DNA from: a virus | Lineage: Duplodnaviria; Caudoviricetes | Length of the DNA stretch: 64,000 bases | IMG/VR virus record: IMGVR_UViG_2828467665_000001 | Span: 7,880-71,879 of that record | Reading direction: 5' to 3' (one strand) | Part shown: in pieces, positions 1 through 64,000 of the stretch | Layout of the letters: the number at the start of each line of letters is the position of its first letter | Position numbering within the stretch: position 1 is the stretch's first letter | Made by a program: the position numbers and the translations under genes | The notes under the pieces: model-generated | Told to the model about the DNA's origin: nothing | The model's database searches: none | The model's input: the letters and a program-made list of their open reading frames with translations, nothing else

Positions 1-27
1 GCACGCTTCTGCTGGTGGGGGAGCCGG

Positions 28-321
28 TCATGGCCCCCTCGCGAAAATCAAGCATGGGTCTTTGTCGACTGGTAAAAACCCCTTAGCTTCCAAAATCGAG
101 CGCATCTGATATAAAGGGCAGGGCACAATGACAGTTCGACCGGATGCCCAAATCTCCTTCATCAGACGCGATAGCGCACCTGTTCCGGGCCGAGCCGCGA
201 TCATAAGGGCCAGCCAGGCCTCGCGCTTTCCGTCGTAAATGTAGCTGTCCGCGTCCCAATCTTCGGCGGGGAACCACTCTCGTTCTCCGGGCGAGATGGG
301 GCCGGTAAGTGCGTCCGTCAT
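28..321 (-). CDS. Hypothetical phage protein
   Basis: ATG at 321 overlaps the stop of the upstream gene (ATGA); 97 aa. Confidence 0.6.
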   Translation of the reverse strand: MTDALTGPISPGEREWFPAEDWDADSYIYDGKREAWLALMIAARPGTGALSRLMKEIWASGRTVIVPCPLYQMRSILEAKGFLPVDKDPCLIFARGP

Positions 322-788
322 GCCGCCCTCACGCTGTCTCGCGACCCCGGCGGTGCACGCGGCGCGGTCATCTCCGCGATTTCGGCGAGCAGTTCCAGAT
401 GCTCGACGCCGATAGCCTGTGCGAGCGCCACCGTGGCGCGGGCGAACCACTCGCCGAAACGAGTCTGATCCATCGCGGCAAAGCTAATGCTGGCCGGCAC
501 AGCATAGGGCTTGCCGGTGAGAAGGTTGACGCGCACCTCGGCGAGACCAGTGGCGAGCTTTAGCTCGTCAAGAAGCACATCCTCGCTCGGCCAGCGATCC
601 GTGTTGTCGACGACCTTGCGCAGGGCGGCAAATAGCAGCCGGTGGTGCTTCGGGTTCCGCGCACGACGCAGGGTGACGAGAACATCTCGGCCGTCCTTGA
701 TCTGCGCCATCAGCTCGTCGGACATCACATCGCTCGGCACTAGGGAGTTGCCGCGCTTCGTGAAACACCTAGCGTCTAGATCGCCCAT
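318..788 (-). CDS. DUF1367-like phage protein
   Basis: RNPKHHRLLFA and PASISFAAMDQ..F..WF motifs; TGATG coupling to the ATPase gene. Confidence 0.75.
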   Translation of the reverse strand: MGDLDARCFTKRGNSLVPSDVMSDELMAQIKDGRDVLVTLRRARNPKHHRLLFAALRKVVDNTDRWPSEDVLLDELKLATGLAEVRVNLLTGKPYAVPASISFAAMDQTRFGEWFARATVALAQAIGVEHLELLAEIAEMTAPRAPPGSRDSVRAA

Positions 789-1951
789 CACGCTGCCTCC
801 TGATGCCCTTGCGCGGAGGCGCAAAGGGCGTTCCTGCGTGCAGACCATGCCTTGCGTACATCCTCAATATCGACAGGCTCAAGCTCATCAAGTTCCGCCT
901 GCGTCTTGCTGTCCTTGTACCAATCGTTCAGATCGTCTTCCGTCACCGCGAGGCCGATGGCGAACAGCAGCATAGCCTTGATGCCCTTCTCCCCGGGCTC
1001 CGGATCGCGAGGCTCCGCCGTCCGCTCCGTGCCCTGCGGCTTCTCATCTGGTTTTTCGGCCTTCGGAACGATGTACTCGCCGCCGTCCTTGTTGAAGGTC
1101 ATCCCCAGCGTCTTCGCGCGCTCGGCAACGAGCTTGGCGACATCACGCCCAGCTGCCTTCGCTCGCGCGAGAACGCCGTTAATCTGCTCGGCAGATACAA
1201 GCTTTGGCAGGTTCTCCGCGAACCATTCCGTCTCTGCCTTGTGCGCCGCCTGCGCCTCCGAAAGAGCGTTCAACCGGCCCTTGATCCGGGCGATGATGCC
1301 GGCGATGAATGCCGAATATTCAGGAGACCCCGTGTCTGGAATAGTGGCCTCGCCAATCTCGGCAGGATCTTTCCCAAACGCCGTCTCCGTGGGCGAAAAC
1401 ACGAGATACCGCTGCCTGCCGATTATTGAGACGCGAGCGATAACGTCGCTATCGGTTAGGATCAAATCTTTTGATCCGCCAGGGATTTTCAGACGCTCCT
1501 TGGTGACGTCACCGTCTTTTTGCTCATCCATATGGGCGATGAGGATAACGTCCTTGCCGAACCCGCGTAGCAGCTTGAGGAATGCGGAGAACCGGACGCC
1601 CAACTGCCCCCAGCCCTGCTGACTGAGCGCCCCGCCGTGCGACAGACGGGAGTTACTGCGGATGATGTCCTGCGCCAGCGTGTCGATCGCCTTGCCAACC
1701 GTGTCGATGACAATAGTGTCGTAACTGGCGACGTCAGATGCCGTGATGCCCGCTACATCGGACCATTGCGAGACTTGCACCGTATCTTTGCGATCCACGG
1801 CCCGGTGCGCGCCCTTGTCGAAGTCGAGCAGCAACGGCCGCGGCGCCGTAAAGGCAAGGCTGGTCTTGCCCAAGCCGGGCTGCGCGTACACTGTGAAGCA
1901 CAGGGTATCGACCTTGATGACGTCGGTGGCAGTGGTGACCTTCAGGGCCAT
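788..1951 (-). CDS. Sak4-like AAA ATPase (phage recombination protein)
   Basis: Walker A AQPGLGKT, LLLDFDKG, IVIDT Walker B, VILIAH. Confidence 0.85.
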   Translation of the reverse strand: MALKVTTATDVIKVDTLCFTVYAQPGLGKTSLAFTAPRPLLLDFDKGAHRAVDRKDTVQVSQWSDVAGITASDVASYDTIVIDTVGKAIDTLAQDIIRSNSRLSHGGALSQQGWGQLGVRFSAFLKLLRGFGKDVILIAHMDEQKDGDVTKERLKIPGGSKDLILTDSDVIARVSIIGRQRYLVFSPTETAFGKDPAEIGEATIPDTGSPEYSAFIAGIIARIKGRLNALSEAQAAHKAETEWFAENLPKLVSAEQINGVLARAKAAGRDVAKLVAERAKTLGMTFNKDGGEYIVPKAEKPDEKPQGTERTAEPRDPEPGEKGIKAMLLFAIGLAVTEDDLNDWYKDSKTQAELDELEPVDIEDVRKAWSARRNALCASAQGHQEAA

Positions 1952-1953
1952 GG

Positions 1954-2706
1954 CTACACCCTCCGATCTTCGGTAGCGGTCACGCCTGCCGGCGGTTTTC
2001 CGTGTTCTTTGTGGTAAATGCGAGCGGCACTGATGATCGCGTCCCGTATTGCATCCGTGAGAGGCAGGTCGATCATAGCCGCTACAGGATCGGTAACCTC
2101 GAAAACAAGCACGGTGCGGAGCGAGAGCGCACGTGCATTGCCAGACTTCATGCGGACATGCGCACCCCGCTCCGCGATGTTCGCGGCACGCTCGGCGCGC
2201 GCCGCGTCACGGGCGGCAGCGTCGGCGTCCAGAACCGCCGCCCCGATATCCACACCGATCTCGCCTTGAGCCGCATTGTCGCGGGCTTCTATCTCGGCAA
2301 GCTCTGCCTCGCGGGCCTTGCGAGCGGCTTCCTCTGCGGCGAGCCGGGCCTGTTCGGCCTCTTTGCGCCGCCTATCTTCCTCGGCTCGTGCATAGGCCGT
2401 GGCGCGGGATTTCAGATCGTCCTTGAGACCATTGAGCGGGCTACTTGCCGCCTTGTACGATGCGTTTATCGCCTTCACCTCAGCGTTTAGAGGCCGAACG
2501 CGCTCGGTCCGATCATCTTCAAGGTCGGCAAGGTGTTTATTCACCGTGTCAATCAGGGCGGCAGCTTTCGATGCCGATACCTGATCCTCGATGACAGGAT
2601 GCTCCGCAAGCCACGCCGAGATGCCGGCCACGATAGGCTTGATCATCTCGATAGGTTCGGGAGGGTTGTTGTGCGTTCGCGGCGGCAACGTTTCAGCGGC
2701 GGACAT
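1954..2706 (-). CDS. Coiled-coil phage recombination-region protein
   Basis: HNNPP N-terminal motif, long Ala/Glu/Arg coiled coil, RBS GGAG. Confidence 0.7.
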   Translation of the reverse strand: MSAAETLPPRTHNNPPEPIEMIKPIVAGISAWLAEHPVIEDQVSASKAAALIDTVNKHLADLEDDRTERVRPLNAEVKAINASYKAASSPLNGLKDDLKSRATAYARAEEDRRRKEAEQARLAAEEAARKAREAELAEIEARDNAAQGEIGVDIGAAVLDADAAARDAARAERAANIAERGAHVRMKSGNARALSLRTVLVFEVTDPVAAMIDLPLTDAIRDAIISAARIYHKEHGKPPAGVTATEDRRV

Positions 2707-2718
2707 GGCTATCTCCAT

Positions 2719-2814
2719 TCAGCGTGGCGCATTGCGCGCTGCGAAAAACAGGCAAATCGAGGTAGGGCCGAAATAAACAATGGCTTGGGTGATCGCGAAT
2801 ATTGCCTCGGCCAT
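2719..2814 (-). CDS. Small hydrophobic peptide (31 aa)
   Basis: Fills the gap in the operon; one hydrophobic segment. Confidence 0.4.
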   Translation of the reverse strand: MAEAIFAITQAIVYFGPTSICLFFAARNAPR

Positions 2815-2815
2815 G

Positions 2816-3283
2816 TCATGCGTCCGCGAGAGCATCGGCCAGATGCGGCAGATCGGGCAGCCGATCCGCGAGCGCGCCGCCTGTGCGCAGCTCAGCCGTA
2901 GTGACGACATACGGCGGAGCCGGGGGCGGGGGCGGGGGCGGGGGCGTTTCGATAAGCGTCGGGGTGGCAGCGACTGCAGCGTCATCTTCTTCAGTTGCGC
3001 GGCGGAGGCTCCAGGCCCTCCACGTGTCGAAGACACCGGCGGTCGATTTGACCCACACTTTGTCCCCCGCGACACCGAGCACGACGCCGACAATATCGCC
3101 AGACCTGTCGTAGACGGATTCCCCAATCTCAAACCGGGGCACAATCACGGTCACGCTGGACTCCGGCACGCGGACAGTGCGCCCTCCGATATCCAAAACG
3201 ATTTCGTCATAGCCGGTGATTTCCCGGCCGTATTTTACGGGACCTTCAAGGCGAACGATGTCGCCAGCGCGGATGATGGTCAT
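2816..3283 (-). CDS. Hypothetical protein with two small beta-rich (KOW/SH3-like) segments and a Pro8 run
   Basis: AGDIVRL / FEIGESVY pattern; ATGA coupling. Confidence 0.6.
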   Translation of the reverse strand: MTIIRAGDIVRLEGPVKYGREITGYDEIVLDIGGRTVRVPESSVTVIVPRFEIGESVYDRSGDIVGVVLGVAGDKVWVKSTAGVFDTWRAWSLRRATEEDDAAVAATPTLIETPPPPPPPPAPPYVVTTAELRTGGALADRLPDLPHLADALADA

Positions 3284-3507
3284 GCGGCTAACTCCACTGT
3301 CCATTCGCCACGGAGTTCTTCCGCGCGAGAGATGATCTTTTCATAGAGCCAGATGACATCAGACGAGATACCAATTGGCCCAAGGTTCATGGCGTATAGG
3401 TGGACAATGCACGCAGCATCATCAGAAAGGTCGATGTCCATTTCGACCAGAGACTGCGCGCGTATCTCGATATGAGCCGCGAGCGTGGCGGGGGATGGGG
3501 AGGCCAT
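3280..3507 (-). CDS. Hypothetical protein
   Basis: TAATG coupling within the operon. Confidence 0.6.
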   Translation of the reverse strand: MASPSPATLAAHIEIRAQSLVEMDIDLSDDAACIVHLYAMNLGPIGISSDVIWLYEKIISRAEELRGEWTVELAA

Positions 3508-3935
3508 TACGCAGCCTCCATATCAGCGGCGATCACCGCGTTGCGGGCGATATCCGATCCGTCATCGTGGTCCGCCATGTAGCGGCCAGCGAGGATTTCG
3601 GCGGATCGCTCGACACGTGCGAGGGCAAGGCGAAGGTGCATCTCGACATCGATTGCCTCTAGGCGCGCATCACTGTCGGTGGACTTGCGGGCAACGCCGC
3701 CTATCAGGCTGACGGCGCGCTCCAGTGGGTGACGCATGGCCTCGAAAGCAAGATGCGTGTCGGGGCCGCTGATTGGCGCGGAGCCATCGTGTACATCAGC
3801 AAGACTTGCGAAAAGGGGGCGGGTCAAAGGATATACTCCCGGATGAGCCAGAGCGCAGCGAGAAGCGGCGCGAGCATGGCGTATAAGAAAGTGAAACGTT
3901 GTGATGTGGGTGTGCTGGACATGGGCCGCCCTCAC
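3507..3935 (-). CDS. Hypothetical protein
   Basis: GTGA overlap with the upstream gene; start uncertain. Confidence 0.5.
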
Positions 3936-5314
3936 GCCTCGACTTCGACAGGCTTGCCATCGCGAAGCGTGTACCAGGCATCCGCTTTGATGCCGTCGCG
4001 CCCGACGATGCCGGCCCAGACGGCGATAATCTCGTAGTCGTCGTTGCGCTCGACCAGGAAAAGGGCGTTTCCGGTTTTGCCGAGCACGCGGCCTTGGTAT
4101 CCAGATGCAAGCGCTGCACCCCGCACGCCGGTGGCCGACGCTGCACCCTGCCAGCCGGTGGCCGACGCTGCACCCTGATCGCCGGTGGCCGACGCTGCAC
4201 CCTGCACGCCGGTGGCCGACGCTGCACCCCGCACGCCGGTGGCCGACGCTGCACCCCGCACGCCGGTGGCCGACGCTGCACCCTGCCAGCCGGTGGCCGA
4301 CGCTGCACCCCGCACGCCGGTGGCCGACGCTGCACCCTGCCAGCCGGTGGCCGACGCTGCACCCTGATCGCCGGTGGCCGACGCTGCACCCTGCCAGCCG
4401 GTGGCCGACGCTGCACCCTGATCGCCGGTGGCCGACGCTGCACCCTGATCGCCGGTGGCCGACGCTGCACCCTGATCGCCGGTGGCCGACGCTGCACCCT
4501 GATCGCCGGTGGCCTGAGACCCCTCTTCCGGTTTTGACCTGTCAAAAACCCATTTGACTGCGCGCCCAACTAGCCCGGCAATAGGCGATTCAGCGTTTAC
4601 GGTGACCGATGCGGAGGCGATCCAGCCGTCTTCGCGAATGGTTGCACCACCTTGGATAACAACCGCGTACCGGGCACCAGCAGGCGCAACGCGGTCGAAT
4701 ACGGTCAGGGGGTGCTCATCGGCGGGCACGGCGTCAAATCCGTCGTCGAACTCAGTCAGCTCGCCGTCGATCGTCTCGGTTTTGCCGATCTCAAAGGTTC
4801 GGCCGTTGGCACTGAAATCGGCGTCGAAGCCCTTGATCGCTTCCGCCACATCGGCGGAGGCTTCATCGGGTTGCGTGGAAATCGTTTCGGACATGGATAT
4901 CTCCCGCGCGGATTGCGCTGTGGTGCCGATCAGGCGGCGGCCTTGTGGGATTGGGGGAATTTCGCGGTAATCGCCGTAAGCCTCAGCGATCCACTCGACA
5001 AAGCCTTCCAGCTCATCGGTGGTCGCGTATCTGCTGATGACAGGCTCATCGAGAAGGTAGAGCGAGCCGTCTTTGCCGACCTCAGCCGTCTCGACGCCGA
5101 ACTCATCGCGCGCCCATTGCTCGACGGTGGAACGGCCATGGAACCTGACCATCTCCGCCATGCGCCAGCGGGCGTTGCCTGTACGAACCCGTTCAGCATC
5201 CGCGCTGACAGCGGCCATGAGCGCCTCAACCGCCGCGTCACCAGCCTCGACGCGCGCAAGGATGTCGTTCGTCCTGGCTTCGGCGAAATCGGCGTTGCTT
5301 GTGAGGGCGTTCAT
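3932..5314 (-). CDS. Phage nonapeptide-repeat (GAASATGxx) protein with DUF7666-like domain; probable internal start at 4894
   Basis: KGFDADF..G..FEIGKT domain, 15 repeats, C-terminal [14 protein letters not shown]. Confidence 0.8.
4112..4514. repeat. 27-bp tandem repeat x15 (coding)
   Basis: Invariant GCCGGTGGCCGACGCTGCACCC plus a variable 5-mer. Confidence 0.97.
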
Positions 5315-5366
5315 CGGTGTCTCCCTGCCGGTGCGCGGTGCGCTGTCGTTCGGCTATGAGGAGATA

Positions 5367-5407
5367 GTGCCCGATATGGGCACTTATGTAAAGCCCTATT
5401 TGGGCAC
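5367..5407. promoter_or_regulatory. OL-like operators (2) overlapping the leftward promoter
   Basis: GTGCCCGATATGGGCAC (5367-5383) and AAGCCCTATTTGGGCAC (5391-5407) match the sites between cI and cro. Confidence 0.85.
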
Positions 5408-5640
5408 TTTTAGAATTTTTTCATCGCCCCTCCCTCCCTCATGGGGTATAAGAGTGTGAGGGCGGGTCTCGCACGGCCTCAAACAAGAAGCCTTCCGGGT
5501 GCTAGCAGCCGCAGGAGGGGCTTCCGGCGTCAGAACAGGAAGGGGAGCAGAGCGGGTCGGCGGCAACCGACCCGCCTGCTGGCCCCCATTAAGGCAAGCA
5601 ATGACTCCACAAGCTAAAGCGCGTCGGGCAAGATCGATGT

Positions 5641-6816
5641 ATGACGAATCGCTTTCTGTCTCGACTGCCCCGGCCTGTGCGATGGCTCCTCGCCGTCAGC
5701 GCATTAGCGGCTGCCTTCATGAACACGACGCCGGGGACGTGGTTTCTGGAAGCGCTTGGCTTGGACGGGTGGTTTAAGAGGATGGTGGCATCTGCTTCAT
5801 CCTCCCTCCCTTGGCCGCTGATTGGCGGGACGGCGATTGAGGTCGCTGTTTTTGCACTGGTTCTTTATGCCGGGTACAGGCTGGGGAGAGCGCTTGCAGA
5901 ACCCCCGACGCCGAACGAGGCCACATCGCCACCGCCCGTTGTCGCGGCAGATGCGCCGTTAATTCCATCTCTAAATGACCTTAAAATGGATTCGAACCGG
6001 GCACTCGTCTTCGCCGCTGACGCAAAGATGGTTAACCGCAGCCGATCTCGCGACAGCGTTAATCGCGGCTCGCCAGAGGCTCTGCGACTATCAAGCCATC
6101 TCCTGAATCTCAAACGATATGGCATACCCGTCCCCCTAGAGGATGGCGGCGGCAGTCTGTCCATTGATTACCAGCGAGCGCTTGGCTTCCTAGAGAGCGT
6201 TGCGATACTCGGGAAGGCCGGCCATCTACAGGAAGCGAAGGCGACTGCCGAAAGGCTTCTTCGAGGCAATACTGACCTCACTCCAGCTCCATGGGGGAGT
6301 GTGTCACTGTCCCTGTTTGGCTTTGTGAGCGAAAGCCCATCAATCGGCGACGGAACGAGAGTGCTTCGCGCAACCGTTAAGGTCACAAAGGCCGTCCACA
6401 TTCAGCGGATAGAGGTGCTTTGGCAGCGGAAGGGGCAAAATGGAAACTTCGCATTGCAGATTTTCGAATCTGAGGAAGTGCTCGCGTCCGGCGTCGAGCG
6501 CCCATTCATCGTATTGCACACGCGCCCCCATATCGGGGCGTTCTGGGGGGAGCCTACTGCTGATACGAAATTACAGGCTCTAGACGACTTGGACCAGGCC
6601 GGGCGAGACCGTTATGTCAAACGACTAATCGGCCGCAATAAGCAAATTTCATGCAGGATCGTGATTGTCGCCGAAGGCCACAACGAAATCAGCCATGACT
6701 TCACGATCTGCACCGGTGGCGTTGACGATGTTCCGCAGATTGTCGATCCCGACTGGTGCATACCATATGCCGCTGCTGAGTCGCCAACAAAAGCCCGCCG
6801 AAGCGGGCTGGGTTAG
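5641..6816 (+). CDS. Moron membrane protein of unknown function
   Basis: 391 aa, two N-terminal hydrophobic segments, opposite strand to neighbours. Confidence 0.7.
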   Translation: MTNRFLSRLPRPVRWLLAVSALAAAFMNTTPGTWFLEALGLDGWFKRMVASASSSLPWPLIGGTAIEVAVFALVLYAGYRLGRALAEPPTPNEATSPPPVVAADAPLIPSLNDLKMDSNRALVFAADAKMVNRSRSRDSVNRGSPEALRLSSHLLNLKRYGIPVPLEDGGGSLSIDYQRALGFLESVAILGKAGHLQEAKATAERLLRGNTDLTPAPWGSVSLSLFGFVSESPSIGDGTRVLRATVKVTKAVHIQRIEVLWQRKGQNGNFALQIFESEEVLASGVERPFIVLHTRPHIGAFWGEPTADTKLQALDDLDQAGRDRYVKRLIGRNKQISCRIVIVAEGHNEISHDFTICTGGVDDVPQIVDPDWCIPYAAAESPTKARRSGLG

Positions 6817-7298
6817 GGGGTGTTGGTGGGCGATACCGGCAATGAAGGCAGGCGCTGTAGAATTTGCTTGATGGTTTCGTCACGCTCTCTGTCGCGCTCG
6901 GCCTGCTCGATCCTGATTGCTGAAAGGCCGATGCCACCTTCAAATCTATCGCCGGCGAAAGCGAGAACAGCAAAGACAATTGCAATCATTGCAAGCCCGG
7001 TCGTGACAATAGCGAACACCATCGCGCCGGTGCTGGGCATGCTGGAAATCTTGCCCTCAATATGCGCTACACGCTCTGGCAGCGACCGCAGACCCTCAAG
7101 GTCGCGGCTGATCGCGTCGAGCTTCACGTCTACGCGCTCGAATTTCGCCTCCAGTGATGCAACCCGCGCTTCCATTGGGTCCGACGTTCCGCCTCCATCG
7201 CCTCCGGTGCCGCCCGGACCGCGACCTTTATTATATAGCACTTCAGTCGAATCATTGCTATGGGCCAACCGCAGGTGGCCCCCGCCCAGATTAGCCAT
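6813..7298 (-). CDS. Coiled-coil plus transmembrane protein (XhlA/DUF1515-like)
   Basis: GGGTSDPMEARVASLE coiled coil followed by a TM helix. Confidence 0.7.
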   Translation of the reverse strand: MANLGGGHLRLAHSNDSTEVLYNKGRGPGGTGGDGGGTSDPMEARVASLEAKFERVDVKLDAISRDLEGLRSLPERVAHIEGKISSMPSTGAMVFAIVTTGLAMIAIVFAVLAFAGDRFEGGIGLSAIRIEQAERDRERDETIKQILQRLPSLPVSPTNTP

Positions 7299-7572
7299 TG
7301 GCCTTCTCCGACTTCCACCTAGCTATCGTCGGGCGAGACAGCAGCCGTATGTTGCCGCAATGCTTGCACGAGAGCGCGACGACAGGCAACATGGCTGCGC
7401 CGAACAGGCTTAACGCAGCAGGGTCGATGCTGGCAATGATCGGCATGTGCCCCTTATCGCCAAAACTAAGCGAAACGATCCAGTCTTGTGTGCCGCAAGC
7501 TTCGCATGGATTCGCGCCGCCGCGATCAGCGATGAACGCTTGCACATCCTCGAATGTCAGATCGTCGTTCAT
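7291..7572 (-). CDS. Small Zn-ribbon protein
   Basis: CEACG and CKHCG pairs; RBS GAGGGGGG; overlaps the next gene. Confidence 0.7.
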   Translation of the reverse strand: MNDDLTFEDVQAFIADRGGANPCEACGTQDWIVSLSFGDKGHMPIIASIDPAALSLFGAAMLPVVALSCKHCGNIRLLSRPTIARWKSEKANG

Positions 7573-7663
7573 GCTGCCCCCCTCAAAACACAGTAAACCG
7601 AAACCGATAGCGCCAGCGCGCGGCGACCTTACCGCCGCGCGCGACAGCTGCCAGATGATGCTA

Positions 7664-8038
7664 TCACGTCGCCGGCGGGGCTTTCTGGAACTTGATGTTG
7701 CAGTTTTTCCGAATTGACGCTTGCTCGATAGCGTCAAGCTCGCCTTTGAGGCGTCCAAGCTCCGCCGCTGTCTGCTTATCGCCCTTGAGAGCAAATAGGG
7801 CCGGCCAGAAAATTACGACAGCAACCGCCGTCATCGCCGCATCGTTCGACCGTGCAGAATCCTGGGTGCCGGCAACCTCTGATGCGCGCGCGGAGACGCG
7901 GGACGCTTCTTCGGCGAGCTGCTGGCAAGTATAGGATTGATACTGGATCGGTGAAACATAGCTTGCGCGAATGTCTGACGATTTTGACGCACAAGCAGTT
8001 AACGCTCCGCAGAGCGCGATAGTGACGAATTTACGCAT
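7664..8038 (-). CDS. Lipoprotein
   Basis: Signal peptide with lipobox LTAC. Confidence 0.8.
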   Translation of the reverse strand: MRKFVTIALCGALTACASKSSDIRASYVSPIQYQSYTCQQLAEEASRVSARASEVAGTQDSARSNDAAMTAVAVVIFWPALFALKGDKQTAAELGRLKGELDAIEQASIRKNCNIKFQKAPPAT

Positions 8039-8163
8039 GATGCCCCCATAGCGATAGTCCGCTAATAGGCTAACTACCGCCGGGGAAATCTGCTATAGCT
8101 TAGCTGCAACACTGGCGATGGATTCGCTCTACATCCGTGACGTGCGGGCGGCGACGCGATCAA

Positions 8164-8742
8164 TCATCTCCGTCGCCCCCTGCCGAAATTGATCACCTTT
8201 GCCGCCCAAGCGACCTCTGAATCAAGGATCGGCTCGCCAAACTGGCCTAGTAGATGATAGCGCCCGCGTGTTGATGCCGCTTGGATTTTCTTGACGAGGA
8301 TTTTCCCGTCTGGAAGGCCGACTACGCATATTTCGCCTATCAGGTCGGGCGTCACCTCGGAGCGAACGTCATCGTAGAAGACGTACCAACCATCAAAGAA
8401 TGGGCCGAGGCTGTCGCCCCTGATTTCGACCGCCACAGTCAGCGGGCTTGACCCTTCCGGTGCTTCGACAACATCGAGCGGGCCCTGCGTCGTATCGTAG
8501 AAATGCGCACCGGTCCCCGCGCCGACGTACCCGACAACCGGAGCCTCGATCGGCCCTTCACCAATTATTGCCTCTGGTGGCTCACCAAGGGCTTCGGCAG
8601 CTCTCTCAATCCATTGCTGATCAAGCCGCCTGTCGCCCTTCTCCAGTTTGATAAGCTGGTTCTTAGTCGTGCCCATCCGCCCCGCGAGTTCCGGTTGGGT
8701 AAGGCCGTGCTTTTTCCTCAATGACTTCAGATTGTTCGCCAT
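8164..8742 (-). CDS. cI: CI-like repressor (XRE HTH plus S24-like domain)
   Basis: LKSLRKKHGLTQPELA HTH; RGDSL Ser and VKK Lys; VGAG cleavage-site-like motif; divergent from cro. Confidence 0.9.
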   Translation of the reverse strand: MANNLKSLRKKHGLTQPELAGRMGTTKNQLIKLEKGDRRLDQQWIERAAEALGEPPEAIIGEGPIEAPVVGYVGAGTGAHFYDTTQGPLDVVEAPEGSSPLTVAVEIRGDSLGPFFDGWYVFYDDVRSEVTPDLIGEICVVGLPDGKILVKKIQAASTRGRYHLLGQFGEPILDSEVAWAAKVINFGRGRRR

Positions 8743-8751
8743 GCCCCCAAT

Positions 8752-8830
8752 ACGCCCAATTTGGGCACAATTGATAGTGAACCAGATGGGCACCTTTCCA
8801 GTTGACGTTAGTGCCCATTTGGGGCACTGT
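8752..8830. promoter_or_regulatory. OR-like operators (3) and rightward promoter
   Basis: 17-bp sites at 8752, 8777 and 8811 (consensus GTGCCC-N5-GGGCAC); TTGACG-N17-CACTGT. Confidence 0.85.
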
Positions 8831-8837
8831 ACGTCCC

Positions 8838-9059
8838 ATGAGATTATCAACGTACCTCAAATCACGCGGCCTCACGTATGAGGCGTTCGCCACGGCGATA
8901 GGCGTCTCGGCGTTCGCTGTTGGCAAGTGGGCGCGTGGAGCGCGAGTCCCTCGCCCTGATCACCTACGGCGCATCCGTACCGCAACGGACGGTGCAGTGA
9001 CGTTCGATGATTTCTCCCCTTCCCCCGAGCGGACCCCTTCATCCGGAGCTGAGCCATGA
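8838..9059 (+). CDS. cro: Cro-like repressor
   Basis: MRLSTYLKSRGLTYEAFA..IGVS...W..G.RVP..GAVT. Confidence 0.88.
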   Translation: MRLSTYLKSRGLTYEAFATAIGVSAFAVGKWARGARVPRPDHLRRIRTATDGAVTFDDFSPSPERTPSSGAEP

Positions 9060-9347
9060 CCCGGATGGAGCCCGCTTCACCTGCCGCGCCTTGGCTTGAT
9101 TGGATCGAGGGGACTGCGTTCCTCTCGTATCTCGATCCGGCGGGGCGCGGCTCTTTCTTCTCGGGCGCGCGCTCGTTTGCGTTGGTTAAGCCTGATGTAG
9201 GCGAGGGCGACGCTCTCGCGGGCGATGTCTCCCAGAAAGATGATGTTGTCATCGTCGGCGATGTCGTCCCGGTCCTGTCCGTTCATCCTGAAACTTCCCT
9301 CAGCAATTCGTCTTCGCAAGACCAGAGTTGCATAGGAGCGTTCCAGT

Positions 9348-9830
9348 ATGCCGGAAATTACGTCCACCAAATTGGAAAGGAAGTTTGAAGTGTCCGCGTC
9401 TGCGTTGGCGGTCGAGATGAAAAACGCTGTTATCGAGCTTGGCGAGCAGCAGCCCGGCGAGAAGAACAAGCGGTTTCTGGAACGGGCTGCGCGCGCGGCA
9501 GGCATTTCATTTCGATCCGCGAAGTCCCTTTTCTATTGCGAGGCGCAAAATCCCGGGTCGCTTATCGTCGATAGCGTCCGGGCAGCGCGCGACGAGCGTC
9601 GTCGCACGGCGACCGCCAAAGCGGTTGTGGCAGCTGCGGCGCGTGACAAACAGCTTGAGGACCAAGCCCGTGCCAAATTCCAGCGGTCTACCGCCGCCCT
9701 TTCCGCCACACTCGCGACCGCCGTTGTTTCGGACACGGACGAGATTCGCGGGCTACTTGTTGAGCTTATCGTACGCCTTGACAGGCTTTGCGGCGTGGAT
9801 AGCGCCGTGGATCGTCGGGAGGCCGCCTGA
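9348..9830 (+). CDS. CII-position putative regulator
   Basis: AARAAGISFRSAKSLFY HTH-like segment; position after cro; start uncertain. Confidence 0.6.
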   Translation: MPEITSTKLERKFEVSASALAVEMKNAVIELGEQQPGEKNKRFLERAARAAGISFRSAKSLFYCEAQNPGSLIVDSVRAARDERRRTATAKAVVAAAARDKQLEDQARAKFQRSTAALSATLATAVVSDTDEIRGLLVELIVRLDRLCGVDSAVDRREAA

Positions 9831-10255
9831 TGGCCACTAAGCGGCCCCTAGACTGGAGCGCCGAGGTGTTGGAGGCCATCGCGGCTGCACGATACGCGGG
9901 CATTACCGTCCGCGAGGTCGCTGCTGCACTCGGCATCTGCATCGGCCGCGTCGAAATCAAACTGAGCGAGGCCGGCATCCGGACGGGGGCAAGAAACCAA
10001 GCATCAACGCGCAGCCCGGACGCAGACATTCATATCGCGGTGCTGGCGCGTATCGCTGCAAATAACACTCAGACCGCAGCGCGGTCGGCGCGACAGAAGG
10101 CCGTGCCGCCACCGAAGCCAGTGGCGCCGGTTGCGCGTCCGTGCGCCACCGCGCCGTCTCTAGCTGCGGAGCTAGGCATCCGCGTGCACACCAACCGTAA
10201 CGGCGTGTCATTGCCGTACCTCTCATCTCTCTACGGAGGCGCCCGCCATGGATGA
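9830..10255 (+). CDS. Hypothetical HTH-like protein
   Basis: ITVREVAAALGI; coupled start. Confidence 0.55.
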   Translation: MATKRPLDWSAEVLEAIAAARYAGITVREVAAALGICIGRVEIKLSEAGIRTGARNQASTRSPDADIHIAVLARIAANNTQTAARSARQKAVPPPKPVAPVARPCATAPSLAAELGIRVHTNRNGVSLPYLSSLYGGARHG

Positions 10256-10751
10256 TAGGAGCGGCGAGCTTGCGCGCCTGTCCCCGGCGTGCAGCGAAGC
10301 AGCGATTGCTGCCTATCGCGATGGTGTCCCCGTCAGCGTCATCGCGCCTGCACTGCACGTTTCCGCGTACACCATTGACTGCGTCGTCAGAAAAGCCCGG
10401 ATCGAAATGCTCCGCGAGCGGACGGCTATCGTCAAGCACCACGCCGAAATGCTCGACCGCGCTTTCGAGGCCGAGCATCAGTCTAACATTTGGACGGCAC
10501 CGCCGCGCGCGAAGGAGATTGTCCGCGAGGTATCCGTCAAGTTCCGCGTGCCGCTCTCATCCATCCTGCGCAAACACCGGCACGGTAACGTTGCCCGCGC
10601 CGCGCAAATGGCGATGTACCGGCTCGCGCAAGAGGGCCGATGGTCCAACCCCCAGATAGGCAGCTTCTTGGGCGGGCGAGACCCGTCCACGGTCTTCTAC
10701 GGGGTCCGCCGCATCAAGTCACTGATTGAAAAAGGAGAGGTGGCGGTATGA
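10248..10751 (+). CDS. DnaA C-terminal-like HTH protein
   Basis: QMAMY...SNPQIGSFLGGRDPSTVFYG. Confidence 0.8.
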   Translation: MDDRSGELARLSPACSEAAIAAYRDGVPVSVIAPALHVSAYTIDCVVRKARIEMLRERTAIVKHHAEMLDRAFEAEHQSNIWTAPPRAKEIVREVSVKFRVPLSSILRKHRHGNVARAAQMAMYRLAQEGRWSNPQIGSFLGGRDPSTVFYGVRRIKSLIEKGEVAV

Positions 10752-11104
10752 GCCTCACCGTCACATTGCCATGGCCGCCGCCCGCCCTATCGCCAAACTC
10801 GCGCCCCCATTGGAGCGAGAAAGCCCGCGCCGCGAGGCAGGCGCGGCACGACGCCCATCTCGCGTGCATCGCCGCCGGTGTCCGCAAGCTGCCCTGGGAT
10901 AGGATGCACGTCAACATCGTGTTCCACGCGCCGAACTGGCGCCCCTACGATAGTGACAACGCTCTCAGTCGCGCAAAATCAAGCTTAGACGGCATCGCTG
11001 ATGCTACCGGCATAGACGACAGCAAGTGGACCTACAGCATATCGCGCGGCGAGCCCGTCACGCACGGGGCTGTCGTTGTCACGGTATCGGAGGACGCGGC
11101 ATGA
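10748..11104 (+). CDS. rusA: RusA-like Holliday junction resolvase
   Basis: LPWPP..LSPN, DSDN...K...DGIADA.GIDD. Confidence 0.8.
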   Translation: MSLTVTLPWPPPALSPNSRPHWSEKARAARQARHDAHLACIAAGVRKLPWDRMHVNIVFHAPNWRPYDSDNALSRAKSSLDGIADATGIDDSKWTYSISRGEPVTHGAVVVTVSEDAA

Positions 11105-11368
11105 CCGAGCGCATTCCCGTCCGCGAAGACCCCGCGCGCCTGTCAGTTCCAGCCTCCAGAGCACTGGGCCTGATAACAGGGGGGGGGCTTCATCATGATC
11201 GAGTTCGTCGATGACGAAAGGGCCGTGAACGGCCGCCGCATCACCGCGCTCCCATCTGGCCGGCGGGTCGCCGACATCGATTTTGCTGAGTTGGTGGTGA
11301 AGGGTCGCATCCTGGCGCAGGAAGACGGCCTGATCCCCGGCGCGTCGCAATCGTGGGTGCCAGCATGA
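11101..11368 (+). pseudogene. Small phage gene frameshifted at a G9 tract
   Basis: Removing one G from 11179-11187 gives an 88-aa ORF ATGA-coupled at both ends. Confidence 0.6.
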
Positions 11369-12033
11369 GCGCCATTGACGCAGGAAACGCAGTCACGGAA
11401 CGTGCCCGCCCGAAGGCCGCCAGCAAGCGCGCGAAAGACCTTAGCTCTAGCGCATTTGGCAGACTGAAGCCCATAAGCATTGTCGGCCGCACGCCCGCTG
11501 GAAAAGCCCAATGGATTTGCAAATGCGAATGCGGGAATACAAAGGTTGTGACGTCCGGTAATCTTACTTCTGGGCAAATACAGTCATGTGGGTGTTTGAA
11601 GCGCGAGATCGCCGCGAAGATGGCTGTTGATCGATCCTTTAAGCATGGCCATGCTGTTCGACGCGCCCATTCTGGCGAGTACCGATCTTACCGGGCAATG
11701 CTCAGCCGGTGCAATAACCCGAACGCGACCAGCTACCACCTCTACGGCGGCCGTGGCATTTCCGTGTGTGAGCGGTGGCTCCGGGGAGACGGCGAAAACG
11801 CGGGATTCGATTGCTTTCTAGCCGACATGGGTCCGAGGCCGTCAGCAAGTCACTCTATCGATAGGTGGCCAGACGGGGACGGGGGCTACCGCCCCGGAAA
11901 CTGCCGTTGGGCAACGCCGAAGCAGCAGGGCGGAAATGGCGTCAGAAAACGGGATGAGCTGGGCGAGGCGATAGACCTCCAGTCGCCGCGCGCCGGAACG
12001 GCGTTCCACTGGCTGATGAGGGCCGCGTCATGA
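11365..12033 (+). CDS. HNH homing endonuclease-like protein
   Basis: FGRL..WICKCECG..SCGC; YGGRGISVCERW; SIDR..DGGY.PGNCRWAT. Confidence 0.88.
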   Translation: MSAIDAGNAVTERARPKAASKRAKDLSSSAFGRLKPISIVGRTPAGKAQWICKCECGNTKVVTSGNLTSGQIQSCGCLKREIAAKMAVDRSFKHGHAVRRAHSGEYRSYRAMLSRCNNPNATSYHLYGGRGISVCERWLRGDGENAGFDCFLADMGPRPSASHSIDRWPDGDGGYRPGNCRWATPKQQGGNGVRKRDELGEAIDLQSPRAGTAFHWLMRAAS

Positions 12034-13328
12034 CCCTCCGCTACGCCAGCACATACAGCGGGGTAGAGGCGGCAAGGCCGATGCGCATCCTAGACCTGTT
12101 TTCGGCGGCCGCCGGCGGCTGGTCGCTCGGCATGCACCGCGCAGGCTTCATCACCGTCGCGGCCTGCGAGGTAGTTGAGTGGCGGCGCATCCTCTACGCG
12201 GAGAATAACCCCGGTGTCCATCTCTACGACGACATCCGAACACTTACAGCAGATCGAATTGTTTCCGATCTCGGATACCTGCCCGATGTCATCGTCGGCA
12301 GCCCGCCCTGCCAGGACATTTCCAGCGCCAACACCAAGGGCAAAGGGATCGAGGGCGAGCGCTCCGGCCTCTACCTCGAAGCCGTCCGTCTTGTCGGAGA
12401 ATGCCGCCCTCGTTGGTTCGCTTTTGAGAACAGCGCTAATCTCCGAACTCGGGGCGCAGACGTAGTCCTCGCTGAGCTGGAAGCACTCGGCTACGCCTGC
12501 TGGCCGTTCGTGGTACGTGCTTCAGACGTCGGCGCCAACCACGAGCGCGCACGGTCTTGGCTTATCGGACGCGACACAGAGCAGGTTGGCAACCCCGCGC
12601 AAGACGGATGCGGATCGCGGGTTCCGAGGCGACGTGCTGAGCCAGATCAAGGGCTATGCCAGCCGGCATGCGGGGGTGCTCCATACCCCCACGGAAACCG
12701 GGAACCTGCATCATCCGTCAATGGCGAAATGGCCGACAGCGGGGCCATGGCAGGTGATTGCCAACCCAGAAGTGCTGTCAACTCCGACCAAGCTCCCCAC
12801 CCCGGTAAAGAACGACCGCAAAATGGAACCTTGGTCAGAAGCCTACGCCCGTCGTCGATCTCCGAAGCTCGACGCCCTGTTGGACGGAGCGTCGAAATTC
12901 GAGACGCTGCCGACGCCGACAAAGCGGGACAGCCGCATGGATCGCTGGTCTCCGGCCTACGACAAGCGGAAGTCTCCGACGATGGATGCCGTTCTGGACG
13001 GTGCAATGACGGATCGTGCCCCGGACAAATGGGCGTATGCCCGCCAGATAGCGAGCCTGTTGGCGGGCGCTGGCCTCAGTGGTCCATCGAAAACCTTGCC
13101 CATCACCTACGGCTGGATGATGGGCTTTCCACCTGGGTGGCTGACACGCGCATTGCGACGGGCAGTGGCAAGCGGACGTCTGCCGCGAGCTTGATCGTAG
13201 AGGCGTTTGGCGACGCTGTAGTCCCGCAAATCCCCGAGGCCATTGGCAGGGCCATTCTCCGCGTCGAGGCGGCTCTATCCGCCGTCTCCGCATCACACGA
13301 TAGCAGACATAGAGAGGGTGCGCGATGA
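12030..13328 (+). CDS. DNA cytosine-5 methyltransferase (alpha-like chain)
   Basis: ILDLFS motif I, GSPPCQD catalytic motif, FENS, RARSW, GDAVVPQ motif X. Confidence 0.9.
   Translation: MTLRYASTYSGVEAARPMRILDLFSAAAGGWSLGMHRAGFITVAACEVVEWRRILYAENNPGVHLYDDIRTLTADRIVSDLGYLPDVIVGSPPCQDISSANTKGKGIEGERSGLYLEAVRLVGECRPRWFAFENSANLRTRGADVVLAELEALGYACWPFVVRASDVGANHERARSWLIGRDTEQVGNPAQDGCGSRVPRRRAEPDQGLCQPACGGAPYPHGNREPASSVNGEMADSGAMAGDCQPRSAVNSDQAPHPGKERPQNGTLVRSLRPSSISEARRPVGRSVEIRDAADADKAGQPHGSLVSGLRQAEVSDDGCRSGRCNDGSCPGQMGVCPPDSEPVGGRWPQWSIENLAHHLRLDDGLSTWVADTRIATGSGKRTSAASLIVEAFGDAVVPQIPEAIGRAILRVEAALSAVSASHDSRHREGAR
12517..13194 (+). CDS. Overlapping +1-frame methyltransferase beta-like chain (TRD / motif IX)
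   Basis: Four L.TP...D/N units and GWMMGFPPGW; start codon uncertain. Confidence 0.75.
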   Translation: MLQTSAPTTSAHGLGLSDATQSRLATPRKTDADRGFRGDVLSQIKGYASRHAGVLHTPTETGNLHHPSMAKWPTAGPWQVIANPEVLSTPTKLPTPVKNDRKMEPWSEAYARRRSPKLDALLDGASKFETLPTPTKRDSRMDRWSPAYDKRKSPTMDAVLDGAMTDRAPDKWAYARQIASLLAGAGLSGPSKTLPITYGWMMGFPPGWLTRALRRAVASGRLPRA

Positions 13329-14317
13329 GCACGATCGACATCAGCCGTCTTCGCGTCAACGGCGGGACGCAATCGCGCGCCGAAATAAATCGCGATGTCG
13401 TTTCAGATTATGCGGAGCTGGTGAGCGCAGGAATCGTGTTCCCGCCCGTCATCGTCTTCTTCGACGGGTCTGAATATTGGTTGGCGGACGGCTTCCATCG
13501 ATACGAGGCATATGCCAAGGCCGGTGTCTATGAAATTCCCGCAGATGTCCGGCAGGGCGGTCAGCGTGACGCCATCTTGTTCAGCGTGGGGGCGAATGCC
13601 GCGCACGGGCTGCGCCGGACGAATGATGACAAGAAGCGCGCTGTCATGGTGTTGCTGAATGACCCGGAATGGTCGAGGTGGTCAGATCGGGAGATCGCGC
13701 GGCAGTGCGGTGTCAGCCCTGACACTGTCGGCAGGTATCGCAAGATGCCATCCAATGTAACTGTCCGATCGGACAGTGAGCCGCGCACCTACACGACGAG
13801 GCACGGCACCACTGCAACGATGAACACCGCCAATATCGGCGGTGGATCAAAGCCCGATCAAATCCCTCAGCCGCCCGCACCTAAGCCGCAACCTGCTGAT
13901 GACGAGCCGATTTCGCCGCAGCCCGAGCCGGGGCCGGACGCCGATCCGGTCCACGAGTCAAAGCCCGATCAAAAGCCGGACGCCGCCGCCGACATCGCGA
14001 AGGTCAAAAAGCAGCTCGCGAAGCTGACCGACGACGCGCTTTTCGACGAAATCATCGGCCTGCGGGCAGACAACGATGACCTGCGCAAGCAGATCACGGC
14101 GGTCGAGGCCGAGCGGGATGAGTTGAAGGCAGCCGTGCGCGATCTTTCCGAAAGCAATCAAGGCGCGGTTATCAGCCGAATGAAGCGGGAGCTTGTCTCT
14201 GTGAAGTTCGCGCGCGACGAGGCTTTGGCTGCGGCGAAGCGCGAGGAATACAAGCGGAAACAGGCCGAGGCCCGCGTTAACGAGCTGCAATCTGCCGGTT
14301 TCGAGATCGCCGTATGA
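13325..14317 (+). CDS. ParB/Srx N-terminal domain protein with HTH and coiled coil
   Basis: FPPVIVF...LADGFHRYEA; WSDREIARQCGVS. Confidence 0.85.
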   Translation: MSTIDISRLRVNGGTQSRAEINRDVVSDYAELVSAGIVFPPVIVFFDGSEYWLADGFHRYEAYAKAGVYEIPADVRQGGQRDAILFSVGANAAHGLRRTNDDKKRAVMVLLNDPEWSRWSDREIARQCGVSPDTVGRYRKMPSNVTVRSDSEPRTYTTRHGTTATMNTANIGGGSKPDQIPQPPAPKPQPADDEPISPQPEPGPDADPVHESKPDQKPDAAADIAKVKKQLAKLTDDALFDEIIGLRADNDDLRKQITAVEAERDELKAAVRDLSESNQGAVISRMKRELVSVKFARDEALAAAKREEYKRKQAEARVNELQSAGFEIAV

Positions 14318-14589
14318 GCATTCTCGGACGCATCCGAGCCAATGGCGGCGATATCGTCCGCGATGAATGGCGCTTTTCGCTTAAGCCGGGGCGGCTCAAG
14401 CCTGACGCGATCGCGTGGATCAAACGCAATTGGACGGATGCATGCAGTGAGGCGTGGCCAGAGTTCGATCGCTGGATCGAGCGCGCCGCGATCATGGAAT
14501 TTGAGGCTGGCATGGCCCGCCGTGAAGCGGAAGCCGCCGCATATGAAGACATTATGAGGCACAGCAATGCTTACATTGACGCCGCATAG
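14314..14589 (+). CDS. Small replication-region protein
   Basis: ERAAIMEFEAGM..EAE motif; coupled start. Confidence 0.7.
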   Translation: MSILGRIRANGGDIVRDEWRFSLKPGRLKPDAIAWIKRNWTDACSEAWPEFDRWIERAAIMEFEAGMARREAEAAAYEDIMRHSNAYIDAA

Positions 14590-16129
14590 GGAAATATCTC
14601 TCCGTCCATATCAGGCCGATGCCGTTGACGCGCTGCGTGACGGAATCCGCGCAGGTCGGAAGCGGCAAATATTGGTGGCTCCAACCGGGGCCGGCAAAAC
14701 CATCGTGGCCACACACCTGCTCAAGCAAGCAAGCGACAAGGGCAGTTATGCCGTCTTTCTCGTGGATCGCGTGGCGCTCGTCAATCAGACGAGCCAAACC
14801 CTCGATGACTACGGCATCCGGCACGGGATAGTACAGGGCAACAGTGAGAGATGGTCGCCGCACGAAAACGTGCAGGTATGCTCTATCCAATCTCTGGCTC
14901 GCCGGTTTTTGCCGCGCCGCCCATCTTTGATCGTATATGATGAGGCGCACGCTCAGTATAAGTCGTCGATCAAGTTCATCGAGGACCACCCGGAGGCCGT
15001 GGCCATCGGCCTCACGGCGACACCGTTCACGCCGGGAATGGGCAAGTTCTGGGATGACGCCGTAAATGTCACCACGACGCGGGCGCTCGTTGATGATGGT
15101 TTTCTTATTCAGCCGAAAATCTACGTGGCCAAATCCCCTGACGACAAAGAGCTTGGGCTAAATTCATTCGGAGAGTTTTCCGATGAAAGCGCCGGCGCGG
15201 CAGGCATCCGAATTGTCGGTGATGTCGTCTCCGAATGGATCGGCAAAACTCATGAGCATTTCGGGGGGGCGGCAAAGAGCATCGTATTCTCGCCAACCGT
15301 CGAGCACGGGCGCGTGATATGCGCGGCGTTCGCGGCTGCCGGCTACAACTTCCAACAGATCAGCTATCTGGACAGGTCAGATGACGAGCGAGCTGCGAAG
15401 ATCGGGGAATTCAGACGCCCCGACAGCATGATCCACGGGCTAGTATCGTGCGGCGTGCTGACCAAGGGTTTCGACGTACCTGATGTGCTAATCGGCGTGT
15501 CTTGCAAGCCGTACCGCAAGAGCCTGTCCAGCCACATGCAGGAGATCGGGCGTGTCATGCGCTCTCATCCTGACAAGACAAGGGCGCTATGGCTTGACCA
15601 CTCTGGGAATATTGAACGGTTCGCTTTGGATATGTTCGATGTTTGGGACAACGGCGCCGGGCTGCTATCTACAGCCGAAAAGCGCGACAGCGAAACTCGA
15701 AAGCGTGATGAGCAGACGCGCGAGAAAGTGGTCTGCCCCGAATGCTCCGGTGCTTTGCGCGGCAACACTTGCGCAGCCTGCGGATGGGAGAGGCCCGCTC
15801 GATCTGGCATTCACGCAGTCGCAGGCTCATTGCACGAATTCAACCCTGAGGCACTGGGACTGACGACGCGCCCGGGTTTGCGCGCCGAATGCCTGAAAGA
15901 CCCGCGAAAAGTCTGGCACGCCGCCCTGCATTATTGCTTCGCGCACTCTCGTGATGGGGATAAGGCGCGCAAGTGGGCATATGGCGTGTTCAGGGGGATT
16001 TTCCCCGGCGCGAAGCTGCCATTTGGTTGGTATGACGCTGCCCCCGGCGACCTAGATCAGGGCGCTTATGATCTGATCGGTCGAGAGATCAAGAGATTCC
16101 GCAAGAACAACAAGCGGGTGGCTGCATGA
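14567..16129 (+). CDS. SF2 DEAH helicase with Zn ribbon
   Basis: APTGAGKT, DEAH, TAT, KGFD.P, QEIGRVMR, CPEC..CAAC. Confidence 0.93.
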   Translation: MLTLTPHREISLRPYQADAVDALRDGIRAGRKRQILVAPTGAGKTIVATHLLKQASDKGSYAVFLVDRVALVNQTSQTLDDYGIRHGIVQGNSERWSPHENVQVCSIQSLARRFLPRRPSLIVYDEAHAQYKSSIKFIEDHPEAVAIGLTATPFTPGMGKFWDDAVNVTTTRALVDDGFLIQPKIYVAKSPDDKELGLNSFGEFSDESAGAAGIRIVGDVVSEWIGKTHEHFGGAAKSIVFSPTVEHGRVICAAFAAAGYNFQQISYLDRSDDERAAKIGEFRRPDSMIHGLVSCGVLTKGFDVPDVLIGVSCKPYRKSLSSHMQEIGRVMRSHPDKTRALWLDHSGNIERFALDMFDVWDNGAGLLSTAEKRDSETRKRDEQTREKVVCPECSGALRGNTCAACGWERPARSGIHAVAGSLHEFNPEALGLTTRPGLRAECLKDPRKVWHAALHYCFAHSRDGDKARKWAYGVFRGIFPGAKLPFGWYDAAPGDLDQGAYDLIGREIKRFRKNNKRVAA

Positions 16130-17073
16130 GAGCGCAATCACTTGATGACGCCATCCGCTCCGCCTGCCACGATGTTGGCATCGCTGTTCCGCGCCATGTA
16201 TCTCCCGGAAAGTGGGCGCAATCTGCTGTAGACGGCAAGGCCAGAAGCAATAAATCCGGGCGCGTCCTGATCTTCGACGATGAGCAGGGCGGGATAGCGT
16301 GGAATTGGACCACCGGGCAGCAACAGGCATTTAGCTTGCGTGGCGATCCATCCGCAGCAGTCGTCATCCGCCCCCGTCAGCGCGATCCTGATCGGGATAG
16401 ACGCGAGAGGGATCGGCGCGAGGCGGTGGCGCGTATATGCCACGATATCGTTCACTCATGCCGAGATGACGTGCATCCATATCTGGCGTCAAAGGGCTTC
16501 CCTGACGAAAGAGCGAAGGTGCATGACGATCCGCGCTGCCTGCTCCCAAGAAATGAGCTGGGAGACCTGCTTGCCGGCGCAATGCCGACAAGTGATCAGC
16601 CGATGCTGATTGTTCCGGGATGGATCGGAGACAGGGTATCGACAGTCCAATTTATTACGGCAAGCGGTGAAAAAAAGAACATCCTCTCGGGGGCAATGAG
16701 CGGGGCATCGTATAGAATCGCCACGTCTCCCCGCAATGCACAGAATAGTAAAGAAATCGTATGCGAAGGCTTCGCTACGGCCTTGTCTGTTCGCGCGGCA
16801 ATCCGTATATTAAATATACCAGCAACAATCAGATCAGCATTCTCAGCATCGAACGCTGCAAAGGTAGCATGTGCCATCCCGGGTGCATGGATCGCGGCGG
16901 ATCATGATAGGCCGATTGAACATCTCGATGGTCTCGGCACAGGCGAGTTCTACGCAAGGAAATCCGGGTGCAAGTGGACAATGCCTGCCAGCCTCGGTGA
17001 CTTTAATGATTTTCACATGGAGTGCGGCCTGAGATCAGTGGCCCTCCATTTTCGTGAGGTTTTTATCTCGTGA
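16126..17073 (+). CDS. Toprim primase-like protein
   Basis: HPYL..KG, VCEGFATA, AADHD, DFND. Confidence 0.85.
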   Translation: MRAQSLDDAIRSACHDVGIAVPRHVSPGKWAQSAVDGKARSNKSGRVLIFDDEQGGIAWNWTTGQQQAFSLRGDPSAAVVIRPRQRDPDRDRRERDRREAVARICHDIVHSCRDDVHPYLASKGFPDERAKVHDDPRCLLPRNELGDLLAGAMPTSDQPMLIVPGWIGDRVSTVQFITASGEKKNILSGAMSGASYRIATSPRNAQNSKEIVCEGFATALSVRAAIRILNIPATIRSAFSASNAAKVACAIPGAWIAADHDRPIEHLDGLGTGEFYARKSGCKWTMPASLGDFNDFHMECGLRSVALHFREVFIS

Positions 17074-17471
17074 GCAAACATTTAAGAGGCAAAGACAGAA
17101 GGTCGTCGTCCCGCGCGAGACGGATTCGGGAATTTAAGGATAAGCTGTCAGAGCTTGGATACTCAAGTTACAGTGAGTATTTGAAAAGCTCGCATTGGCA
17201 AGATGTGAAGCGTCGTTTTTGGGCCAGCAAGCTGTCAAAAAACAAGTGTTGCAGCGGATGCGGGTCAAAGGGAAAGCTGTCTCTTCACCACAAAACTTAC
17301 AAGAGAATTGGCGCCGAGTGGCTTGGCGATCTTGTTCAGGTATGTGACTCTTGTCATGATAAAATACATACATTTGAAGAAGAGACATCATTTCACATCT
17401 TTGGCGCCACAAAGGGTGTCCTGAGAAAAGTAAGGCGCGAAAATGGTCTAACGTTCGAAGACGTTAGATAA
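17070..17471 (+). CDS. HNH endonuclease
   Basis: YLKS.HW, CSGC, HHKTY, C..CH..IH; lower GC. Confidence 0.85.
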   Translation: MSKHLRGKDRRSSSRARRIREFKDKLSELGYSSYSEYLKSSHWQDVKRRFWASKLSKNKCCSGCGSKGKLSLHHKTYKRIGAEWLGDLVQVCDSCHDKIHTFEEETSFHIFGATKGVLRKVRRENGLTFEDVR

Positions 17472-17827
17472 GCAATACGGTGACCGCGCGGCCACTAAGC
17501 GCGCGGCCGATTTAGCTGACGGTCGAAGACGGTGGGGCTAAATACTGGACCATTTACCACGGGGCGGGGGCACAAATGGAAGCGCAGTCCGAAAGAGCGA
17601 AGCGCGCCCCCCGGTGTAGTGACAATGACATCGCAAGTAGCGCTCAACGATTTGGGGAATGTCACGCCATCAAATCGGCCCAAGGCGGCGGCACGGCTCC
17701 GGCCAGCAAGATCGCGAAGGGTATAGGGACCACTCTGGCTTTTTAGCCGGGGCTGGTCGTCCTATGCCCGACAACAACACTCTCCTACCAGCAATATCTT
17801 AGATAGATAGTATATAGGATAGAATAG

Positions 17828-18319
17828 ATGAGCATGAATCGCGTAATTCTAGTGGGCCGTGTTGGCAAAGACCCTGAAGTCCGTAGCTTCAATAACGGCG
17901 GCCGGGTTGCGAATTTCAGCCTCGCTACGTCCGAACGATGGAAAGACAAGGCCACGGGCGAACGCAAGGAAAAAACCGAATGGACGAACATCGTCGTGAC
18001 CGGCGATGGGCTCGTCGGGGTTGTCGAGCGCTTTGTGCGCAAGGGCAGCCAGATCGGCATTGAAGGTAAGTTGCAGACCCGCAAATACCAGGATCGCGAT
18101 GGCAACGAGCGGTCTGTAACAGAGGTCGTCGTGGGTGGCTTTGGTGGGAACGTCACGCTGCTCGACAGCAAGCGCAGCGACGACGACAGCAGCTCATCGC
18201 GCCCTGCTGACACTGGGCGCTCCTATGGGGCTGCCAAGGCCGGGGACAGCTACGGCGGCGGCGGGGCGTATTCGAGCGATCTGGACGACGACATACCTTT
18301 CGCCTGCGAGTGGCGCTGA
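17828..18319 (+). CDS. ssb: Single-stranded DNA-binding protein
   Basis: NRVILVGRVGKDPE, EGKLQTRK, DLDDDIPF tail. Confidence 0.96.
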   Translation: MSMNRVILVGRVGKDPEVRSFNNGGRVANFSLATSERWKDKATGERKEKTEWTNIVVTGDGLVGVVERFVRKGSQIGIEGKLQTRKYQDRDGNERSVTEVVVGGFGGNVTLLDSKRSDDDSSSSRPADTGRSYGAAKAGDSYGGGGAYSSDLDDDIPFACEWR

Positions 18320-18774
18320 TGATCCTCTCCGCACAGACCATCCGCAGGCTTGGCCTTGTATCCCCGCTACATGAGCGGGGAGTGGCCCATGGGATGACCT
18401 TTGGGCTATCGGCTTGCGGTGTGGACCTGACGCTTGGCGAAAGCGTGATCCTGCCTCCCAAGACACAGGTCAATAGCTTCGTGCGGGAGCGGATCGCTCT
18501 CCCGGCGAATATACGCGGAAAGATCGAGAATAAATCCACGCTGGCACGCATGGGCATTGACGCCAGTGCCACGACTAATGCGGAGCCAGGCTGGGAAGGA
18601 TACCTGACCGTCGAGATTTACAATCGAGGCTGGTGGATCAAGCGGCTGCGAAAGGGCACGCCAATCATCCAGATCGTCTTTGAATATCTCGACGAGCCTA
18701 CAGAGCGTCCCTATGCGGGCAAATATCAGGGACAGCCGGCACGGGCGATTGGTGCAATACTGGAGGGCAATTGA
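18319..18774 (+). CDS. dcd: dCTP deaminase
   Basis: KSTLARMG and EPGWEGYLTVE motifs, KYQGQ. Confidence 0.88.
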   Translation: MILSAQTIRRLGLVSPLHERGVAHGMTFGLSACGVDLTLGESVILPPKTQVNSFVRERIALPANIRGKIENKSTLARMGIDASATTNAEPGWEGYLTVEIYNRGWWIKRLRKGTPIIQIVFEYLDEPTERPYAGKYQGQPARAIGAILEGN

Positions 18775-19404
18775 GTGGGCAGGAAGACTCGTAGAAGGCA
18801 GGCGAAGCGCACGCCATCCGGCGCCATCTCGCGCGCCGGTATCAACCAAGACCAGCGCGCCACAGTGCTCGCGCAGCCGCATCGTCGCTGGCTTCCGGAG
18901 ACCGCTCGCAAAGACCAGAGAGCGGAGAGTGCGCTGGGGCGGCTCTATCTTGCAGGGTATCTCACGGAGGGGCAGGTCGTGGCCGGTGAGCGCTGGCGCC
19001 GGTTGATGGCAGACTATGCGCGAGTGATAGACGCACCGCGGCCAACGTCTGGCGTGCTGGCGCGGATGATCGAGGAGGCGGCAGGCCCTGACACAGAGCC
19101 GCCGCCTGATGATGAGGCGGGTCAGGGCGGGGCAGTGTCGGATGAGGAGTTTCGCGATTTTGTCCTTGAAGCGTTCCGTTCAGCGCGCAATGAGATTGCT
19201 GCTCGGGACGCCTCGGGCGCGGTGGCGATGTCCATTACGCAGGTCGTTATCGATGACATGGACGTGCGGGATATCACGCACCTGATCGTAGGCCTCCATT
19301 CGCTCGCCACGTTCTGGCGGACGTTCGACGATGGATATCGCCCGATCCGTGCAATTCGAGCGGCTAAGGACGAAAATCCACAGATTCACGACGCGGCCCC
19401 TTGA
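18775..19404 (+). CDS. Putative late-gene regulator
   Basis: Last gene of the replication operon, directly before a promoter/terminator pair; function inferred from position. Confidence 0.55.
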   Translation: MGRKTRRRQAKRTPSGAISRAGINQDQRATVLAQPHRRWLPETARKDQRAESALGRLYLAGYLTEGQVVAGERWRRLMADYARVIDAPRPTSGVLARMIEEAAGPDTEPPPDDEAGQGGAVSDEEFRDFVLEAFRSARNEIAARDASGAVAMSITQVVIDDMDVRDITHLIVGLHSLATFWRTFDDGYRPIRAIRAAKDENPQIHDAAP

Positions 19405-19457
19405 CGTTCGTGATTCGTTGTGCGATGTTTAGCGCACGATAGGTAGTGTGGACGAAT

Positions 19458-19487
19458 AACGCTCGGGCTGTGGCTCGGGCGTTTTTG
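19458..19487 (+). terminator. Intrinsic terminator after the putative late promoter (TTGACG at 19401)
   Basis: AACGCTCGGGC-TGTG-GCTCGGGCGTT-TTT. Confidence 0.6.
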
Positions 19488-19632
19488 CGTTCATGGCCCC
19501 ACTCGCGAGGCCGCCATGTCCCGAAACATTCTGATCGAACTTGCCGCGCCATATGCCATGGCGGCGCAGGTTGCGTTCTGTCCGGCGCTATTCTGGTGCT
19601 GGCTGTTCCCCTCCCGTTGAAACACGGAGTCT

Positions 19633-19939
19633 ATGATGTCTGAAGGTGCATTTGCCGGTAGCATCACATTCACCACCGACGATGAAGGCAATCGGCGGGT
19701 GGCATTCACGCTCAGCCAGCCCGCCTCGTTCAGCGCCACTGAGGTGCTGGAGAGCGAGGACGGTCGCAGCGAGGTCAGCATCGACATCGTGCCCCCCGGA
19801 TGTCACGGAGCCGCATTTCATCGAGTGCGATGACGGCGATGAGGGCGAGGAGCTGGAATTCTGCGAGGGCGTCGAGCCCGGCGCCGGTGACGATCTCCCG
19901 CTTGCGGCGGAGGGGCGTATCCATGTCGTGCAGCACTGA
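19633..19939 (+). pseudogene. Acidic small protein, apparently frameshifted at a C6 run
   Basis: Two overlapping acidic frames join if one C at 19792-19797 is removed. Confidence 0.45.
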
Positions 19940-20105
19940 GGCACTTGCCAACAAAGCCGAGCGCCGCCGTGTCGAGGCGCTCATGGCCGCTGTAGAGGTG
20001 GCCGGCTGGCAGCGCTCCGTCAGCGAGCCTGAGGAGATCATCGACATTGCTCGGGAGTTCGTGGGGTTCCTCCGCGGTGACGATGAGGACGCCCACGATG
20101 AATGA
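19923..20105 (+). CDS. Hypothetical protein
   Basis: R.EAL..A...A.EF..FL small phage motif; RBS. Confidence 0.6.
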   Translation: MSCSTEALANKAERRRVEALMAAVEVAGWQRSVSEPEEIIDIAREFVGFLRGDDEDAHDE

Positions 20106-20232
20106 CGTGCTGGCTTTCCTCAACAGCCTGTTCTCGGTGGTGGCCGGCCTGTCGCTGGTTTTGTTCGGTCTCTCATGGCTGACGCTGCTGCCGAGCCTCG
20201 GCTTGGCATGGGCGATGGGCTGGATCCAATGA
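20098..20232 (+). CDS. Small membrane protein
   Basis: 44 aa, hydrophobic; RBS GAGG. Confidence 0.5.
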   Translation: MNDVLAFLNSLFSVVAGLSLVLFGLSWLTLLPSLGLAWAMGWIQ

Positions 20233-20339
20233 TGTTGGCGGGCCGGCTGTCTACCGGTGCCGCCTTGAAATCCTGCCAATAGCAGGCGGCTGCATGATCG
20301 GCGGTCGGCGAGCGGGCCTCGGTTACGCTCGCAGTCAAT

Positions 20340-20537
20340 TCATCGCGCCTTGTACGGCTCCATCAGATGGACCAGTGCTCGGCATGCAAGGGCAGTGCGA
20401 CGGTCGGCGCCGCGTTGTTTCATTGCCGCAATCGAGTTCGGGTGCATGCCCAATAGCCGGGCGCATTCGGCGTCTATAGCGGCAATGCGCTTCGCCTTCA
20501 TGTCGGCGACCCATGCGGACACGTCTGCGGGCGTCAT
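20340..20537 (-). CDS. Small HTH-like protein
   Basis: MTPAD..W....ECARLLG...ALAC.AL pattern. Confidence 0.6.
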   Translation of the reverse strand: MTPADVSAWVADMKAKRIAAIDAECARLLGMHPNSIAAMKQRGADRRTALACRALVHLMEPYKAR

Positions 20538-20681
20538 CGTGGGGGTGGCATCGGGCGCGGTCAAATCACAGTTCCTGTGGCTCCGTTGACTATAGAGGCA
20601 CAGTATCACAGTCGCTGGTGGTGACCGCCGTTTTTTGCTGCTCGGCGCGCGCTGGGCGGCTTTTCTGTATGAGGATATGAG

Positions 20682-21059
20682 ATGACTGATCGTCGCTATC
20701 AGGCGCTGGAACTGGCCATCAGGGCGGGAAGCCCGGAGCGCGCTGATGAGTTTTATCGCTGGCTGGAAACTGGTCGGTGGGGCGATGAGGCCCCGGCTGC
20801 CGTACTCTTCGCCGGTGTGGTGACAGATGGGAAGGTGCTGGTCGCCTATCAGGCGCTGCCTTGGGGGCACGCTTGGCCAGAGTATCTAGTTAATACGGAT
20901 GGCGACCGCGTCTCGTTTGTCGTCGATCGAGACGGCGATTGGCCTTATGCCAGGGTTGATGAGGGCGTCACCGGGCCGCTGTGGGGCGTGTACCTGCGCA
21001 AGGTGCAGTATGACCCGGTTACGGTCGAGGATATCGCTTCGGATGCCACGGCATCCTGA
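20682..21059 (+). CDS. Hypothetical protein
   Basis: RBS GAGGA; N-terminus resembles 19923-20105. Confidence 0.65.
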   Translation: MTDRRYQALELAIRAGSPERADEFYRWLETGRWGDEAPAAVLFAGVVTDGKVLVAYQALPWGHAWPEYLVNTDGDRVSFVVDRDGDWPYARVDEGVTGPLWGVYLRKVQYDPVTVEDIASDATAS

Positions 21060-21107
21060 CCGCTGTTGGCGCCAAACTGATGCCAGTGGCGATGGAGGGT
21101 TAAAGAG

Positions 21108-21674
21108 ATGGCGCTGACACCAAGGCAGGGCCGTTTCGTCGACGAATACATGAAAAGCCTGAATGCGACGCAGGCTGCGATCAGGGCGGGCTACAGCGCG
21201 AAGACGGCAGACGTCCAAGGGCCGCAGTTGCTTCGGAAAACTTCGGTTGCGAATGAGTTGGCGAAACGTCAGGGCCGGCTTGCTGCGAAGACGGAAATCA
21301 CCAAGGACCGAATTGTCGCTGAACTTGCGAAGCTAGCATTTTACGATGTCCGCAAGGCAGTGAAGTGGGGGCCGGGCGAGTACGAAAAGGCGCTCGATGA
21401 CGGCACGGTAGCGCGGTCATCTGGCGTGCTGCTGATCGACAGCGATGACCTGGATGCCGAGACGGCGGCGGCGATTTCCGAGGTCGGGAACACCCGAGAC
21501 GGCGTGAAGATCAAGTTCCACGACAAGCGCGGTGCTCTGGTCGATCTGGCGAAGATGCTCGGGATGTACGACGGCGGGAAGGACGACGATGACGACCCTC
21601 CGCCGTTGCACATCAAGATCGACGTGCGGGACGCGGTGAGCGATGTCCGCGTTACCAAGCCTGAGCCTGAGTAA
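21108..21674 (+). CDS. terS: Terminase small subunit
   Basis: LTPRQ.RFV.EY...NATQAAIRAGYS. Confidence 0.93.
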   Translation: MALTPRQGRFVDEYMKSLNATQAAIRAGYSAKTADVQGPQLLRKTSVANELAKRQGRLAAKTEITKDRIVAELAKLAFYDVRKAVKWGPGEYEKALDDGTVARSSGVLLIDSDDLDAETAAAISEVGNTRDGVKIKFHDKRGALVDLAKMLGMYDGGKDDDDDPPPLHIKIDVRDAVSDVRVTKPEPE

Positions 21675-22923
21675 GCCGCAAGCGATCTTTCTGAAGGGGC
21701 TCGATACCAAGTTCAGGGCGTATGTCGGCGGGTTCGGGTCCGGCAAGACAATGGTCGGCTGCATCGACCTGTTGCTGTTCGCCGGAGAACACCCCGGAAC
21801 GGTGCAGGGATATTTCGCCCCGACATATCGAGACATCCGGGACACGTTCTGGCCGACTCTGGAAGAGGCCGCAGAGATGATCGGCTTCCGGCTGTCCGTC
21901 CGGAAGGCCGACAAGGAGGTCCATCTCTACCGAGGTCGGGTATATTACGGCCTAATCATCTGCCGGTCGATGGATGAGCCGGGCAGTATCGTCGGGTTCA
22001 AGATCGCCCGCGCTCTCGTCGATGAGATCGATGTGATGCCGACCGACAAGGCGCTGACTGCGTGGCGTAAGATCATCGCTCGCATGCGGCTCGTCATTCC
22101 GGGTGTTGTGAATGGCATCGGCGTGACGACGACGCCGGAGGGGTTCAAGTTCGTCTATCAGACGTTTGCGTCCGGTAGTCGGCGCGACTATTCGATGGTG
22201 CAGGCGAGCACCTACGAGAATGCGCGGTTTCTGCCGCCCGACTATATCCAGTCGCTGAGGGATAGTTACACCGAGGAATTGATTTCCGCCTATCTGATGG
22301 GCGGGTTCGTCAACCTCACCAGCGGGACGGTCTATCGGAACTACAACCGGGTGTTGCGCCGGTCGACGGAAACGATACGAGACGGCGAGGACCTCCATAT
22401 CGGGCAGGACTTCAACGTCGGCAATATGGCATCGGTCGTTTATGTAGAGAGGCCGGTCGGCGAAAGGCCTGGCTGGCATGCTGTGGGCGAACTGACAGGG
22501 GTTCTGGATACGCCCGATCTGATTGCGGCGATCAACGCGAAGTGGCAGGGGCACAAGATTCACATCTACCCAGACGCCACTGGCAAGAGCCGTAAGACGG
22601 TTGATGCTTCGCTATCGGACATCGCGCTGCTGAGGCAGGCGAGGTACGTGGTCCATGCACGAGACAGCAACCCGGCAGTTAAAGACAGGATCAACGCAGT
22701 CAACACTGGCTACGCGAAAGGCCGGCTGTGGCTGAACGACAAGGCTTGCCCTCGATATGCGGAGGCGCAGGAGCAGCAAGCCTATGACAAGAACGGAATG
22801 CCGGACAAGACAACGGGCCACGATCACCTGAATGATGCAGGTGGGTATGTGGTGAATTGGGTTATGCCGGTAGTGAAACCCGGTGTTGTGCCCGTGGTCG
22901 GCAGCTACTCAATCAGGCGGTGA
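21643..22923 (+). CDS. terL: Terminase large subunit
   Basis: GGFGSGKT, VDEID, TTTPEG, GQDFN, DH.NDA.GY. Confidence 0.95.
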   Translation: MSALPSLSLSKPQAIFLKGLDTKFRAYVGGFGSGKTMVGCIDLLLFAGEHPGTVQGYFAPTYRDIRDTFWPTLEEAAEMIGFRLSVRKADKEVHLYRGRVYYGLIICRSMDEPGSIVGFKIARALVDEIDVMPTDKALTAWRKIIARMRLVIPGVVNGIGVTTTPEGFKFVYQTFASGSRRDYSMVQASTYENARFLPPDYIQSLRDSYTEELISAYLMGGFVNLTSGTVYRNYNRVLRRSTETIRDGEDLHIGQDFNVGNMASVVYVERPVGERPGWHAVGELTGVLDTPDLIAAINAKWQGHKIHIYPDATGKSRKTVDASLSDIALLRQARYVVHARDSNPAVKDRINAVNTGYAKGRLWLNDKACPRYAEAQEQQAYDKNGMPDKTTGHDHLNDAGGYVVNWVMPVVKPGVVPVVGSYSIRR

Positions 22924-22927
22924 GACG

Positions 22928-24376
22928 ATGGCAGTCAACACGGATAACCCGGCGGCGCCGTCCTCGGCCTATGAGGCCATGCGTCCCGCGTGGGAGCTGG
23001 TCGACGATATCCGCGCCGGAATCGATCGGGTCCGCGCGGCGGGGAAGCGCCATCTGCCGCAGTACGAGGAAGAGGACGAGGCGGAGTATCGCCGCCGGTT
23101 GAGCACGGCACCGTGGCGGCCGGAGTTCAACGACGCGCTACGATCGCTCGTGTCCAAGCCGTTCAGCAAGGATGTCGCGCTTCAGGGTAGCATCTCGCAG
23201 CGGATCGCAGACATCGCCGAGGACGTCGATACGCGCGGCAACAGCCTGACGGTGTTCGCACGGTCACTGTTTGAGGGTGGGATTGCTGACGGAATGGGCG
23301 CCATCCTCGTCGATTATCCGCAGGTCGGTGACGGTATCACGCTGGCGCAGGAGAGGGCATCTGGCGCACGGCCCTATTGGGTGAGCATCCCTGCTCGCAG
23401 CCTGATTGCGGTCTATACTGACATCATCGATGGCAAGGAGACGGTGACGCATGCGCGCATTCGCGAGCGATCCGTCGAGCGTGAAGGCTTCGGCGAGAAG
23501 ACGATTGACCGCGTCCGCGTGCTGGAGCCGGGCCGGTGGGAGCTGTGGCAGGCCGAGACAACGGGCGCTGCGGGACCGGGATACACGTCCGCACTGACCA
23601 AGGTGGCGGAAGGCCGGTCGTCGCTTGGGTATGTCCCGCTGGTGCTCTACTACGTCGGCGAGCGGGATGGTGCGCAGATTGTGCGCCCCCCGCTGATCGA
23701 TCTGGCACACATGCAGATCGAGTTGTATCAGGCCATGTCCCGCAAGGACGAGGTGCTGACGTTCGCGGCGTCTCCGATGCTTTGCGGATCAGGGTTCGTG
23801 CTGGAGGGCGATCAGAGGATCCCTGTCGGGCCGAAACGGGTGCTTTATGCCCCGCCGGACGCTGGGGGATCACCCACTTCGTGGAGCTACATCAGCCCCG
23901 ACGCGGCGAACATCGGCCAAATTCGCGAGGACATCCGCGACCTGATTGCCGACATGCGCCGGTTGGGCATGCAGCCGCTTACGCAACAGGCAGGCGGCAT
24001 CACGGCGACGGCGACCAGCGTGGAGTCGGCAAAGGCGCATAGCGCATTGCAGACGTGGGCCGTGGGGCTGAAGGACGCGCTCGAACAGGCGCTAGCGATC
24101 ACGGCGGACTGGCTGGGCGAGAAGATTGAGGCCGAGGTGTTCGTCGATACCGATTTCGTGGTCGGGTCGGGCGACAGCCAGGAGTTGACGACGCTGCAAT
24201 CGGCTCGCACCTCGCGCGACATCTCGCGTGATACGTATTGGGATGAGCTGCGCCGTCGAGGCATCCTCGGGCCGCAGTTCGACAAGGCGGTCGAGGCCGA
24301 TCGATTGGCTAAGGACGATGAGCGAGTGGAACTAACCGGCGATCCGTTAGAGCTTGAGGGCGCCAAGAATGGCTGA
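22928..24376 (+). CDS. Portal protein (DUF4055-like)
   Basis: Follows terL; size and HLP...E..EY.RRL, PPLIDLA motifs. Confidence 0.88.
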   Translation: MAVNTDNPAAPSSAYEAMRPAWELVDDIRAGIDRVRAAGKRHLPQYEEEDEAEYRRRLSTAPWRPEFNDALRSLVSKPFSKDVALQGSISQRIADIAEDVDTRGNSLTVFARSLFEGGIADGMGAILVDYPQVGDGITLAQERASGARPYWVSIPARSLIAVYTDIIDGKETVTHARIRERSVEREGFGEKTIDRVRVLEPGRWELWQAETTGAAGPGYTSALTKVAEGRSSLGYVPLVLYYVGERDGAQIVRPPLIDLAHMQIELYQAMSRKDEVLTFAASPMLCGSGFVLEGDQRIPVGPKRVLYAPPDAGGSPTSWSYISPDAANIGQIREDIRDLIADMRRLGMQPLTQQAGGITATATSVESAKAHSALQTWAVGLKDALEQALAITADWLGEKIEAEVFVDTDFVVGSGDSQELTTLQSARTSRDISRDTYWDELRRRGILGPQFDKAVEADRLAKDDERVELTGDPLELEGAKNG

Positions 24377-25469
24377 ATCGGTCAGCGCCAACGAGCAGTT
24401 GTTCGACATCTTCACGGCCCACGCCATTGACCTGTTGAGGCTGGAGGCGCACGAGCGCAAGAAGGTGCTGGCGTTCCTGAATGAGTTGGAAGGCGAGATC
24501 GTCGCACAACTGGCGAAGATCGACCCGACTGGCGTGGCTCGCGCCCGGTACCAGCAAGAGCGGCTGGAGAAGCTGCTGGAGCAGGTACAGGAGACGGTGC
24601 GAACGGCCTACCGGGACGTCAACAAGTACATGGTCGGCGAGTTGATAGACCTTGCCGATTATGAGGCCGCGTTCGTCGCGTCGTCCATGAACACGGTGAT
24701 CGGCGTCGAGATGGCGACGGCCGCCTTCACCAATGCCCAACTGCGCGGCATCGTCAACGGCGTGCTGATCGAAGGCGCGCCCATCACGGAATGGTGGTCA
24801 CGGCAGGCTGGCGACACCTATCAGCGGTTCATGGACACCATGCGGCAGGGCATGGCGCTGGGCGAGACGAATGCCGATCTGGTGCGCCGGGTGAGGGGCG
24901 GCACGAAGAGCGGCGAGCCGGTCAAGGGCTTCATGGACATCTCGCGCCGGAACGCCGAGACGCTGGTGATATCGAGCGTCAACAGCGTGGCGAACTCGGC
25001 GCGCGAAGAGATGTACAGCGACAACAGCGACCTGATCAAAGGGAAGGTCTGGCGAAGCACCCTCGATCATCGCACCACGACGTTGTGCAAGGCGAGGGAT
25101 AAACTTCAGTACACGCTCGACAATAAGCCGATAGGACATAACATCCCATGGCTTCAGGGGCCGGGTAAAATTCACATGCGCTGCCGAAGTACTTCTACGC
25201 CTCTGCTTAGAGCGTGGCGCGAGCTAGGTGTGGACATGGACGAGGTGCCGGAAAGTACGCGCTCGTCGATGGATGGGCAGGTGCCTGCTGGCATGAATTA
25301 CGAGGAATGGCTGAAGACGAAGCCCGCCGCGTTTCAGGACGAAACGCTCGGTCGCGGCAAAGCTCGCCTGTGGCGCGCCGGCAAGATCAACTTTCACGAC
25401 CTGATCGACCAGACGGGCAGGGAGCGTTCGTTGGGCGAGCTTCGAGAGATTTCGAGGGGTCAAAAGTAG
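24369..25469 (+). CDS. Minor head protein (SPP1 gp7 / Mu F-like)
   Basis: W.STLD.RTT..C..RD, H.RCRS, YEEWL. Confidence 0.9.
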   Translation: MAESVSANEQLFDIFTAHAIDLLRLEAHERKKVLAFLNELEGEIVAQLAKIDPTGVARARYQQERLEKLLEQVQETVRTAYRDVNKYMVGELIDLADYEAAFVASSMNTVIGVEMATAAFTNAQLRGIVNGVLIEGAPITEWWSRQAGDTYQRFMDTMRQGMALGETNADLVRRVRGGTKSGEPVKGFMDISRRNAETLVISSVNSVANSAREEMYSDNSDLIKGKVWRSTLDHRTTTLCKARDKLQYTLDNKPIGHNIPWLQGPGKIHMRCRSTSTPLLRAWRELGVDMDEVPESTRSSMDGQVPAGMNYEEWLKTKPAAFQDETLGRGKARLWRAGKINFHDLIDQTGRERSLGELREISRGQK

Positions 25470-25470
25470 C

Positions 25471-26436
25471 ATGGCGCTCAAGATCGCATTTGTCGCGCAC
25501 GGCGTTTGGCCGTTTTTGAAAGCCGGTAGCGAGACGATGATGCACGGGCTCGCGCGGTCGCTGCATGATGGAGGGCACAATGTTGTCACGCTAGGTGTCC
25601 GAGACACGCCCGGTTCGGTTGTGTTGGATGGGGTTACTGTTCTCAGTGGGGGCGAGGCGCGCAGGCGGTGGAGGCTAGGCAGGTTCGACGTTGTGATCAC
25701 GCATCATTCCGAGAGCCTCCGCGTTATTCCGGCCGCGCGATCGCGTGGGATTAAGTCGACGCTCCTGGTCCACAGTGACGAAGACCATATCAGCCGCCAG
25801 ATTGAGGCGTCACCCGACCTTGTCGTCTACAACACGAAGTGGGTGCGTGAGGCATTCGGCGTTCCGGGAATGGTCGTTCATCCGCCGGTGCGCCCAGAGG
25901 ACCACGCCACAACGCCGGGCGATGCAGTCACGCTGGTGAATCTCAATCGGGACAAGGGCGCGGAAGTGTTCTACGAGCTGGCGCGTCGCCTGCCAGACGT
26001 GCAATTCATCGGTGTGCGCGGCGGGCACGGCGCGCAGATTACCCGGCCGGGGCCGAATGTCACGATCCTTGACGGCACAGCGGACATGAAGCGCAACGTC
26101 TGGTCGCGGACGTCGATCTTGCTCATGCCATCGCTGCATGAGAGCTATGGACTGGCCGGCATGGAGGCGATGGCGTCTGGCATCCCGGTCATCGCCAACC
26201 CAACGGCAGGGCTCTGCGAGGCCCTTGGCGATGCAGGCGTCTTCATCGACCGCGAGGACGTCGACGGTTATGAAGCGCAGCTGCGTCTGCTGCTGGCAAA
26301 TCCGGATCGCATGAAACTGGCGCGAGATGCCGCGAAGGCTCGCGTGGGAAGGTTGAGCACCGGGCACGAGCTAGCGGCATTCGTGGACGCCATCGAGCGC
26401 CTCGCTGCTGGAGAGAAACAGGCCGCCGCAGCCTGA
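25471..26436 (+). CDS. Glycosyltransferase family 4 (GT-B)
   Basis: LLMPS..ESYGLAGMEAMASGIPVI (E-x7-E), AGSE N-terminal loop. Confidence 0.9.
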   Translation: MALKIAFVAHGVWPFLKAGSETMMHGLARSLHDGGHNVVTLGVRDTPGSVVLDGVTVLSGGEARRRWRLGRFDVVITHHSESLRVIPAARSRGIKSTLLVHSDEDHISRQIEASPDLVVYNTKWVREAFGVPGMVVHPPVRPEDHATTPGDAVTLVNLNRDKGAEVFYELARRLPDVQFIGVRGGHGAQITRPGPNVTILDGTADMKRNVWSRTSILLMPSLHESYGLAGMEAMASGIPVIANPTAGLCEALGDAGVFIDREDVDGYEAQLRLLLANPDRMKLARDAAKARVGRLSTGHELAAFVDAIERLAAGEKQAAAA

Positions 26437-26476
26437 GCGATCGGCAGGGCTGCCGAGCATCAAACGCGGATTAACC

Positions 26477-26500
26477 GGCTCGCTTTCGCGGGCCTTTTTT
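26477..26500 (+). terminator. Intrinsic terminator
   Basis: GGCTCGC-TTTC-GCGGGCC plus T run. Confidence 0.75.
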
Positions 26501-26540
26501 ATTGCGTCGGGACGGCGCGTAATCCGGGATGGATATAGAA

Positions 26541-27323
26541 ATGGCTTTGAAAGCGATCGTCGATAACCTCGATGGCGTGCCGGAAGGTGCGCGCGATTTT
26601 TACACGGCGGGCGAGGACGGGAAGTTCACGCTGGCTGTTGAACCTGTTGGCGGCTGGGCGCTCGAAGACGTCGAGGGGCTGAAAAGCGCCCTCGGCAAAG
26701 AGCGCGGCGAAAACGACAGGCTGAAGAAGCAGATCACAAAGTTCGGCGATATCGACGTTGACAGAGCGCGGGAGGCGCTGAGCCACTACGAGCAGTTCAA
26801 GGATATCGACCCGAAGAAGGAGGCCGACAAGATCGCGCAGGCGAAGGTCGAGGCGTTGCAAAAGCAGCTGCTCGACAAGCACGCACAGGAAGTCGCGGGC
26901 AAGGATGAGCGGATTGGCAACCTCTACAAGCAGGTCGAATATCTGCTCGTGGATCAGGTTGCTACCGCCGCCATCGCCGAGGCCAAGGGCTCCGTGGAAC
27001 TGCTTCTGCCGCATGTCCGCCAGTTCACCCGCGTGAAGGAGGCGGAAGGCAAGTTTTCTGTCGAGATCGTCGACCGCGAGGGCAACCCACGCATCTCGAA
27101 TGCTAAGGGTGATCCGCTGGATATCAAGGGTTTCGTCGCCGAGCTTCGCTCGTCCGACGTTTTCGGCCGGGCCTTCGATGGCACCGGAATTACTGGCGGT
27201 GGGACACCGCCGAATCTGAACGGAGGGGGAGCCTCCCTGAACCGCAGCAAGATGACCGCGCAGCAGAAGTCAGAGTACATCGCGAAACACGGTCAGTCTG
27301 CATTCTTGAAATTGCCGAAGTAA
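26541..27323 (+). CDS. Capsid scaffolding protein
   Basis: GLKSALGKER, C-terminal RSKMT..QK..YI..HG...FLKLP; precedes the capsid gene. Confidence 0.85.
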   Translation: MALKAIVDNLDGVPEGARDFYTAGEDGKFTLAVEPVGGWALEDVEGLKSALGKERGENDRLKKQITKFGDIDVDRAREALSHYEQFKDIDPKKEADKIAQAKVEALQKQLLDKHAQEVAGKDERIGNLYKQVEYLLVDQVATAAIAEAKGSVELLLPHVRQFTRVKEAEGKFSVEIVDREGNPRISNAKGDPLDIKGFVAELRSSDVFGRAFDGTGITGGGTPPNLNGGGASLNRSKMTAQQKSEYIAKHGQSAFLKLPK

Positions 27324-27335
27324 GGGAGCTTCCCA

Positions 27336-28313
27336 ATGGCAACCACTGTGAATAGCGACCTGATCATTTACAACGATCTGGCGCAGACCGCCTATCTTGA
27401 GCGTATGCAGGACGTGCTCCAGGTCTTCAACGAGGCCTCTCGCGGCGCGTTCGTCCTGACCAACGAGAGCATCGAGGGTGATTTCAAGCGCCGCAGCCTC
27501 TACGAGATTGCGGGCGGGCTGGAGCACCGCAATGTCAACAGCACCGCCGGGGTCGGCCAGAAGAACATCGGCGCCGGCGAGGCCATCGGTGTGAAGGTGC
27601 CGTGGAAGTACGGCCCTTACAGCACGACTGAGGAAGCATTCAAGCGCCGCGTGCGCTCTCTGGATGAGTTTTCGGAGGTCGTAGGGCAACACGCCGCTGA
27701 CGAGACGTTGGCGTACTACATCAAGGCCGCTACGGCCGCGCTGGAAGCGGCCATCAGCACCAACCCGAACCTTGTGGTCTCTGGGAGCTTCTTCAATGAA
27801 GGGAAGAAGGTGCTGACCAAGGGACTGCGCAAGTTCGGTGACCGCTTCGGCCGCGTCGCCATTTTCGCGATGGACGCGAACACCTACTTTGACCTGGTGG
27901 ACGATTCCATCGACGCGAAGGTGTTCAACGAGGCCGACGTGGTCATCTACGGCGGCCAGCCGGGCACGCTCGGCAAGCCAGTTCTGGTGTCCGACCAGCT
28001 CCCGCCTGACGCGATTTTCGGCCTTCAGGCCGGGGCCGTGTCCATCATCGAGTCACAGCCTCCCGGGTTCCGGTCCTTCGAGATCAACGACCTGGAGAAC
28101 CTCGCGTACGGCTACCGTGCTGAAGGCGTCTTCAACCTCGAAGTGCTGGGCTACTCGTGGAACGCGGACGGCGCTGGCGGTTCCGCGCCGGCCCCGGCTA
28201 ACCCGAACCTGACCCAGATCGGGACGTCGGCGAACTGGGTGCAGTACGCCAATTCCGACAAGGTGACGGCCGGCGTTCTGATCGAGATCACCGGTTCAGC
28301 GCCGAACACCTGA
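27336..28313 (+). CDS. Major capsid protein
   Basis: 325 aa after scaffold; GTLGKPVLVSD; strong codon bias. Confidence 0.9.
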   Translation: MATTVNSDLIIYNDLAQTAYLERMQDVLQVFNEASRGAFVLTNESIEGDFKRRSLYEIAGGLEHRNVNSTAGVGQKNIGAGEAIGVKVPWKYGPYSTTEEAFKRRVRSLDEFSEVVGQHAADETLAYYIKAATAALEAAISTNPNLVVSGSFFNEGKKVLTKGLRKFGDRFGRVAIFAMDANTYFDLVDDSIDAKVFNEADVVIYGGQPGTLGKPVLVSDQLPPDAIFGLQAGAVSIIESQPPGFRSFEINDLENLAYGYRAEGVFNLEVLGYSWNADGAGGSAPAPANPNLTQIGTSANWVQYANSDKVTAGVLIEITGSAPNT

Positions 28314-28373
28314 TCTCGTCTCACAACACTGGTGGCGGCCTACGGGCCGCTGCTGCTCCAATGAGGGCACGAT

Positions 28374-28628
28374 ATGCGCATCACGTACACGACGCAAAAG
28401 TCTGGGTTTGTCGCCGGCGAGAACTACGCCAATCCCAGGTTTTTCTCGTCGGTCAATCCTGCGGCGACTGAGGTTGTCGTGGTGGGTGACTGGCCGGCTG
28501 TGGTGGCGGCATATGAGGCCGCTGACGTGCCGGTAACGGCCGCCGGTGCTGCCGCCTTGACTGTCCCGTCTCCGGCCCCACGCGCGCCCCGGCGGCGCTC
28601 CACGAAGAAAGTGAACGCGGATGGCTGA
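28374..28628 (+). CDS. Small head-associated protein
   Basis: YANPRFF..V...ATEVVVVGD.P motif after the capsid gene. Confidence 0.7.
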   Translation: MRITYTTQKSGFVAGENYANPRFFSSVNPAATEVVVVGDWPAVVAAYEAADVPVTAAGAAALTVPSPAPRAPRRRSTKKVNADG

Positions 28629-28830
28629 GACGGTCAACGTCATCGCCCTGAATCGCGGTGAGCGGCTGGCGATAACGAACGCCGACATCATCGGCGGCAT
28701 CGAGGTGTGGCTGGACGATGAGGGCGACGAAACGGACGACGCGGCCGCCGCTGTTGTGGCGATCGTGCGCTGGCCTGACGGCAGTTGGTCGCCGGTCGAT
28801 GTGCGGGATTTCGACGGAGGCGAGCACTGA
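28621..28830 (+). CDS. Hypothetical acidic protein
   Basis: Overlapping start; 69 aa. Confidence 0.6.
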   Translation: MAETVNVIALNRGERLAITNADIIGGIEVWLDDEGDETDDAAAAVVAIVRWPDGSWSPVDVRDFDGGEH

Positions 28831-28831
28831 T

Positions 28832-29056
28832 ATGGGCGAGGTCCACAAGTTTGAGCCCGTCGAGGTTGGGGAGGGCTTCCGTTTCGATGCCGATGAGATC
28901 CTTGAAGACGCCAAAGGGCAGGGCTTCACGAAGATCGCCATTCTCGCTGAGAGACCGGACGGCACAATATGGGTCACTGGTTCGGCGAATGCTGGCGAAA
29001 CGCTGGTGCTCATGGAGCTTGCCAAGCATCAAATCATCTTCGGCGGGGAGGGATGA
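28832..29056 (+). CDS. Hypothetical protein
   Basis: RBS; ADEILE.A...LMELAK pattern. Confidence 0.6.
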   Translation: MGEVHKFEPVEVGEGFRFDADEILEDAKGQGFTKIAILAERPDGTIWVTGSANAGETLVLMELAKHQIIFGGEG

Positions 29057-29059
29057 CGC

Positions 29060-29560
29060 ATGGCTGACTTCTACGGCTCACTGCCCGACGCGCTCGTCTA
29101 TCACGCGGATCGCGGAAATGCCGCATGGTCCGCCACGGGCGTCACGGACACGCAGCGCAGCGCCGCGCTCGTTCGGGCCTCCGTCTACATCGACGGTCGA
29201 TATGGTCGCCGGTATCCGGGGCAGAAGACCGGAGGCAGAGCGCAGGCGCTGGGATGGCCGCGCGAAGGCGCGAAGGACTGCGCAGGCTTCAATATCGCCG
29301 ATGACGTGGTTCCGGTCGAGATCGAGCACGCGGTTTACGAGGCTGCACTGGTCGAGTTGACGGCGGCCGGCAGTCTGTCGCCGACCGTCACGCCGGGCCG
29401 TGTCGTCACCAAGGAAAAGGTCGACGTCATCGAGGTCGAGTACGGCGATCACGTCGTGTCAGCCGATGCCATGCGGCCGGTTCATACCATCATCGACGAC
29501 ATTCTGGCGCCCCTGCTTTGCAGCGGCGTGCGGTATTTCGGCAAGGTCGCGAGGGCGTAG
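29060..29560 (+). CDS. Head-tail adaptor (DnaT-like family)
   Basis: AALVRAS.YID, QAL.WPR, KEKVDVIEVEY. Confidence 0.85.
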   Translation: MADFYGSLPDALVYHADRGNAAWSATGVTDTQRSAALVRASVYIDGRYGRRYPGQKTGGRAQALGWPREGAKDCAGFNIADDVVPVEIEHAVYEAALVELTAAGSLSPTVTPGRVVTKEKVDVIEVEYGDHVVSADAMRPVHTIIDDILAPLLCSGVRYFGKVARA

Positions 29561-29561
29561 C

Positions 29562-29927
29562 ATGACTGATTTTTACGGGCGCATGCGCGACACCGCGACC
29601 GGCCTTCTCGGGCGCTTTGCTCAAGGCGCTGTCGCCATCGTCCGCACCGAGGAAGGCTTGCCTGACCCGATGAAGCCGTGGGAGCCGCCGCCGAGCATCG
29701 AGCGCAAATACAGCGTCAATGCCGCCGTGCGCGGTGTGTCACAGAAGTTCGTCGACGGCACGTTGATCCTCGCCAGCGATTATCAGGCGACCGTTGAGGC
29801 CGGTGTGATTATGCCGGTCGCATCCGACAAGATCGAGGTTGACGGCGTGCGCTACGCAATCAAGGCCGTTCGGCCGATCCCGGCGGCGGGCATTGTGTCG
29901 GCGTTCATCGTCATTTTCGCGAGGTGA
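29562..29927 (+). CDS. Head closure protein
   Basis: FY.RMR.TA..LL..F.QG, VDGTLI..SD. Confidence 0.8.
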   Translation: MTDFYGRMRDTATGLLGRFAQGAVAIVRTEEGLPDPMKPWEPPPSIERKYSVNAAVRGVSQKFVDGTLILASDYQATVEAGVIMPVASDKIEVDGVRYAIKAVRPIPAAGIVSAFIVIFAR

Positions 29928-29929
29928 TC

Positions 29930-30352
29930 ATGGCGAAATCGACGAGCGGCAAGAAGTGGGCGCTTGATATCAGCAAATGGGCCAAGCAGACGCGGGTCGA
30001 CCTTGACACGATCGTCCGCAAGGTGTCGCTCGATATGTTCACGCGCATCATCCTGAAAAGCCCCGTTGATACCGGGCGTTTCCGTGGCAACTGGCAAGTG
30101 TCCATCGGCAGCGTTGCGAACGGCACGATTGCAGTGGATGACAAGGACGGATCGGCCACCATTTCAGCGGCTCAGGCCGCAACGATGGGCGTGAAGGCTG
30201 GCGACACGATCTATCTCACGAACAACTTGCCGTATGCCGAGCGTCTGGAAGACGGATGGTCGAAGCAGGCCCCCGCCGGCATGGTGGCAACGACCGTGCG
30301 CGAGTTCGCCGGCGTCGTCGATAAGGCCGCCTCCGAAGTGTTCAAGGACTGA
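29930..30352 (+). CDS. HK97 gp10-like neck protein
   Basis: SPVDTGRFRGNW, NNLPYA.RLE.G.S.QAP.GMV. Confidence 0.9.
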   Translation: MAKSTSGKKWALDISKWAKQTRVDLDTIVRKVSLDMFTRIILKSPVDTGRFRGNWQVSIGSVANGTIAVDDKDGSATISAAQAATMGVKAGDTIYLTNNLPYAERLEDGWSKQAPAGMVATTVREFAGVVDKAASEVFKD

Positions 30353-30357
30353 CCGTC

Positions 30358-30765
30358 ATGGCCGCCGAGACCGCCATCGCCGAGGCGCTTATGGGCCGTC
30401 TCGGAGCTTTCACGCTCGCGCCCGCCGGCCCTGATCTGCCGATTGCATGGCCGGGGAGGGTGTACAAGCCCGTCGAGGACAAGGGATACCTCCGCGCGAC
30501 GATCCTGCGCGCCACGCCGCGGCGGTTGACGGCGGGCATCTCGCTAGTCGAGCACAAGGGTCTTTTCCAGATCGACATGTTCTGGCCGATCAACAAGGGA
30601 GAGACGGAGCCGTTGAAGGTCGCCGACAAGCTCGCCTACCACTTCCGCACCGGCTGGGCAGACTGTCTCGTGAAGCTCGACGACCCGCCCCAGATCATGA
30701 CCGCGTGGACTGACGGGGCATGGTTCGTCGTCCCTGTCCGCATCCCGTATCGAGCGATTATCTGA
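30358..30765 (+). CDS. Tail terminator
   Basis: IAWP, GLFQID, PVRIPY; position. Confidence 0.8.
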   Translation: MAAETAIAEALMGRLGAFTLAPAGPDLPIAWPGRVYKPVEDKGYLRATILRATPRRLTAGISLVEHKGLFQIDMFWPINKGETEPLKVADKLAYHFRTGWADCLVKLDDPPQIMTAWTDGAWFVVPVRIPYRAII

Positions 30766-30766
30766 C

Positions 30767-31525
30767 ATGGCCTGTGAACGATGCCGCCGTGCCCGCGTAA
30801 ACGTCGCTGGGGCGGTTCGGTCCGTTTTGGCTGGCGATGTAGCCGGAGCGGTTGAACGGGCCTCCTTGGCCGCCTCTGACGCTGCGGCGAAGGTGTCCGG
30901 CAACCGGATTGCGTCCCGCTGGCATGTCCCGCGTGAGTGGGGCGGCGAGCTGGCCTTCATCCTCGGTGGCGGCTCGTCGCTCAACGACATTGACGTAGAC
31001 AGTATCCGGGGCAGGGGGCGCGTCATCGCGGTCAACAACGCCTACCTCAAGGCGCCATGGGCTGACGTGCTGTTCTGGTCCGACCTGCGTTGGTGGGAGT
31101 GGAACTGGCGCGACCTGCATCGCTTCGAGGGCCGGTATCGCGTCACGCGCAACCCGCCGCCGGATACGATGGGGCTGGATGTCCTGTGGCTCCGCGGCGC
31201 TGGGGGGGGGACGTTCTCGACCGTGCCGCGCAAGCTTGGGGGGCATTGCAGTGGAGCGGCTGCGATCAACATGGCGTACCTGTTCGGTGCCCGCGCCGTC
31301 GTTCTTCTTGGTTTCGACATGCGCGGCGGAAATTGGCACGACCTGCACCAGGTGCAATCGCCTGCCGGCCATCACGAACGCAAGATCATCCCGGCGATGA
31401 ATACCATCGCGAGGCAGGTCAGCGACATCGGCTTTCCCGTCCTGAACGCGACGCCCGGCACGGCACTGGAGTGCTTCCCGGTGGTGAAGCTGGACGATAT
31501 CCTTTCCGGAGTTGTCGGCATCTGA
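30767..31525 (+). CDS. Glycosyltransferase-like protein (Maf/DUF115/sialyltransferase-like fold)
   Basis: ILGGGSSL, IAVN, SG..AI..A..FGA..VVLLGFDM, VLNAT. Confidence 0.7.
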   Translation: MACERCRRARVNVAGAVRSVLAGDVAGAVERASLAASDAAAKVSGNRIASRWHVPREWGGELAFILGGGSSLNDIDVDSIRGRGRVIAVNNAYLKAPWADVLFWSDLRWWEWNWRDLHRFEGRYRVTRNPPPDTMGLDVLWLRGAGGGTFSTVPRKLGGHCSGAAAINMAYLFGARAVVLLGFDMRGGNWHDLHQVQSPAGHHERKIIPAMNTIARQVSDIGFPVLNATPGTALECFPVVKLDDILSGVVGI

Positions 31526-31559
31526 CGGCCCCGCAAACCGCCCGCAAGGGTATCTCAAC

Positions 31560-31584
31560 GGCTCGCTTCTGCGGGCCTTTTTTT
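31560..31584 (+). terminator. Intrinsic terminator
   Basis: GGCTCGC-TTCT-GCGGGCC plus T7. Confidence 0.75.
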
Positions 31585-31603
31585 ATGTCAAAAGGAGGCC
31601 AAA

Positions 31604-32071
31604 ATGGCAGAAGGTTTTTCCGGCGATGACGCCAAGATCTACATTGGAGGGCAGGGCGACCTTGCCACCGAAAGTAACTGGCAGGAGGTCGGCGGGATCG
31701 AGGAAATCGGCGAGTTCGGCATCACCTACGCCAGCAACAGCTACCAGACCAAGGGCGACAAGAACACCGCAGTCGTGAAGGGCGCGAAGGAGGCGACGAC
31801 GCTCGACCTCACTCTGATCCGCGATACCCTTGACCCCGGCCAGGCTGACCTTCAGGACGCGCTGGACGACAGCTGCGACTACAACTTCAAGATCGAGCTG
31901 AACGACGTGAACTGCGCTGGCGGCTCGGGCGCCACCGGCGGCAACATCAAGTTCAAGGCCAAGGTTATGTCCTACACCGTCAATCCGGCGGACATCCTGC
32001 GCTCGTCCACGTCACTCGGCATCAACACCAAGTACTGGATCGAGACTCCGCGCACGAATGGCGCCACCTGA
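31604..32071 (+). CDS. Major tail tube protein
   Basis: W.EVGGIE.IGEFG, KG, DPGQ..L, NFKIELND; RBS AGGAGG. Confidence 0.88.
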   Translation: MAEGFSGDDAKIYIGGQGDLATESNWQEVGGIEEIGEFGITYASNSYQTKGDKNTAVVKGAKEATTLDLTLIRDTLDPGQADLQDALDDSCDYNFKIELNDVNCAGGSGATGGNIKFKAKVMSYTVNPADILRSSTSLGINTKYWIETPRTNGAT

Positions 32072-32142
32072 TCCGGCAATCACGCCAAACCATCTGATCA
32101 GCCCGCCATCGAGCGGGCCTTTTCCTTTTCTGGAGCATCTGC

Positions 32143-32535
32143 ATGTCTTTTGACCTTTCGAGCATCGACGCCCTGACCGCCACGCAGGAAGATGGCGTCG
32201 AAGTCCATATCGTGCACCCCGCGACCGGCGAGGACACGGGCATCGTGATCCGTGTGGCCGGTCCTGACAGCCAACGCCGTCGCGTCGTGCAGAAGCGCGT
32301 CACCGACCAGCGCTTGAAGCGTCGCCGCAACAAGCCGCTGACCTCCGACGAGCTGGAGGACGAAGCCCTGCGCGTCGCCGCCGGCGCGACCATCTCGTGG
32401 GCCGGCGTCCGCGACAATGGCGTCGATCTGGAGTTCTCGACCGACGCCGCCATCGCGCTCTATCGCAAGCACCGTTGGGTCTACGAGCAGGTAGAAGCGG
32501 ATGGTAATGATCGCGCGGCTTTTTTGAAGAGCTGA
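32143..32535 (+). CDS. Tail assembly chaperone
   Basis: HP.TGE.TG..I.VAGPDS; slippery T TTT TTG near the end. Confidence 0.88.
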   Translation: MSFDLSSIDALTATQEDGVEVHIVHPATGEDTGIVIRVAGPDSQRRRVVQKRVTDQRLKRRRNKPLTSDELEDEALRVAAGATISWAGVRDNGVDLEFSTDAAIALYRKHRWVYEQVEADGNDRAAFLKS

Positions 32536-32996
32536 GCGAGCATCTTTGCGCGGCAGTGGCGTCCATCACGCGGCTTGGAAAGGCCGACAAGAAGGGCGTC
32601 ACGCTGCGTCAGCGGCTTGAGCGGCACGAGGAGCGGTCGGGCATTACGCCTGACGATCTCCTGCCGCCTGACGTACCGCCGGCAGGTGAGCATCTCTGGC
32701 AGTGGTTCTGGGAGCTGGAGAAGGGCCGCACCGGCAACGGGTACGGCCCCAGCCCATTCTCATGGTCCGACATCGACGCATGGGCTAGGCTCCATGGTGA
32801 GCGCCCCCGTCCGTGGGAACTCGCCATTCTACGGGCGATGGATGCTGAACGGCTCCGCGTGTCATCGGACAGCACCGGTAAATCGAAGTCAGGCCAAGCC
32901 ATGCAGCCAGCGAAATACAGCAACATCGTTTCCGGCTTCCGGATGCTGATGGGGAAGCAACCGAAGAATGTAGAGGCAGGGAGCGCATCCGGATGA
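32520..32996 (+). CDS. Tail chaperone -1 frameshift extension
   Basis: -1 frame open from the slip site; HLW.WF.EL, P.SWSDIDAW, WEL.ILRAMD. Confidence 0.85.
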   Translation, partial: FFEELSEHLCAAVASITRLGKADKKGVTLRQRLERHEERSGITPDDLLPPDVPPAGEHLWQWFWELEKGRTGNGYGPSPFSWSDIDAWARLHGERPRPWELAILRAMDAERLRVSSDSTGKSKSGQAMQPAKYSNIVSGFRMLMGKQPKNVEAGSASG

Positions 32997-33172
32997 AGCT
33001 GCAATGTTCCGTGCCCGCATTCGGGCGATGGGCTCGGCTTACCTGAAGGCCGTCAAGGGCGAGCCGGATGTGCCGGAGAGCAGTAATTCAGCAAGGGATG
33101 TGTTCCGGGCGGCGATGCGGTGATCGGCGTTCCCGCGCGCCGCGTCGTCTATCAATCACTCCGCGAGGTATA

Positions 33173-33880
33173 ATGGCGAGACGCCAGGATTCAACGAGCA
33201 AACCCGTCCGGAAGCCAAAACAGGAGAAGCCACCGACAGTACCACAGGGGCGGCAGGAGCCGGTGGCACCGCGCACGCAGGCGCAGAGCAGGTATAGGGC
33301 TGCCATAGCGGCGTCGGACATCACGTTCGGCATCGGGCCGGCCGGCACCGGCAAGAGCTACGTGGCTGTTTCTGACGCCGCCGATGCCCTCAAGCGGGGC
33401 GATATCGAGCGCATCGTCATCACGCGGCCGATTACGACTGTTGGCAATTCATTGGGCTATTTCCCGGGCGGGGTCGACGAGAAAATCGCGCCGTACATCG
33501 CGCCGATCCGGGAGATACTCGACGAGTCCTTTGGGGTCTCGTTCGTCACGAGCCTGATCAAGTCAGGGAAGATCGTCGCGGCTCCCGTTGAGCTGATGCG
33601 TGGCGCAACGTTTCGGAACGCTTGGGTGATCGTCGACGAGGCGCAAAACCTGACATTTCACCAGCTCAAAACCATCCTGACGAGAGCGGGCGAGGGGGCG
33701 AAGACCATCATCGATGGCGATCCGGGGCAGATCGATGTCCCTGCGTGGAAATCCGGCTTGATGGAGGCCGTCGACCGCTTGATGGGCGTCGACGGCGTTC
33801 GTATTGTCCATTTCGACCGATCCGACATCGTGCGCAGCAGCCTCGTCAGGCGGGTTTTGGCCGCGCTGGATGGGCCGTGA
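33173..33880 (+). CDS. phoH: PhoH family ATPase
   Basis: GPAGTGKS, LGYFPG, MRGATF, DEAQN, GD..Q.D, DIVRS. Confidence 0.93.
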   Translation: MARRQDSTSKPVRKPKQEKPPTVPQGRQEPVAPRTQAQSRYRAAIAASDITFGIGPAGTGKSYVAVSDAADALKRGDIERIVITRPITTVGNSLGYFPGGVDEKIAPYIAPIREILDESFGVSFVTSLIKSGKIVAAPVELMRGATFRNAWVIVDEAQNLTFHQLKTILTRAGEGAKTIIDGDPGQIDVPAWKSGLMEAVDRLMGVDGVRIVHFDRSDIVRSSLVRRVLAALDGP

Positions 33881-33883
33881 GGA

Positions 33884-34174
33884 TCAGTGCTTGAGCCCCA
33901 TCGCCTTGCGCAGCTCGGCGTTCATCTTCGCCTGCCAGCGCGGGCCGGTTGCCTTCAACGCCGTCAACAGGTCGGCGTCGAGACGCACGGAAACCTGCTG
34001 CTTGGGACTCGCAACCCTTGGCCTTCCTCTTGGCCGAGTGAGCGTGCCATTCGCCTCCCGTATCACCTTGCCGTCAACGGCCAGTTCAGCGCGGGCAAGC
34101 TGATCCTCGGTCCACTCTGGGGCATCATCCAGGTCAATCAAGGTAGGGTCTGACTTTACGTGCTTCGCGTTCAT
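33884..34174 (-). CDS. brnA: BrnA-family antitoxin (no intact BrnT)
   Basis: DDAPEWT, RGRP...K.QVSVRLD, G.RWQ.KMN..LR. Confidence 0.88.
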   Translation of the reverse strand: MNAKHVKSDPTLIDLDDAPEWTEDQLARAELAVDGKVIREANGTLTRPRGRPRVASPKQQVSVRLDADLLTALKATGPRWQAKMNAELRKAMGLKH

Positions 34175-34211
34175 GCCGCTGCCTTCGCTACCATGTCGGG
34201 ACGCCGCCTGA

Positions 34212-34571
34212 TCACGCAGCAACGCCCAGGTCGTAATCGAAGTGGATGCGGTCATAGGGGAACTCGACCCCGCTTTCCGTCCGGTCAACGATGCCCGCAT
34301 TCACGAGCGTGGTCACATCGCGATGGACGGCTTGTACGTCGCGGTCGACGCGGCGTGCAACCTCTCGGATTGACAGTGCTCCTTGGCCGGCCAGCGCCCG
34401 GACGATGGTGATGCGCAGCGGCGCGAGCACGCGGTGCATCTCGTCATAGGACAGGAAGTTGACAGACGGTGCCGCCTCCGTGGCCTTGCCAGCGAGTGCG
34501 CGCCTCCCGGCCTCCACGAAGCGCGCCTTTGCGTCATCCATGGTGCTAAGTCGTACAGTCAGCGTGGTCAT
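34212..34571 (-). CDS. HTH antitoxin-like regulator (HVO_A0114-like) paired with DUF6516 protein
   Basis: SIREVARRVDRD...VH.DV..L; FPYD.IH. Confidence 0.8.
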   Translation of the reverse strand: MTTLTVRLSTMDDAKARFVEAGRRALAGKATEAAPSVNFLSYDEMHRVLAPLRITIVRALAGQGALSIREVARRVDRDVQAVHRDVTTLVNAGIVDRTESGVEFPYDRIHFDYDLGVAA

Positions 34572-34849
34572 GTGATGATCCTTTCCATGTCGGCCTGAAA
34601 GGCGTCGAACAGGTCTTCGAGCGAGGTAAAGGCGACGGCGTCTTCACGGCCTTCGATATGCCGGTGATCGCCCTTGCCGCGCTCGTTGTCATAACGCAGG
34701 ACGCATTCGCCGTTCACGACAAGCGCCAGCCTGTACTTGAACGGGTGGGCGCTGCCCGGAACGGGATTGGGCAGGTGCCACAACACGACCTCGAAGAATG
34801 TCGTGTCGTTGATGACCGTCCGTGATTTCTCGATCAGTCTGGCTTTCAT
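34568..34849 (-). CDS. DUF6516 (TumE-like) toxin
   Basis: VPGS.H.FKYRL, RYDNERGKGDHRH. Confidence 0.85.
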   Translation of the reverse strand: MKARLIEKSRTVINDTTFFEVVLWHLPNPVPGSAHPFKYRLALVVNGECVLRYDNERGKGDHRHIEGREDAVAFTSLEDLFDAFQADMERIIT

Positions 34850-34893
34850 GTTGTTATTCATAACATCATCATCGGGCGTTGTCAATGATAACA
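34850..34893 (-). promoter_or_regulatory. TA promoter with two palindromic operators
   Basis: TTGACA-N17-TATGAA on the minus strand; GTTGTTATTCATAACATC and CGTTGTCAATGATAACAACG. Confidence 0.65.
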
Positions 34894-34918
34894 ACGGCGG
34901 TGAAGGGGATTAAGTGGC

Positions 34919-35194
34919 ATGCGCATCACGACCGACAAGCAGGACAAGCTGGCATGGACATCGTTCGACCTTGCCGACATCGAGATGCGCGTTGATGGCG
35001 AGGTGGTGCATCACGTCGTAACGGCGGACGACGCTGAGGGATACGCCATCGTGCTCAATCGCGAGTTGGCCGTGCCGGAAGTCTTGACTGGCAAGGTCGA
35101 GTTCATGCCGAAAAACGAGCGCGGCGAAAAGCTGCTCGCCGCCCTCCGCAAGCGCTGGGAGATACTGGCGCCGCAGTGGGGTTCGCTATGCTGA
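34919..35194 (+). CDS. Hypothetical protein
   Basis: V.TADD.EGY...GKVE small phage motif. Confidence 0.65.
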   Translation: MRITTDKQDKLAWTSFDLADIEMRVDGEVVHHVVTADDAEGYAIVLNRELAVPEVLTGKVEFMPKNERGEKLLAALRKRWEILAPQWGSLC

Positions 35195-35367
35195 GAAGCA
35201 TCTTCGGGACCGGCAGATGGGTCGCTGGCAACGTTGCTCTGGCCGCGCTGCTTATCATCTCCATTTTCATCTGCGTTGCGCTTCTCGCCGGCCGGGGCGA
35301 TGTTCTGCTGCCGCTGTTGGGTGTCTATGCCTTTGTTGCGGGCTTCCTGCTCGGCCGCGAGGGGTAG
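35188..35367 (+). CDS. Small two-TM membrane protein
   Basis: Hydrophobic 59 aa. Confidence 0.5.
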   Translation: MLRSIFGTGRWVAGNVALAALLIISIFICVALLAGRGDVLLPLLGVYAFVAGFLLGREG

Positions 35368-35427
35368 CCGGGCGATTGACAGAATCGCTGTAGTCCCGCC
35401 ATGATTCCGCTGTCTGGCGGGGGCGGA

Positions 35428-35886
35428 ATGTTCGAGCAGGCCGATAGCGTTGATGAGTGGCTACGGATTGCCCGTTCGAATCGGGATGCCGCGTACGCCC
35501 TTGTGTACGTTCCGTCAACTCGGAATATCGCGTGGGAACGCGCCGGGTTCGCCGCCGAATGTGTGCTAAAAGCGTCGATAATGGCAAAAGAGCGTTTGAA
35601 CAGGTTCCCGCCAAGAGCTTTGCGTCGCGATCTATATGATCACGATCTGGGGAGGCTCTCTCGCACCCTCGGAATGGAAGTCATGGCTGATGACGATCTG
35701 GCGCCGTATTGGCAGGTTGTGCTACAGTGGCGTCGAGAGCACACATATGTGGCCGGAGAAATGCCGCTGACAGTTGTTCGTGAGTTGCTTGATGCTGTGT
35801 TCTCAGATGATGGAGTGGTGCCGTGGGTGTGCCGGAGTTACCTCGGGAGCTACATGACGCCGGAGCAGAATATCTGGCGCAGATGA
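35428..35886 (+). CDS. HEPN-domain protein
   Basis: [11 protein letters not shown] ... HDL..L; own promoter TTGACA-N18-CATGAT at 35376. Confidence 0.75.
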
Positions 35887-36314
35887 GAGGGCTTGGCCTT
35901 CACCCGGAAGCGTGCCTTTGGATGCTTCGGGGGCACGACAAGCAATTCGTGCTTGTTATCATCTGGTCAGGGGTTGATAAGCACGGCCCCCTGTCGCTCT
36001 CGAAGCTTCTCTTCATGGCATATCGATCGTCTCTGCTTACAAGAGAAATCGACCCGTTCTTTATAGAGGCGCGCAGCCCGAAAGAGGACCTGGCGAATTT
36101 CGTGCTACATGCGGTGCCGGACAAGTCACAGCCAGTCGGCATGGAGTGGAAGCAGACGAGAATGCCCGTTGCCTTGGCTGACAATAGCGACGATGCAACC
36201 TATACGTGGCAACATGAGTGGGTGTATCACGTTCAGCAAAAAACCCGTTCAGTCCACCAGGTTCGTCAGGACTGGAAACGCTTCCGTCAGAACGTGGAGC
36301 GGTTGGCGGCGTGA
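35823..36314 (+). CDS. HEPN partner protein (possible divergent MNT-like antitoxin)
   Basis: Overlaps the HEPN gene; followed by a terminator. Confidence 0.6.
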
Positions 36315-36337
36315 TAATCCGCGCCGTAGCCGTCACA

Positions 36338-36364
36338 GCCTCGCTTCGGCGGGGCTTTTTGTTG
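36338..36364 (+). terminator. Intrinsic terminator
   Basis: AGCCTCGC-TTCG-GCGGGGCT-TTTT. Confidence 0.8.
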
Positions 36365-36691
36365 TCAGTCTTCGGGCTTTTCGGGCGGCGTCTGGCGCTT
36401 ACCGAGGTGTATAGCCCGTTTGACGGCCGTTAACCGTTTTTGCGTGGCGATTAGACGCGCCGCCGTCTCCATCCGCCTTGCGGCGGCTTCCATGCGCCTC
36501 AGGTGCGCGCCGTTGACCGAGTCGGCAGGCTTGGCGGTTGCGTCGAATGACGCTTCGAGGCGGGCGACAATCTCGGCATTCAGAGAGCGGTTGTTCTTCG
36601 CGGCCTCAGCCTTCAGCCGGTCGCGCATCCCGTCAGGGAAGCGGACAATGTATCGGTCAGCAGTTTCGCTCGGGTAGGGGTCTTTGGCCAT
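36365..36691 (-). CDS. Arc/Mnt-family repressor
   Basis: VRFPDGMRDRLK..A..N.RSLNAEIV.RL. Confidence 0.9.
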   Translation of the reverse strand: MAKDPYPSETADRYIVRFPDGMRDRLKAEAAKNNRSLNAEIVARLEASFDATAKPADSVNGAHLRRMEAAARRMETAARLIATQKRLTAVKRAIHLGKRQTPPEKPED

Positions 36692-36755
36692 GGCGGGGAT
36701 TCATACACGCTTTTATGCCGAGTTGGAATTATGCCGACTTGACATAAAATGCGTG

Positions 36756-36804
36756 CGCACCCTCCTTTCAATATGCCGACTCGGCATATTGAAAGGAGGG
36801 TGCG
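36756..36804. repeat. Perfect 49-bp palindrome (24-bp arms) containing an operator and an RBS
   Basis: CGCACCCTCCTTTCAATATGCCGA-C-TCGGCATATTGAAAGGAGGGTGCG. Confidence 0.95.
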
Positions 36805-36809
36805 GGCAT

Positions 36810-37058
36810 ATGAGCCATACATACCCCAGCCAAGTTATGGATAGGGTCAATATTCGGCTGCCGGATGGCGTGCGAGAGAAAGTGAAGGCTATCGCCGCAC
36901 ATAACCGCCGGAGCATGAATGCAGAGATAGTTTTTGCGATTGAGCGCCATCTCGGCGCGCTCGACAGCGACGGGGCTTATGAGTTTGGCCACCACGGCCC
37001 CGTCGCTGCCACCAGAACCGACGCCTTGCAGGGCGTTGACCCCACCACTCAAGGCTAA
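36810..37058 (+). CDS. Arc-family repressor
   Basis: IRLPDGVREKVK..A....RSMNAEIV. Confidence 0.9.
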   Translation: MSHTYPSQVMDRVNIRLPDGVREKVKAIAAHNRRSMNAEIVFAIERHLGALDSDGAYEFGHHGPVAATRTDALQGVDPTTQG

Positions 37059-37071
37059 GAAGGAGCCTCGA

Positions 37072-37890
37072 ATGAGTACCGGTACATATAGCACGAGCGC
37101 GCTGGTCTACAACGGCGAAGTCATCAATGCGCGCGACGAGATGCTGTCGCTGACGGATATGTGGAAGGCCGCAGGCGGAGACAAGGCGAAGCAGCCGGCG
37201 AACTGGCTTGCTTCCGCTGAGGCGCAGCGATTTATCCAGTTTCTTGATGATGTCCTCAATCCCAGAAATTCTGGGATTGAACTGGTCAAGGCGGTTAGGG
37301 GTGGTAAGAGCCCCGGAACCTGGGCGCATTGGCAAATCGGCCTTGCCTATGCCAAGTACCTGTCGCCGGAGTTCCATGCCAAGTGCAACGTGATTGTCCG
37401 CGAGCGGATGGAAGGCAAGTCGATCTCTGTGGCATCCCTGCCTCCGGAGGTTCTGGAGATGATCCGCCGCGACGATGGCATCTCCAGAATGCTCGCGCAC
37501 AAGGTGACCGGCATCGAAAGGACTGTCGAGGCGCTCACGAGCGTCATTGCGGCAATCGCGCAGGTCGTCCAGCCGTCAACGCCTGTGCTAATCCGACAGG
37601 GAAGAACTGCGGGGCAGATTCTCAAGTCGGCAGGGTATCCGCCAATGAGAGGGCTGGCGCCGTGGTTCGGCGGCCTTCTCACAAAGGTCGGGTGCCGCGT
37701 CCCGGATAATGCACGCGCTGAAATAGGAACAGCGCGCGCCCGACTGTTCGACCCCGACAAGGCTGAAGCGTACCTCGAAAACGGGGGCCGGGTTGCGGTC
37801 GACGCGAAGATTGCCGAAAGGCGCGGGCAGATGTCGCTGCATCTCGTGCGTGGCGGCCGCACCGACGAGGACCGACCGTCAATCCAGTGA
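37072..37890 (+). CDS. KilA-N domain antirepressor-like protein
   Basis: LSLTDMWKA, GTWAH.QI..AYA.YLSPEF. Confidence 0.88.
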   Translation: MSTGTYSTSALVYNGEVINARDEMLSLTDMWKAAGGDKAKQPANWLASAEAQRFIQFLDDVLNPRNSGIELVKAVRGGKSPGTWAHWQIGLAYAKYLSPEFHAKCNVIVRERMEGKSISVASLPPEVLEMIRRDDGISRMLAHKVTGIERTVEALTSVIAAIAQVVQPSTPVLIRQGRTAGQILKSAGYPPMRGLAPWFGGLLTKVGCRVPDNARAEIGTARARLFDPDKAEAYLENGGRVAVDAKIAERRGQMSLHLVRGGRTDEDRPSIQ

Positions 37891-37970
37891 CCCCTGAAAC
37901 AATCGGGCCGGTGCAGCGCCACCAACACCGCATCGGCCCTCACCGAAAACGATCAACGAAGGTGATCGAA

Positions 37971-38267
37971 ATGGCTAACACTCACCATACCACAAGCAGC
38001 TTCATCGATACAGACGGGCTCATCCCCGAGCCGGAGCTTGACACCATCGACAAGGTGATCAGCGAGACGTTCGATCTGTACTTCCTGCTGGAAGTGATCA
38101 GCGATGAGATGACCGAGCTGGATTTCAGCCGCCCTGACGGGAGCCGGAACATCAGGCTGGATCGCATCTCGGCGTTGATTGAGGTCGCTCGGCGGCAGAC
38201 GCGCACCCTGCACAATGACATGGCAGGGAAGGTGACAGCCTCGGCAAGCCGGAGGGCGGCAGCATGA
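37971..38267 (+). CDS. Hypothetical protein
   Basis: In operon after the KilA-N gene; start uncertain. Confidence 0.55.
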   Translation: MANTHHTTSSFIDTDGLIPEPELDTIDKVISETFDLYFLLEVISDEMTELDFSRPDGSRNIRLDRISALIEVARRQTRTLHNDMAGKVTASASRRAAA

Positions 38268-38479
38268 CTGGCTTCGATATCGAAACGGAACTGATCGACC
38301 TTCATGGGCTTGCTGCGACCGTAGCCGCAGCGGTGGCTGGCATTCGCACAGACGACCCCCGGATCGCGCTCGGCATCGTACGGACGGCTGAGAGTTTGGC
38401 GGACCGCCTATGGGAACTTCATGGCCGTCTGACAAAGGCGGAGATCGACGCCATCAATGAGACGGCACAGGCTGCTTGA
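38264..38479 (+). CDS. Hypothetical protein
   Basis: ATGA coupling. Confidence 0.6.
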   Translation: MTGFDIETELIDLHGLAATVAAAVAGIRTDDPRIALGIVRTAESLADRLWELHGRLTKAEIDAINETAQAA

Positions 38480-38536
38480 CAGCTGCGGGGCGGGTGCATG
38501 GTGCGCCCGCCCTTTTAATTAGAAAGGACACATGAA

Positions 38537-38779
38537 ATGAACAATGAGCAGAAGCTTGAAATCCTTCGCCGTGTGAGCGAGGGCGTGGACGATCTGGTGA
38601 TCGAGGTGCGCCGTGTGGATGGCACTGCGTTCGGTGACCGGGAATGGTTCGCCGCGGCGATCCGGCACTTCGAGGAGGCGCTGATAGCGTTCGATCGTGC
38701 GCTGCTCGGGCGCAGCGAGCGGCTACCGCCTGCGAAGCCCTACCATCCGTATACGCACGTTCTGCGAAAATCAGCGTGA
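38537..38779 (+). CDS. Hypothetical protein
   Basis: RBS AAGGA. Confidence 0.6.
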   Translation: MNNEQKLEILRRVSEGVDDLVIEVRRVDGTAFGDREWFAAAIRHFEEALIAFDRALLGRSERLPPAKPYHPYTHVLRKSA

Positions 38780-38826
38780 AATGTACCGGCCGGCAGGCTA
38801 GTCGTCCGCCGGCCGCTTCCGTCCCG

Positions 38827-39039
38827 TCAGCCTTCGCCGAGATACACCCGGCGAAGGGCCTTGCCGACCTCGCGGTCGATGCTCACAACTGCCGGCTGCG
38901 GCGTGCTAGTGTTGTCGAGAGCGTCAGCAATTGTTCTGACGATCTCGACGGCCTTTTCGCTGCTCGCGTAGGTGTCGCGTGCCACGCGAACTGCGTGCAG
39001 TCCATCAATGGCCCTTTGAAGTGCTCTTTCTTCGCTCAT
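38827..39039 (-). CDS. Hypothetical protein
   Basis: 70-aa ORF with a G-rich RBS. Confidence 0.5.
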   Translation of the reverse strand: MSEERALQRAIDGLHAVRVARDTYASSEKAVEIVRTIADALDNTSTPQPAVVSIDREVGKALRRVYLGEG

Positions 39040-39219
39040 GTCCCAACCCCTTTTCAGTTAAAGGCAGGACGATGAGACGATGTCACTGATCGTGAGTCGA
39101 TTCAGCTCATAGTGCAATTTACAGTTGCATAGAAAATGGTCAGTATCATCAGATGTGAGGTGGGTGCGTTCCCCCTTCGTACTTGACACCCACCGCCCGT
39201 TACAGGTAAATAGGTAGGC

Positions 39220-40623
39220 TCAACTTTTTGCGTCTAGGTTCCCCTGCAGTCGCGCAATCGTCTTCGGCCCCAGCCCCTTGATGACTTTGAAGCGCTCCAG
39301 CGGTGCGGCTCTGACCTCATCGGCGGACGTGAACCCGGCACCGAACAGACGGTCTGCAATCGCCGGACCACATCCGTCAAGAGTCTGAAGCTCATCAATA
39401 ACGAAGTAGCGGGCTATGTCGCCGCCGAAGTGCCTGACGACGTCTGGTGAGGCGGCGTTCAGTTGCCGAAGGCATGCCAGGACTTCAGCACGGGGCGAAT
39501 CGCTTTCGATGATGCGGCGGTACGATATCAGGAACGGGAGAAAATCGCCGCCATCTCCTGGGATTGGGCCGATATCGCTCGCAATCGTTGATGGCGGCAA
39601 TTCATCGATGTCGATCCCGAGTTCTCTCCACGGCTTGAGCCGAGTGACCCATATAGCATGCTGCATCGGGGCGATCTCGCGCGGGTAGTCGTGCCCGTCG
39701 TGAATCTCCCCGAAACGAAGAAGCCATTTAAGCGGCGTTCTTGTGCTCATGGTTACGTGGAGCCGCCAACCGCTAATGAGGTCGCTGTTTTGCTCGGCCA
39801 TAACCTGCATAACTGACGCGCGCTCTATCTCATTTTCAAGGATCGACCTCGGAGGTTTCGGCGGCGGGAGGGTGTCTGGAAGATACTTGCGATCGTCCGC
39901 ATGTGGCGGTGCAGGTGCCTTTTGGACTGGGGTAGAAGCAAGGCGCTCATCAAGTGAGTCTATCCGCTCCTTGGCGCGCATGAACAGGTCATCCTGCCTG
40001 TCGTCTGGCGTGTTGTCATCAATCAGCGCCGCAACGGCGGTTTCATATGCAGTCCTCGCTTGAGCAAGCTCCCCGGCTTCCTCAAGCGCAACTGCCTTCT
40101 CGAATAGGGTCTCAAACCGGATGCTGTTCCGCTCATAGGTCAAGATCGCGCCGGCCATCTCAAGATGCGTTACGTCCTGCACCTCATTCATTAGGCGGTC
40201 GAGGGCCTTGAGCGCATCGTCGTACCCGGCCAATTTCTCGCGCAGCGTGGTCGCGGTTCGCGCTCGGTCTCGCGCCGTATCGGCCTGTTCGGCGATGAAC
40301 TCTTGGATAACCTTCCGTCTCATGCCGGTGGCGTGTGCAATCAACTCATCGGGCGGAAGTGACCCTCCAGATGTCCATGCAATAGTTGGTATGCCCTTCT
40401 CGTAGTACGGCCGGAGCCGTTCGGCGTTCGTTTCCGTTACCCATATGCGGGAAAGGCGGGTTGATGCACTCTTGCTATTATGGATCAGGCCCATCGATTC
40501 GGTGATAATCCTGCCAATATTCTCGATAATGGGGACATGGATGTCATGACACGGTTCGCACAAGCCGTTGGTATCCAACTCAACATGCGGTCCAGTCCGC
40601 CCGCACCATTTGCATGTTGCCAT
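39220..40623 (-). CDS. Moron protein: N-terminal Zn finger, helical/TPR-like middle, C-terminal helix-hairpin-helix
   Basis: CKWC..CEPC; LDGCGPAIA..L..AGF, IKGLGPKT. Confidence 0.8.
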   Translation of the reverse strand: MATCKWCGRTGPHVELDTNGLCEPCHDIHVPIIENIGRIITESMGLIHNSKSASTRLSRIWVTETNAERLRPYYEKGIPTIAWTSGGSLPPDELIAHATGMRRKVIQEFIAEQADTARDRARTATTLREKLAGYDDALKALDRLMNEVQDVTHLEMAGAILTYERNSIRFETLFEKAVALEEAGELAQARTAYETAVAALIDDNTPDDRQDDLFMRAKERIDSLDERLASTPVQKAPAPPHADDRKYLPDTLPPPKPPRSILENEIERASVMQVMAEQNSDLISGWRLHVTMSTRTPLKWLLRFGEIHDGHDYPREIAPMQHAIWVTRLKPWRELGIDIDELPPSTIASDIGPIPGDGGDFLPFLISYRRIIESDSPRAEVLACLRQLNAASPDVVRHFGGDIARYFVIDELQTLDGCGPAIADRLFGAGFTSADEVRAAPLERFKVIKGLGPKTIARLQGNLDAKS

Positions 40624-40753
40624 GTCAGCCCCCTGGTTCACGCCCGCCCGTCACCAAAAGAGAACCACAGGCGTGACGGGCGGTCGACTCCGCATTTCGT
40701 AGCTTAGTTATGGGGATGGATCGACCCTGTACCAGCCGCAGCCGTTGAGTGGT

Positions 40754-41263
40754 TTAGTGCAACTCGATGCAGTCGTTAAGAACCGAAGAGACTTCATCAA
40801 TGTTCTTAGACACGGAAAACTCTGCCTCAGCAGCATCAAAACGAGAATGGACCCTTATATACAAGGTGTCTGATCGTAACGCCTCAGAGACAAAATCCTT
40901 GATGTCATCTCTGTATTTTAGTTTAGCGTAGTAAATATTTCCATTCAACGGTTCGTAATCGACTGATTTTGACGGATTTTTATCGAATCTGTATTCAATT
41001 TTCTTATCAGAGTCGAAGGCGATTCTATCTCCGAAGTATATAAGGATTCCGTACGTTTGTTGAGAACATGTGACCGCAATTCCGGCGGATGACTTGCGGC
41101 CTGATCCGATGATTTTCCCGTAACTCGTTGTAAGAGCTGCGGAGATTGTTTCTATATCGGTTAGCCTGTCCTTGTTCTGAATGAAGGTCCACCCTTCAGG
41201 GTCTGCGGCTGTCGCTGGGGTGAAGAACAGTACCGAGATACACGCCGCTATTAAATTTTTCAT
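40754..41263 (-). CDS. Exported moron protein
   Basis: Signal peptide, low GC, YRFD motif. Confidence 0.75.
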   Translation of the reverse strand: MKNLIAACISVLFFTPATAADPEGWTFIQNKDRLTDIETISAALTTSYGKIIGSGRKSSAGIAVTCSQQTYGILIYFGDRIAFDSDKKIEYRFDKNPSKSVDYEPLNGNIYYAKLKYRDDIKDFVSEALRSDTLYIRVHSRFDAAEAEFSVSKNIDEVSSVLNDCIELH

Positions 41264-41326
41264 GAGCCGATCCCCGCCTACCTGAGTTTAGCGCCCACTG
41301 GGCGCATTTTCATTGGAGCCCCTACC

Positions 41327-44300
41327 ATGGCAACCACGCACAGCGTCAACCTTGAGGTTAACACTGCTGGCGTCAAAAAGGCGTCCGTCGATCTCGCTGA
41401 CATTGAAAAATCCATCAACGAAGCCGGGAAGGCAATCGATACGTTTGGCGATAAGTCGAACGATGCGGGGAAGTCCGTCGAAAAAACCGGCGAGAAGACA
41501 CGCAAGGTTATCACCAATTTCGAGCGAGTGGAAAAGGCCATCCGCGACGCCGAGAAAGCCATGCAGCAGATGGCGCGTGCGACATCCCATATGGGGTCAT
41601 CCATAGACCGGATGGAAGCTGAGCTACGACAGGCGACGGCGGCGATGAGAGCTTCTGCGGAGGCGACGCGGGCTATGCAGGCAAGCATCGCCCAGATGGG
41701 GTCGTCGTTTGATCGCGCTGTAGCGGGGATGCGGAGCGCGGGGAGTGAGGCAAGAGCTGGCGCGTCGAGCGTCAGCCTGCTGTCCACGGCATACAGCCAT
41801 CTAGCGGGGCTGATCGCCGGCTTGGGTGTCTACCAGCTAGGCCGCACGTTTATCGAGATGGCCGATACCTCGAAGATGCTGGAAGGGCGCTTGAAGTTGG
41901 TCACGTCAAGTTCCGACGAGCTCGTCGCCGTTCAGGGGCGGCTTTATGCGGTTGCGCAAGGTTCGGGCTCGGCACTTGAAAGCACGGTGGAGCTTTACGC
42001 GCGTCTCGCTCGCTCAACGAGAAGCCTTGGCGTCGAAAGTGACACGCTTCTGACGGTCACAAACACGCTGCAACAGGCGTTTGCAGTCTCCGGGGCGAGC
42101 ACGCAGGAAGCGACGAATGCGATCATTCAGATGTCGCAGGGCCTCGCCGCAGGCGCGCTCCGGGGCGAGGAATTCAATAGCGTCGCTGAGCAGGGTTCGC
42201 GTATCACGGAGCTGCTAGCGGATAGCCTCGGCATGACAATTGGAGAGCTGCGCGCGTTCGCGGCGGAGGGGGGCATTACGACGCAGGTCATCATCGATGC
42301 CACCGTGAAGGGCGCGCAGAAGATCGCCGAAGAATACGCCAAGCTGCCGCCGACCGTCGAGCGCGAAATGACGTTGATGCGCAATGCTGTGCTTCAGGGC
42401 ATTGGCGATATCGACAAGGAACTTGCGATCACCGAAACGATTGCCCGCCATATGAAGGAGATGCGGCAGGCCATTGAGGCGGCGGATATCGGCGCAATCA
42501 TCGATAAATGGGTGCCATCGTTTGGGGCTGTCGCGGCGGCAGTCACCCTTGTTTCCGGCGCTATGGCCAGTCGTCTCGTCCCGAGCCTTGCCCTGACGGC
42601 CGGGCAGATGGCGGCACCCATTGCCTTGGCGTGGCAGATCAGTGCGTCAGCTACAGCAGCAGCAGCGGCAACGAGTATTCTTTCCGGGGCTCTCAGCGCG
42701 CTCAATGCTGTCATGCGAGCCTTTGGTGGGCCTATAGGTCTAGTGATTAGCGGCGTCGCTGCCGGAATTGCATATTGGGCAACAAGCACCGATGACGCGA
42801 CGGCGTCGCTGCGGGTGTACGAGAGCGTCCTTAATAGCATCATCAAAAAATATCGAGAGTCCGCTGGTGACGTAGAGAAGTTCGCCAAGGCGCTTGATGA
42901 GATGTCCCGCACGGAGTTGGAGGCATCCCTGCAAAAGGCGCGGAAGGAGTTTGAGAGCATCAAGCAGACGATGGGTGAGATCGCCGGCGGTGGGTTGCTC
43001 ACGACATTCAAGCAGGCGTTTGGCGTCGAGATGAGCGAGGGGGCTCGTCGACTTGCGGATGCCACCGACCGCCTGTTCAAGAGCGGTGATCTTACCGGGT
43101 TCAGGCAAACGCTTGATGCTATCTCTGCCGCAACCCCTGAGGTGGCCCAGCAGGCCGATGAGCTAATGAAGCTGGCCTCGAAATATGAAGATGCTGGGAG
43201 GAATGCCGGGATATTTTCCAATGCGGTTGCTGCGTCGGAAGGAGACATGAACGGGGCCGGCCGTACTGCGGATCTTCTCGCTGGTAAAGTGACCGGAATG
43301 GGCAACGCGGCGGCCGGCGCGACGCCGCAGGTTTATGGCCTGTCCAGCGCCATGAAGGAAATCATCGCCCTCGCACCCCAGATGAATGCGGCGATGCAGG
43401 CGCAGATGAAGCTGGCGACATTGCAGTCCAACTACCAGAAGGAGATGGCTGCGGCCGAAGAAGCATTCCAGCAGAGCAATGACGCGGCTGCGTATGTCGT
43501 CCAACTTGAAAAGCTCAACGCCGCGATGGGTGAGGCAACGGGCAACGTCACTGGTTACACCGCCGCTCAGGAAACCGTGATAGCGCAGAGCGAGAAAATT
43601 GCCCGCGATGCCCTTCCTCGCGAGGAACGCGCACGAGCTGAATTGAACGCTCGATACGATGAAGCGGCAGAGAAAATCAGGAAAACGCTCGAAACCGGCG
43701 CCGAGTACAACAAGGTGCAGGAGCTGATTGCCCAGAACGAGAAGAACCGGTCTGGCGATATGGCGAACCTGAACCGCGATCTTGAAGCTCAGGCGGCGAA
43801 GCACAGCAAGGCCGGAAAGGCTGCGCGCGACCATGCCAAGGCCACGCAGCAGCTCGAAAACGCCGTCGAACAGCTCATCCACCGGAACGACGAGCAGATC
43901 AAGCTGTTGGAGCTGGAGGCCGCCGGATACGGCAAGTCTGCCGAGGAAGTCCTGTACCTGAAGTACGCACACGATGCCGAAACCGCCGCGCTGCGCGCCA
44001 AGGTGCCGTTGACCGAACAGCACCTTGCCCGGCTGCGAGAGCAGGCGCAGCAGGTGTCGGCGCTGACTGCGGCCCTCGACGCGCAGCGGAAGGCTCAGGA
44101 GGCGCTAAACCAGGTCCAAGACCTCGTTTCCGCCACCTGGGTCCGTGCCCTTGAAGACATGACCCTGAACGCCGAAACGCTGACGGACGCGATCAAGGGC
44201 ATCGGCGACGCATGGTCGAAAGCCTCTCTCGACGCTCTCCTGACGGGCAAGGGGCCGTTGGCGCAGTTCACCGGCCTCGCCTCGAACGACCCGAGCAACC

Positions 44301-47300
44301 CGAATGCGGTTGGCGGCATCTTTGGTGTGCTGATGGGCAATACCAATAAGCTGATTAGCAGCATCCCAAAGCAGGTTGAGAAGGGTGCGGAAAAGGGCAC
44401 CGCCAGCGGCGCGGAGACGGGCATTGCGACGTCATTTTCGAGCGGCGGGAGCGCTGGTACGTTCCTTGAACAGAATGGAAAGGCCATTATGGGGGCGATG
44501 GCCGGCGTCACCTCGCTCGTCGGCGCGTATGGCGTAGGCATGTCTGGTGGCTCCATGGGCATGGCGGGCGTTGGCGGGGCGATATCCGGCGCGACAGGCG
44601 GCATGGCGCTTGGTGGCATTAGCCTTGCGGGAGGCGGCACGCTTGGCGCGGCCCTTGGCCTGTCGTCGGCGGCTCTCGGCGGTATTGGCGCTGTCATCGG
44701 CGCCGGCATCTCCGTCTACGCTAACCAGGAGGCCAAGAAACAAGCGAAACAGGCGCGGTACGAAGAAGCCCAAGCGAATTACCAGTCTGCCCTGCCGGCG
44801 ATGAAGGAGCTGTCTGCCGCCCTCGCAGGCGATGTCACGGGCACGCTTCAGCAGGCCGTTGATCAGGCGCGCTCGAAGACGCATGAGCTGTTGGTCATCG
44901 CGACGAACGCTTTCCGCATGGACGAGGTTGACCGGCTCTACAAGGAATTCGATGCCTTCGAGGCCCGGATCGGGAAAGAGTTCCGCGACGTTTTCGAGGG
45001 CACGCTTGACCAGCTCTCTGCTGGTGGCGCTCTGTCCGGGGCGTTCACGTCGGCAAAATCGGAGATGCAGAGCTTCGGGGATGAGTTGCTGACGTGGGTG
45101 GAGGACGTCAAGAAGGCCTTCAACGTGTGGTCAGGCGGCGAGGCGGAGCAGGCCACGCAGGCCGCGCGGGATGCCGCTCTTGCGATGCTGGAGCCGGCGG
45201 AATCCATCTCTGCTGTCCAGCAGGCTATCCAGCAGGTCAACGGGCGTGCCAGCGCGCTACAGGGCATCCTTGAGGACCTGTACATGTCGAGTGGCGACGC
45301 GGCTCGGGCGATTGACGAGGGTGTGCTGCGGGCGATGGATGCGCTCCGCACGAGTTTCAGTGATGACCTGACGAGCAAGCTCTATGACGCGCAGGACAAG
45401 GGATACATGAACGATGTTCGCGACACGCTCGCGGAGGTCGAGCAGATGTATTCCGACGCCGCAGCGCTTGGCATTGATGAAAGCAGCCGGATTGCGGAAT
45501 ACCTCAAGCTGTCCGCGCAGGGTATTGTGGACGGTGCGGAGCTGACCGGCGGTGCCTTCGACGAGATGCTGATGAAATTCCCCGAGCTGTCCGGCGTGGT
45601 GCACCAGTTTGTCGCGACGATGGATGAAGCCATCCAGACGGCGGGGCAGTTCAACGAGTCGATGATTGACAAGGTGCTTGGCGCTCAGGGTAAATCGTAT
45701 ATCGTCGACATGCGGAATCTGCTCACGGAGCGGGATTCGTTGACGCAGACGGCCCAGCAGCTTGGGGCTGATGTTGGTTTGGTCAATCAGTATTTTGGCC
45801 TCGCCGCGCAGAACATCGTCACGAATGCCCAGCTCACCGGCGATGCGTTCAACGACCTTCTGGCATGGTTCCCGCAGCTCTCCGGGCAGCTGACGGCGTT
45901 CTCGGCGGCCGCACAGCAGGTCGGCGATACGTTCTGGGATGTCCAGAACAACGTCATCGACAAAATTCTTGGCGCGCAGGGCAAAAGCTACATCAGCGAT
46001 ATGCGCGCGCTGATCACAGAGCGTGATGAGCTGACGGCTACGGCTCAGAGCGTCGGTGTGGACGTGGGGCTGGTGAACCAGTATTTCAGCCTCGCCGCGC
46101 AGAACATCGTCGACAACGCGGGGCTGACGGGCGATGCGTTTGCGGACCTGATCTCGTGGTTCCCGGACCTGTCGTCCTCGCTCAAGGAGGCCGGCAAAGC
46201 GGTGGAGCAGACGGCGGACCAGATCGCCGCCGCAGCCGAGCGCATCAGGGGCTTTGAAGACAGGTTCTTTGCGGCCACGAACGACAACGGCACGCTCGAC
46301 GGCGCGCTGCGAGAGTTCGACAGGACGGCGGCACGGGGCCGCGCGGCAGAGCTGGCCGCAGGCGGGCAGGGGCTCGTCGCCCTTGAGCGCGCTATCGCGG
46401 CCGAGCGCCTCAACGTGCAGGCACAGTTTGCTGCCGATGCGGTGAGCGCTGCGCAGTCCGCCGTCGACACCGCCCGCCAGAACCTGCAATCTGCGGCGCA
46501 AGCGGCCATCGACGCCGCGCAGGCACAGGTGGATGCGGCACAGACGGCAGCTCAGGCTGCCGCGCAAGCCGTCAGCGATGCGCAGTCCCGCGTCGACGCC
46601 GCCCAGCAGGCACTGGAGCGCGCGCAGGACGCCGTGCGGCAGGGTTATGAGGATCAGGCCAGCACGCTGCGGGATACCGTCAGCAGGCTCCAGTCGTTCA
46701 TCAAGGGCATCAAGGAGTTCAAGGCGTCGCTGGTGCTCGACGACAGCCTGTCGCCCTACAGCCCGGCCCAGCGCCTCGCCGAGGCCCAGCGTCAGTATCA
46801 GGAGATCGCTGCCAAGGCGCTCGCCGGCGATACCGGCGCCATGGATCAGCTGGAGAGCGTATCCCGCAGCTATCTGGAGGAGGCGCGGGGCTACTACGCA
46901 TCGTCGGAGGCTTACTACCAGGCATTTAACGATGTCCAGTCGGTCCTCGACCGGGTATCGGCGTCGGCGCAGGATCAGCTGTCGGAGGCCGAGCGCCAAC
47001 TGGCCGCCCTCGATGCGCAGATCGCAGCGCTCACCCGGATCGACGACACGGTGTTGTCCATTGAGCAGGCGCAGGCCGATCTACTCGCGGCACAGCAGGA
47101 GCTGGTGACGGCCCAGCAGCAGCAGTCGCAGGCCGATTCCGCGCTGTCGGTGGCGCAGGCCAATCTCGACGCCGTGCAGTCGCAGATGGATGCGCTGCTC
47201 GGCATCGACAAATCGGTCATGTCGGTCTATCAGGCAATTCAGGAGCTGACGGCAGCGGAATCGGCCTTGGCTAAGGCCCAGCAGACGCAGGCCGACATCC

Positions 47301-47866
47301 TCGCCCAGCAGCAGGCGTTGGCGGCGAAAAACCCCAACGAGCTATTTGTCCAGCAGGCGTATCGCGATGTCTTCGGGCGCGAGGCGGACACGGGCGGCCT
47401 GTCCTACTGGACTAACCAGATGGATGTCGGGGCATCGACCGCCGCGCAAGTGATGGAGCGCCTGAACTGGGAAAAGGCGCACGGCGCCATGCGCTTCGGC
47501 GGGATCGTCGGCAGCTACGCCACGGGTGGCATGGTCGGCAACGGGATGTGGGACGTGGATAGCGTGCTGGCCCGGTATGCCGGAGGCGGCAACATTGCAC
47601 TGGCAGGCGGGGAGTTCGTGACCCGCGCGCCGTCCGTCAATCGCGATACCTTGCCAACGCTCGCGGCGATCAACGCCACTGGCCGGCTGCCGTCAGCCAA
47701 CGATGACAGCGCGAAAGCCGAGATCAGGGCGTTACGGCAGGAGGTGGCCGAGCTGAAGCAGGCTCTTGTCGCCGGGTTCAACGGAACCATTGGAGCGGTT
47801 TCGCAAACCACGAGCGCCGTGAAATCCACCGAAAGCACCATCGGCCGGCAGCGGATCGCGAGGTAA
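41327..47866 (+). CDS. Tail tape measure protein
   Basis: 2179 aa Ala-rich helical; Q.SQGL..GALRGEEFNS tape-measure domain. Confidence 0.96.
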   Translation: MATTHSVNLEVNTAGVKKASVDLADIEKSINEAGKAIDTFGDKSNDAGKSVEKTGEKTRKVITNFERVEKAIRDAEKAMQQMARATSHMGSSIDRMEAELRQATAAMRASAEATRAMQASIAQMGSSFDRAVAGMRSAGSEARAGASSVSLLSTAYSHLAGLIAGLGVYQLGRTFIEMADTSKMLEGRLKLVTSSSDELVAVQGRLYAVAQGSGSALESTVELYARLARSTRSLGVESDTLLTVTNTLQQAFAVSGASTQEATNAIIQMSQGLAAGALRGEEFNSVAEQGSRITELLADSLGMTIGELRAFAAEGGITTQVIIDATVKGAQKIAEEYAKLPPTVEREMTLMRNAVLQGIGDIDKELAITETIARHMKEMRQAIEAADIGAIIDKWVPSFGAVAAAVTLVSGAMASRLVPSLALTAGQMAAPIALAWQISASATAAAAATSILSGALSALNAVMRAFGGPIGLVISGVAAGIAYWATSTDDATASLRVYESVLNSIIKKYRESAGDVEKFAKALDEMSRTELEASLQKARKEFESIKQTMGEIAGGGLLTTFKQAFGVEMSEGARRLADATDRLFKSGDLTGFRQTLDAISAATPEVAQQADELMKLASKYEDAGRNAGIFSNAVAASEGDMNGAGRTADLLAGKVTGMGNAAAGATPQVYGLSSAMKEIIALAPQMNAAMQAQMKLATLQSNYQKEMAAAEEAFQQSNDAAAYVVQLEKLNAAMGEATGNVTGYTAAQETVIAQSEKIARDALPREERARAELNARYDEAAEKIRKTLETGAEYNKVQELIAQNEKNRSGDMANLNRDLEAQAAKHSKAGKAARDHAKATQQLENAVEQLIHRNDEQIKLLELEAAGYGKSAEEVLYLKYAHDAETAALRAKVPLTEQHLARLREQAQQVSALTAALDAQRKAQEALNQVQDLVSATWVRALEDMTLNAETLTDAIKGIGDAWSKASLDALLTGKGPLAQFTGLASNDPSNPNAVGGIFGVLMGNTNKLISSIPKQVEKGAEKGTASGAETGIATSFSSGGSAGTFLEQNGKAIMGAMAGVTSLVGAYGVGMSGGSMGMAGVGGAISGATGGMALGGISLAGGGTLGAALGLSSAALGGIGAVIGAGISVYANQEAKKQAKQARYEEAQANYQSALPAMKELSAALAGDVTGTLQQAVDQARSKTHELLVIATNAFRMDEVDRLYKEFDAFEARIGKEFRDVFEGTLDQLSAGGALSGAFTSAKSEMQSFGDELLTWVEDVKKAFNVWSGGEAEQATQAARDAALAMLEPAESISAVQQAIQQVNGRASALQGILEDLYMSSGDAARAIDEGVLRAMDALRTSFSDDLTSKLYDAQDKGYMNDVRDTLAEVEQMYSDAAALGIDESSRIAEYLKLSAQGIVDGAELTGGAFDEMLMKFPELSGVVHQFVATMDEAIQTAGQFNESMIDKVLGAQGKSYIVDMRNLLTERDSLTQTAQQLGADVGLVNQYFGLAAQNIVTNAQLTGDAFNDLLAWFPQLSGQLTAFSAAAQQVGDTFWDVQNNVIDKILGAQGKSYISDMRALITERDELTATAQSVGVDVGLVNQYFSLAAQNIVDNAGLTGDAFADLISWFPDLSSSLKEAGKAVEQTADQIAAAAERIRGFEDRFFAATNDNGTLDGALREFDRTAARGRAAELAAGGQGLVALERAIAAERLNVQAQFAADAVSAAQSAVDTARQNLQSAAQAAIDAAQAQVDAAQTAAQAAAQAVSDAQSRVDAAQQALERAQDAVRQGYEDQASTLRDTVSRLQSFIKGIKEFKASLVLDDSLSPYSPAQRLAEAQRQYQEIAAKALAGDTGAMDQLESVSRSYLEEARGYYASSEAYYQAFNDVQSVLDRVSASAQDQLSEAERQLAALDAQIAALTRIDDTVLSIEQAQADLLAAQQELVTAQQQQSQADSALSVAQANLDAVQSQMDALLGIDKSVMSVYQAIQELTAAESALAKAQQTQADILAQQQALAAKNPNELFVQQAYRDVFGREADTGGLSYWTNQMDVGASTAAQVMERLNWEKAHGAMRFGGIVGSYATGGMVGNGMWDVDSVLARYAGGGNIALAGGEFVTRAPSVNRDTLPTLAAINATGRLPSANDDSAKAEIRALRQEVAELKQALVAGFNGTIGAVSQTTSAVKSTESTIGRQRIAR

Positions 47867-47872
47867 AACCAC

Positions 47873-49450
47873 ATGACAGTCTATCTCATTGAGCTGGAGG
47901 CCCACACGGGCGCCGGCGTCGAGACCTTGCACCTCGCATCGGAGGGCTACGCCACGCTGCCCACGGATAGCCCGGCGAACACGTGGTATGAACCGCGCGT
48001 CATTTCGCCGGGGTCGTTCCAGCGGAACCTGTTTCGGCCGGGGGCGACGTCGGGTGATGCTGAGATCGGCTATGGCGAGATCGTGCTCGCCAATGTCGAC
48101 GGCGGCCTTGACGCTTGGCTCGACTACGGCTTTGACGGCCGGCCGGTGACGATCAAAGTGCTGCCGGACGCTGACACGGCCTATGCGCAGGCGAGGACAG
48201 TATTCCGCGGATCGGTAGAGATGCTGGACAGCACGCGAGCGTGGGAAGAACTTCGCGTGCGTATTTTCGACAGACGACTTGACTTGGACAAGCCGTTACA
48301 GGTAAATAGGTACGCTGGCACAACTACGAGCGCAGGGCCTACTGCCGAGGGCAATGCCGATCTGAAGGATCAGACCAAGCCCATAATCTTCGGCGCGGTC
48401 TTCAACGTCCCCGGCATCATCGCCAATCCATACGACCTGATTTACCAGTGGTCTGACAGCGCGGTCCAGTCGATTACGGTTTATGACGCCGGCGTGCAGC
48501 TCAAGCTCGCGGCCAATTACTCGACCATCACACAGTTGCGCAATGCAAGCATCCGGCCGGGTCAGTATGCCACGTGCCTCGCGCAGGGCATGGCGCGGCT
48601 TGGCGGTGCTCCGTACAAGCAGATCACGGCTGACGTTGTAGAAGGGGGAGCCGGCCAGCGTACAGCGGCACAGATCGCGCGGCGGGTGCTGCTGCGGGCT
48701 GGCATGACGACGAGCGATTTCAACACCGCCACTTTCACTGCGTTGGACGGCCTGAATAACGCCGAATGCGGCATCTACATCGACACTGACATGCACACCA
48801 AGGATGCTATCTCGCAGGTGCTGGCGAGCGTCGGCGGGTGGCTGGCGCCGGATCATCTCGGGGTGTTTCAGGTCGGGCGCGTGTCCGGACCGGGGGTGCC
48901 GAAAGACACGTTTACCGAGGACGATATCCTCGGCAGCGGCGGTATCGAGCTGTTGGCCGCCAGCGACGACGGCCGAGGCATCCCGATCTATCGCGCAACT
49001 GTGCGCTACGGCCGCATTTGGCACCTCATGCAAGATGGCGAGCTGGGTGGCTGCGTGAGCAATGACAGGCGGGCATACCTGTCGACCGAATATCGTGAGG
49101 CAAAGGCCGACAACTTGCCGGCGCAGACCAAGCACAAGCTTTCCCCTGAAATCACGGTCGACACGCTGCTGGCGACGCAATCGGCGGCTGAGGCCGAGGC
49201 GTCTCGCCTGCTTGGCCTGCGAGGGCTCCGGCGTGACACTATCGTCATCACGCTCCCTTTCGGGGACAGTGAGCGCGGCGACGAAGCCTATACCCGCGCG
49301 ACGGCAATCAACCTGGGCGACACGATCACAGTGCAGGTGCCACGCTTCGGCTACGGCTCAGGGCGCCCCTTCGTTGTGATCGGCCGCGAGGACAGCTACG
49401 GCACCGCCGACGACCCGGCGCAAACCGTCAAACTAACCTGCTGGGGGTGA
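47873..49450 (+). CDS. Tail tip / hub protein
   Basis: Follows tape measure; KP..FG.VFNV, LGDTITV..PRFG. Confidence 0.8.
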   Translation: MTVYLIELEAHTGAGVETLHLASEGYATLPTDSPANTWYEPRVISPGSFQRNLFRPGATSGDAEIGYGEIVLANVDGGLDAWLDYGFDGRPVTIKVLPDADTAYAQARTVFRGSVEMLDSTRAWEELRVRIFDRRLDLDKPLQVNRYAGTTTSAGPTAEGNADLKDQTKPIIFGAVFNVPGIIANPYDLIYQWSDSAVQSITVYDAGVQLKLAANYSTITQLRNASIRPGQYATCLAQGMARLGGAPYKQITADVVEGGAGQRTAAQIARRVLLRAGMTTSDFNTATFTALDGLNNAECGIYIDTDMHTKDAISQVLASVGGWLAPDHLGVFQVGRVSGPGVPKDTFTEDDILGSGGIELLAASDDGRGIPIYRATVRYGRIWHLMQDGELGGCVSNDRRAYLSTEYREAKADNLPAQTKHKLSPEITVDTLLATQSAAEAEASRLLGLRGLRRDTIVITLPFGDSERGDEAYTRATAINLGDTITVQVPRFGYGSGRPFVVIGREDSYGTADDPAQTVKLTCWG

Positions 49451-49456
49451 TCCAAT

Positions 49457-50941
49457 ATGGCCGATAGCGATATCACGGTTGCGACGCTGACTGCGGCGCA
49501 GGCGGGGCCGGGGGCTATCCTTGTCACGCCTGTCACCACCGGCGGATCGTGCCTGCCCTATATGGCGCTCGACGCCGTGGAGATTTGGGCGTCCACCACG
49601 AACAGCCGGGGCTCGTCGATTAAAGTTGGCGATACCGTACTTGGGTTCATCCATGCCGATCTCCCGGCCAACACGACACGCTATTATTGGGCGCGGGCGC
49701 GCGACGTGTCGGATAATAATGGCGATTGGTACCCGGCGAGCGCTACTGCCGGGATATCGGCTACGACGACATCTGCTGATGTCGCGGACGGCAGCATAAC
49801 GGAAAACAAGCTCGCCAATGGCGCTGTCACAGAAAACAAGGTTGGCAACGGCGCTGTAACGACGACGAAAATTGCCAATTTGGCAATCACTACGGCGAAA
49901 ATCGGTGATGCACAGATCACGCAAACTAAAATCGGTAATGCCGCCATTGTGAATGCGCACCTTGGCAATGCAATTATTGCCGAGGCGAATATTCAAAATG
50001 CGGCGATAACGAATGCAAAAATCGCCAGCCTGACGGCAGATAAGGTCAGCGCCGGCACCTTCACCGGCCTGACATTCCGGACGGCGGCGACCGGCACCCG
50101 CGTTGAAATCTCAGCGGACACAAATGACATCACGGCATACGTATCCGGCGGGCAGGCCTCGCTCGGCGGCACAGACAACGTCGGTCTCAGGATATCAAAC
50201 TCGACCGGAAACGGGCTGATTGTCCGCGCAAAGAGCGTAACGGAAAATGCTCCCGCGAGTATGTTCGAGGGCACTGCCACCAATGGTCCGGCGGTTGGCA
50301 TCTATTCCGTGGGTCAGCTGACCGGCCATGCGCTGCGATGCACCACGAGGCTCAACGCTTCGTCCGGTGACTCATTGGGCGGGCAGGCAATTGTTGGTGT
50401 CGCGCAGGGCGGCGGCGGGCACGCCGTCTACGCCGAGAAGGGGAGTTTTGCTCCCTTCACCGGCTCGCATGACGCATTTATCGCGAAAGATGAGCCCACG
50501 GAAATTGGTGATATTGTCTGTGACCTGAAGGTGATAGCTCGATCCGGCGTCGATGATACGGTGACGGAGGTCTACGTCGCGGAGGACGATGCAGACCCGG
50601 CCGCTGTTGGCGTCGTGTCGCGCCGACTGCCATTTGAGCCGGCATCGCTGATCGGTGGGCTGCCACAGGCCGAGGGCACTACCCGCCTGCGTGAAATCCT
50701 CGCCGAGCGCTACGACCGCCTCGCCATCAACAGCGTGGGCGAGGGGCAGGTGAATGTGTGCGGCCGGGGCGGGGATATCCGGGCCGGTGACCTGATCATG
50801 ACATCGACGCTGCGCGGCAAAGGCCAGCGGCAGCCGGACGGGATCATGCGCGCCTACACCGTCGCCAAAGCGCGAGAGAGCGTCACGTTCTCGGGGGCGG
50901 ACGACTGGAAGCGCGTGAGCTGCATTTACCTCTGCGGCTGA
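49457..50941 (+). CDS. Tail fibre/tip protein with FN3-like start, decapeptide repeats and chaperone-like C-terminus
   Basis: YYWARARD.S.N; IT..KI...A repeats; FTGSH..NSVGEGQ..GDLI.TS. Confidence 0.75.
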   Translation: MADSDITVATLTAAQAGPGAILVTPVTTGGSCLPYMALDAVEIWASTTNSRGSSIKVGDTVLGFIHADLPANTTRYYWARARDVSDNNGDWYPASATAGISATTTSADVADGSITENKLANGAVTENKVGNGAVTTTKIANLAITTAKIGDAQITQTKIGNAAIVNAHLGNAIIAEANIQNAAITNAKIASLTADKVSAGTFTGLTFRTAATGTRVEISADTNDITAYVSGGQASLGGTDNVGLRISNSTGNGLIVRAKSVTENAPASMFEGTATNGPAVGIYSVGQLTGHALRCTTRLNASSGDSLGGQAIVGVAQGGGGHAVYAEKGSFAPFTGSHDAFIAKDEPTEIGDIVCDLKVIARSGVDDTVTEVYVAEDDADPAAVGVVSRRLPFEPASLIGGLPQAEGTTRLREILAERYDRLAINSVGEGQVNVCGRGGDIRAGDLIMTSTLRGKGQRQPDGIMRAYTVAKARESVTFSGADDWKRVSCIYLCG

Positions 50942-50950
50942 GGGGAACTC

Positions 50951-51802
50951 ATGGGACAGCTTGCACTCTACTACGGCAACTACGCCGACGCGGCGTCGTT
51001 GTCCGGCGGATCGTGGGCGGCTGGATTGCCGCTCAATAATCTCAAGAATCGCATGCTCCGGCGGGTGGCGCGGTCTGTCGACGCCGCGACAACGTCGACG
51101 CAGATGCGCATCGATCTCGGCGCGGCGCAGTCGATCCCGGCGATCTTTCTCGGCCCCTATAATGCCTCTGGCGGGCTGAAATACCGCGTTCGCGGGGCTG
51201 ACAACGCCAATATGACCGGAGCGATTTACGATAGCGGGACAGTTGGCGCCAATGTCGTTCCGTCGCTCTCACTGGCGTGGGAGGATCCCGGTTTTTGGTA
51301 CGGTATTTCGTCCGCCGGCGAGGTCGAGTTGCGCGGGTGGATCATGCATTTCCTGCCGTCCCCGGTGACGGCGCGGTACTGGCGCATCGAAATCGACGAT
51401 ACCGCGAATGCTGCCGGGTACCTGCAATTTGGCCGGCTGATGATGCCCAAGCGCTGGCAGCCGGCCGTGAATTACGAGCCGGGCAGCACTGGGTTGTCCC
51501 TTGAGGATCGCACCGTCGTGCAGGAGAGCATCGGCGGCAGCGAGTATTTCTGGCGAAGGCAGGAGCCGCGCGTATTTAATTGCTCGTGGCCGTACCTCAA
51601 AGAGACAGACACCTACGGATCGGCGCTCAATATGATGCGCGATATCGGCAGCAGCGGTGAGGTATTCGTGGTGCCGGACCCCGACAGCACCTACGTCCAG
51701 CGCCGGTCGTTTCTCGGCCGCATGCGCTCGCGCGATGCGATCGGTCAGCCAATCCCTATCGATTACACGTCCTATGGCTTTGAGATCAAGGAGATCATCT
51801 AA
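50951..51802 (+). CDS. Minor tail protein (distal-tail-like)
   Basis: ARYWRIEIDD..N..GY.Q.GRL, WQP.VN. Confidence 0.75.
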   Translation: MGQLALYYGNYADAASLSGGSWAAGLPLNNLKNRMLRRVARSVDAATTSTQMRIDLGAAQSIPAIFLGPYNASGGLKYRVRGADNANMTGAIYDSGTVGANVVPSLSLAWEDPGFWYGISSAGEVELRGWIMHFLPSPVTARYWRIEIDDTANAAGYLQFGRLMMPKRWQPAVNYEPGSTGLSLEDRTVVQESIGGSEYFWRRQEPRVFNCSWPYLKETDTYGSALNMMRDIGSSGEVFVVPDPDSTYVQRRSFLGRMRSRDAIGQPIPIDYTSYGFEIKEII

Positions 51803-51803
51803 A

Positions 51804-53981
51804 ATGGCCCTGACACCTCAAGAGCTTGCCGCAGTTGCTGAGCTGAGACGCATCAACGGCAATAGTCACCTGTCTGACCCTAACGGCCTCGGCGACGACG
51901 GCCACCGTGTTAATTTCGTGCCCGGTTTGCACGCCATGGCTGATGTCACTGATGCAGTGGCGCGCGAAGCTGATGCGGCAGTGGCGGCTGCATTGTCCGC
52001 GGCGGCGCAAGCAGCGTCTCTCTCCGGCACGTCGACGACTTCGGTTGCGATCGGCGCCGGCAGCAATACGCTGACGACGCAGGCTGGCAAGGCGTTTGGC
52101 GCCGGCACATTCGTACTGCTCACATCAGACGCCAATCCCACGACGCATTACATCCTCGGCCAGGTCACGGCCTACTCAGGCGCTTCGCTCACGATCGCGG
52201 CGGCGTCTTTCGCGGGTAGCGGATCGCGCGCAGATTGGACGATCCGTGTGGCAGGTGGTCCTGGTGCGGCAGGCGCTGACGGAAAGCAGGTTGAGCTGCA
52301 AAAATCTGCCACGCATATCCAGTGGCGCTTGGCCGGGGGCTCGTGGGCCAACCTCATCGCCATCGCCGACCTGAAGGGCGCAGACGGACGCGAAATTGAA
52401 ATGCAGGTCTCAGCCACGCATGTGCAGTGGCGGTATGTCGGCGCATCCAGTTGGACCGATCTGATTGCACTGTCTGCGCTTAAGGGGGCTGACGGGCGCG
52501 AGGTCCAGATGCAGGGGGGCGCCACCCATATCCAGTGGCGATATGCTGGCGTGGAGGCATGGACGGATATTGTAGCCCTATCCGATCTTAAGGGCGAGCC
52601 GGGGCCTCGCGGCGCACAGATCATCAATGGCGCACGCGATCCAGCGCCGGGCGACGGCAGCAACGACGACTATTGGATGCAGTCTGCGGATGGGGTGACA
52701 GGCGAGCAAGGTGATTTTTGGTTCAAGTCGGCTGGCGCATGGACCAAGCTTTTCTCGATGAAAGGGCCGGCCGGGTCCGGCTCGGGTGACGTCGTAGGCC
52801 CCAATGGCAGTGTGGTCGACGCCGAGCTAGCGCTATTCAGTGGCACGACGGGCAAAACTCTGAAGGGCTCCGGCAAGACCATCGCCACGCTAACCGCTGA
52901 CCTCTCGGCTGCTATGGACGCGGCAGAGAGCGCCAAGTTCGTGACGCCAAAGGCTCTCTGGGACACGCTTGTCCCGCTTGCAATCTCGGTCAGCGGGGGC
53001 GTGGCGACGCCGGACTTCGGGGCGCGCCAGAATTTTACGCTTGCGCTCACCGGCAACACGACGCTCGCGAATCCGCCCGGCGCGAAAATCGGTCAGTCCG
53101 GGACGATCCAGCTGACGCGCTCGGCTCTACAGACGCTGTCATATGGGGCAGCCTGGAATCCTGTTGGCGAGATAGAGCTGCCGGCGGCGTCGGGCGCGGG
53201 CGCGAAAATCATCTACGAGGTTGTCAGCACGTCGCCGCTCCGGGTTGATTTTTCGGTATCGTACGCTGGTTCCGGGGGCGCGGGCGGGACCGTCACGAGC
53301 GTCGGCCTGTCTCTGCCTGCGGGCTTTACCGTGACCGGCTCTCCCGTTACCGCATCCGGCACACTGACGGGCGCGTGGGCAGCTGGGTATCAGGCGTATA
53401 CTGCCGCGGAAGCCGACAAGGTCGCGGGCATCGCGATCGGTGCCGACGTGACTGCCACGGCCATCGGCGCGGCCACCGCAAAGGAAACGCCAGTCAACGA
53501 GGACACCATCCCCCTCACTGACAGCGCCGCCTCCGGAGCCTTGAAAAAGGTCACGTGGACGGTGATCAAGGCGGCGCTGAAGACATACTTCGACGGGCTG
53601 TATGTCGTCATCCAGGCCATGGCGAGCGAGGTCCGCGCAGGGACAGTCGAGAACCGATACGTCTCCCCGTCATCCCTTTGGGCGGCGCTTGCGCCAGTTG
53701 AGCTTACGGATGCGGCGACGATCGCCATCAACCTTGCGGGCGGCATAAATTTCCGCGTCGAAATCACGGACAATCGCACGCTCGGCAACCCCACGAACGT
53801 CAAGGCTGGCCAGCAGGGGACTATCAATGTCACGCGATCCGCCGCGCAGACGCTGGCGTTTGGCTCAAACTGGCGGCCCTACGGCAATACGACGCTCCCG
53901 GCGACCGGCAAGGGCTTCAAAATCGCATACGAGGTGATCGCATCTACCGTCATCCACTACAGCATCATTCCGGAGGCGTAA
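51804..53981 (+). CDS. Tail fibre protein
   Basis: SGTSTTS.AIG.G anchor, three GADG..E.Q...THIQWR repeats, duplicated N.TL.NP domain. Confidence 0.8.
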   Translation: MALTPQELAAVAELRRINGNSHLSDPNGLGDDGHRVNFVPGLHAMADVTDAVAREADAAVAAALSAAAQAASLSGTSTTSVAIGAGSNTLTTQAGKAFGAGTFVLLTSDANPTTHYILGQVTAYSGASLTIAAASFAGSGSRADWTIRVAGGPGAAGADGKQVELQKSATHIQWRLAGGSWANLIAIADLKGADGREIEMQVSATHVQWRYVGASSWTDLIALSALKGADGREVQMQGGATHIQWRYAGVEAWTDIVALSDLKGEPGPRGAQIINGARDPAPGDGSNDDYWMQSADGVTGEQGDFWFKSAGAWTKLFSMKGPAGSGSGDVVGPNGSVVDAELALFSGTTGKTLKGSGKTIATLTADLSAAMDAAESAKFVTPKALWDTLVPLAISVSGGVATPDFGARQNFTLALTGNTTLANPPGAKIGQSGTIQLTRSALQTLSYGAAWNPVGEIELPAASGAGAKIIYEVVSTSPLRVDFSVSYAGSGGAGGTVTSVGLSLPAGFTVTGSPVTASGTLTGAWAAGYQAYTAAEADKVAGIAIGADVTATAIGAATAKETPVNEDTIPLTDSAASGALKKVTWTVIKAALKTYFDGLYVVIQAMASEVRAGTVENRYVSPSSLWAALAPVELTDAATIAINLAGGINFRVEITDNRTLGNPTNVKAGQQGTINVTRSAAQTLAFGSNWRPYGNTTLPATGKGFKIAYEVIASTVIHYSIIPEA

Positions 53982-54680
53982 ATGCTCGGATCAGTATGGT
54001 GGGCCGCTGCCGCGCTGGCGCGAGCGGCGGCTGGGCAGATCGAATACGATGGCAGTCTCGGCGATACGTTTACGTTCGTCGTGCCCGCAGGCGTCACGCT
54101 CATATCCGCAGTCACTGTCGGGCGCGGTAATATCGGCGGCGGCGGACTCACATGGGCCAATGGTATCATCGTCACGCCCGGCGAGACGATCACTATCTAC
54201 ATGCCGGGGTATGCCGGTATTTTCCGGGGCGGCACGTCAGGCACGCGCCTGCTCTCGGCTAACGGTGCTAGCATATTGACCGTGGACGGTGGCGTCGGCG
54301 GAACGCAACTCTACGCGCCCGGGTTGGTGGATTTCGGCGGCGGCACTGGCGGCCGTGGGGCGGCCAACACGGCGGGCGGCGGCGCGGCGGGCTATCTCGG
54401 CAACGGCGGTAATGCTGGCGCCGCGGCTCCTGCGGGTTCAGGTGCGGGCGGCGGCGGCTCGACGACAACCCGGCCTGGCGGTGGCGTCGGCCTCAAGGGG
54501 CGCGGCGCGGATGGCACGGTCAATGGCGGCCCGGGTTCGGGCGGCGCGCCCGGCTCGGGCGATCTCGGCGGCAAATACGGCGGCGGACGATATCGCACGG
54601 CTGGCACCGCTGGCGCCGCTGGCGTCCGGATCATGTGGGGCGGCGACCGGTCCTACCCCAACAACGCGGGCGATGTCTGA
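53982..54680 (+). CDS. Glycine-rich tail-associated protein
   Basis: TFVVPAGVT.IS, Gly-rich, GVRIMWG. Confidence 0.75.
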   Translation: MLGSVWWAAAALARAAAGQIEYDGSLGDTFTFVVPAGVTLISAVTVGRGNIGGGGLTWANGIIVTPGETITIYMPGYAGIFRGGTSGTRLLSANGASILTVDGGVGGTQLYAPGLVDFGGGTGGRGAANTAGGGAAGYLGNGGNAGAAAPAGSGAGGGGSTTTRPGGGVGLKGRGADGTVNGGPGSGGAPGSGDLGGKYGGGRYRTAGTAGAAGVRIMWGGDRSYPNNAGDV

Positions 54681-54707
54681 CGATCCGCACAATTCGCAAG
54701 CCACGTG

Positions 54708-54732
54708 CCGCCTTCGGGCGGTTTTTTGTTTT
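54708..54732 (+). terminator. Intrinsic terminator
   Basis: GCCGCC-TTCG-GGCGGT plus T run. Confidence 0.75.
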
Positions 54733-54744
54733 CAGGAGGGCCCC

Positions 54745-56547
54745 ATGGCCGACGAACAGGTTGTCCTGCGCACGATGTCAAATCTGACCGCGCTCGAATA
54801 TGAGGACGGGTCGCACGTGCTGCGGGTATCGGCGGCCGGAAGTGCGGCAGGCGGTCAGCCGACCACGCTACGGACGCTCTATAATTTGCGGGCGATCCAG
54901 CACGAGGATGGCAGCCATACGCCGGTAGTCTCAGTAGAGGGAGGAGAGGATGGGCCTGTCTACAGCGTCAATGGCGAGTCTGGCAATGTATCGCTGACGG
55001 CTGCGAAAATCGGCGCCGCCACTGCTGCACAGGGCGAGACGGCAGACGCCGCCTCCGCTGCGGTCGCGTCTGAAGCAGACGCGCGTCGGGCGCTGATCGA
55101 TCAGGTGGGCAGCGGCGATCTTGTCGTTACCAACGAGGCCGGCATGGGCATAGCTCGCATTCATGCCGGCGGCGCGGAGCTGCCGGGGCTGGCGGTTGAG
55201 GCATCTGGGGCCGGTACAGGATTGTCGGTCATCAATGATGCTGGCTTCGCGATCGACGATATCATCAGCCAGGTGGAGCAGTCAGCTCTGACGGTCAACG
55301 ATATGCTGGCGCCACCCCTGCCTACGATCCTGCGCCCCGAACGCCAAATCACTAGCGTCGGCGGTTTTCTCCGCGCTCGGGATCACGCACAGCCAGTCAC
55401 CCCGTCGCCCTATATCAAACGGCCGCCGCGGATCGTCACTGCCACACCGGGCAACCCGTATGCATCGCGCACGATCATGCTGATACCGCACATTGCCTAC
55501 GTGCCCCGGCAGGATGGCTCGCTTGGCCGTATATTTATAGCGTACTTCGCCTCCACAACCACGGATGACATCCTCCACAACCCATACGGGGAGCGCCCTG
55601 GGACCTATCAGGTGATCTCGTATTCTGATGACGGCGGGATTACTTGGGCCGATGCATATTATCTGATTCCAAATCCTGACGAACCTCTATCGCGTGAGGC
55701 GGATGCAGCCCTTCTCGCGTGGCGCGGGCGGCTGTATATCCGCTATATCCACAACAGTGGTCTATACGGTGAGCTAGGAGCCTCTGACGGTTTCGATGCC
55801 GCTTGGGGGGGCTGGCTCGAAAATCCGCTGGCTGACCCCAAACAGTTTATCCACTCGCCGCACACCTATACCGGCATCGGGTTCGCGTACAGCCCATTTA
55901 TTTGGGAGGGTCAGCCGCACTGGCCTCGCGCGTGCGGAGCCGGTGCCTTCACGCCAGCTTCATCGTTGGAGGGAGAGGTGGGCCGGTTTATCGACAAATT
56001 CTGGGTCGACGAGAATGTATTTGAGCCGGTCCTGAGGCTCCCGATCGAGAGCGGCGCTGTATCGTATCCAGAGCATCACGTGGTCCAAAAACGGTTAGGC
56101 GGTGATTTGCTGGCCTACTGGCGCACCTCTGGAGGGCAGCTGGAGTCGACCTATAGCCGGGCAACGGGCCAGTGGAGCACTCCAACGTCTCTCGTGCCCA
56201 AATTGGGGCCGCTCACAGCCAGCCGCATCTGGCTCGGGCGCTCCCCGTCAGGGCGTCTCGTCCTCGTGTACAACGCATCGACCAACCGCGTAAACATGAC
56301 GCTGGCGCTCTCCGATGACGACGGGGAGACGTGGCCCGCCGCCATGCGTGTCACACTTAACGCGGGCTCATCGACGTACCCGGCGGCAGATTTCGGGCCG
56401 GACGGCGAAATCTATGTCACGCACGATCGCCGCTACGCCAATCCGACGCAGATCGTTTTCCACCGGGTCATCGAGCAGAGCGTTGTGGCTGGCAGCCCGT
56501 CTGTGACCACCGTTGTGGTCGATACATCCACCTACACCGCACCTTAA
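54745..56547 (+). CDS. Tailspike-like BNR/Asp-box (sialidase-like) beta-propeller protein
   Basis: SDDGGITW and SDDDGETW Asp boxes; RBS AGGAGG. Confidence 0.8.
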   Translation: MADEQVVLRTMSNLTALEYEDGSHVLRVSAAGSAAGGQPTTLRTLYNLRAIQHEDGSHTPVVSVEGGEDGPVYSVNGESGNVSLTAAKIGAATAAQGETADAASAAVASEADARRALIDQVGSGDLVVTNEAGMGIARIHAGGAELPGLAVEASGAGTGLSVINDAGFAIDDIISQVEQSALTVNDMLAPPLPTILRPERQITSVGGFLRARDHAQPVTPSPYIKRPPRIVTATPGNPYASRTIMLIPHIAYVPRQDGSLGRIFIAYFASTTTDDILHNPYGERPGTYQVISYSDDGGITWADAYYLIPNPDEPLSREADAALLAWRGRLYIRYIHNSGLYGELGASDGFDAAWGGWLENPLADPKQFIHSPHTYTGIGFAYSPFIWEGQPHWPRACGAGAFTPASSLEGEVGRFIDKFWVDENVFEPVLRLPIESGAVSYPEHHVVQKRLGGDLLAYWRTSGGQLESTYSRATGQWSTPTSLVPKLGPLTASRIWLGRSPSGRLVLVYNASTNRVNMTLALSDDDGETWPAAMRVTLNAGSSTYPAADFGPDGEIYVTHDRRYANPTQIVFHRVIEQSVVAGSPSVTTVVVDTSTYTAP

Positions 56548-56552
56548 GGAGC

Positions 56553-57284
56553 ATGAGCATGGGCACGAGACTTATCATTGGTGGCACCGACGAGGTAGGT
56601 TATTTCTCGGCAGACCCCGTTGGTGGTCTAGCTGATCTGTTCTTTTTTGATACGAGCCTTGATAAAGCGACCAAAAATTTCGCTAAGGGACGCCCGGGCC
56701 TATCTCCACAGGGCACCTTTAGCTTCAGCGGCGCCGACCCTCTGACGCTCAAAAACAGGGTGTCCACTTTGCTGACGGCCGAGCCGGCGGGGCAATACGC
56801 GACCGTTTTTGTCGTCATAAAAAAACCGGAAAATAACAAGGCGTGCGCTCTCATGGAGGCCGCAGCCGGAACCCCGACCGGGATGAGCAACGCGGTGAGT
56901 GATTTCTCGGTAGGCTTGGCTGACGATAACAATTTGTCTTTCAACGTGTCCATATCAGGTGACGGGGTGACGGCGGCACCGGTTCGACCTAATCTGTATG
57001 CTTTCGCATCTCTAAACTGGACGTTATTCCGGTTTGGGGTTGGACCCGGCGTCATCTCTTTCACTGACCTGACGGCCAATCAGTCGAGGTCGGTTGCCTA
57101 TACAGGGACGCGCGCGATGGTTCCGACTCCGCTGCATATCGGCTGGTCGCGGTTCAGCGCCATCGTTGGCTCGATACAGGTCGCGTCGTATTGGCGATAC
57201 CCGCGGTATCTCTCCGACGCCGAGGTCGCCCGAGCCGCCTTGATGATCCGCGCACGGGAGGCGCGGCACGGGCGTATCGTCTGA
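56553..57284 (+). CDS. Beta-rich partner of the tailspike (ConA-like?)
   Basis: Beta-rich composition, RYLSDAEV C-terminus. Confidence 0.6.
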   Translation: MSMGTRLIIGGTDEVGYFSADPVGGLADLFFFDTSLDKATKNFAKGRPGLSPQGTFSFSGADPLTLKNRVSTLLTAEPAGQYATVFVVIKKPENNKACALMEAAAGTPTGMSNAVSDFSVGLADDNNLSFNVSISGDGVTAAPVRPNLYAFASLNWTLFRFGVGPGVISFTDLTANQSRSVAYTGTRAMVPTPLHIGWSRFSAIVGSIQVASYWRYPRYLSDAEVARAALMIRAREARHGRIV

Positions 57285-57349
57285 CCGCGATCACTTTCTA
57301 TCACCCGCCGCCCAACGAGGCGGCTTTTTTATTGCCCGGAGCAACCATC

Positions 57350-57517
57350 ATGACCCGCATCATCACCGCGGCGGCCCTCGCGCTCGCCGTTTGCGCCTGC
57401 ACGTCCAGTCGGGACACCGGCAACTGGATCAGTGTTTCAGCCGGCGTCGGGCACGTGCTCACCGCCGACGCCGCAGCCACGCTACCGCAGCCGGGTACGC
57501 CAGCGCGCCGGCGATAA
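57350..57517 (+). CDS. Small lipoprotein
   Basis: Signal peptide ending VCAC. Confidence 0.5.
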   Translation: MTRIITAAALALAVCACTSSRDTGNWISVSAGVGHVLTADAAATLPQPGTPARRR

Positions 57518-57540
57518 AGGCGACGATAACGGAGGCATCT

Positions 57541-58050
57541 ATGTTCATTCTCATCCCGATCCTGCTCGCGACGCTGAATCGCGCGCGAGGTGACGATACG
57601 TGGCTTACTCGCCTCGGCCTCCCGGGTCGAGCGCTATGGTACTGCGGCCCGCTCGTGGGGCTGGTCGCCCTGCTGGTGCAGCCGTGGCCGGTGGCGGTTG
57701 CATGGGCGCTGGCCTATCTCGTGTGGGCGGTGCCGGCGTGGGGGCATCTATTCGGGCTGGGGCGGTACGCGCCGGATCGTGAGGTTGATGCGCTGTCCGC
57801 CGCGCTGATCGAGATCGCCGCCGGCCATGTGCACGTGGCGTTCTTCTTGCGCCACCTGTTGGTGGTGCCCGGTCTCGCGCTGGTATCGCTCGCATCGGGC
57901 AGCTGGTGGCCGGTCGGGGCCGCGATTCCCGCTGCTGCGCTGTTCGTGTTGGCCTATGAGGGCGCATGGCGCTGGGCACCGCGGCAACCCATCCTCGTGG
58001 CGGAGCTGATCGTAGGCGCTCTGTGGGGGATCCTCATTCTGGCGGCTTAG
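57541..58050 (+). CDS. Multi-pass membrane protein
   Basis: NRARG motif, several hydrophobic helices. Confidence 0.7.
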   Translation: MFILIPILLATLNRARGDDTWLTRLGLPGRALWYCGPLVGLVALLVQPWPVAVAWALAYLVWAVPAWGHLFGLGRYAPDREVDALSAALIEIAAGHVHVAFFLRHLLVVPGLALVSLASGSWWPVGAAIPAAALFVLAYEGAWRWAPRQPILVAELIVGALWGILILAA

Positions 58051-58255
58051 CAGCGGCCCTTTGTTCACGCTCGCGGCGCTTCAACTCCCGTTCCACCGCT
58101 TCACGAATGAATTCGGCGCGCTTCTGCTTGCCGACGAGCGCGTCAATGCGATCCGGAACGTCGTCCGGCAATCTCACTAGGATTGGTTTCACGTTCAGCG
58201 GAGGCCGCCCCATGCGGGCGGACCTATCCGATATCGGCAACTGAGTCAATTTCAT
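58034..58255 (-). CDS. Ribbon-helix-helix regulator
   Basis: MGRPPL..K..LVRLP...RIDAL...RAEFIREAV; start may be 58213. Confidence 0.85.
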   Translation of the reverse strand: MKLTQLPISDRSARMGRPPLNVKPILVRLPDDVPDRIDALVGKQKRAEFIREAVERELKRREREQRAAAKPPE

Positions 58256-58269
58256 CCCCTCATGCGAAA

Positions 58270-58315
58270 ATAAGAGATATCGCTTATTGAATATAAGCGA
58301 TATCGTTTATATCTT
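58270..58315 (+). promoter_or_regulatory. Sigma70-like promoter with two 18-bp palindromic operators
   Basis: TTGAAT-N17-TATCTT; ATAAGAGATATCGCTTAT and ATAAGCGATATCGTTTAT. Confidence 0.8.
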
Positions 58316-58341
58316 CAACCCAGACCGGATTGGAGGTTAAA

Positions 58342-58893
58342 ATGGAGCTGGGTCAGGAAACGTTGCGTCGATTGTTGGACTACGACCCGGAGACGGGCGC
58401 GCTGACATGGAGAGAGCGTCCGGCAGAGATGTTCGCAGATGGCATCCAGCCTGCATCGCGCATCTGTCGAAGATGGAACTCAACATACGCAGGCAAGGCT
58501 GCCTTGGCCTATGTCGACAAAAATGGGTATAGGGCGGGAAATCTTCTTGGCCGAGCGGCCTACGCTCATCGCGTAATCTGGAAATGGATGTGCGGCGCAG
58601 ATCCGGATGAGATCGACCACGTCAATGGCATTCGCAGTGACAATAGGTTCAATAACCTCAGAAATGTCGACCATGCTGCGAACACGCGGAATGTAGCGCT
58701 CCATAGTAGCAACACGAGCGGCGTCATTGGCGTCTCTTGGGCGAAGCGGGAATGCCGGTGGCGAGCAAGCATAAAAGCGAACAATCGAGAGCGCCACATC
58801 GGGTACTTCCGAGACTTTGAAGATGCTGTAGCCGCGCGCAAGGCGGCAGAGAGGCAGTTTGGGTTCCACAAAAACCACGGGCGATTACCATAA
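58342..58893 (+). CDS. HNH-AP2 endonuclease
   Basis: YDPETG, AHRVIW, IDHVNG..DNR..NLR, NTSGV.GV.W. Confidence 0.92.
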   Translation: MELGQETLRRLLDYDPETGALTWRERPAEMFADGIQPASRICRRWNSTYAGKAALAYVDKNGYRAGNLLGRAAYAHRVIWKWMCGADPDEIDHVNGIRSDNRFNNLRNVDHAANTRNVALHSSNTSGVIGVSWAKRECRWRASIKANNRERHIGYFRDFEDAVAARKAAERQFGFHKNHGRLP

Positions 58894-58957
58894 CCGCCGC
58901 CCACCACCTCAATTCAGGCCCGCCTCTGTGCGGGCCGATTTTTTGGAGAATCTCACT

Positions 58958-59752
58958 ATGGTGGCAAGCAATTTCGATTTGGTGTTGCCGCGTGTGCTCG
59001 CACATGAGGGCGGTCTCGTTGACCATCCTCGCGATCCTGGTGGGCGCACAAACAAGGGCATAACTCAACGTGTTTTCGACGCATTCCGGCGCCGGAAGTC
59101 CTCTCCCACGCGCGCCGTCGACCATATCACCGACGCCGAGGCGAAGGAAATCTACAAGCGGCAGTACTGGGACGCCATCCGTGGCGATGATCTCCCGGCC
59201 GGTGTTGACTATGCCGTGTTCGATTATGCCGTAAACAGCGGCCCGGCACAGGCGGCCAAAGACCTCCAGCGCGCTATCAGTGAGAGTGCCGATGGAGCCA
59301 TCGGCCAGCGCACGATCGACGCCACCTACGGCAAGAGCGGCCAGATCATCATCGACGATCTGTGCGACCGACGCCTTGCCTTCCTGCGCCGGCTGAAGAC
59401 CTTCGGCGCTTTCGGCAAGGGCTGGACCCGCCGGGTTGAGGGTGTGCGCAAGGCTGCATCGTCAATGGCAATCCGCACCACTCCGCCGCGCTTTGCTGGC
59501 GAGTTCGACGCCGCTCCTGCAAAAGCCGACCCCGCCGACACGGCTGTCTCGCGCAGTGCCGAGGGTAGGGCGGGCGCCATCGCAGGCGTTGGCGCTGTCG
59601 GGTCGGCCGTCACGGATGCCGCCAATCAGCTTGCGCCGTACCAGAGTGTGACGCCAGCCTTGCAGTACGTCTTCATCGCCTTGACGATCATCGGCGTCGG
59701 CATCGGCCTGTACCTCACCTACCGGCGGTTTGCCAACGGAGCAGCATCATGA
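58958..59752 (+). CDS. Endolysin, GH108 plus peptidoglycan-binding domain, C-terminal hydrophobic tail
   Basis: HEGG..DHP.DPGG.TN.GIT, FD.AVNSG, FGKGW.RRV. Confidence 0.93.
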   Translation: MVASNFDLVLPRVLAHEGGLVDHPRDPGGRTNKGITQRVFDAFRRRKSSPTRAVDHITDAEAKEIYKRQYWDAIRGDDLPAGVDYAVFDYAVNSGPAQAAKDLQRAISESADGAIGQRTIDATYGKSGQIIIDDLCDRRLAFLRRLKTFGAFGKGWTRRVEGVRKAASSMAIRTTPPRFAGEFDAAPAKADPADTAVSRSAEGRAGAIAGVGAVGSAVTDAANQLAPYQSVTPALQYVFIALTIIGVGIGLYLTYRRFANGAAS

Positions 59753-60114
59753 TGACCGCCGCTGCCTCCCTCGCATGGCGCATAGCCACCTCCCGCATCG
59801 GTATCGCCGCGATTGCCGCCACGCTGTCCTACGGCGTGGCCTACCATCGTGGCTACTCCCGTGCTGACCGGCAGGCCGAAGTCACTGCCCTCCAATCCGA
59901 TCTCGCCATTGCCCGCGCGGATATCGACGCCGCGCGCCGTGCCGAAACACTCGCCGCACAGCAAGCCGAAAGCCTTGCCCTTGCCGCAAATCGCTATCTG
60001 GAGAAGGCTGATGCCCTCGAAGCCGAATTGGCGCAGCGCCCGGAGCGCGCTGCTTGCCGCATCTCTGACGCTGATCGCCGCCGGCTGCTCGACATCGACG
60101 CCGGCGAAGATTGA
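59749..60114 (+). CDS. Inner-membrane spanin (Rz-like)
   Basis: N-terminal TM plus coiled coil after the endolysin. Confidence 0.75.
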   Translation: MMTAAASLAWRIATSRIGIAAIAATLSYGVAYHRGYSRADRQAEVTALQSDLAIARADIDAARRAETLAAQQAESLALAANRYLEKADALEAELAQRPERAACRISDADRRRLLDIDAGED

Positions 60115-60313
60115 AGTCCGCCGCGATCTGCCGCCTCTGCCAGCCTACGCCGAGACGGTGAAGGTGCGCAAGCCTCGCGCGGGTGACGACCCGCTGGCCA
60201 TCGCCGCCCGTGAGCGTGCCGGGCGAGGGGCCGCCAATCGGCGCATCAAGGCAATCGTCATCTGGTACGAGTGCATCCGCATCACTTACGCCGGCGGGGA
60301 ATGCCACAAATGA
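60011..60313 (+). CDS. Outer-membrane spanin (Rz1-like lipoprotein)
   Basis: Overlaps the i-spanin in another frame; lipobox AAGC, Pro-rich. Confidence 0.75.
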   Translation: MPSKPNWRSARSALLAASLTLIAAGCSTSTPAKIEVRRDLPPLPAYAETVKVRKPRAGDDPLAIAARERAGRGAANRRIKAIVIWYECIRITYAGGECHK

Positions 60314-60606
60314 ACATTACAAACGAAATCGTCGGCCTTTTCCTCGCCGTCGCCGGCGCCGTATGGGGCGGGTACAAATGGATCGAAAGCCGCATCGTGC
60401 GCGTGGAGACGAAGGCCGATAAGGCTCTATCCGAAGTCGCCGCACACCGAGAATTTGTCGCCCGCCACCATGTCACGAATGACGCGCTGGCCGGGATGGA
60501 ATCTCGGATCACCAGCAATCTGGGCGATATCAAGCGGTCAATCGACAAGCAGGGCGAGCGCCTAGACCGCGTGATTGAAAAGCAGGGGAGCGCCGACAAT
60601 GGCTGA
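60310..60606 (+). CDS. Holin-like single-TM coiled-coil protein
   Basis: N-terminal TM; position in the lysis cassette. Confidence 0.6.
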   Translation: MNITNEIVGLFLAVAGAVWGGYKWIESRIVRVETKADKALSEVAAHREFVARHHVTNDALAGMESRITSNLGDIKRSIDKQGERLDRVIEKQGSADNG

Positions 60607-61846
60607 CCTATGGCACACGGATGCCAGTCAAGTGTCCGCTACGATTGCCGCCATGCAGCGCCATGATCGCGGTGATGGCACCTATAGCACAACTGCTATG
60701 GGCGTGGAGCTTGGCATCACTGACAGTAGCGCTCGCCGCCGCATTACGCGCATCAAGCGCATGGGCGAGCAGGGGCGGCTCGGTACCGATCCCGTCATCC
60801 CCGGCTTTGCCATCAAGAGCATCGCCAGCAAAGACGCGAGCGGAGCGTGGGTTCGGCAGACAAAGGCGCCCGGTCCAGAGTTCGCCGTTCCCGAGGGGCA
60901 TGCCGTCAAGGGCGTCTCGGCGCTCGTAGATGGCGACGGGCGCGTCATGGCCCAATGGGTCAAAACCCGCCTAGACGATACCGATGTCCTGATCGAGGCC
61001 ATCAAAGAAACGTTTGATGCCTACAAGGGCAGGGCGTTCCCGGTGCCGCCTCCTGAACATACCGACGACAAGCTCCTGTCCGTCTACCCGGTTGCGGACG
61101 TTCATCTCGGCATGTTGGCATGGGGCAGGGAGACTGGGGAGGACTACGACCTCGGCATTGCTGCCGACCGCCTGCGCTCCTGCATGGCGCGTCTCGTAGC
61201 GCAATCCCCGGCGAGCAAGCAGGCCATCATCCTCAATCTCGGGGACTTCTACCACGCCGACGACAGCCGCAACATGACGCCGCGATCCGGCAACATCCTC
61301 GACGTGGATGGCCGATACTTCCGCGTGCTCACTGCCGGCGTGCAGCTGTTCATGGACTGCATCGACCTCGCCCTGCGAAAACACGAGACGGTGAAGGTGC
61401 GCAACGTGCCGGGTAACCACGATCCGCACGCCGGAATCGCGCTCACGGTCGCGCTGTCCGCATTCTACGCCGACGAGCCTCGTGTCACCATCGACGACGA
61501 CCCCGGCGCATTCTTTTACCATCGATTCGGATCGACCCTGATCGGCGCTACCCACGGTGACCGCATCAAGCCGCAAGAGGCAGCCATGACGATGGCCGTT
61601 CGCAACCCCGACGACTGGGGCGCGAGCAAATACAGGTGGCACCTGTTCGGGCATATCCACCACCGGCGCGTACAGGAGGTCGGAAACGTCATATGCGAGG
61701 CTTTCCAGACCGTGGCCGCCAAAGACGGCTACCACCATGCCCATGGCTACAGCAGCGGGCAGTCCATGACCGCAGTCACGTTGCACCACGACGATGGCGA
61801 GATCGGACGGCATGTCGTCAACGTTCCGCCGCCGTGGGGGAGGTAG
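60599..61846 (+). CDS. Calcineurin-like metallophosphoesterase with N-terminal HTH
   Basis: DVH.G, GD..H, GNHD, HGD, GHIH. Confidence 0.88.
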   Translation: MADLWHTDASQVSATIAAMQRHDRGDGTYSTTAMGVELGITDSSARRRITRIKRMGEQGRLGTDPVIPGFAIKSIASKDASGAWVRQTKAPGPEFAVPEGHAVKGVSALVDGDGRVMAQWVKTRLDDTDVLIEAIKETFDAYKGRAFPVPPPEHTDDKLLSVYPVADVHLGMLAWGRETGEDYDLGIAADRLRSCMARLVAQSPASKQAIILNLGDFYHADDSRNMTPRSGNILDVDGRYFRVLTAGVQLFMDCIDLALRKHETVKVRNVPGNHDPHAGIALTVALSAFYADEPRVTIDDDPGAFFYHRFGSTLIGATHGDRIKPQEAAMTMAVRNPDDWGASKYRWHLFGHIHHRRVQEVGNVICEAFQTVAAKDGYHHAHGYSSGQSMTAVTLHHDDGEIGRHVVNVPPPWGR

Positions 61847-61847
61847 C

Positions 61848-62489
61848 ATGATCATCGGCATCACTGGCCTCGCGGGCAGCGGGAAAACGACAGCTGCACG
61901 CAGGCTCATCGACGTGCATGGCTTCAAACGCCACCGGATGGCCGCCCCGCTGAAGGCCATGCTGCACTGCCTTGGGCTTGACGAAGGCCACACGGACGGC
62001 GCCCTGAAGGAAGTGCCCTGCGACCTGCTGGGCGGACAGACGCCTCGCCACGCCATGCAGACGCTCGGAACTGAATGGGGAAGGGCGCTTATCGCCCCTG
62101 ATCTATGGATCAACGCATGGCGTGCCACGATGCCGGATGGTCATATTGTGGTGGATGACATCCGATTTGCCAACGAGGCGGATGCCGTTCGAGACGTTGG
62201 CGGTATCGTCGTCCGCATCGACAGGCCGGGGGTTCAGCCGGGCACTCACGCATCAGAGCGGATGGATTTCGATGCTGATCACACCATCTCCAACGATGGC
62301 CCGCGTGCGAAACTCTATTACGAGATCGACGAGCTTGCACCGTGCCTACCCGATGAGGGCACTTACCAATACGTGCCGTTTTCGATGGCCCCTGCGCGCC
62401 TGGAAGCCGGATGGGTGATCGCGGATGACTTCAGCGGCTGCCATCACGGGGATTATGCTGTACTGATGAGGCAGGTGGTCGCCGCTTGA
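61848..62489 (+). CDS. Deoxynucleoside monophosphate kinase
   Basis: GLAGSGKT, TPR.AMQTLGTEWGR, DDIRF.NE, H.SE. Confidence 0.9.
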   Translation: MIIGITGLAGSGKTTAARRLIDVHGFKRHRMAAPLKAMLHCLGLDEGHTDGALKEVPCDLLGGQTPRHAMQTLGTEWGRALIAPDLWINAWRATMPDGHIVVDDIRFANEADAVRDVGGIVVRIDRPGVQPGTHASERMDFDADHTISNDGPRAKLYYEIDELAPCLPDEGTYQYVPFSMAPARLEAGWVIADDFSGCHHGDYAVLMRQVVAA

Positions 62490-62724
62490 CAGCACCACCC
62501 CCGCCGGTTTGCCCGCCCGATGCGGATGCGCCCCCGCCGGCGGCTGGCGATATCGGGGCACGGATAGTGCCGCCGCCGCCCCCGCCGCCCCCGCCGACGG
62601 CCGGCGACGTGGGGGCACGAATAGCGCTGCTGCCGCCCCCCAGAGGAGACATTATGTCGTATGCCTCGACACGGCTCCATCCGACTTTTCCGTTCCCGCC
62701 AGAAATGGCGCGGAATTTCGTCAT
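62431..62724 (-). CDS. Gly-rich low-complexity hypothetical protein
   Basis: TGATG-coupled to the upstream minus-strand gene; an antisense Pro-rich ORF competes. Confidence 0.4.
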   Translation of the reverse strand: MTKFRAISGGNGKVGWSRVEAYDIMSPLGGGSSAIRAPTSPAVGGGGGGGGGTIRAPISPAAGGGASASGGQTGGGGAVKRRPPASSVQHNPRDGSR

Positions 62725-62960
62725 CAGACCGCCTCCGCGTTGGCGGTTACATCCACAATAAAAACGCCAGCGCCGTACGCGGGATATCCGGCTCTCACTG
62801 GCCCCTCGACGCCGTCATACCAGCGTACGTCGCCCGTGGGCGCGTAACCGCGAGCTTCAGCGACCCGAAGCGCCCCGTCCTCGGTTGCAGCTCTCCCGAC
62901 GATCCCACCATGCTCAGTCCCGGTGGGGCGCTGGATGTAAATGCAGACGTAGTCAGTCAT
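62724..62960 (-). CDS. Hypothetical protein
   Basis: Overlaps the upstream stop; in the leftward operon. Confidence 0.55.
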   Translation of the reverse strand: MTDYVCIYIQRPTGTEHGGIVGRAATEDGALRVAEARGYAPTGDVRWYDGVEGPVRAGYPAYGAGVFIVDVTANAEAV

Positions 62961-63219
62961 GCCGGGTGTCCCTTGCAATGTATGTCATAAGCCTGCGGGT
63001 CGCGGTTTCAAGGTCGGGCACCCGCGACCCGTCGCACCACCTGTTGTAGGTGTGGATTGATACCCCGAGAGATTCGGCCGCTTGGGCGCGGGTAGCGCGG
63101 ATGTCTTTTGCCCACGCCTTCGCGATCTCACTAAATGGGCGGGGGTCGGTCTCGTAATCGCGCTTCGTCTCGCCGGATGGCGGCGGCGTGTTCGGAGGGG
63201 TGCGGACAATCCAGCTCAT
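62953..63219 (-). CDS. XRE-like HTH protein
   Basis: TRAQAAESLGVS..TY.RW..G.R.P. Confidence 0.75.
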   Translation of the reverse strand: MSWIVRTPPNTPPPSGETKRDYETDPRPFSEIAKAWAKDIRATRAQAAESLGVSIHTYNRWCDGSRVPDLETATRRLMTYIARDTRHD

Positions 63220-63272
63220 GATTTTGATGCTACCGTGACGGTAGTCCTCGGTTCCGCAACGCCGATGCCTAA

Positions 63273-63791
63273 TCAGCGGGGCTCGGCTCGCAACAGCGCA
63301 TCGACTGCAGCTGTAACATCATCTATCTGTTCCAGAGTGAGTCCGTGTTTGGCGAGGATTTCTTTCCCCGTGTGATCGGACCATCCGACGACGTGGGCAT
63401 AGCCTTCGCCGCCCTCGTTGACGGCATCAGCGCGCCGTCGCCATTCGGCGTTGACGCGGTCGAGTTCATCGCGGGCTCCTTGTGGGATTATGGAGAGGGC
63501 CGCATCAATATCTGCCGACCGGCGGCGTTCTGCGTCTTGATCCGCTTTGGCGCGGCACTGATCTTCGGCGGCCACTTCGCGCGCGAAAGAACGGGCGGCC
63601 TCGACTACATCAACTGGAGCCGGGTCCGTGCCAAATCCCTCTTGGCGGGCATATCCACCCGTTGAGAGGTAGATCGTGCGCTTGGTGGCGATCTCATAGA
63701 CGTTTCCGTCGTTGAGGCGGTGCCAATAGAACGTGCCGTTGTCGGCGGCCAGGACTTTGCCATCAGCGGTGTCGGTATAGTTGATCGTCAT
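63273..63791 (-). CDS. Hypothetical protein
   Basis: 172 aa, ATGA coupling, NEGGEGY motif. Confidence 0.65.
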   Translation of the reverse strand: MTINYTDTADGKVLAADNGTFYWHRLNDGNVYEIATKRTIYLSTGGYARQEGFGTDPAPVDVVEAARSFAREVAAEDQCRAKADQDAERRRSADIDAALSIIPQGARDELDRVNAEWRRRADAVNEGGEGYAHVVGWSDHTGKEILAKHGLTLEQIDDVTAAVDALLRAEPR

Positions 63792-64000
63792 CTTTCCCCC
63801 CGGGCCACGCCCGGTATGTCGCTGAGAAGGGCGAGAGGGCTATTAGGGTGGATGTTCACGGGTTCGGGGGCAAGGGGGCGCGGTATCGGACGCCTGCCGG
63901 CCCACGCGCACTGCCAAGGCGCCTGAAGGGCAAACCAGCGTCCGTCCCTTTCGGCGACCAAGGCCGCTGGCAGGCTGGGGAGGGTGAAAATCGAGGTCAC
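63788..64000 (-). CDS. Hypothetical protein (may be truncated by the window edge)
   Basis: Open to the window end. Confidence 0.5.
   Translation of the reverse strand: MTSIFTLPSLPAALVAERDGRWFALQAPWQCAWAGRRPIPRPLAPEPVNIHPNSPLALLSDIPGVARGER

Follow-up and report, generated by a model that had tools for sequence, protein, structure and literature searches.

A 40-bp repeat shared by a tail hub gene and a mosaic junction in a temperate phage: a candidate footprint of recombination

The stoperators of cluster A mycobacteriophages are elements of about 13 bp, present in tens of copies. The c4 RNA of phages P1 and P7 is an antisense regulator that acts in trans on short complementary sites, and the capture of a fragment of the target is a known route to such regulators. 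At the level of transcription initiation, the Sinorhizobium meliloti sigma-70 consensus is CTTGAC-N17-CTATAT, as given in the relevant part of PMC2873474. Short shared sequences can also be left by recombination. The sections of De Paepe et al. 2014 (PMC3945230) that deal with mosaicism report that phage recombinases act on short and diverged sequences, that short intragenic segments are often exchanged and that traces of homology flank the mosaics.

Here, we analyse a 64,000-nt stretch of a phage record (hereafter, the window), in which a 40-bp element is present twice, once in a gap between genes and once inside a tail gene. A first-pass annotation, made from the sequence alone, had described the element as promoter-like. 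Most likely, the repeat is a leftover of recombination and not a pair of promoters. In particular, we hold with moderate confidence that the intergenic 40-mer is a fragment of the hub gene captured at a mosaic junction. The features of the locus are collected in table 1.

Table 1. Features of the repeat, its surroundings and the recombination module (positions in the window).
Feature	Position	Strand	Details
Sak4-like single-strand annealing protein and exonuclease	788..2718	-	788-1951 and 1954-2718; the phage's own recombination module
Strong terminator-like hairpin	38487..38513	+	12 pairs; closes upstream plus-strand genes
70-aa gene	38827..39039	-	ORF; downstream of the gap on the minus strand
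Segment conserved in close relatives	39026..39221		25 differences in 196; contig comparison
8-bp inverted repeat	39159..39194		GGTGGGTG / CACCCACC, 20-nt loop; -17.7 kcal/mol for 39150-39205
Intergenic copy of the 40-mer	39181..39220	+	in the hub frame LDTHRPLQVNR(stop)A
473-aa protein	39220..40641	-	C-terminal helix-hairpin-helix domain; Cys-rich N-terminal stretch
Low-GC segment not covered by close relatives (cassette)	39222..41841		two minus-strand genes and first ~172 codons of the tape measure
169-aa protein	40754..41263	-	GC3 0.49; hydrophobic N-terminus, signal-peptide-like by eye
Terminator-like hairpin, then T-rich tail	41291..41305	+	10 nt ahead of the tape-measure ribosome-binding site
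Tape measure protein, 2179 aa	41327..47866	+	TMP_3 domain from residue 174
Baseplate-hub-type tail protein, 525 aa	47873..49450	+	phrog_8917, E 1e-114; model; Foldseek; holds the coding copy
Low-GC3 patch centred on the coding copy	48190..48380	+	~150-190 nt; GC3 0.52-0.64 vs 0.76 for the hub gene
Coding copy of the 40-mer	48277..48316	+	last base of codon 135 and codons 136-148 (L D L D K P L Q V N R Y A)

The two copies and the frame they share

The copies are direct repeats about 9 kb apart, with the coding copy downstream, and direct alignment of both 40-mers gives 32 identical bases of 40. An exact 20-mer (39197-39216 = 48293-48312, 20/20) is accompanied by ACTTGAC at an equal offset (39181-39187 and 48277-48283) and by a common GCT (39218-39220 and 48314-48316). 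There are eight mismatches in all, and seven of them cluster in a block of 9 nt that separates two fully matching boxes. The 40-mers, 20-mer and offset quoted in the first-pass annotation all proved exact on reading both sites, and the TTGAC-N18-GTAAAT pattern that it reported was found in both. At the nucleotide level, similarity does not extend past the 40 bp: flanks of 60 and 150 nt score as chance, and the sole match in the 300-nt flanks is gappy and not collinear.

Shuffles, Markov simulations and the uniqueness of the sites rule out a chance origin, upholding the same annotation on this point. With up to three mismatches allowed, the 20-mer has just two sites in the window, and none of 100 shuffles contained two matches. 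When the window was simulated 100 times with a first-order Markov model, 99 simulations had a longest dispersed exact repeat of 15-18 nt, and one reached 20 nt. This puts the 20-mer alone at about 0.01, where below 0.01 had been estimated; since the 7-mer and the 3-mer are in register, the probability of the whole is far lower. The pair is unique in the window and in the whole 71,879-base provirus record, where the 20-mer count is two. Elsewhere in the 64-kb window, the best site matches at most 19 of the 32 shared positions, and the search found no third or degenerate copy and no regulon.

The coding copy starts 404 nt inside the hub gene, which comes next after the tape measure gene. The model of the hub protein (pLDDT 90.5) has phage T5 tail-tip chains, the Mu gp44 hub, VgrG and T4 gp27 as its top Foldseek matches. 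What the coding copy encodes, LDLDKPLQVNRYA, is the most conserved motif of this protein: residues P141-T151 are invariant in six of six close sequences, and the motif is seen again across 20 aligned homologues. The intergenic copy has stops in all three plus-strand frames (TAA 39207, TAG 39211, TAG 39215), among them the in-frame TAG at 39215-39217 already spotted in the first reading, and at seven of the eight mismatches its letter would alter or stop the hub protein. Because it keeps the hub frame (LD..RPLQVNR.A), the intergenic copy looks derived from the hub coding sequence, and because the shared sequence encodes a family-wide conserved motif, it would be the derived copy of the two. To judge from the letters, a kept frame would not be expected from chance or from an independent regulatory origin. 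A search with the hub profile in the six frames of 38401-39400 returned nothing beyond the 40-mer.

Rare codons in the coding copy (TTA, GTA, AGG) had been read as selection acting on the nucleic acid. Their rarity is real, as they make up 1%, 8.6% and 10.4% of the codons for their amino acids in 31 long ORFs. The argument for selection is not supported, since the codons are part of the low-GC3 patch, which is unexceptional: it ranks 212 of 10,442 among the 40-codon windows of 30 phage genes, with at least 12 deeper troughs. The patch is lineage-specific (GC3 within 25 codons of the hub motif is 0.58 here vs 0.80-0.94 in eight relatives) yet unremarkable within the phage.

A mosaic junction upstream of the tape measure

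Breakpoints were mapped on contigs of close relatives from four metagenome runs of one study. These contigs match 37959-39221 and then 41842 onward, with 48062-48497, around the coding copy, also covered, and one of them continues as unlike sequence from exactly 39221. Since the relatives' homology stops there, the right end of the 40-mer is a mosaic breakpoint to within one base. To the left, the segment conserved in close relatives is bordered on one side by 38599-39026, which has diverged without a change in length, and on the other by the replaced cassette. To the right, none of the relatives' contigs in the four runs covers 39585-40001 or 40419-41252, and the sole match inside the cassette is 38 bases long (40193-40230), in an otherwise unlike contig. 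Homology resumes at the TMP_3 start, at residue 174 of the tape measure. Close relatives keep the gap, without the helix-hairpin-helix gene. The two closest relatives have 86% and 83% protein identity, and the 83% hub homologue is encoded on a contig of Pseudochelatococcus sp. B33.

The cassette is about 2.6 kb long, and GC to the right of the intergenic copy is 0.53-0.56 vs about 0.62. The stop codon of the 473-aa gene (39220-39222) adjoins the 40-mer. By eye, the Cys-rich N-terminus of the 473-aa protein is zinc-ribbon-like, with no family match. For defence systems in the cassette, PADLOC gave no match among eight proteins scanned. In eight prophage relatives, differing small genes, some on the minus strand, occupy the same spot before the tape measure, which marks it as variable. 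Besides its recombination module, the phage encodes SSB and RusA.

In more distant relatives (protein identity at most 52%), a repeat of more than 13 nt tied to the hub motif within 10-15 kb is absent from all 17. Searches for further relatives returned little. In phages, near and distant, there was no usable close-relative DNA; plasmids gave one match at 65%; and IMG/VR, queried with the 20-mer, the hub, the helix-hairpin-helix protein and a 126-aa protein, gave nothing usable. The genome-contig search found 22 loci, with identity of at most 41% throughout. Among whole genomes, matches were present in 7 of 401 from the family (best 52%), 3 of 151 relatives, 3 of 5 from the genus and 1 of 401 from the order; a second family draw (3 of 331 with a match) is the same sample re-drawn. 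In metagenomes, the 20-mer matched one unrelated AT-rich marine contig, as chance predicts.

These results suggest a simple history. The source of the intergenic copy would be the hub coding sequence listed for the coding copy in table 1, either this phage's own or that of a very near relative. Recombination or a template switch may have placed a copy of the fragment ahead of the tape measure, in the variable accessory region, and the copy would now border a gene cassette that was swapped. Later, a block event would have replaced seven of nine bases, creating or coinciding with the 3' arm of the hairpin, and one point change would have turned TAC into TAG. The phage's own relaxed recombination (Sak4-like annealing protein and exonuclease) could have made the capture possible. 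On this reading, in which we infer the direction and mechanism of copying and the lack of a function, the repeat would be a footprint of mosaicism and not a set of dedicated regulatory sites.

As expected of a footprint, the repeat lies at the relatives' homology breakpoint, carries the residues of the hub motif in the same frame as a gene elsewhere and is not conserved in the wider family (0/17). That there are two copies only, without a third degenerate one, also counts for it. Against it, the 9-nt block between kept boxes needs an extra one-off event, and the block layout also resembles a bipartite site with a free spacer. Moreover, the similarity spans just the extent of a core promoter, about -39 to +1, and the lineage-specific AT-rich patch of the hub is explained solely by an assumed imported segment. 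It seems that the relatives retain the gap segment as far as 39221, in which case the fragment would not be of very recent origin. Outside the block, 31 of 32 positions are still identical, which by a rough estimate fits neutral decay, but only just.

Promoters, antisense RNA and other sites

We consider it unlikely, though worth weighing first, that one sigma-70-type core promoter is present here twice, perhaps through duplication of an internal hub promoter. Transcription from the intergenic copy would start at about 39220 and run rightward in the direction of the tape measure, antisense to the two minus-strand genes; that from the coding copy would start at about 48317 and enter the distal tail genes. 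The tail genes are placed beyond several plus-strand terminators. Both copies read CTTGAC-N18-GTAAAT, matching 6/6 and 4/6 of the S. meliloti consensus as it stands in the relevant part of PMC2873474, and two of the four window sites for TTGACN-N16-18-TAnnn[TA] are these copies. Also in keeping with a promoter, the copies resemble each other from about -39 to +1, up to the point at which the relatives' homology stops, and the mismatches lie in the upstream half of the spacer. However, this fit is only moderate: windows simulated 30 times with a Markov model contain, on average, 1.2 sites that match at 6/6 and at least 4/6 positions. The spacer has 18 nt rather than 17, and neither copy is called by a generic promoter scan. 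A promoter does not need 20/20 identity. Neither copy lies upstream of a gene that it could serve, as the coding copy is intragenic and the intergenic one faces a stop codon, at the 3' end of a convergent gene and 2.1 kb from the tape measure, which has a terminator-like hairpin directly before its ribosome-binding site. No other operon is preceded by a copy, and the terminators inside the late region may point to antitermination from one late promoter. The pair of co-regulated promoters first proposed for this locus is an unsupported, less probable reading.

Somewhat less probable is a regulatory use of the captured hub fragment, as an antisense module that acts in trans. Accessory transcripts from the minus strand, expressed from the prophage and running across the gap, would lower hub synthesis by this phage or by superinfecting kin. 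The intergenic copy is flanked by the helix-hairpin-helix gene and the 70-aa gene, both on the minus strand. Given the place of the latter, the gap (39040-39219) is intercistronic or the upstream region of the 70-aa gene, and since no terminator-like site was found in it, its reverse complement should be transcribed. Complementarity to the hub mRNA amounts to 24 nt (one mismatch) plus 7 nt; for the 40-mer duplex, with 20 + 7 + 3 complementary nt, the predicted energy is -48.1 kcal/mol. In the predicted fold, the antisense 20-mer is largely free of pairing (mean 0.62). Its target is not: the 20-mer in the hub mRNA has a predicted accessibility of 0.27, ranking 355 of 382 windows, and the 7-mer box is mostly paired (0.25). 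Moreover, a free antisense partner could match its target fully, yet eight positions differ.

The gap also lacks the marks of a structured RNA with a terminator. Neither of its strands folds better than shuffles (z -1.36 and -0.24), and Rfam and tRNA searches found no known RNA family or tRNA there. The hairpin arms described earlier, GGTGGGTG at 39159-39166 and CACCCACC at 39187-39194, are both present, and the 3' arm spans most of the 9-nt block where the copies differ; the 8-bp inverted repeat alone is probably not above chance. The peptide of the minus-strand frame through the gap has no homologue in either length class, and thus there is no sign of a coding gap in relatives. A CRISPR-like mini-array was ruled out, as the copy has no flanking repeat units. 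Antisense RNA, which the first-pass annotation had listed as an option, is geometrically possible, with no positive support and with a target predicted to be poorly accessible. If it were true, hub synthesis would be kept off in the lysogen, or superinfecting phages sharing the AT-rich hub patch would be reduced, and pairing would maintain the hub's lineage-specific synonymous patch.

We give little credence to the idea that a DNA-binding protein of the phage recognizes the element as a bipartite site, with the half-palindrome TTAC-N2-GTAA as the core of the site. The protein could be a repressor, a late regulator or the neighbouring helix-hairpin-helix protein. The layout of two kept boxes and a free spacer would suit such a site, and TTACNNGTAA is confined to the two copies (expected 0.08). 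On the other hand, there are two sites only, and the immunity and early regions have none; the palindrome, short as it is, belongs to copied sequence anyway; and the gap is retained by close relatives that have no helix-hairpin-helix gene.

That the copies are active sites for deletion or exchange of the intervening 9.1-kb segment is scarcely credible, despite the direct repeats, the phage's own recombination genes and the copy at a mosaic breakpoint. A deletion between them would cost the phage its tape measure together with the first 140 hub codons, so the product presumably could not form tails, and the neighbouring genes that were scanned yielded no recombinase family. A joint between the two copies is absent from 15 of 30 joints in the four metagenome runs; as these runs represent relatives and not this phage, this weighs neither for nor against. 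Of the recombination sites suggested in the first reading, what stands is a trace of past recombination at the breakpoint, and what falls is an excision site, as the tape measure would be lost. A diversity-generating element (DGR), for which repeats of about 100 bp or more differing at template adenines were the criterion, was rejected: the pair is 40 bp only, and adenine mismatches are one of eight with the intergenic copy as template or two of eight with the coding copy.

The repeat beside described systems

As a leftover of recombination, the repeat is probably ordinary. If the captured-fragment reading is right, it offers a neat, datable case of Hyphomicrobiales temperate phages shuffling accessory genes before the tape measure, with a 40-bp piece of a structural gene left at the joint, and no new principle. 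More broadly, a sequence repeated exactly in a gene and in a gap need not be regulatory, even where rare codons and a good -35 box accompany it. Such repeats can be checked quickly by reading the non-coding copy in frame and by locating the breakpoints in relatives. A new control of tail genes would be at hand only if the copies co-vary in relatives, or if they start or pair RNAs.

Like stoperators, the same short sequence is found here between and inside genes in a single orientation, although as two copies of 40 bp. As with c4 RNA, short dispersed complementary boxes link a non-coding stretch to a phage mRNA; here, there is no defined RNA gene, terminator or structure signal, and the target is a late structural gene. 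The alphaproteobacterial sigma-70 promoters described in the relevant part of PMC2873474 share with the copies a perfect -35, the TA..AT core in the -10 and the core-promoter length. The copies differ from them in the 18-nt spacer and the 4/6 match in the -10, and in that one is intragenic and the other faces a convergent gene.

Closest are the homology traces and gene remnants at mosaic boundaries, as described in the sections of De Paepe et al. 2014 (PMC3945230) on this subject, where a short shared stretch likewise edges an exchanged segment. The phage also resembles the temperate-phage mosaics of that account in having its own low-fidelity recombination genes and in short intragenic exchange. 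In contrast to the traces described there, the stretch here is only 40 bp long, carries a block substitution and is shared with the phage's own gene 9 kb away, not with a partner phage.

The repeat pair and its setting

The two 40-mers singled out by the first-pass annotation, at 39181-39220 and 48277-48316, are present as described and identical at 32 of 40 bases: ACTTGAC is followed by a 9-nt block with 7 mismatches, an exact 20-mer (39197-39216 = 48293-48312), one mismatch and a closing GCT. An exhaustive repeat search, which that annotation had proposed, returned two copies only, both in the window (20-mer with up to 3 mismatches; 0 of 100 shuffles) and in the full 71,879-base provirus record. 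Of the 32 shared positions, other sites matched at most 19, and the pair is the sole long dispersed repeat, a tandem array at 4031-4597 aside. The claim that the pairing is not accidental held up. The longest dispersed exact repeat in 100 Markov simulations reached 20 nt once and 15-18 nt in the rest, and chance is excluded because the extra boxes sit in register beside the 20-mer. The repeat is therefore genuine and not a product of chance.

The window is a temperate siphovirus-like prophage (see table). Its accessory region also carries small ORFs and three minus-strand genes. The intergenic copy lies inside a 180-nt gap flanked by two minus-strand genes, and the stop codon of the 473-aa gene (39220-39222) touches the 40-mer.

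Features of the prophage around the two copies
Feature	Position	Strand	Remarks
Small terminase			first in gene order, before head genes
Major head, adaptor, neck, tail terminator, major tail protein, tail chaperones	27336-32996		
Accessory region, 8.3 kb	33068-41263		between tail chaperones and tape measure
PhoH-like gene	33068		accessory region
KilA-N gene	36934		accessory region
Strong terminator-like hairpin	38487-38513	+	closes upstream + strand genes
70-aa gene	start at 39039	-	other flank of gap
473-aa protein		-	Cys-rich N-terminus, zinc-ribbon-like by eye; C-terminal helix-hairpin-helix domain
Third minus-strand gene	40754-41263	-	hydrophobic N-terminus of product resembles signal peptide
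Hairpin with T-rich tail			10 nt ahead of tape-measure ribosome-binding site
Tape measure	41327-47866		TMP_3 domain
Predicted baseplate-hub-type protein, 525 aa	47873-49450	+	after tape measure

Several other features were recorded. Small convergent genes at 38537-38779 (+) and 38827-39039 (-) share a hairpin (38784-38815). The + strand terminators at 26476-26500, 31559-31583, 36337-36361 and 38487-38513 form a near-identical family (GC-hairpin plus T-run), partly inside the head-tail gene block and partly beyond it; antitermination is probably required for the late transcripts. The KilA-N gene is preceded by a perfect palindrome of two 24-nt arms and a 1-base spacer (36756-36804; see also 36715-36800), with several occurrences of the word ATGCCGA around it, beside a TTGACA/TAAAAT pair; the whole looks like an operator-rich control region. 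The tandem array comprises at least 15 copies of a 27-nt unit within minus-strand ORF 3932-5314, whose product matches tail-fibre and collagen-like PHROGs despite its early or left-arm location. Repeated palindromes with GGGCAC at 5360-5415, between this ORF and the divergent gene 5641-6816 (+), are likely operators, and a 23-nt inverted repeat (5208-5230 and 19971-19993) is 96% complementary over a separation of 14.7 kb.

Probable origin of the copies in the hub gene

The 525-aa protein that holds the coding copy has no Pfam family and no PDB match by sequence. Its structure model (pLDDT 90.5) has phage T5 tail tip chains, the Mu gp44 hub, VgrG and T4 gp27 as top structural matches, and the protein is predicted to be of the baseplate-hub type. 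Among the 177 homologues found, the motif is continuous through 20 aligned family members, P141-T151 is invariant in the six closest, and the nearest two, at 86% and 83% protein identity, retain the peptide. Codons 136-148, LDLDKPLQVNRYA, together with the final base of codon 135, make up the coding copy; in that frame the intergenic copy translates as L D T H R P L Q V N R stop A. At 7 of the 8 mismatches the intergenic letter would alter the hub protein, once to a stop, a synonymous match being possible at only one. No sequence that had arisen as a promoter or RNA element would carry, in register, a family motif of seven residues, so the 40-mer probably stems from hub coding sequence, with the intergenic copy as the derived one.

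The peptide PLQVNRY is identical in six prophage relatives, which use GC-ending codons for it and differ from the window at 5 synonymous sites. TTA accounts for 1% of the leucine codons in this phage, and the 7-codon stretch ranks 223 of 13,203 for rarity. The first-pass annotation had read these rare codons as selection on the nucleic acid, a claim that is not supported: they extend past the repeat, through a GC3 trough of ~150-190 nt (0.52-0.64 vs 0.76 for the hub gene), and since they are not confined to the repeat they are by themselves no proof of such selection. The trough is unexceptional, ranking 212 of 10,442 40-codon windows across 30 genes of the phage, where at least 12 other troughs go deeper. 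It is particular to this lineage: in the 25 codons on either side of the motif, GC3 is 0.58, compared with 0.80-0.94 in 8 relatives. The rare codons fit a putative imported patch of lower GC.

A breakpoint at the right end of the intergenic copy

In 17 relatives (at most 52% protein identity) no repeat longer than 13 nt links the hub motif to the surrounding 10-15 kb, and eight prophage relatives have other small genes, some minus-strand, directly ahead of the tape measure. Closer relatives are contigs in four metagenome runs of one study, 82-96% identical over the listed pieces. These cover 37959-38599, have diverged sequence of unchanged length in place of 38599-39026 and match again over 39026-39221; one contig, with 25 differences in 196, is unlike the window from exactly 39221 onward. 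Cover is absent from these runs at 39585-40001 and 40419-41252 and resumes at 41842, where the TMP_3 domain starts. Because the match stops at 39221, the 40-mer ends on the right at a mosaic breakpoint; the low-GC cassette beyond it is private to this phage. The relatives may hold the intergenic copy too, as their match reaches right to 39221.

The diverged segment at 38599-39026, with conserved DNA on both sides, looks like an allelic cassette. The first ~172 tape-measure codons (41327-41842) are not common to close relatives, homology returning at the TMP_3 start. A second promoter-like match (CTAGAC-N18-CTATTT, 5/6 and 5/6) lies at 39208-39237 (-); its -10, within the reverse complement of the 20-mer, would face the 70-aa gene, and its -35 falls within the cassette absent from relatives.

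Function or recombination footprint

A promoter pair, as first suggested, is unlikely. Both copies read CTTGAC-N18-GTAAAT against the S. meliloti consensus CTTGAC-N17-CTATAT (PMC2873474) and their similarity covers about -39 to +1; however, an equal match is expected 1.2 times per window by chance, a generic promoter scan called neither copy, and their orientation and position serve no gene. A terminator-like hairpin also lies ahead of the tape measure, and the late-region terminator-like sites (26476, 31559, 36337 and 38487) would imply read-through from a single late promoter. Somewhat less probable still is that a minus-strand transcript of the gap acts as a trans-antisense RNA on hub mRNA. 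For this second proposal of the first-pass annotation the geometry fits and the predicted duplex is strong (-48.1 kcal/mol), but the predicted accessibility of the hub target is low (0.27, rank 355 of 382), the structure signal is absent and no Rfam family matched. A protein-binding site, based on a TTAC-N2-GTAA unique to the two copies, is improbable. Recombination sites, also proposed, come closest, as the likely trace of past recombination at 39221, while active excision is very improbable since the tape measure would be lost.

The most economical account, to which we give about an even chance, is a captured fragment: short-homology recombination or template switching would have placed a hub piece at a junction within the variable stretch that precedes the tape measure, and subsequent cassette exchanges would have used or respected this edge. 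The 7-in-9 block change would need one complex event; because the block largely coincides with the 3' arm of an 8-bp inverted repeat (39159-39166/39187-39194), a template switch inside this quasi-palindrome is a candidate. Among the phage's gene products are a Sak4-like annealing protein, an exonuclease, an SSB and a RusA resolvase. According to passages of one study (PMC3945230), temperate-phage recombinases act on short and diverged sequences, intragenic exchange of ~100-bp pieces is frequent, mosaics are flanked by homology traces, and repeats are usually absent from phage genomes. The 40-mer repeat is most likely a recombination footprint of a kind already known.
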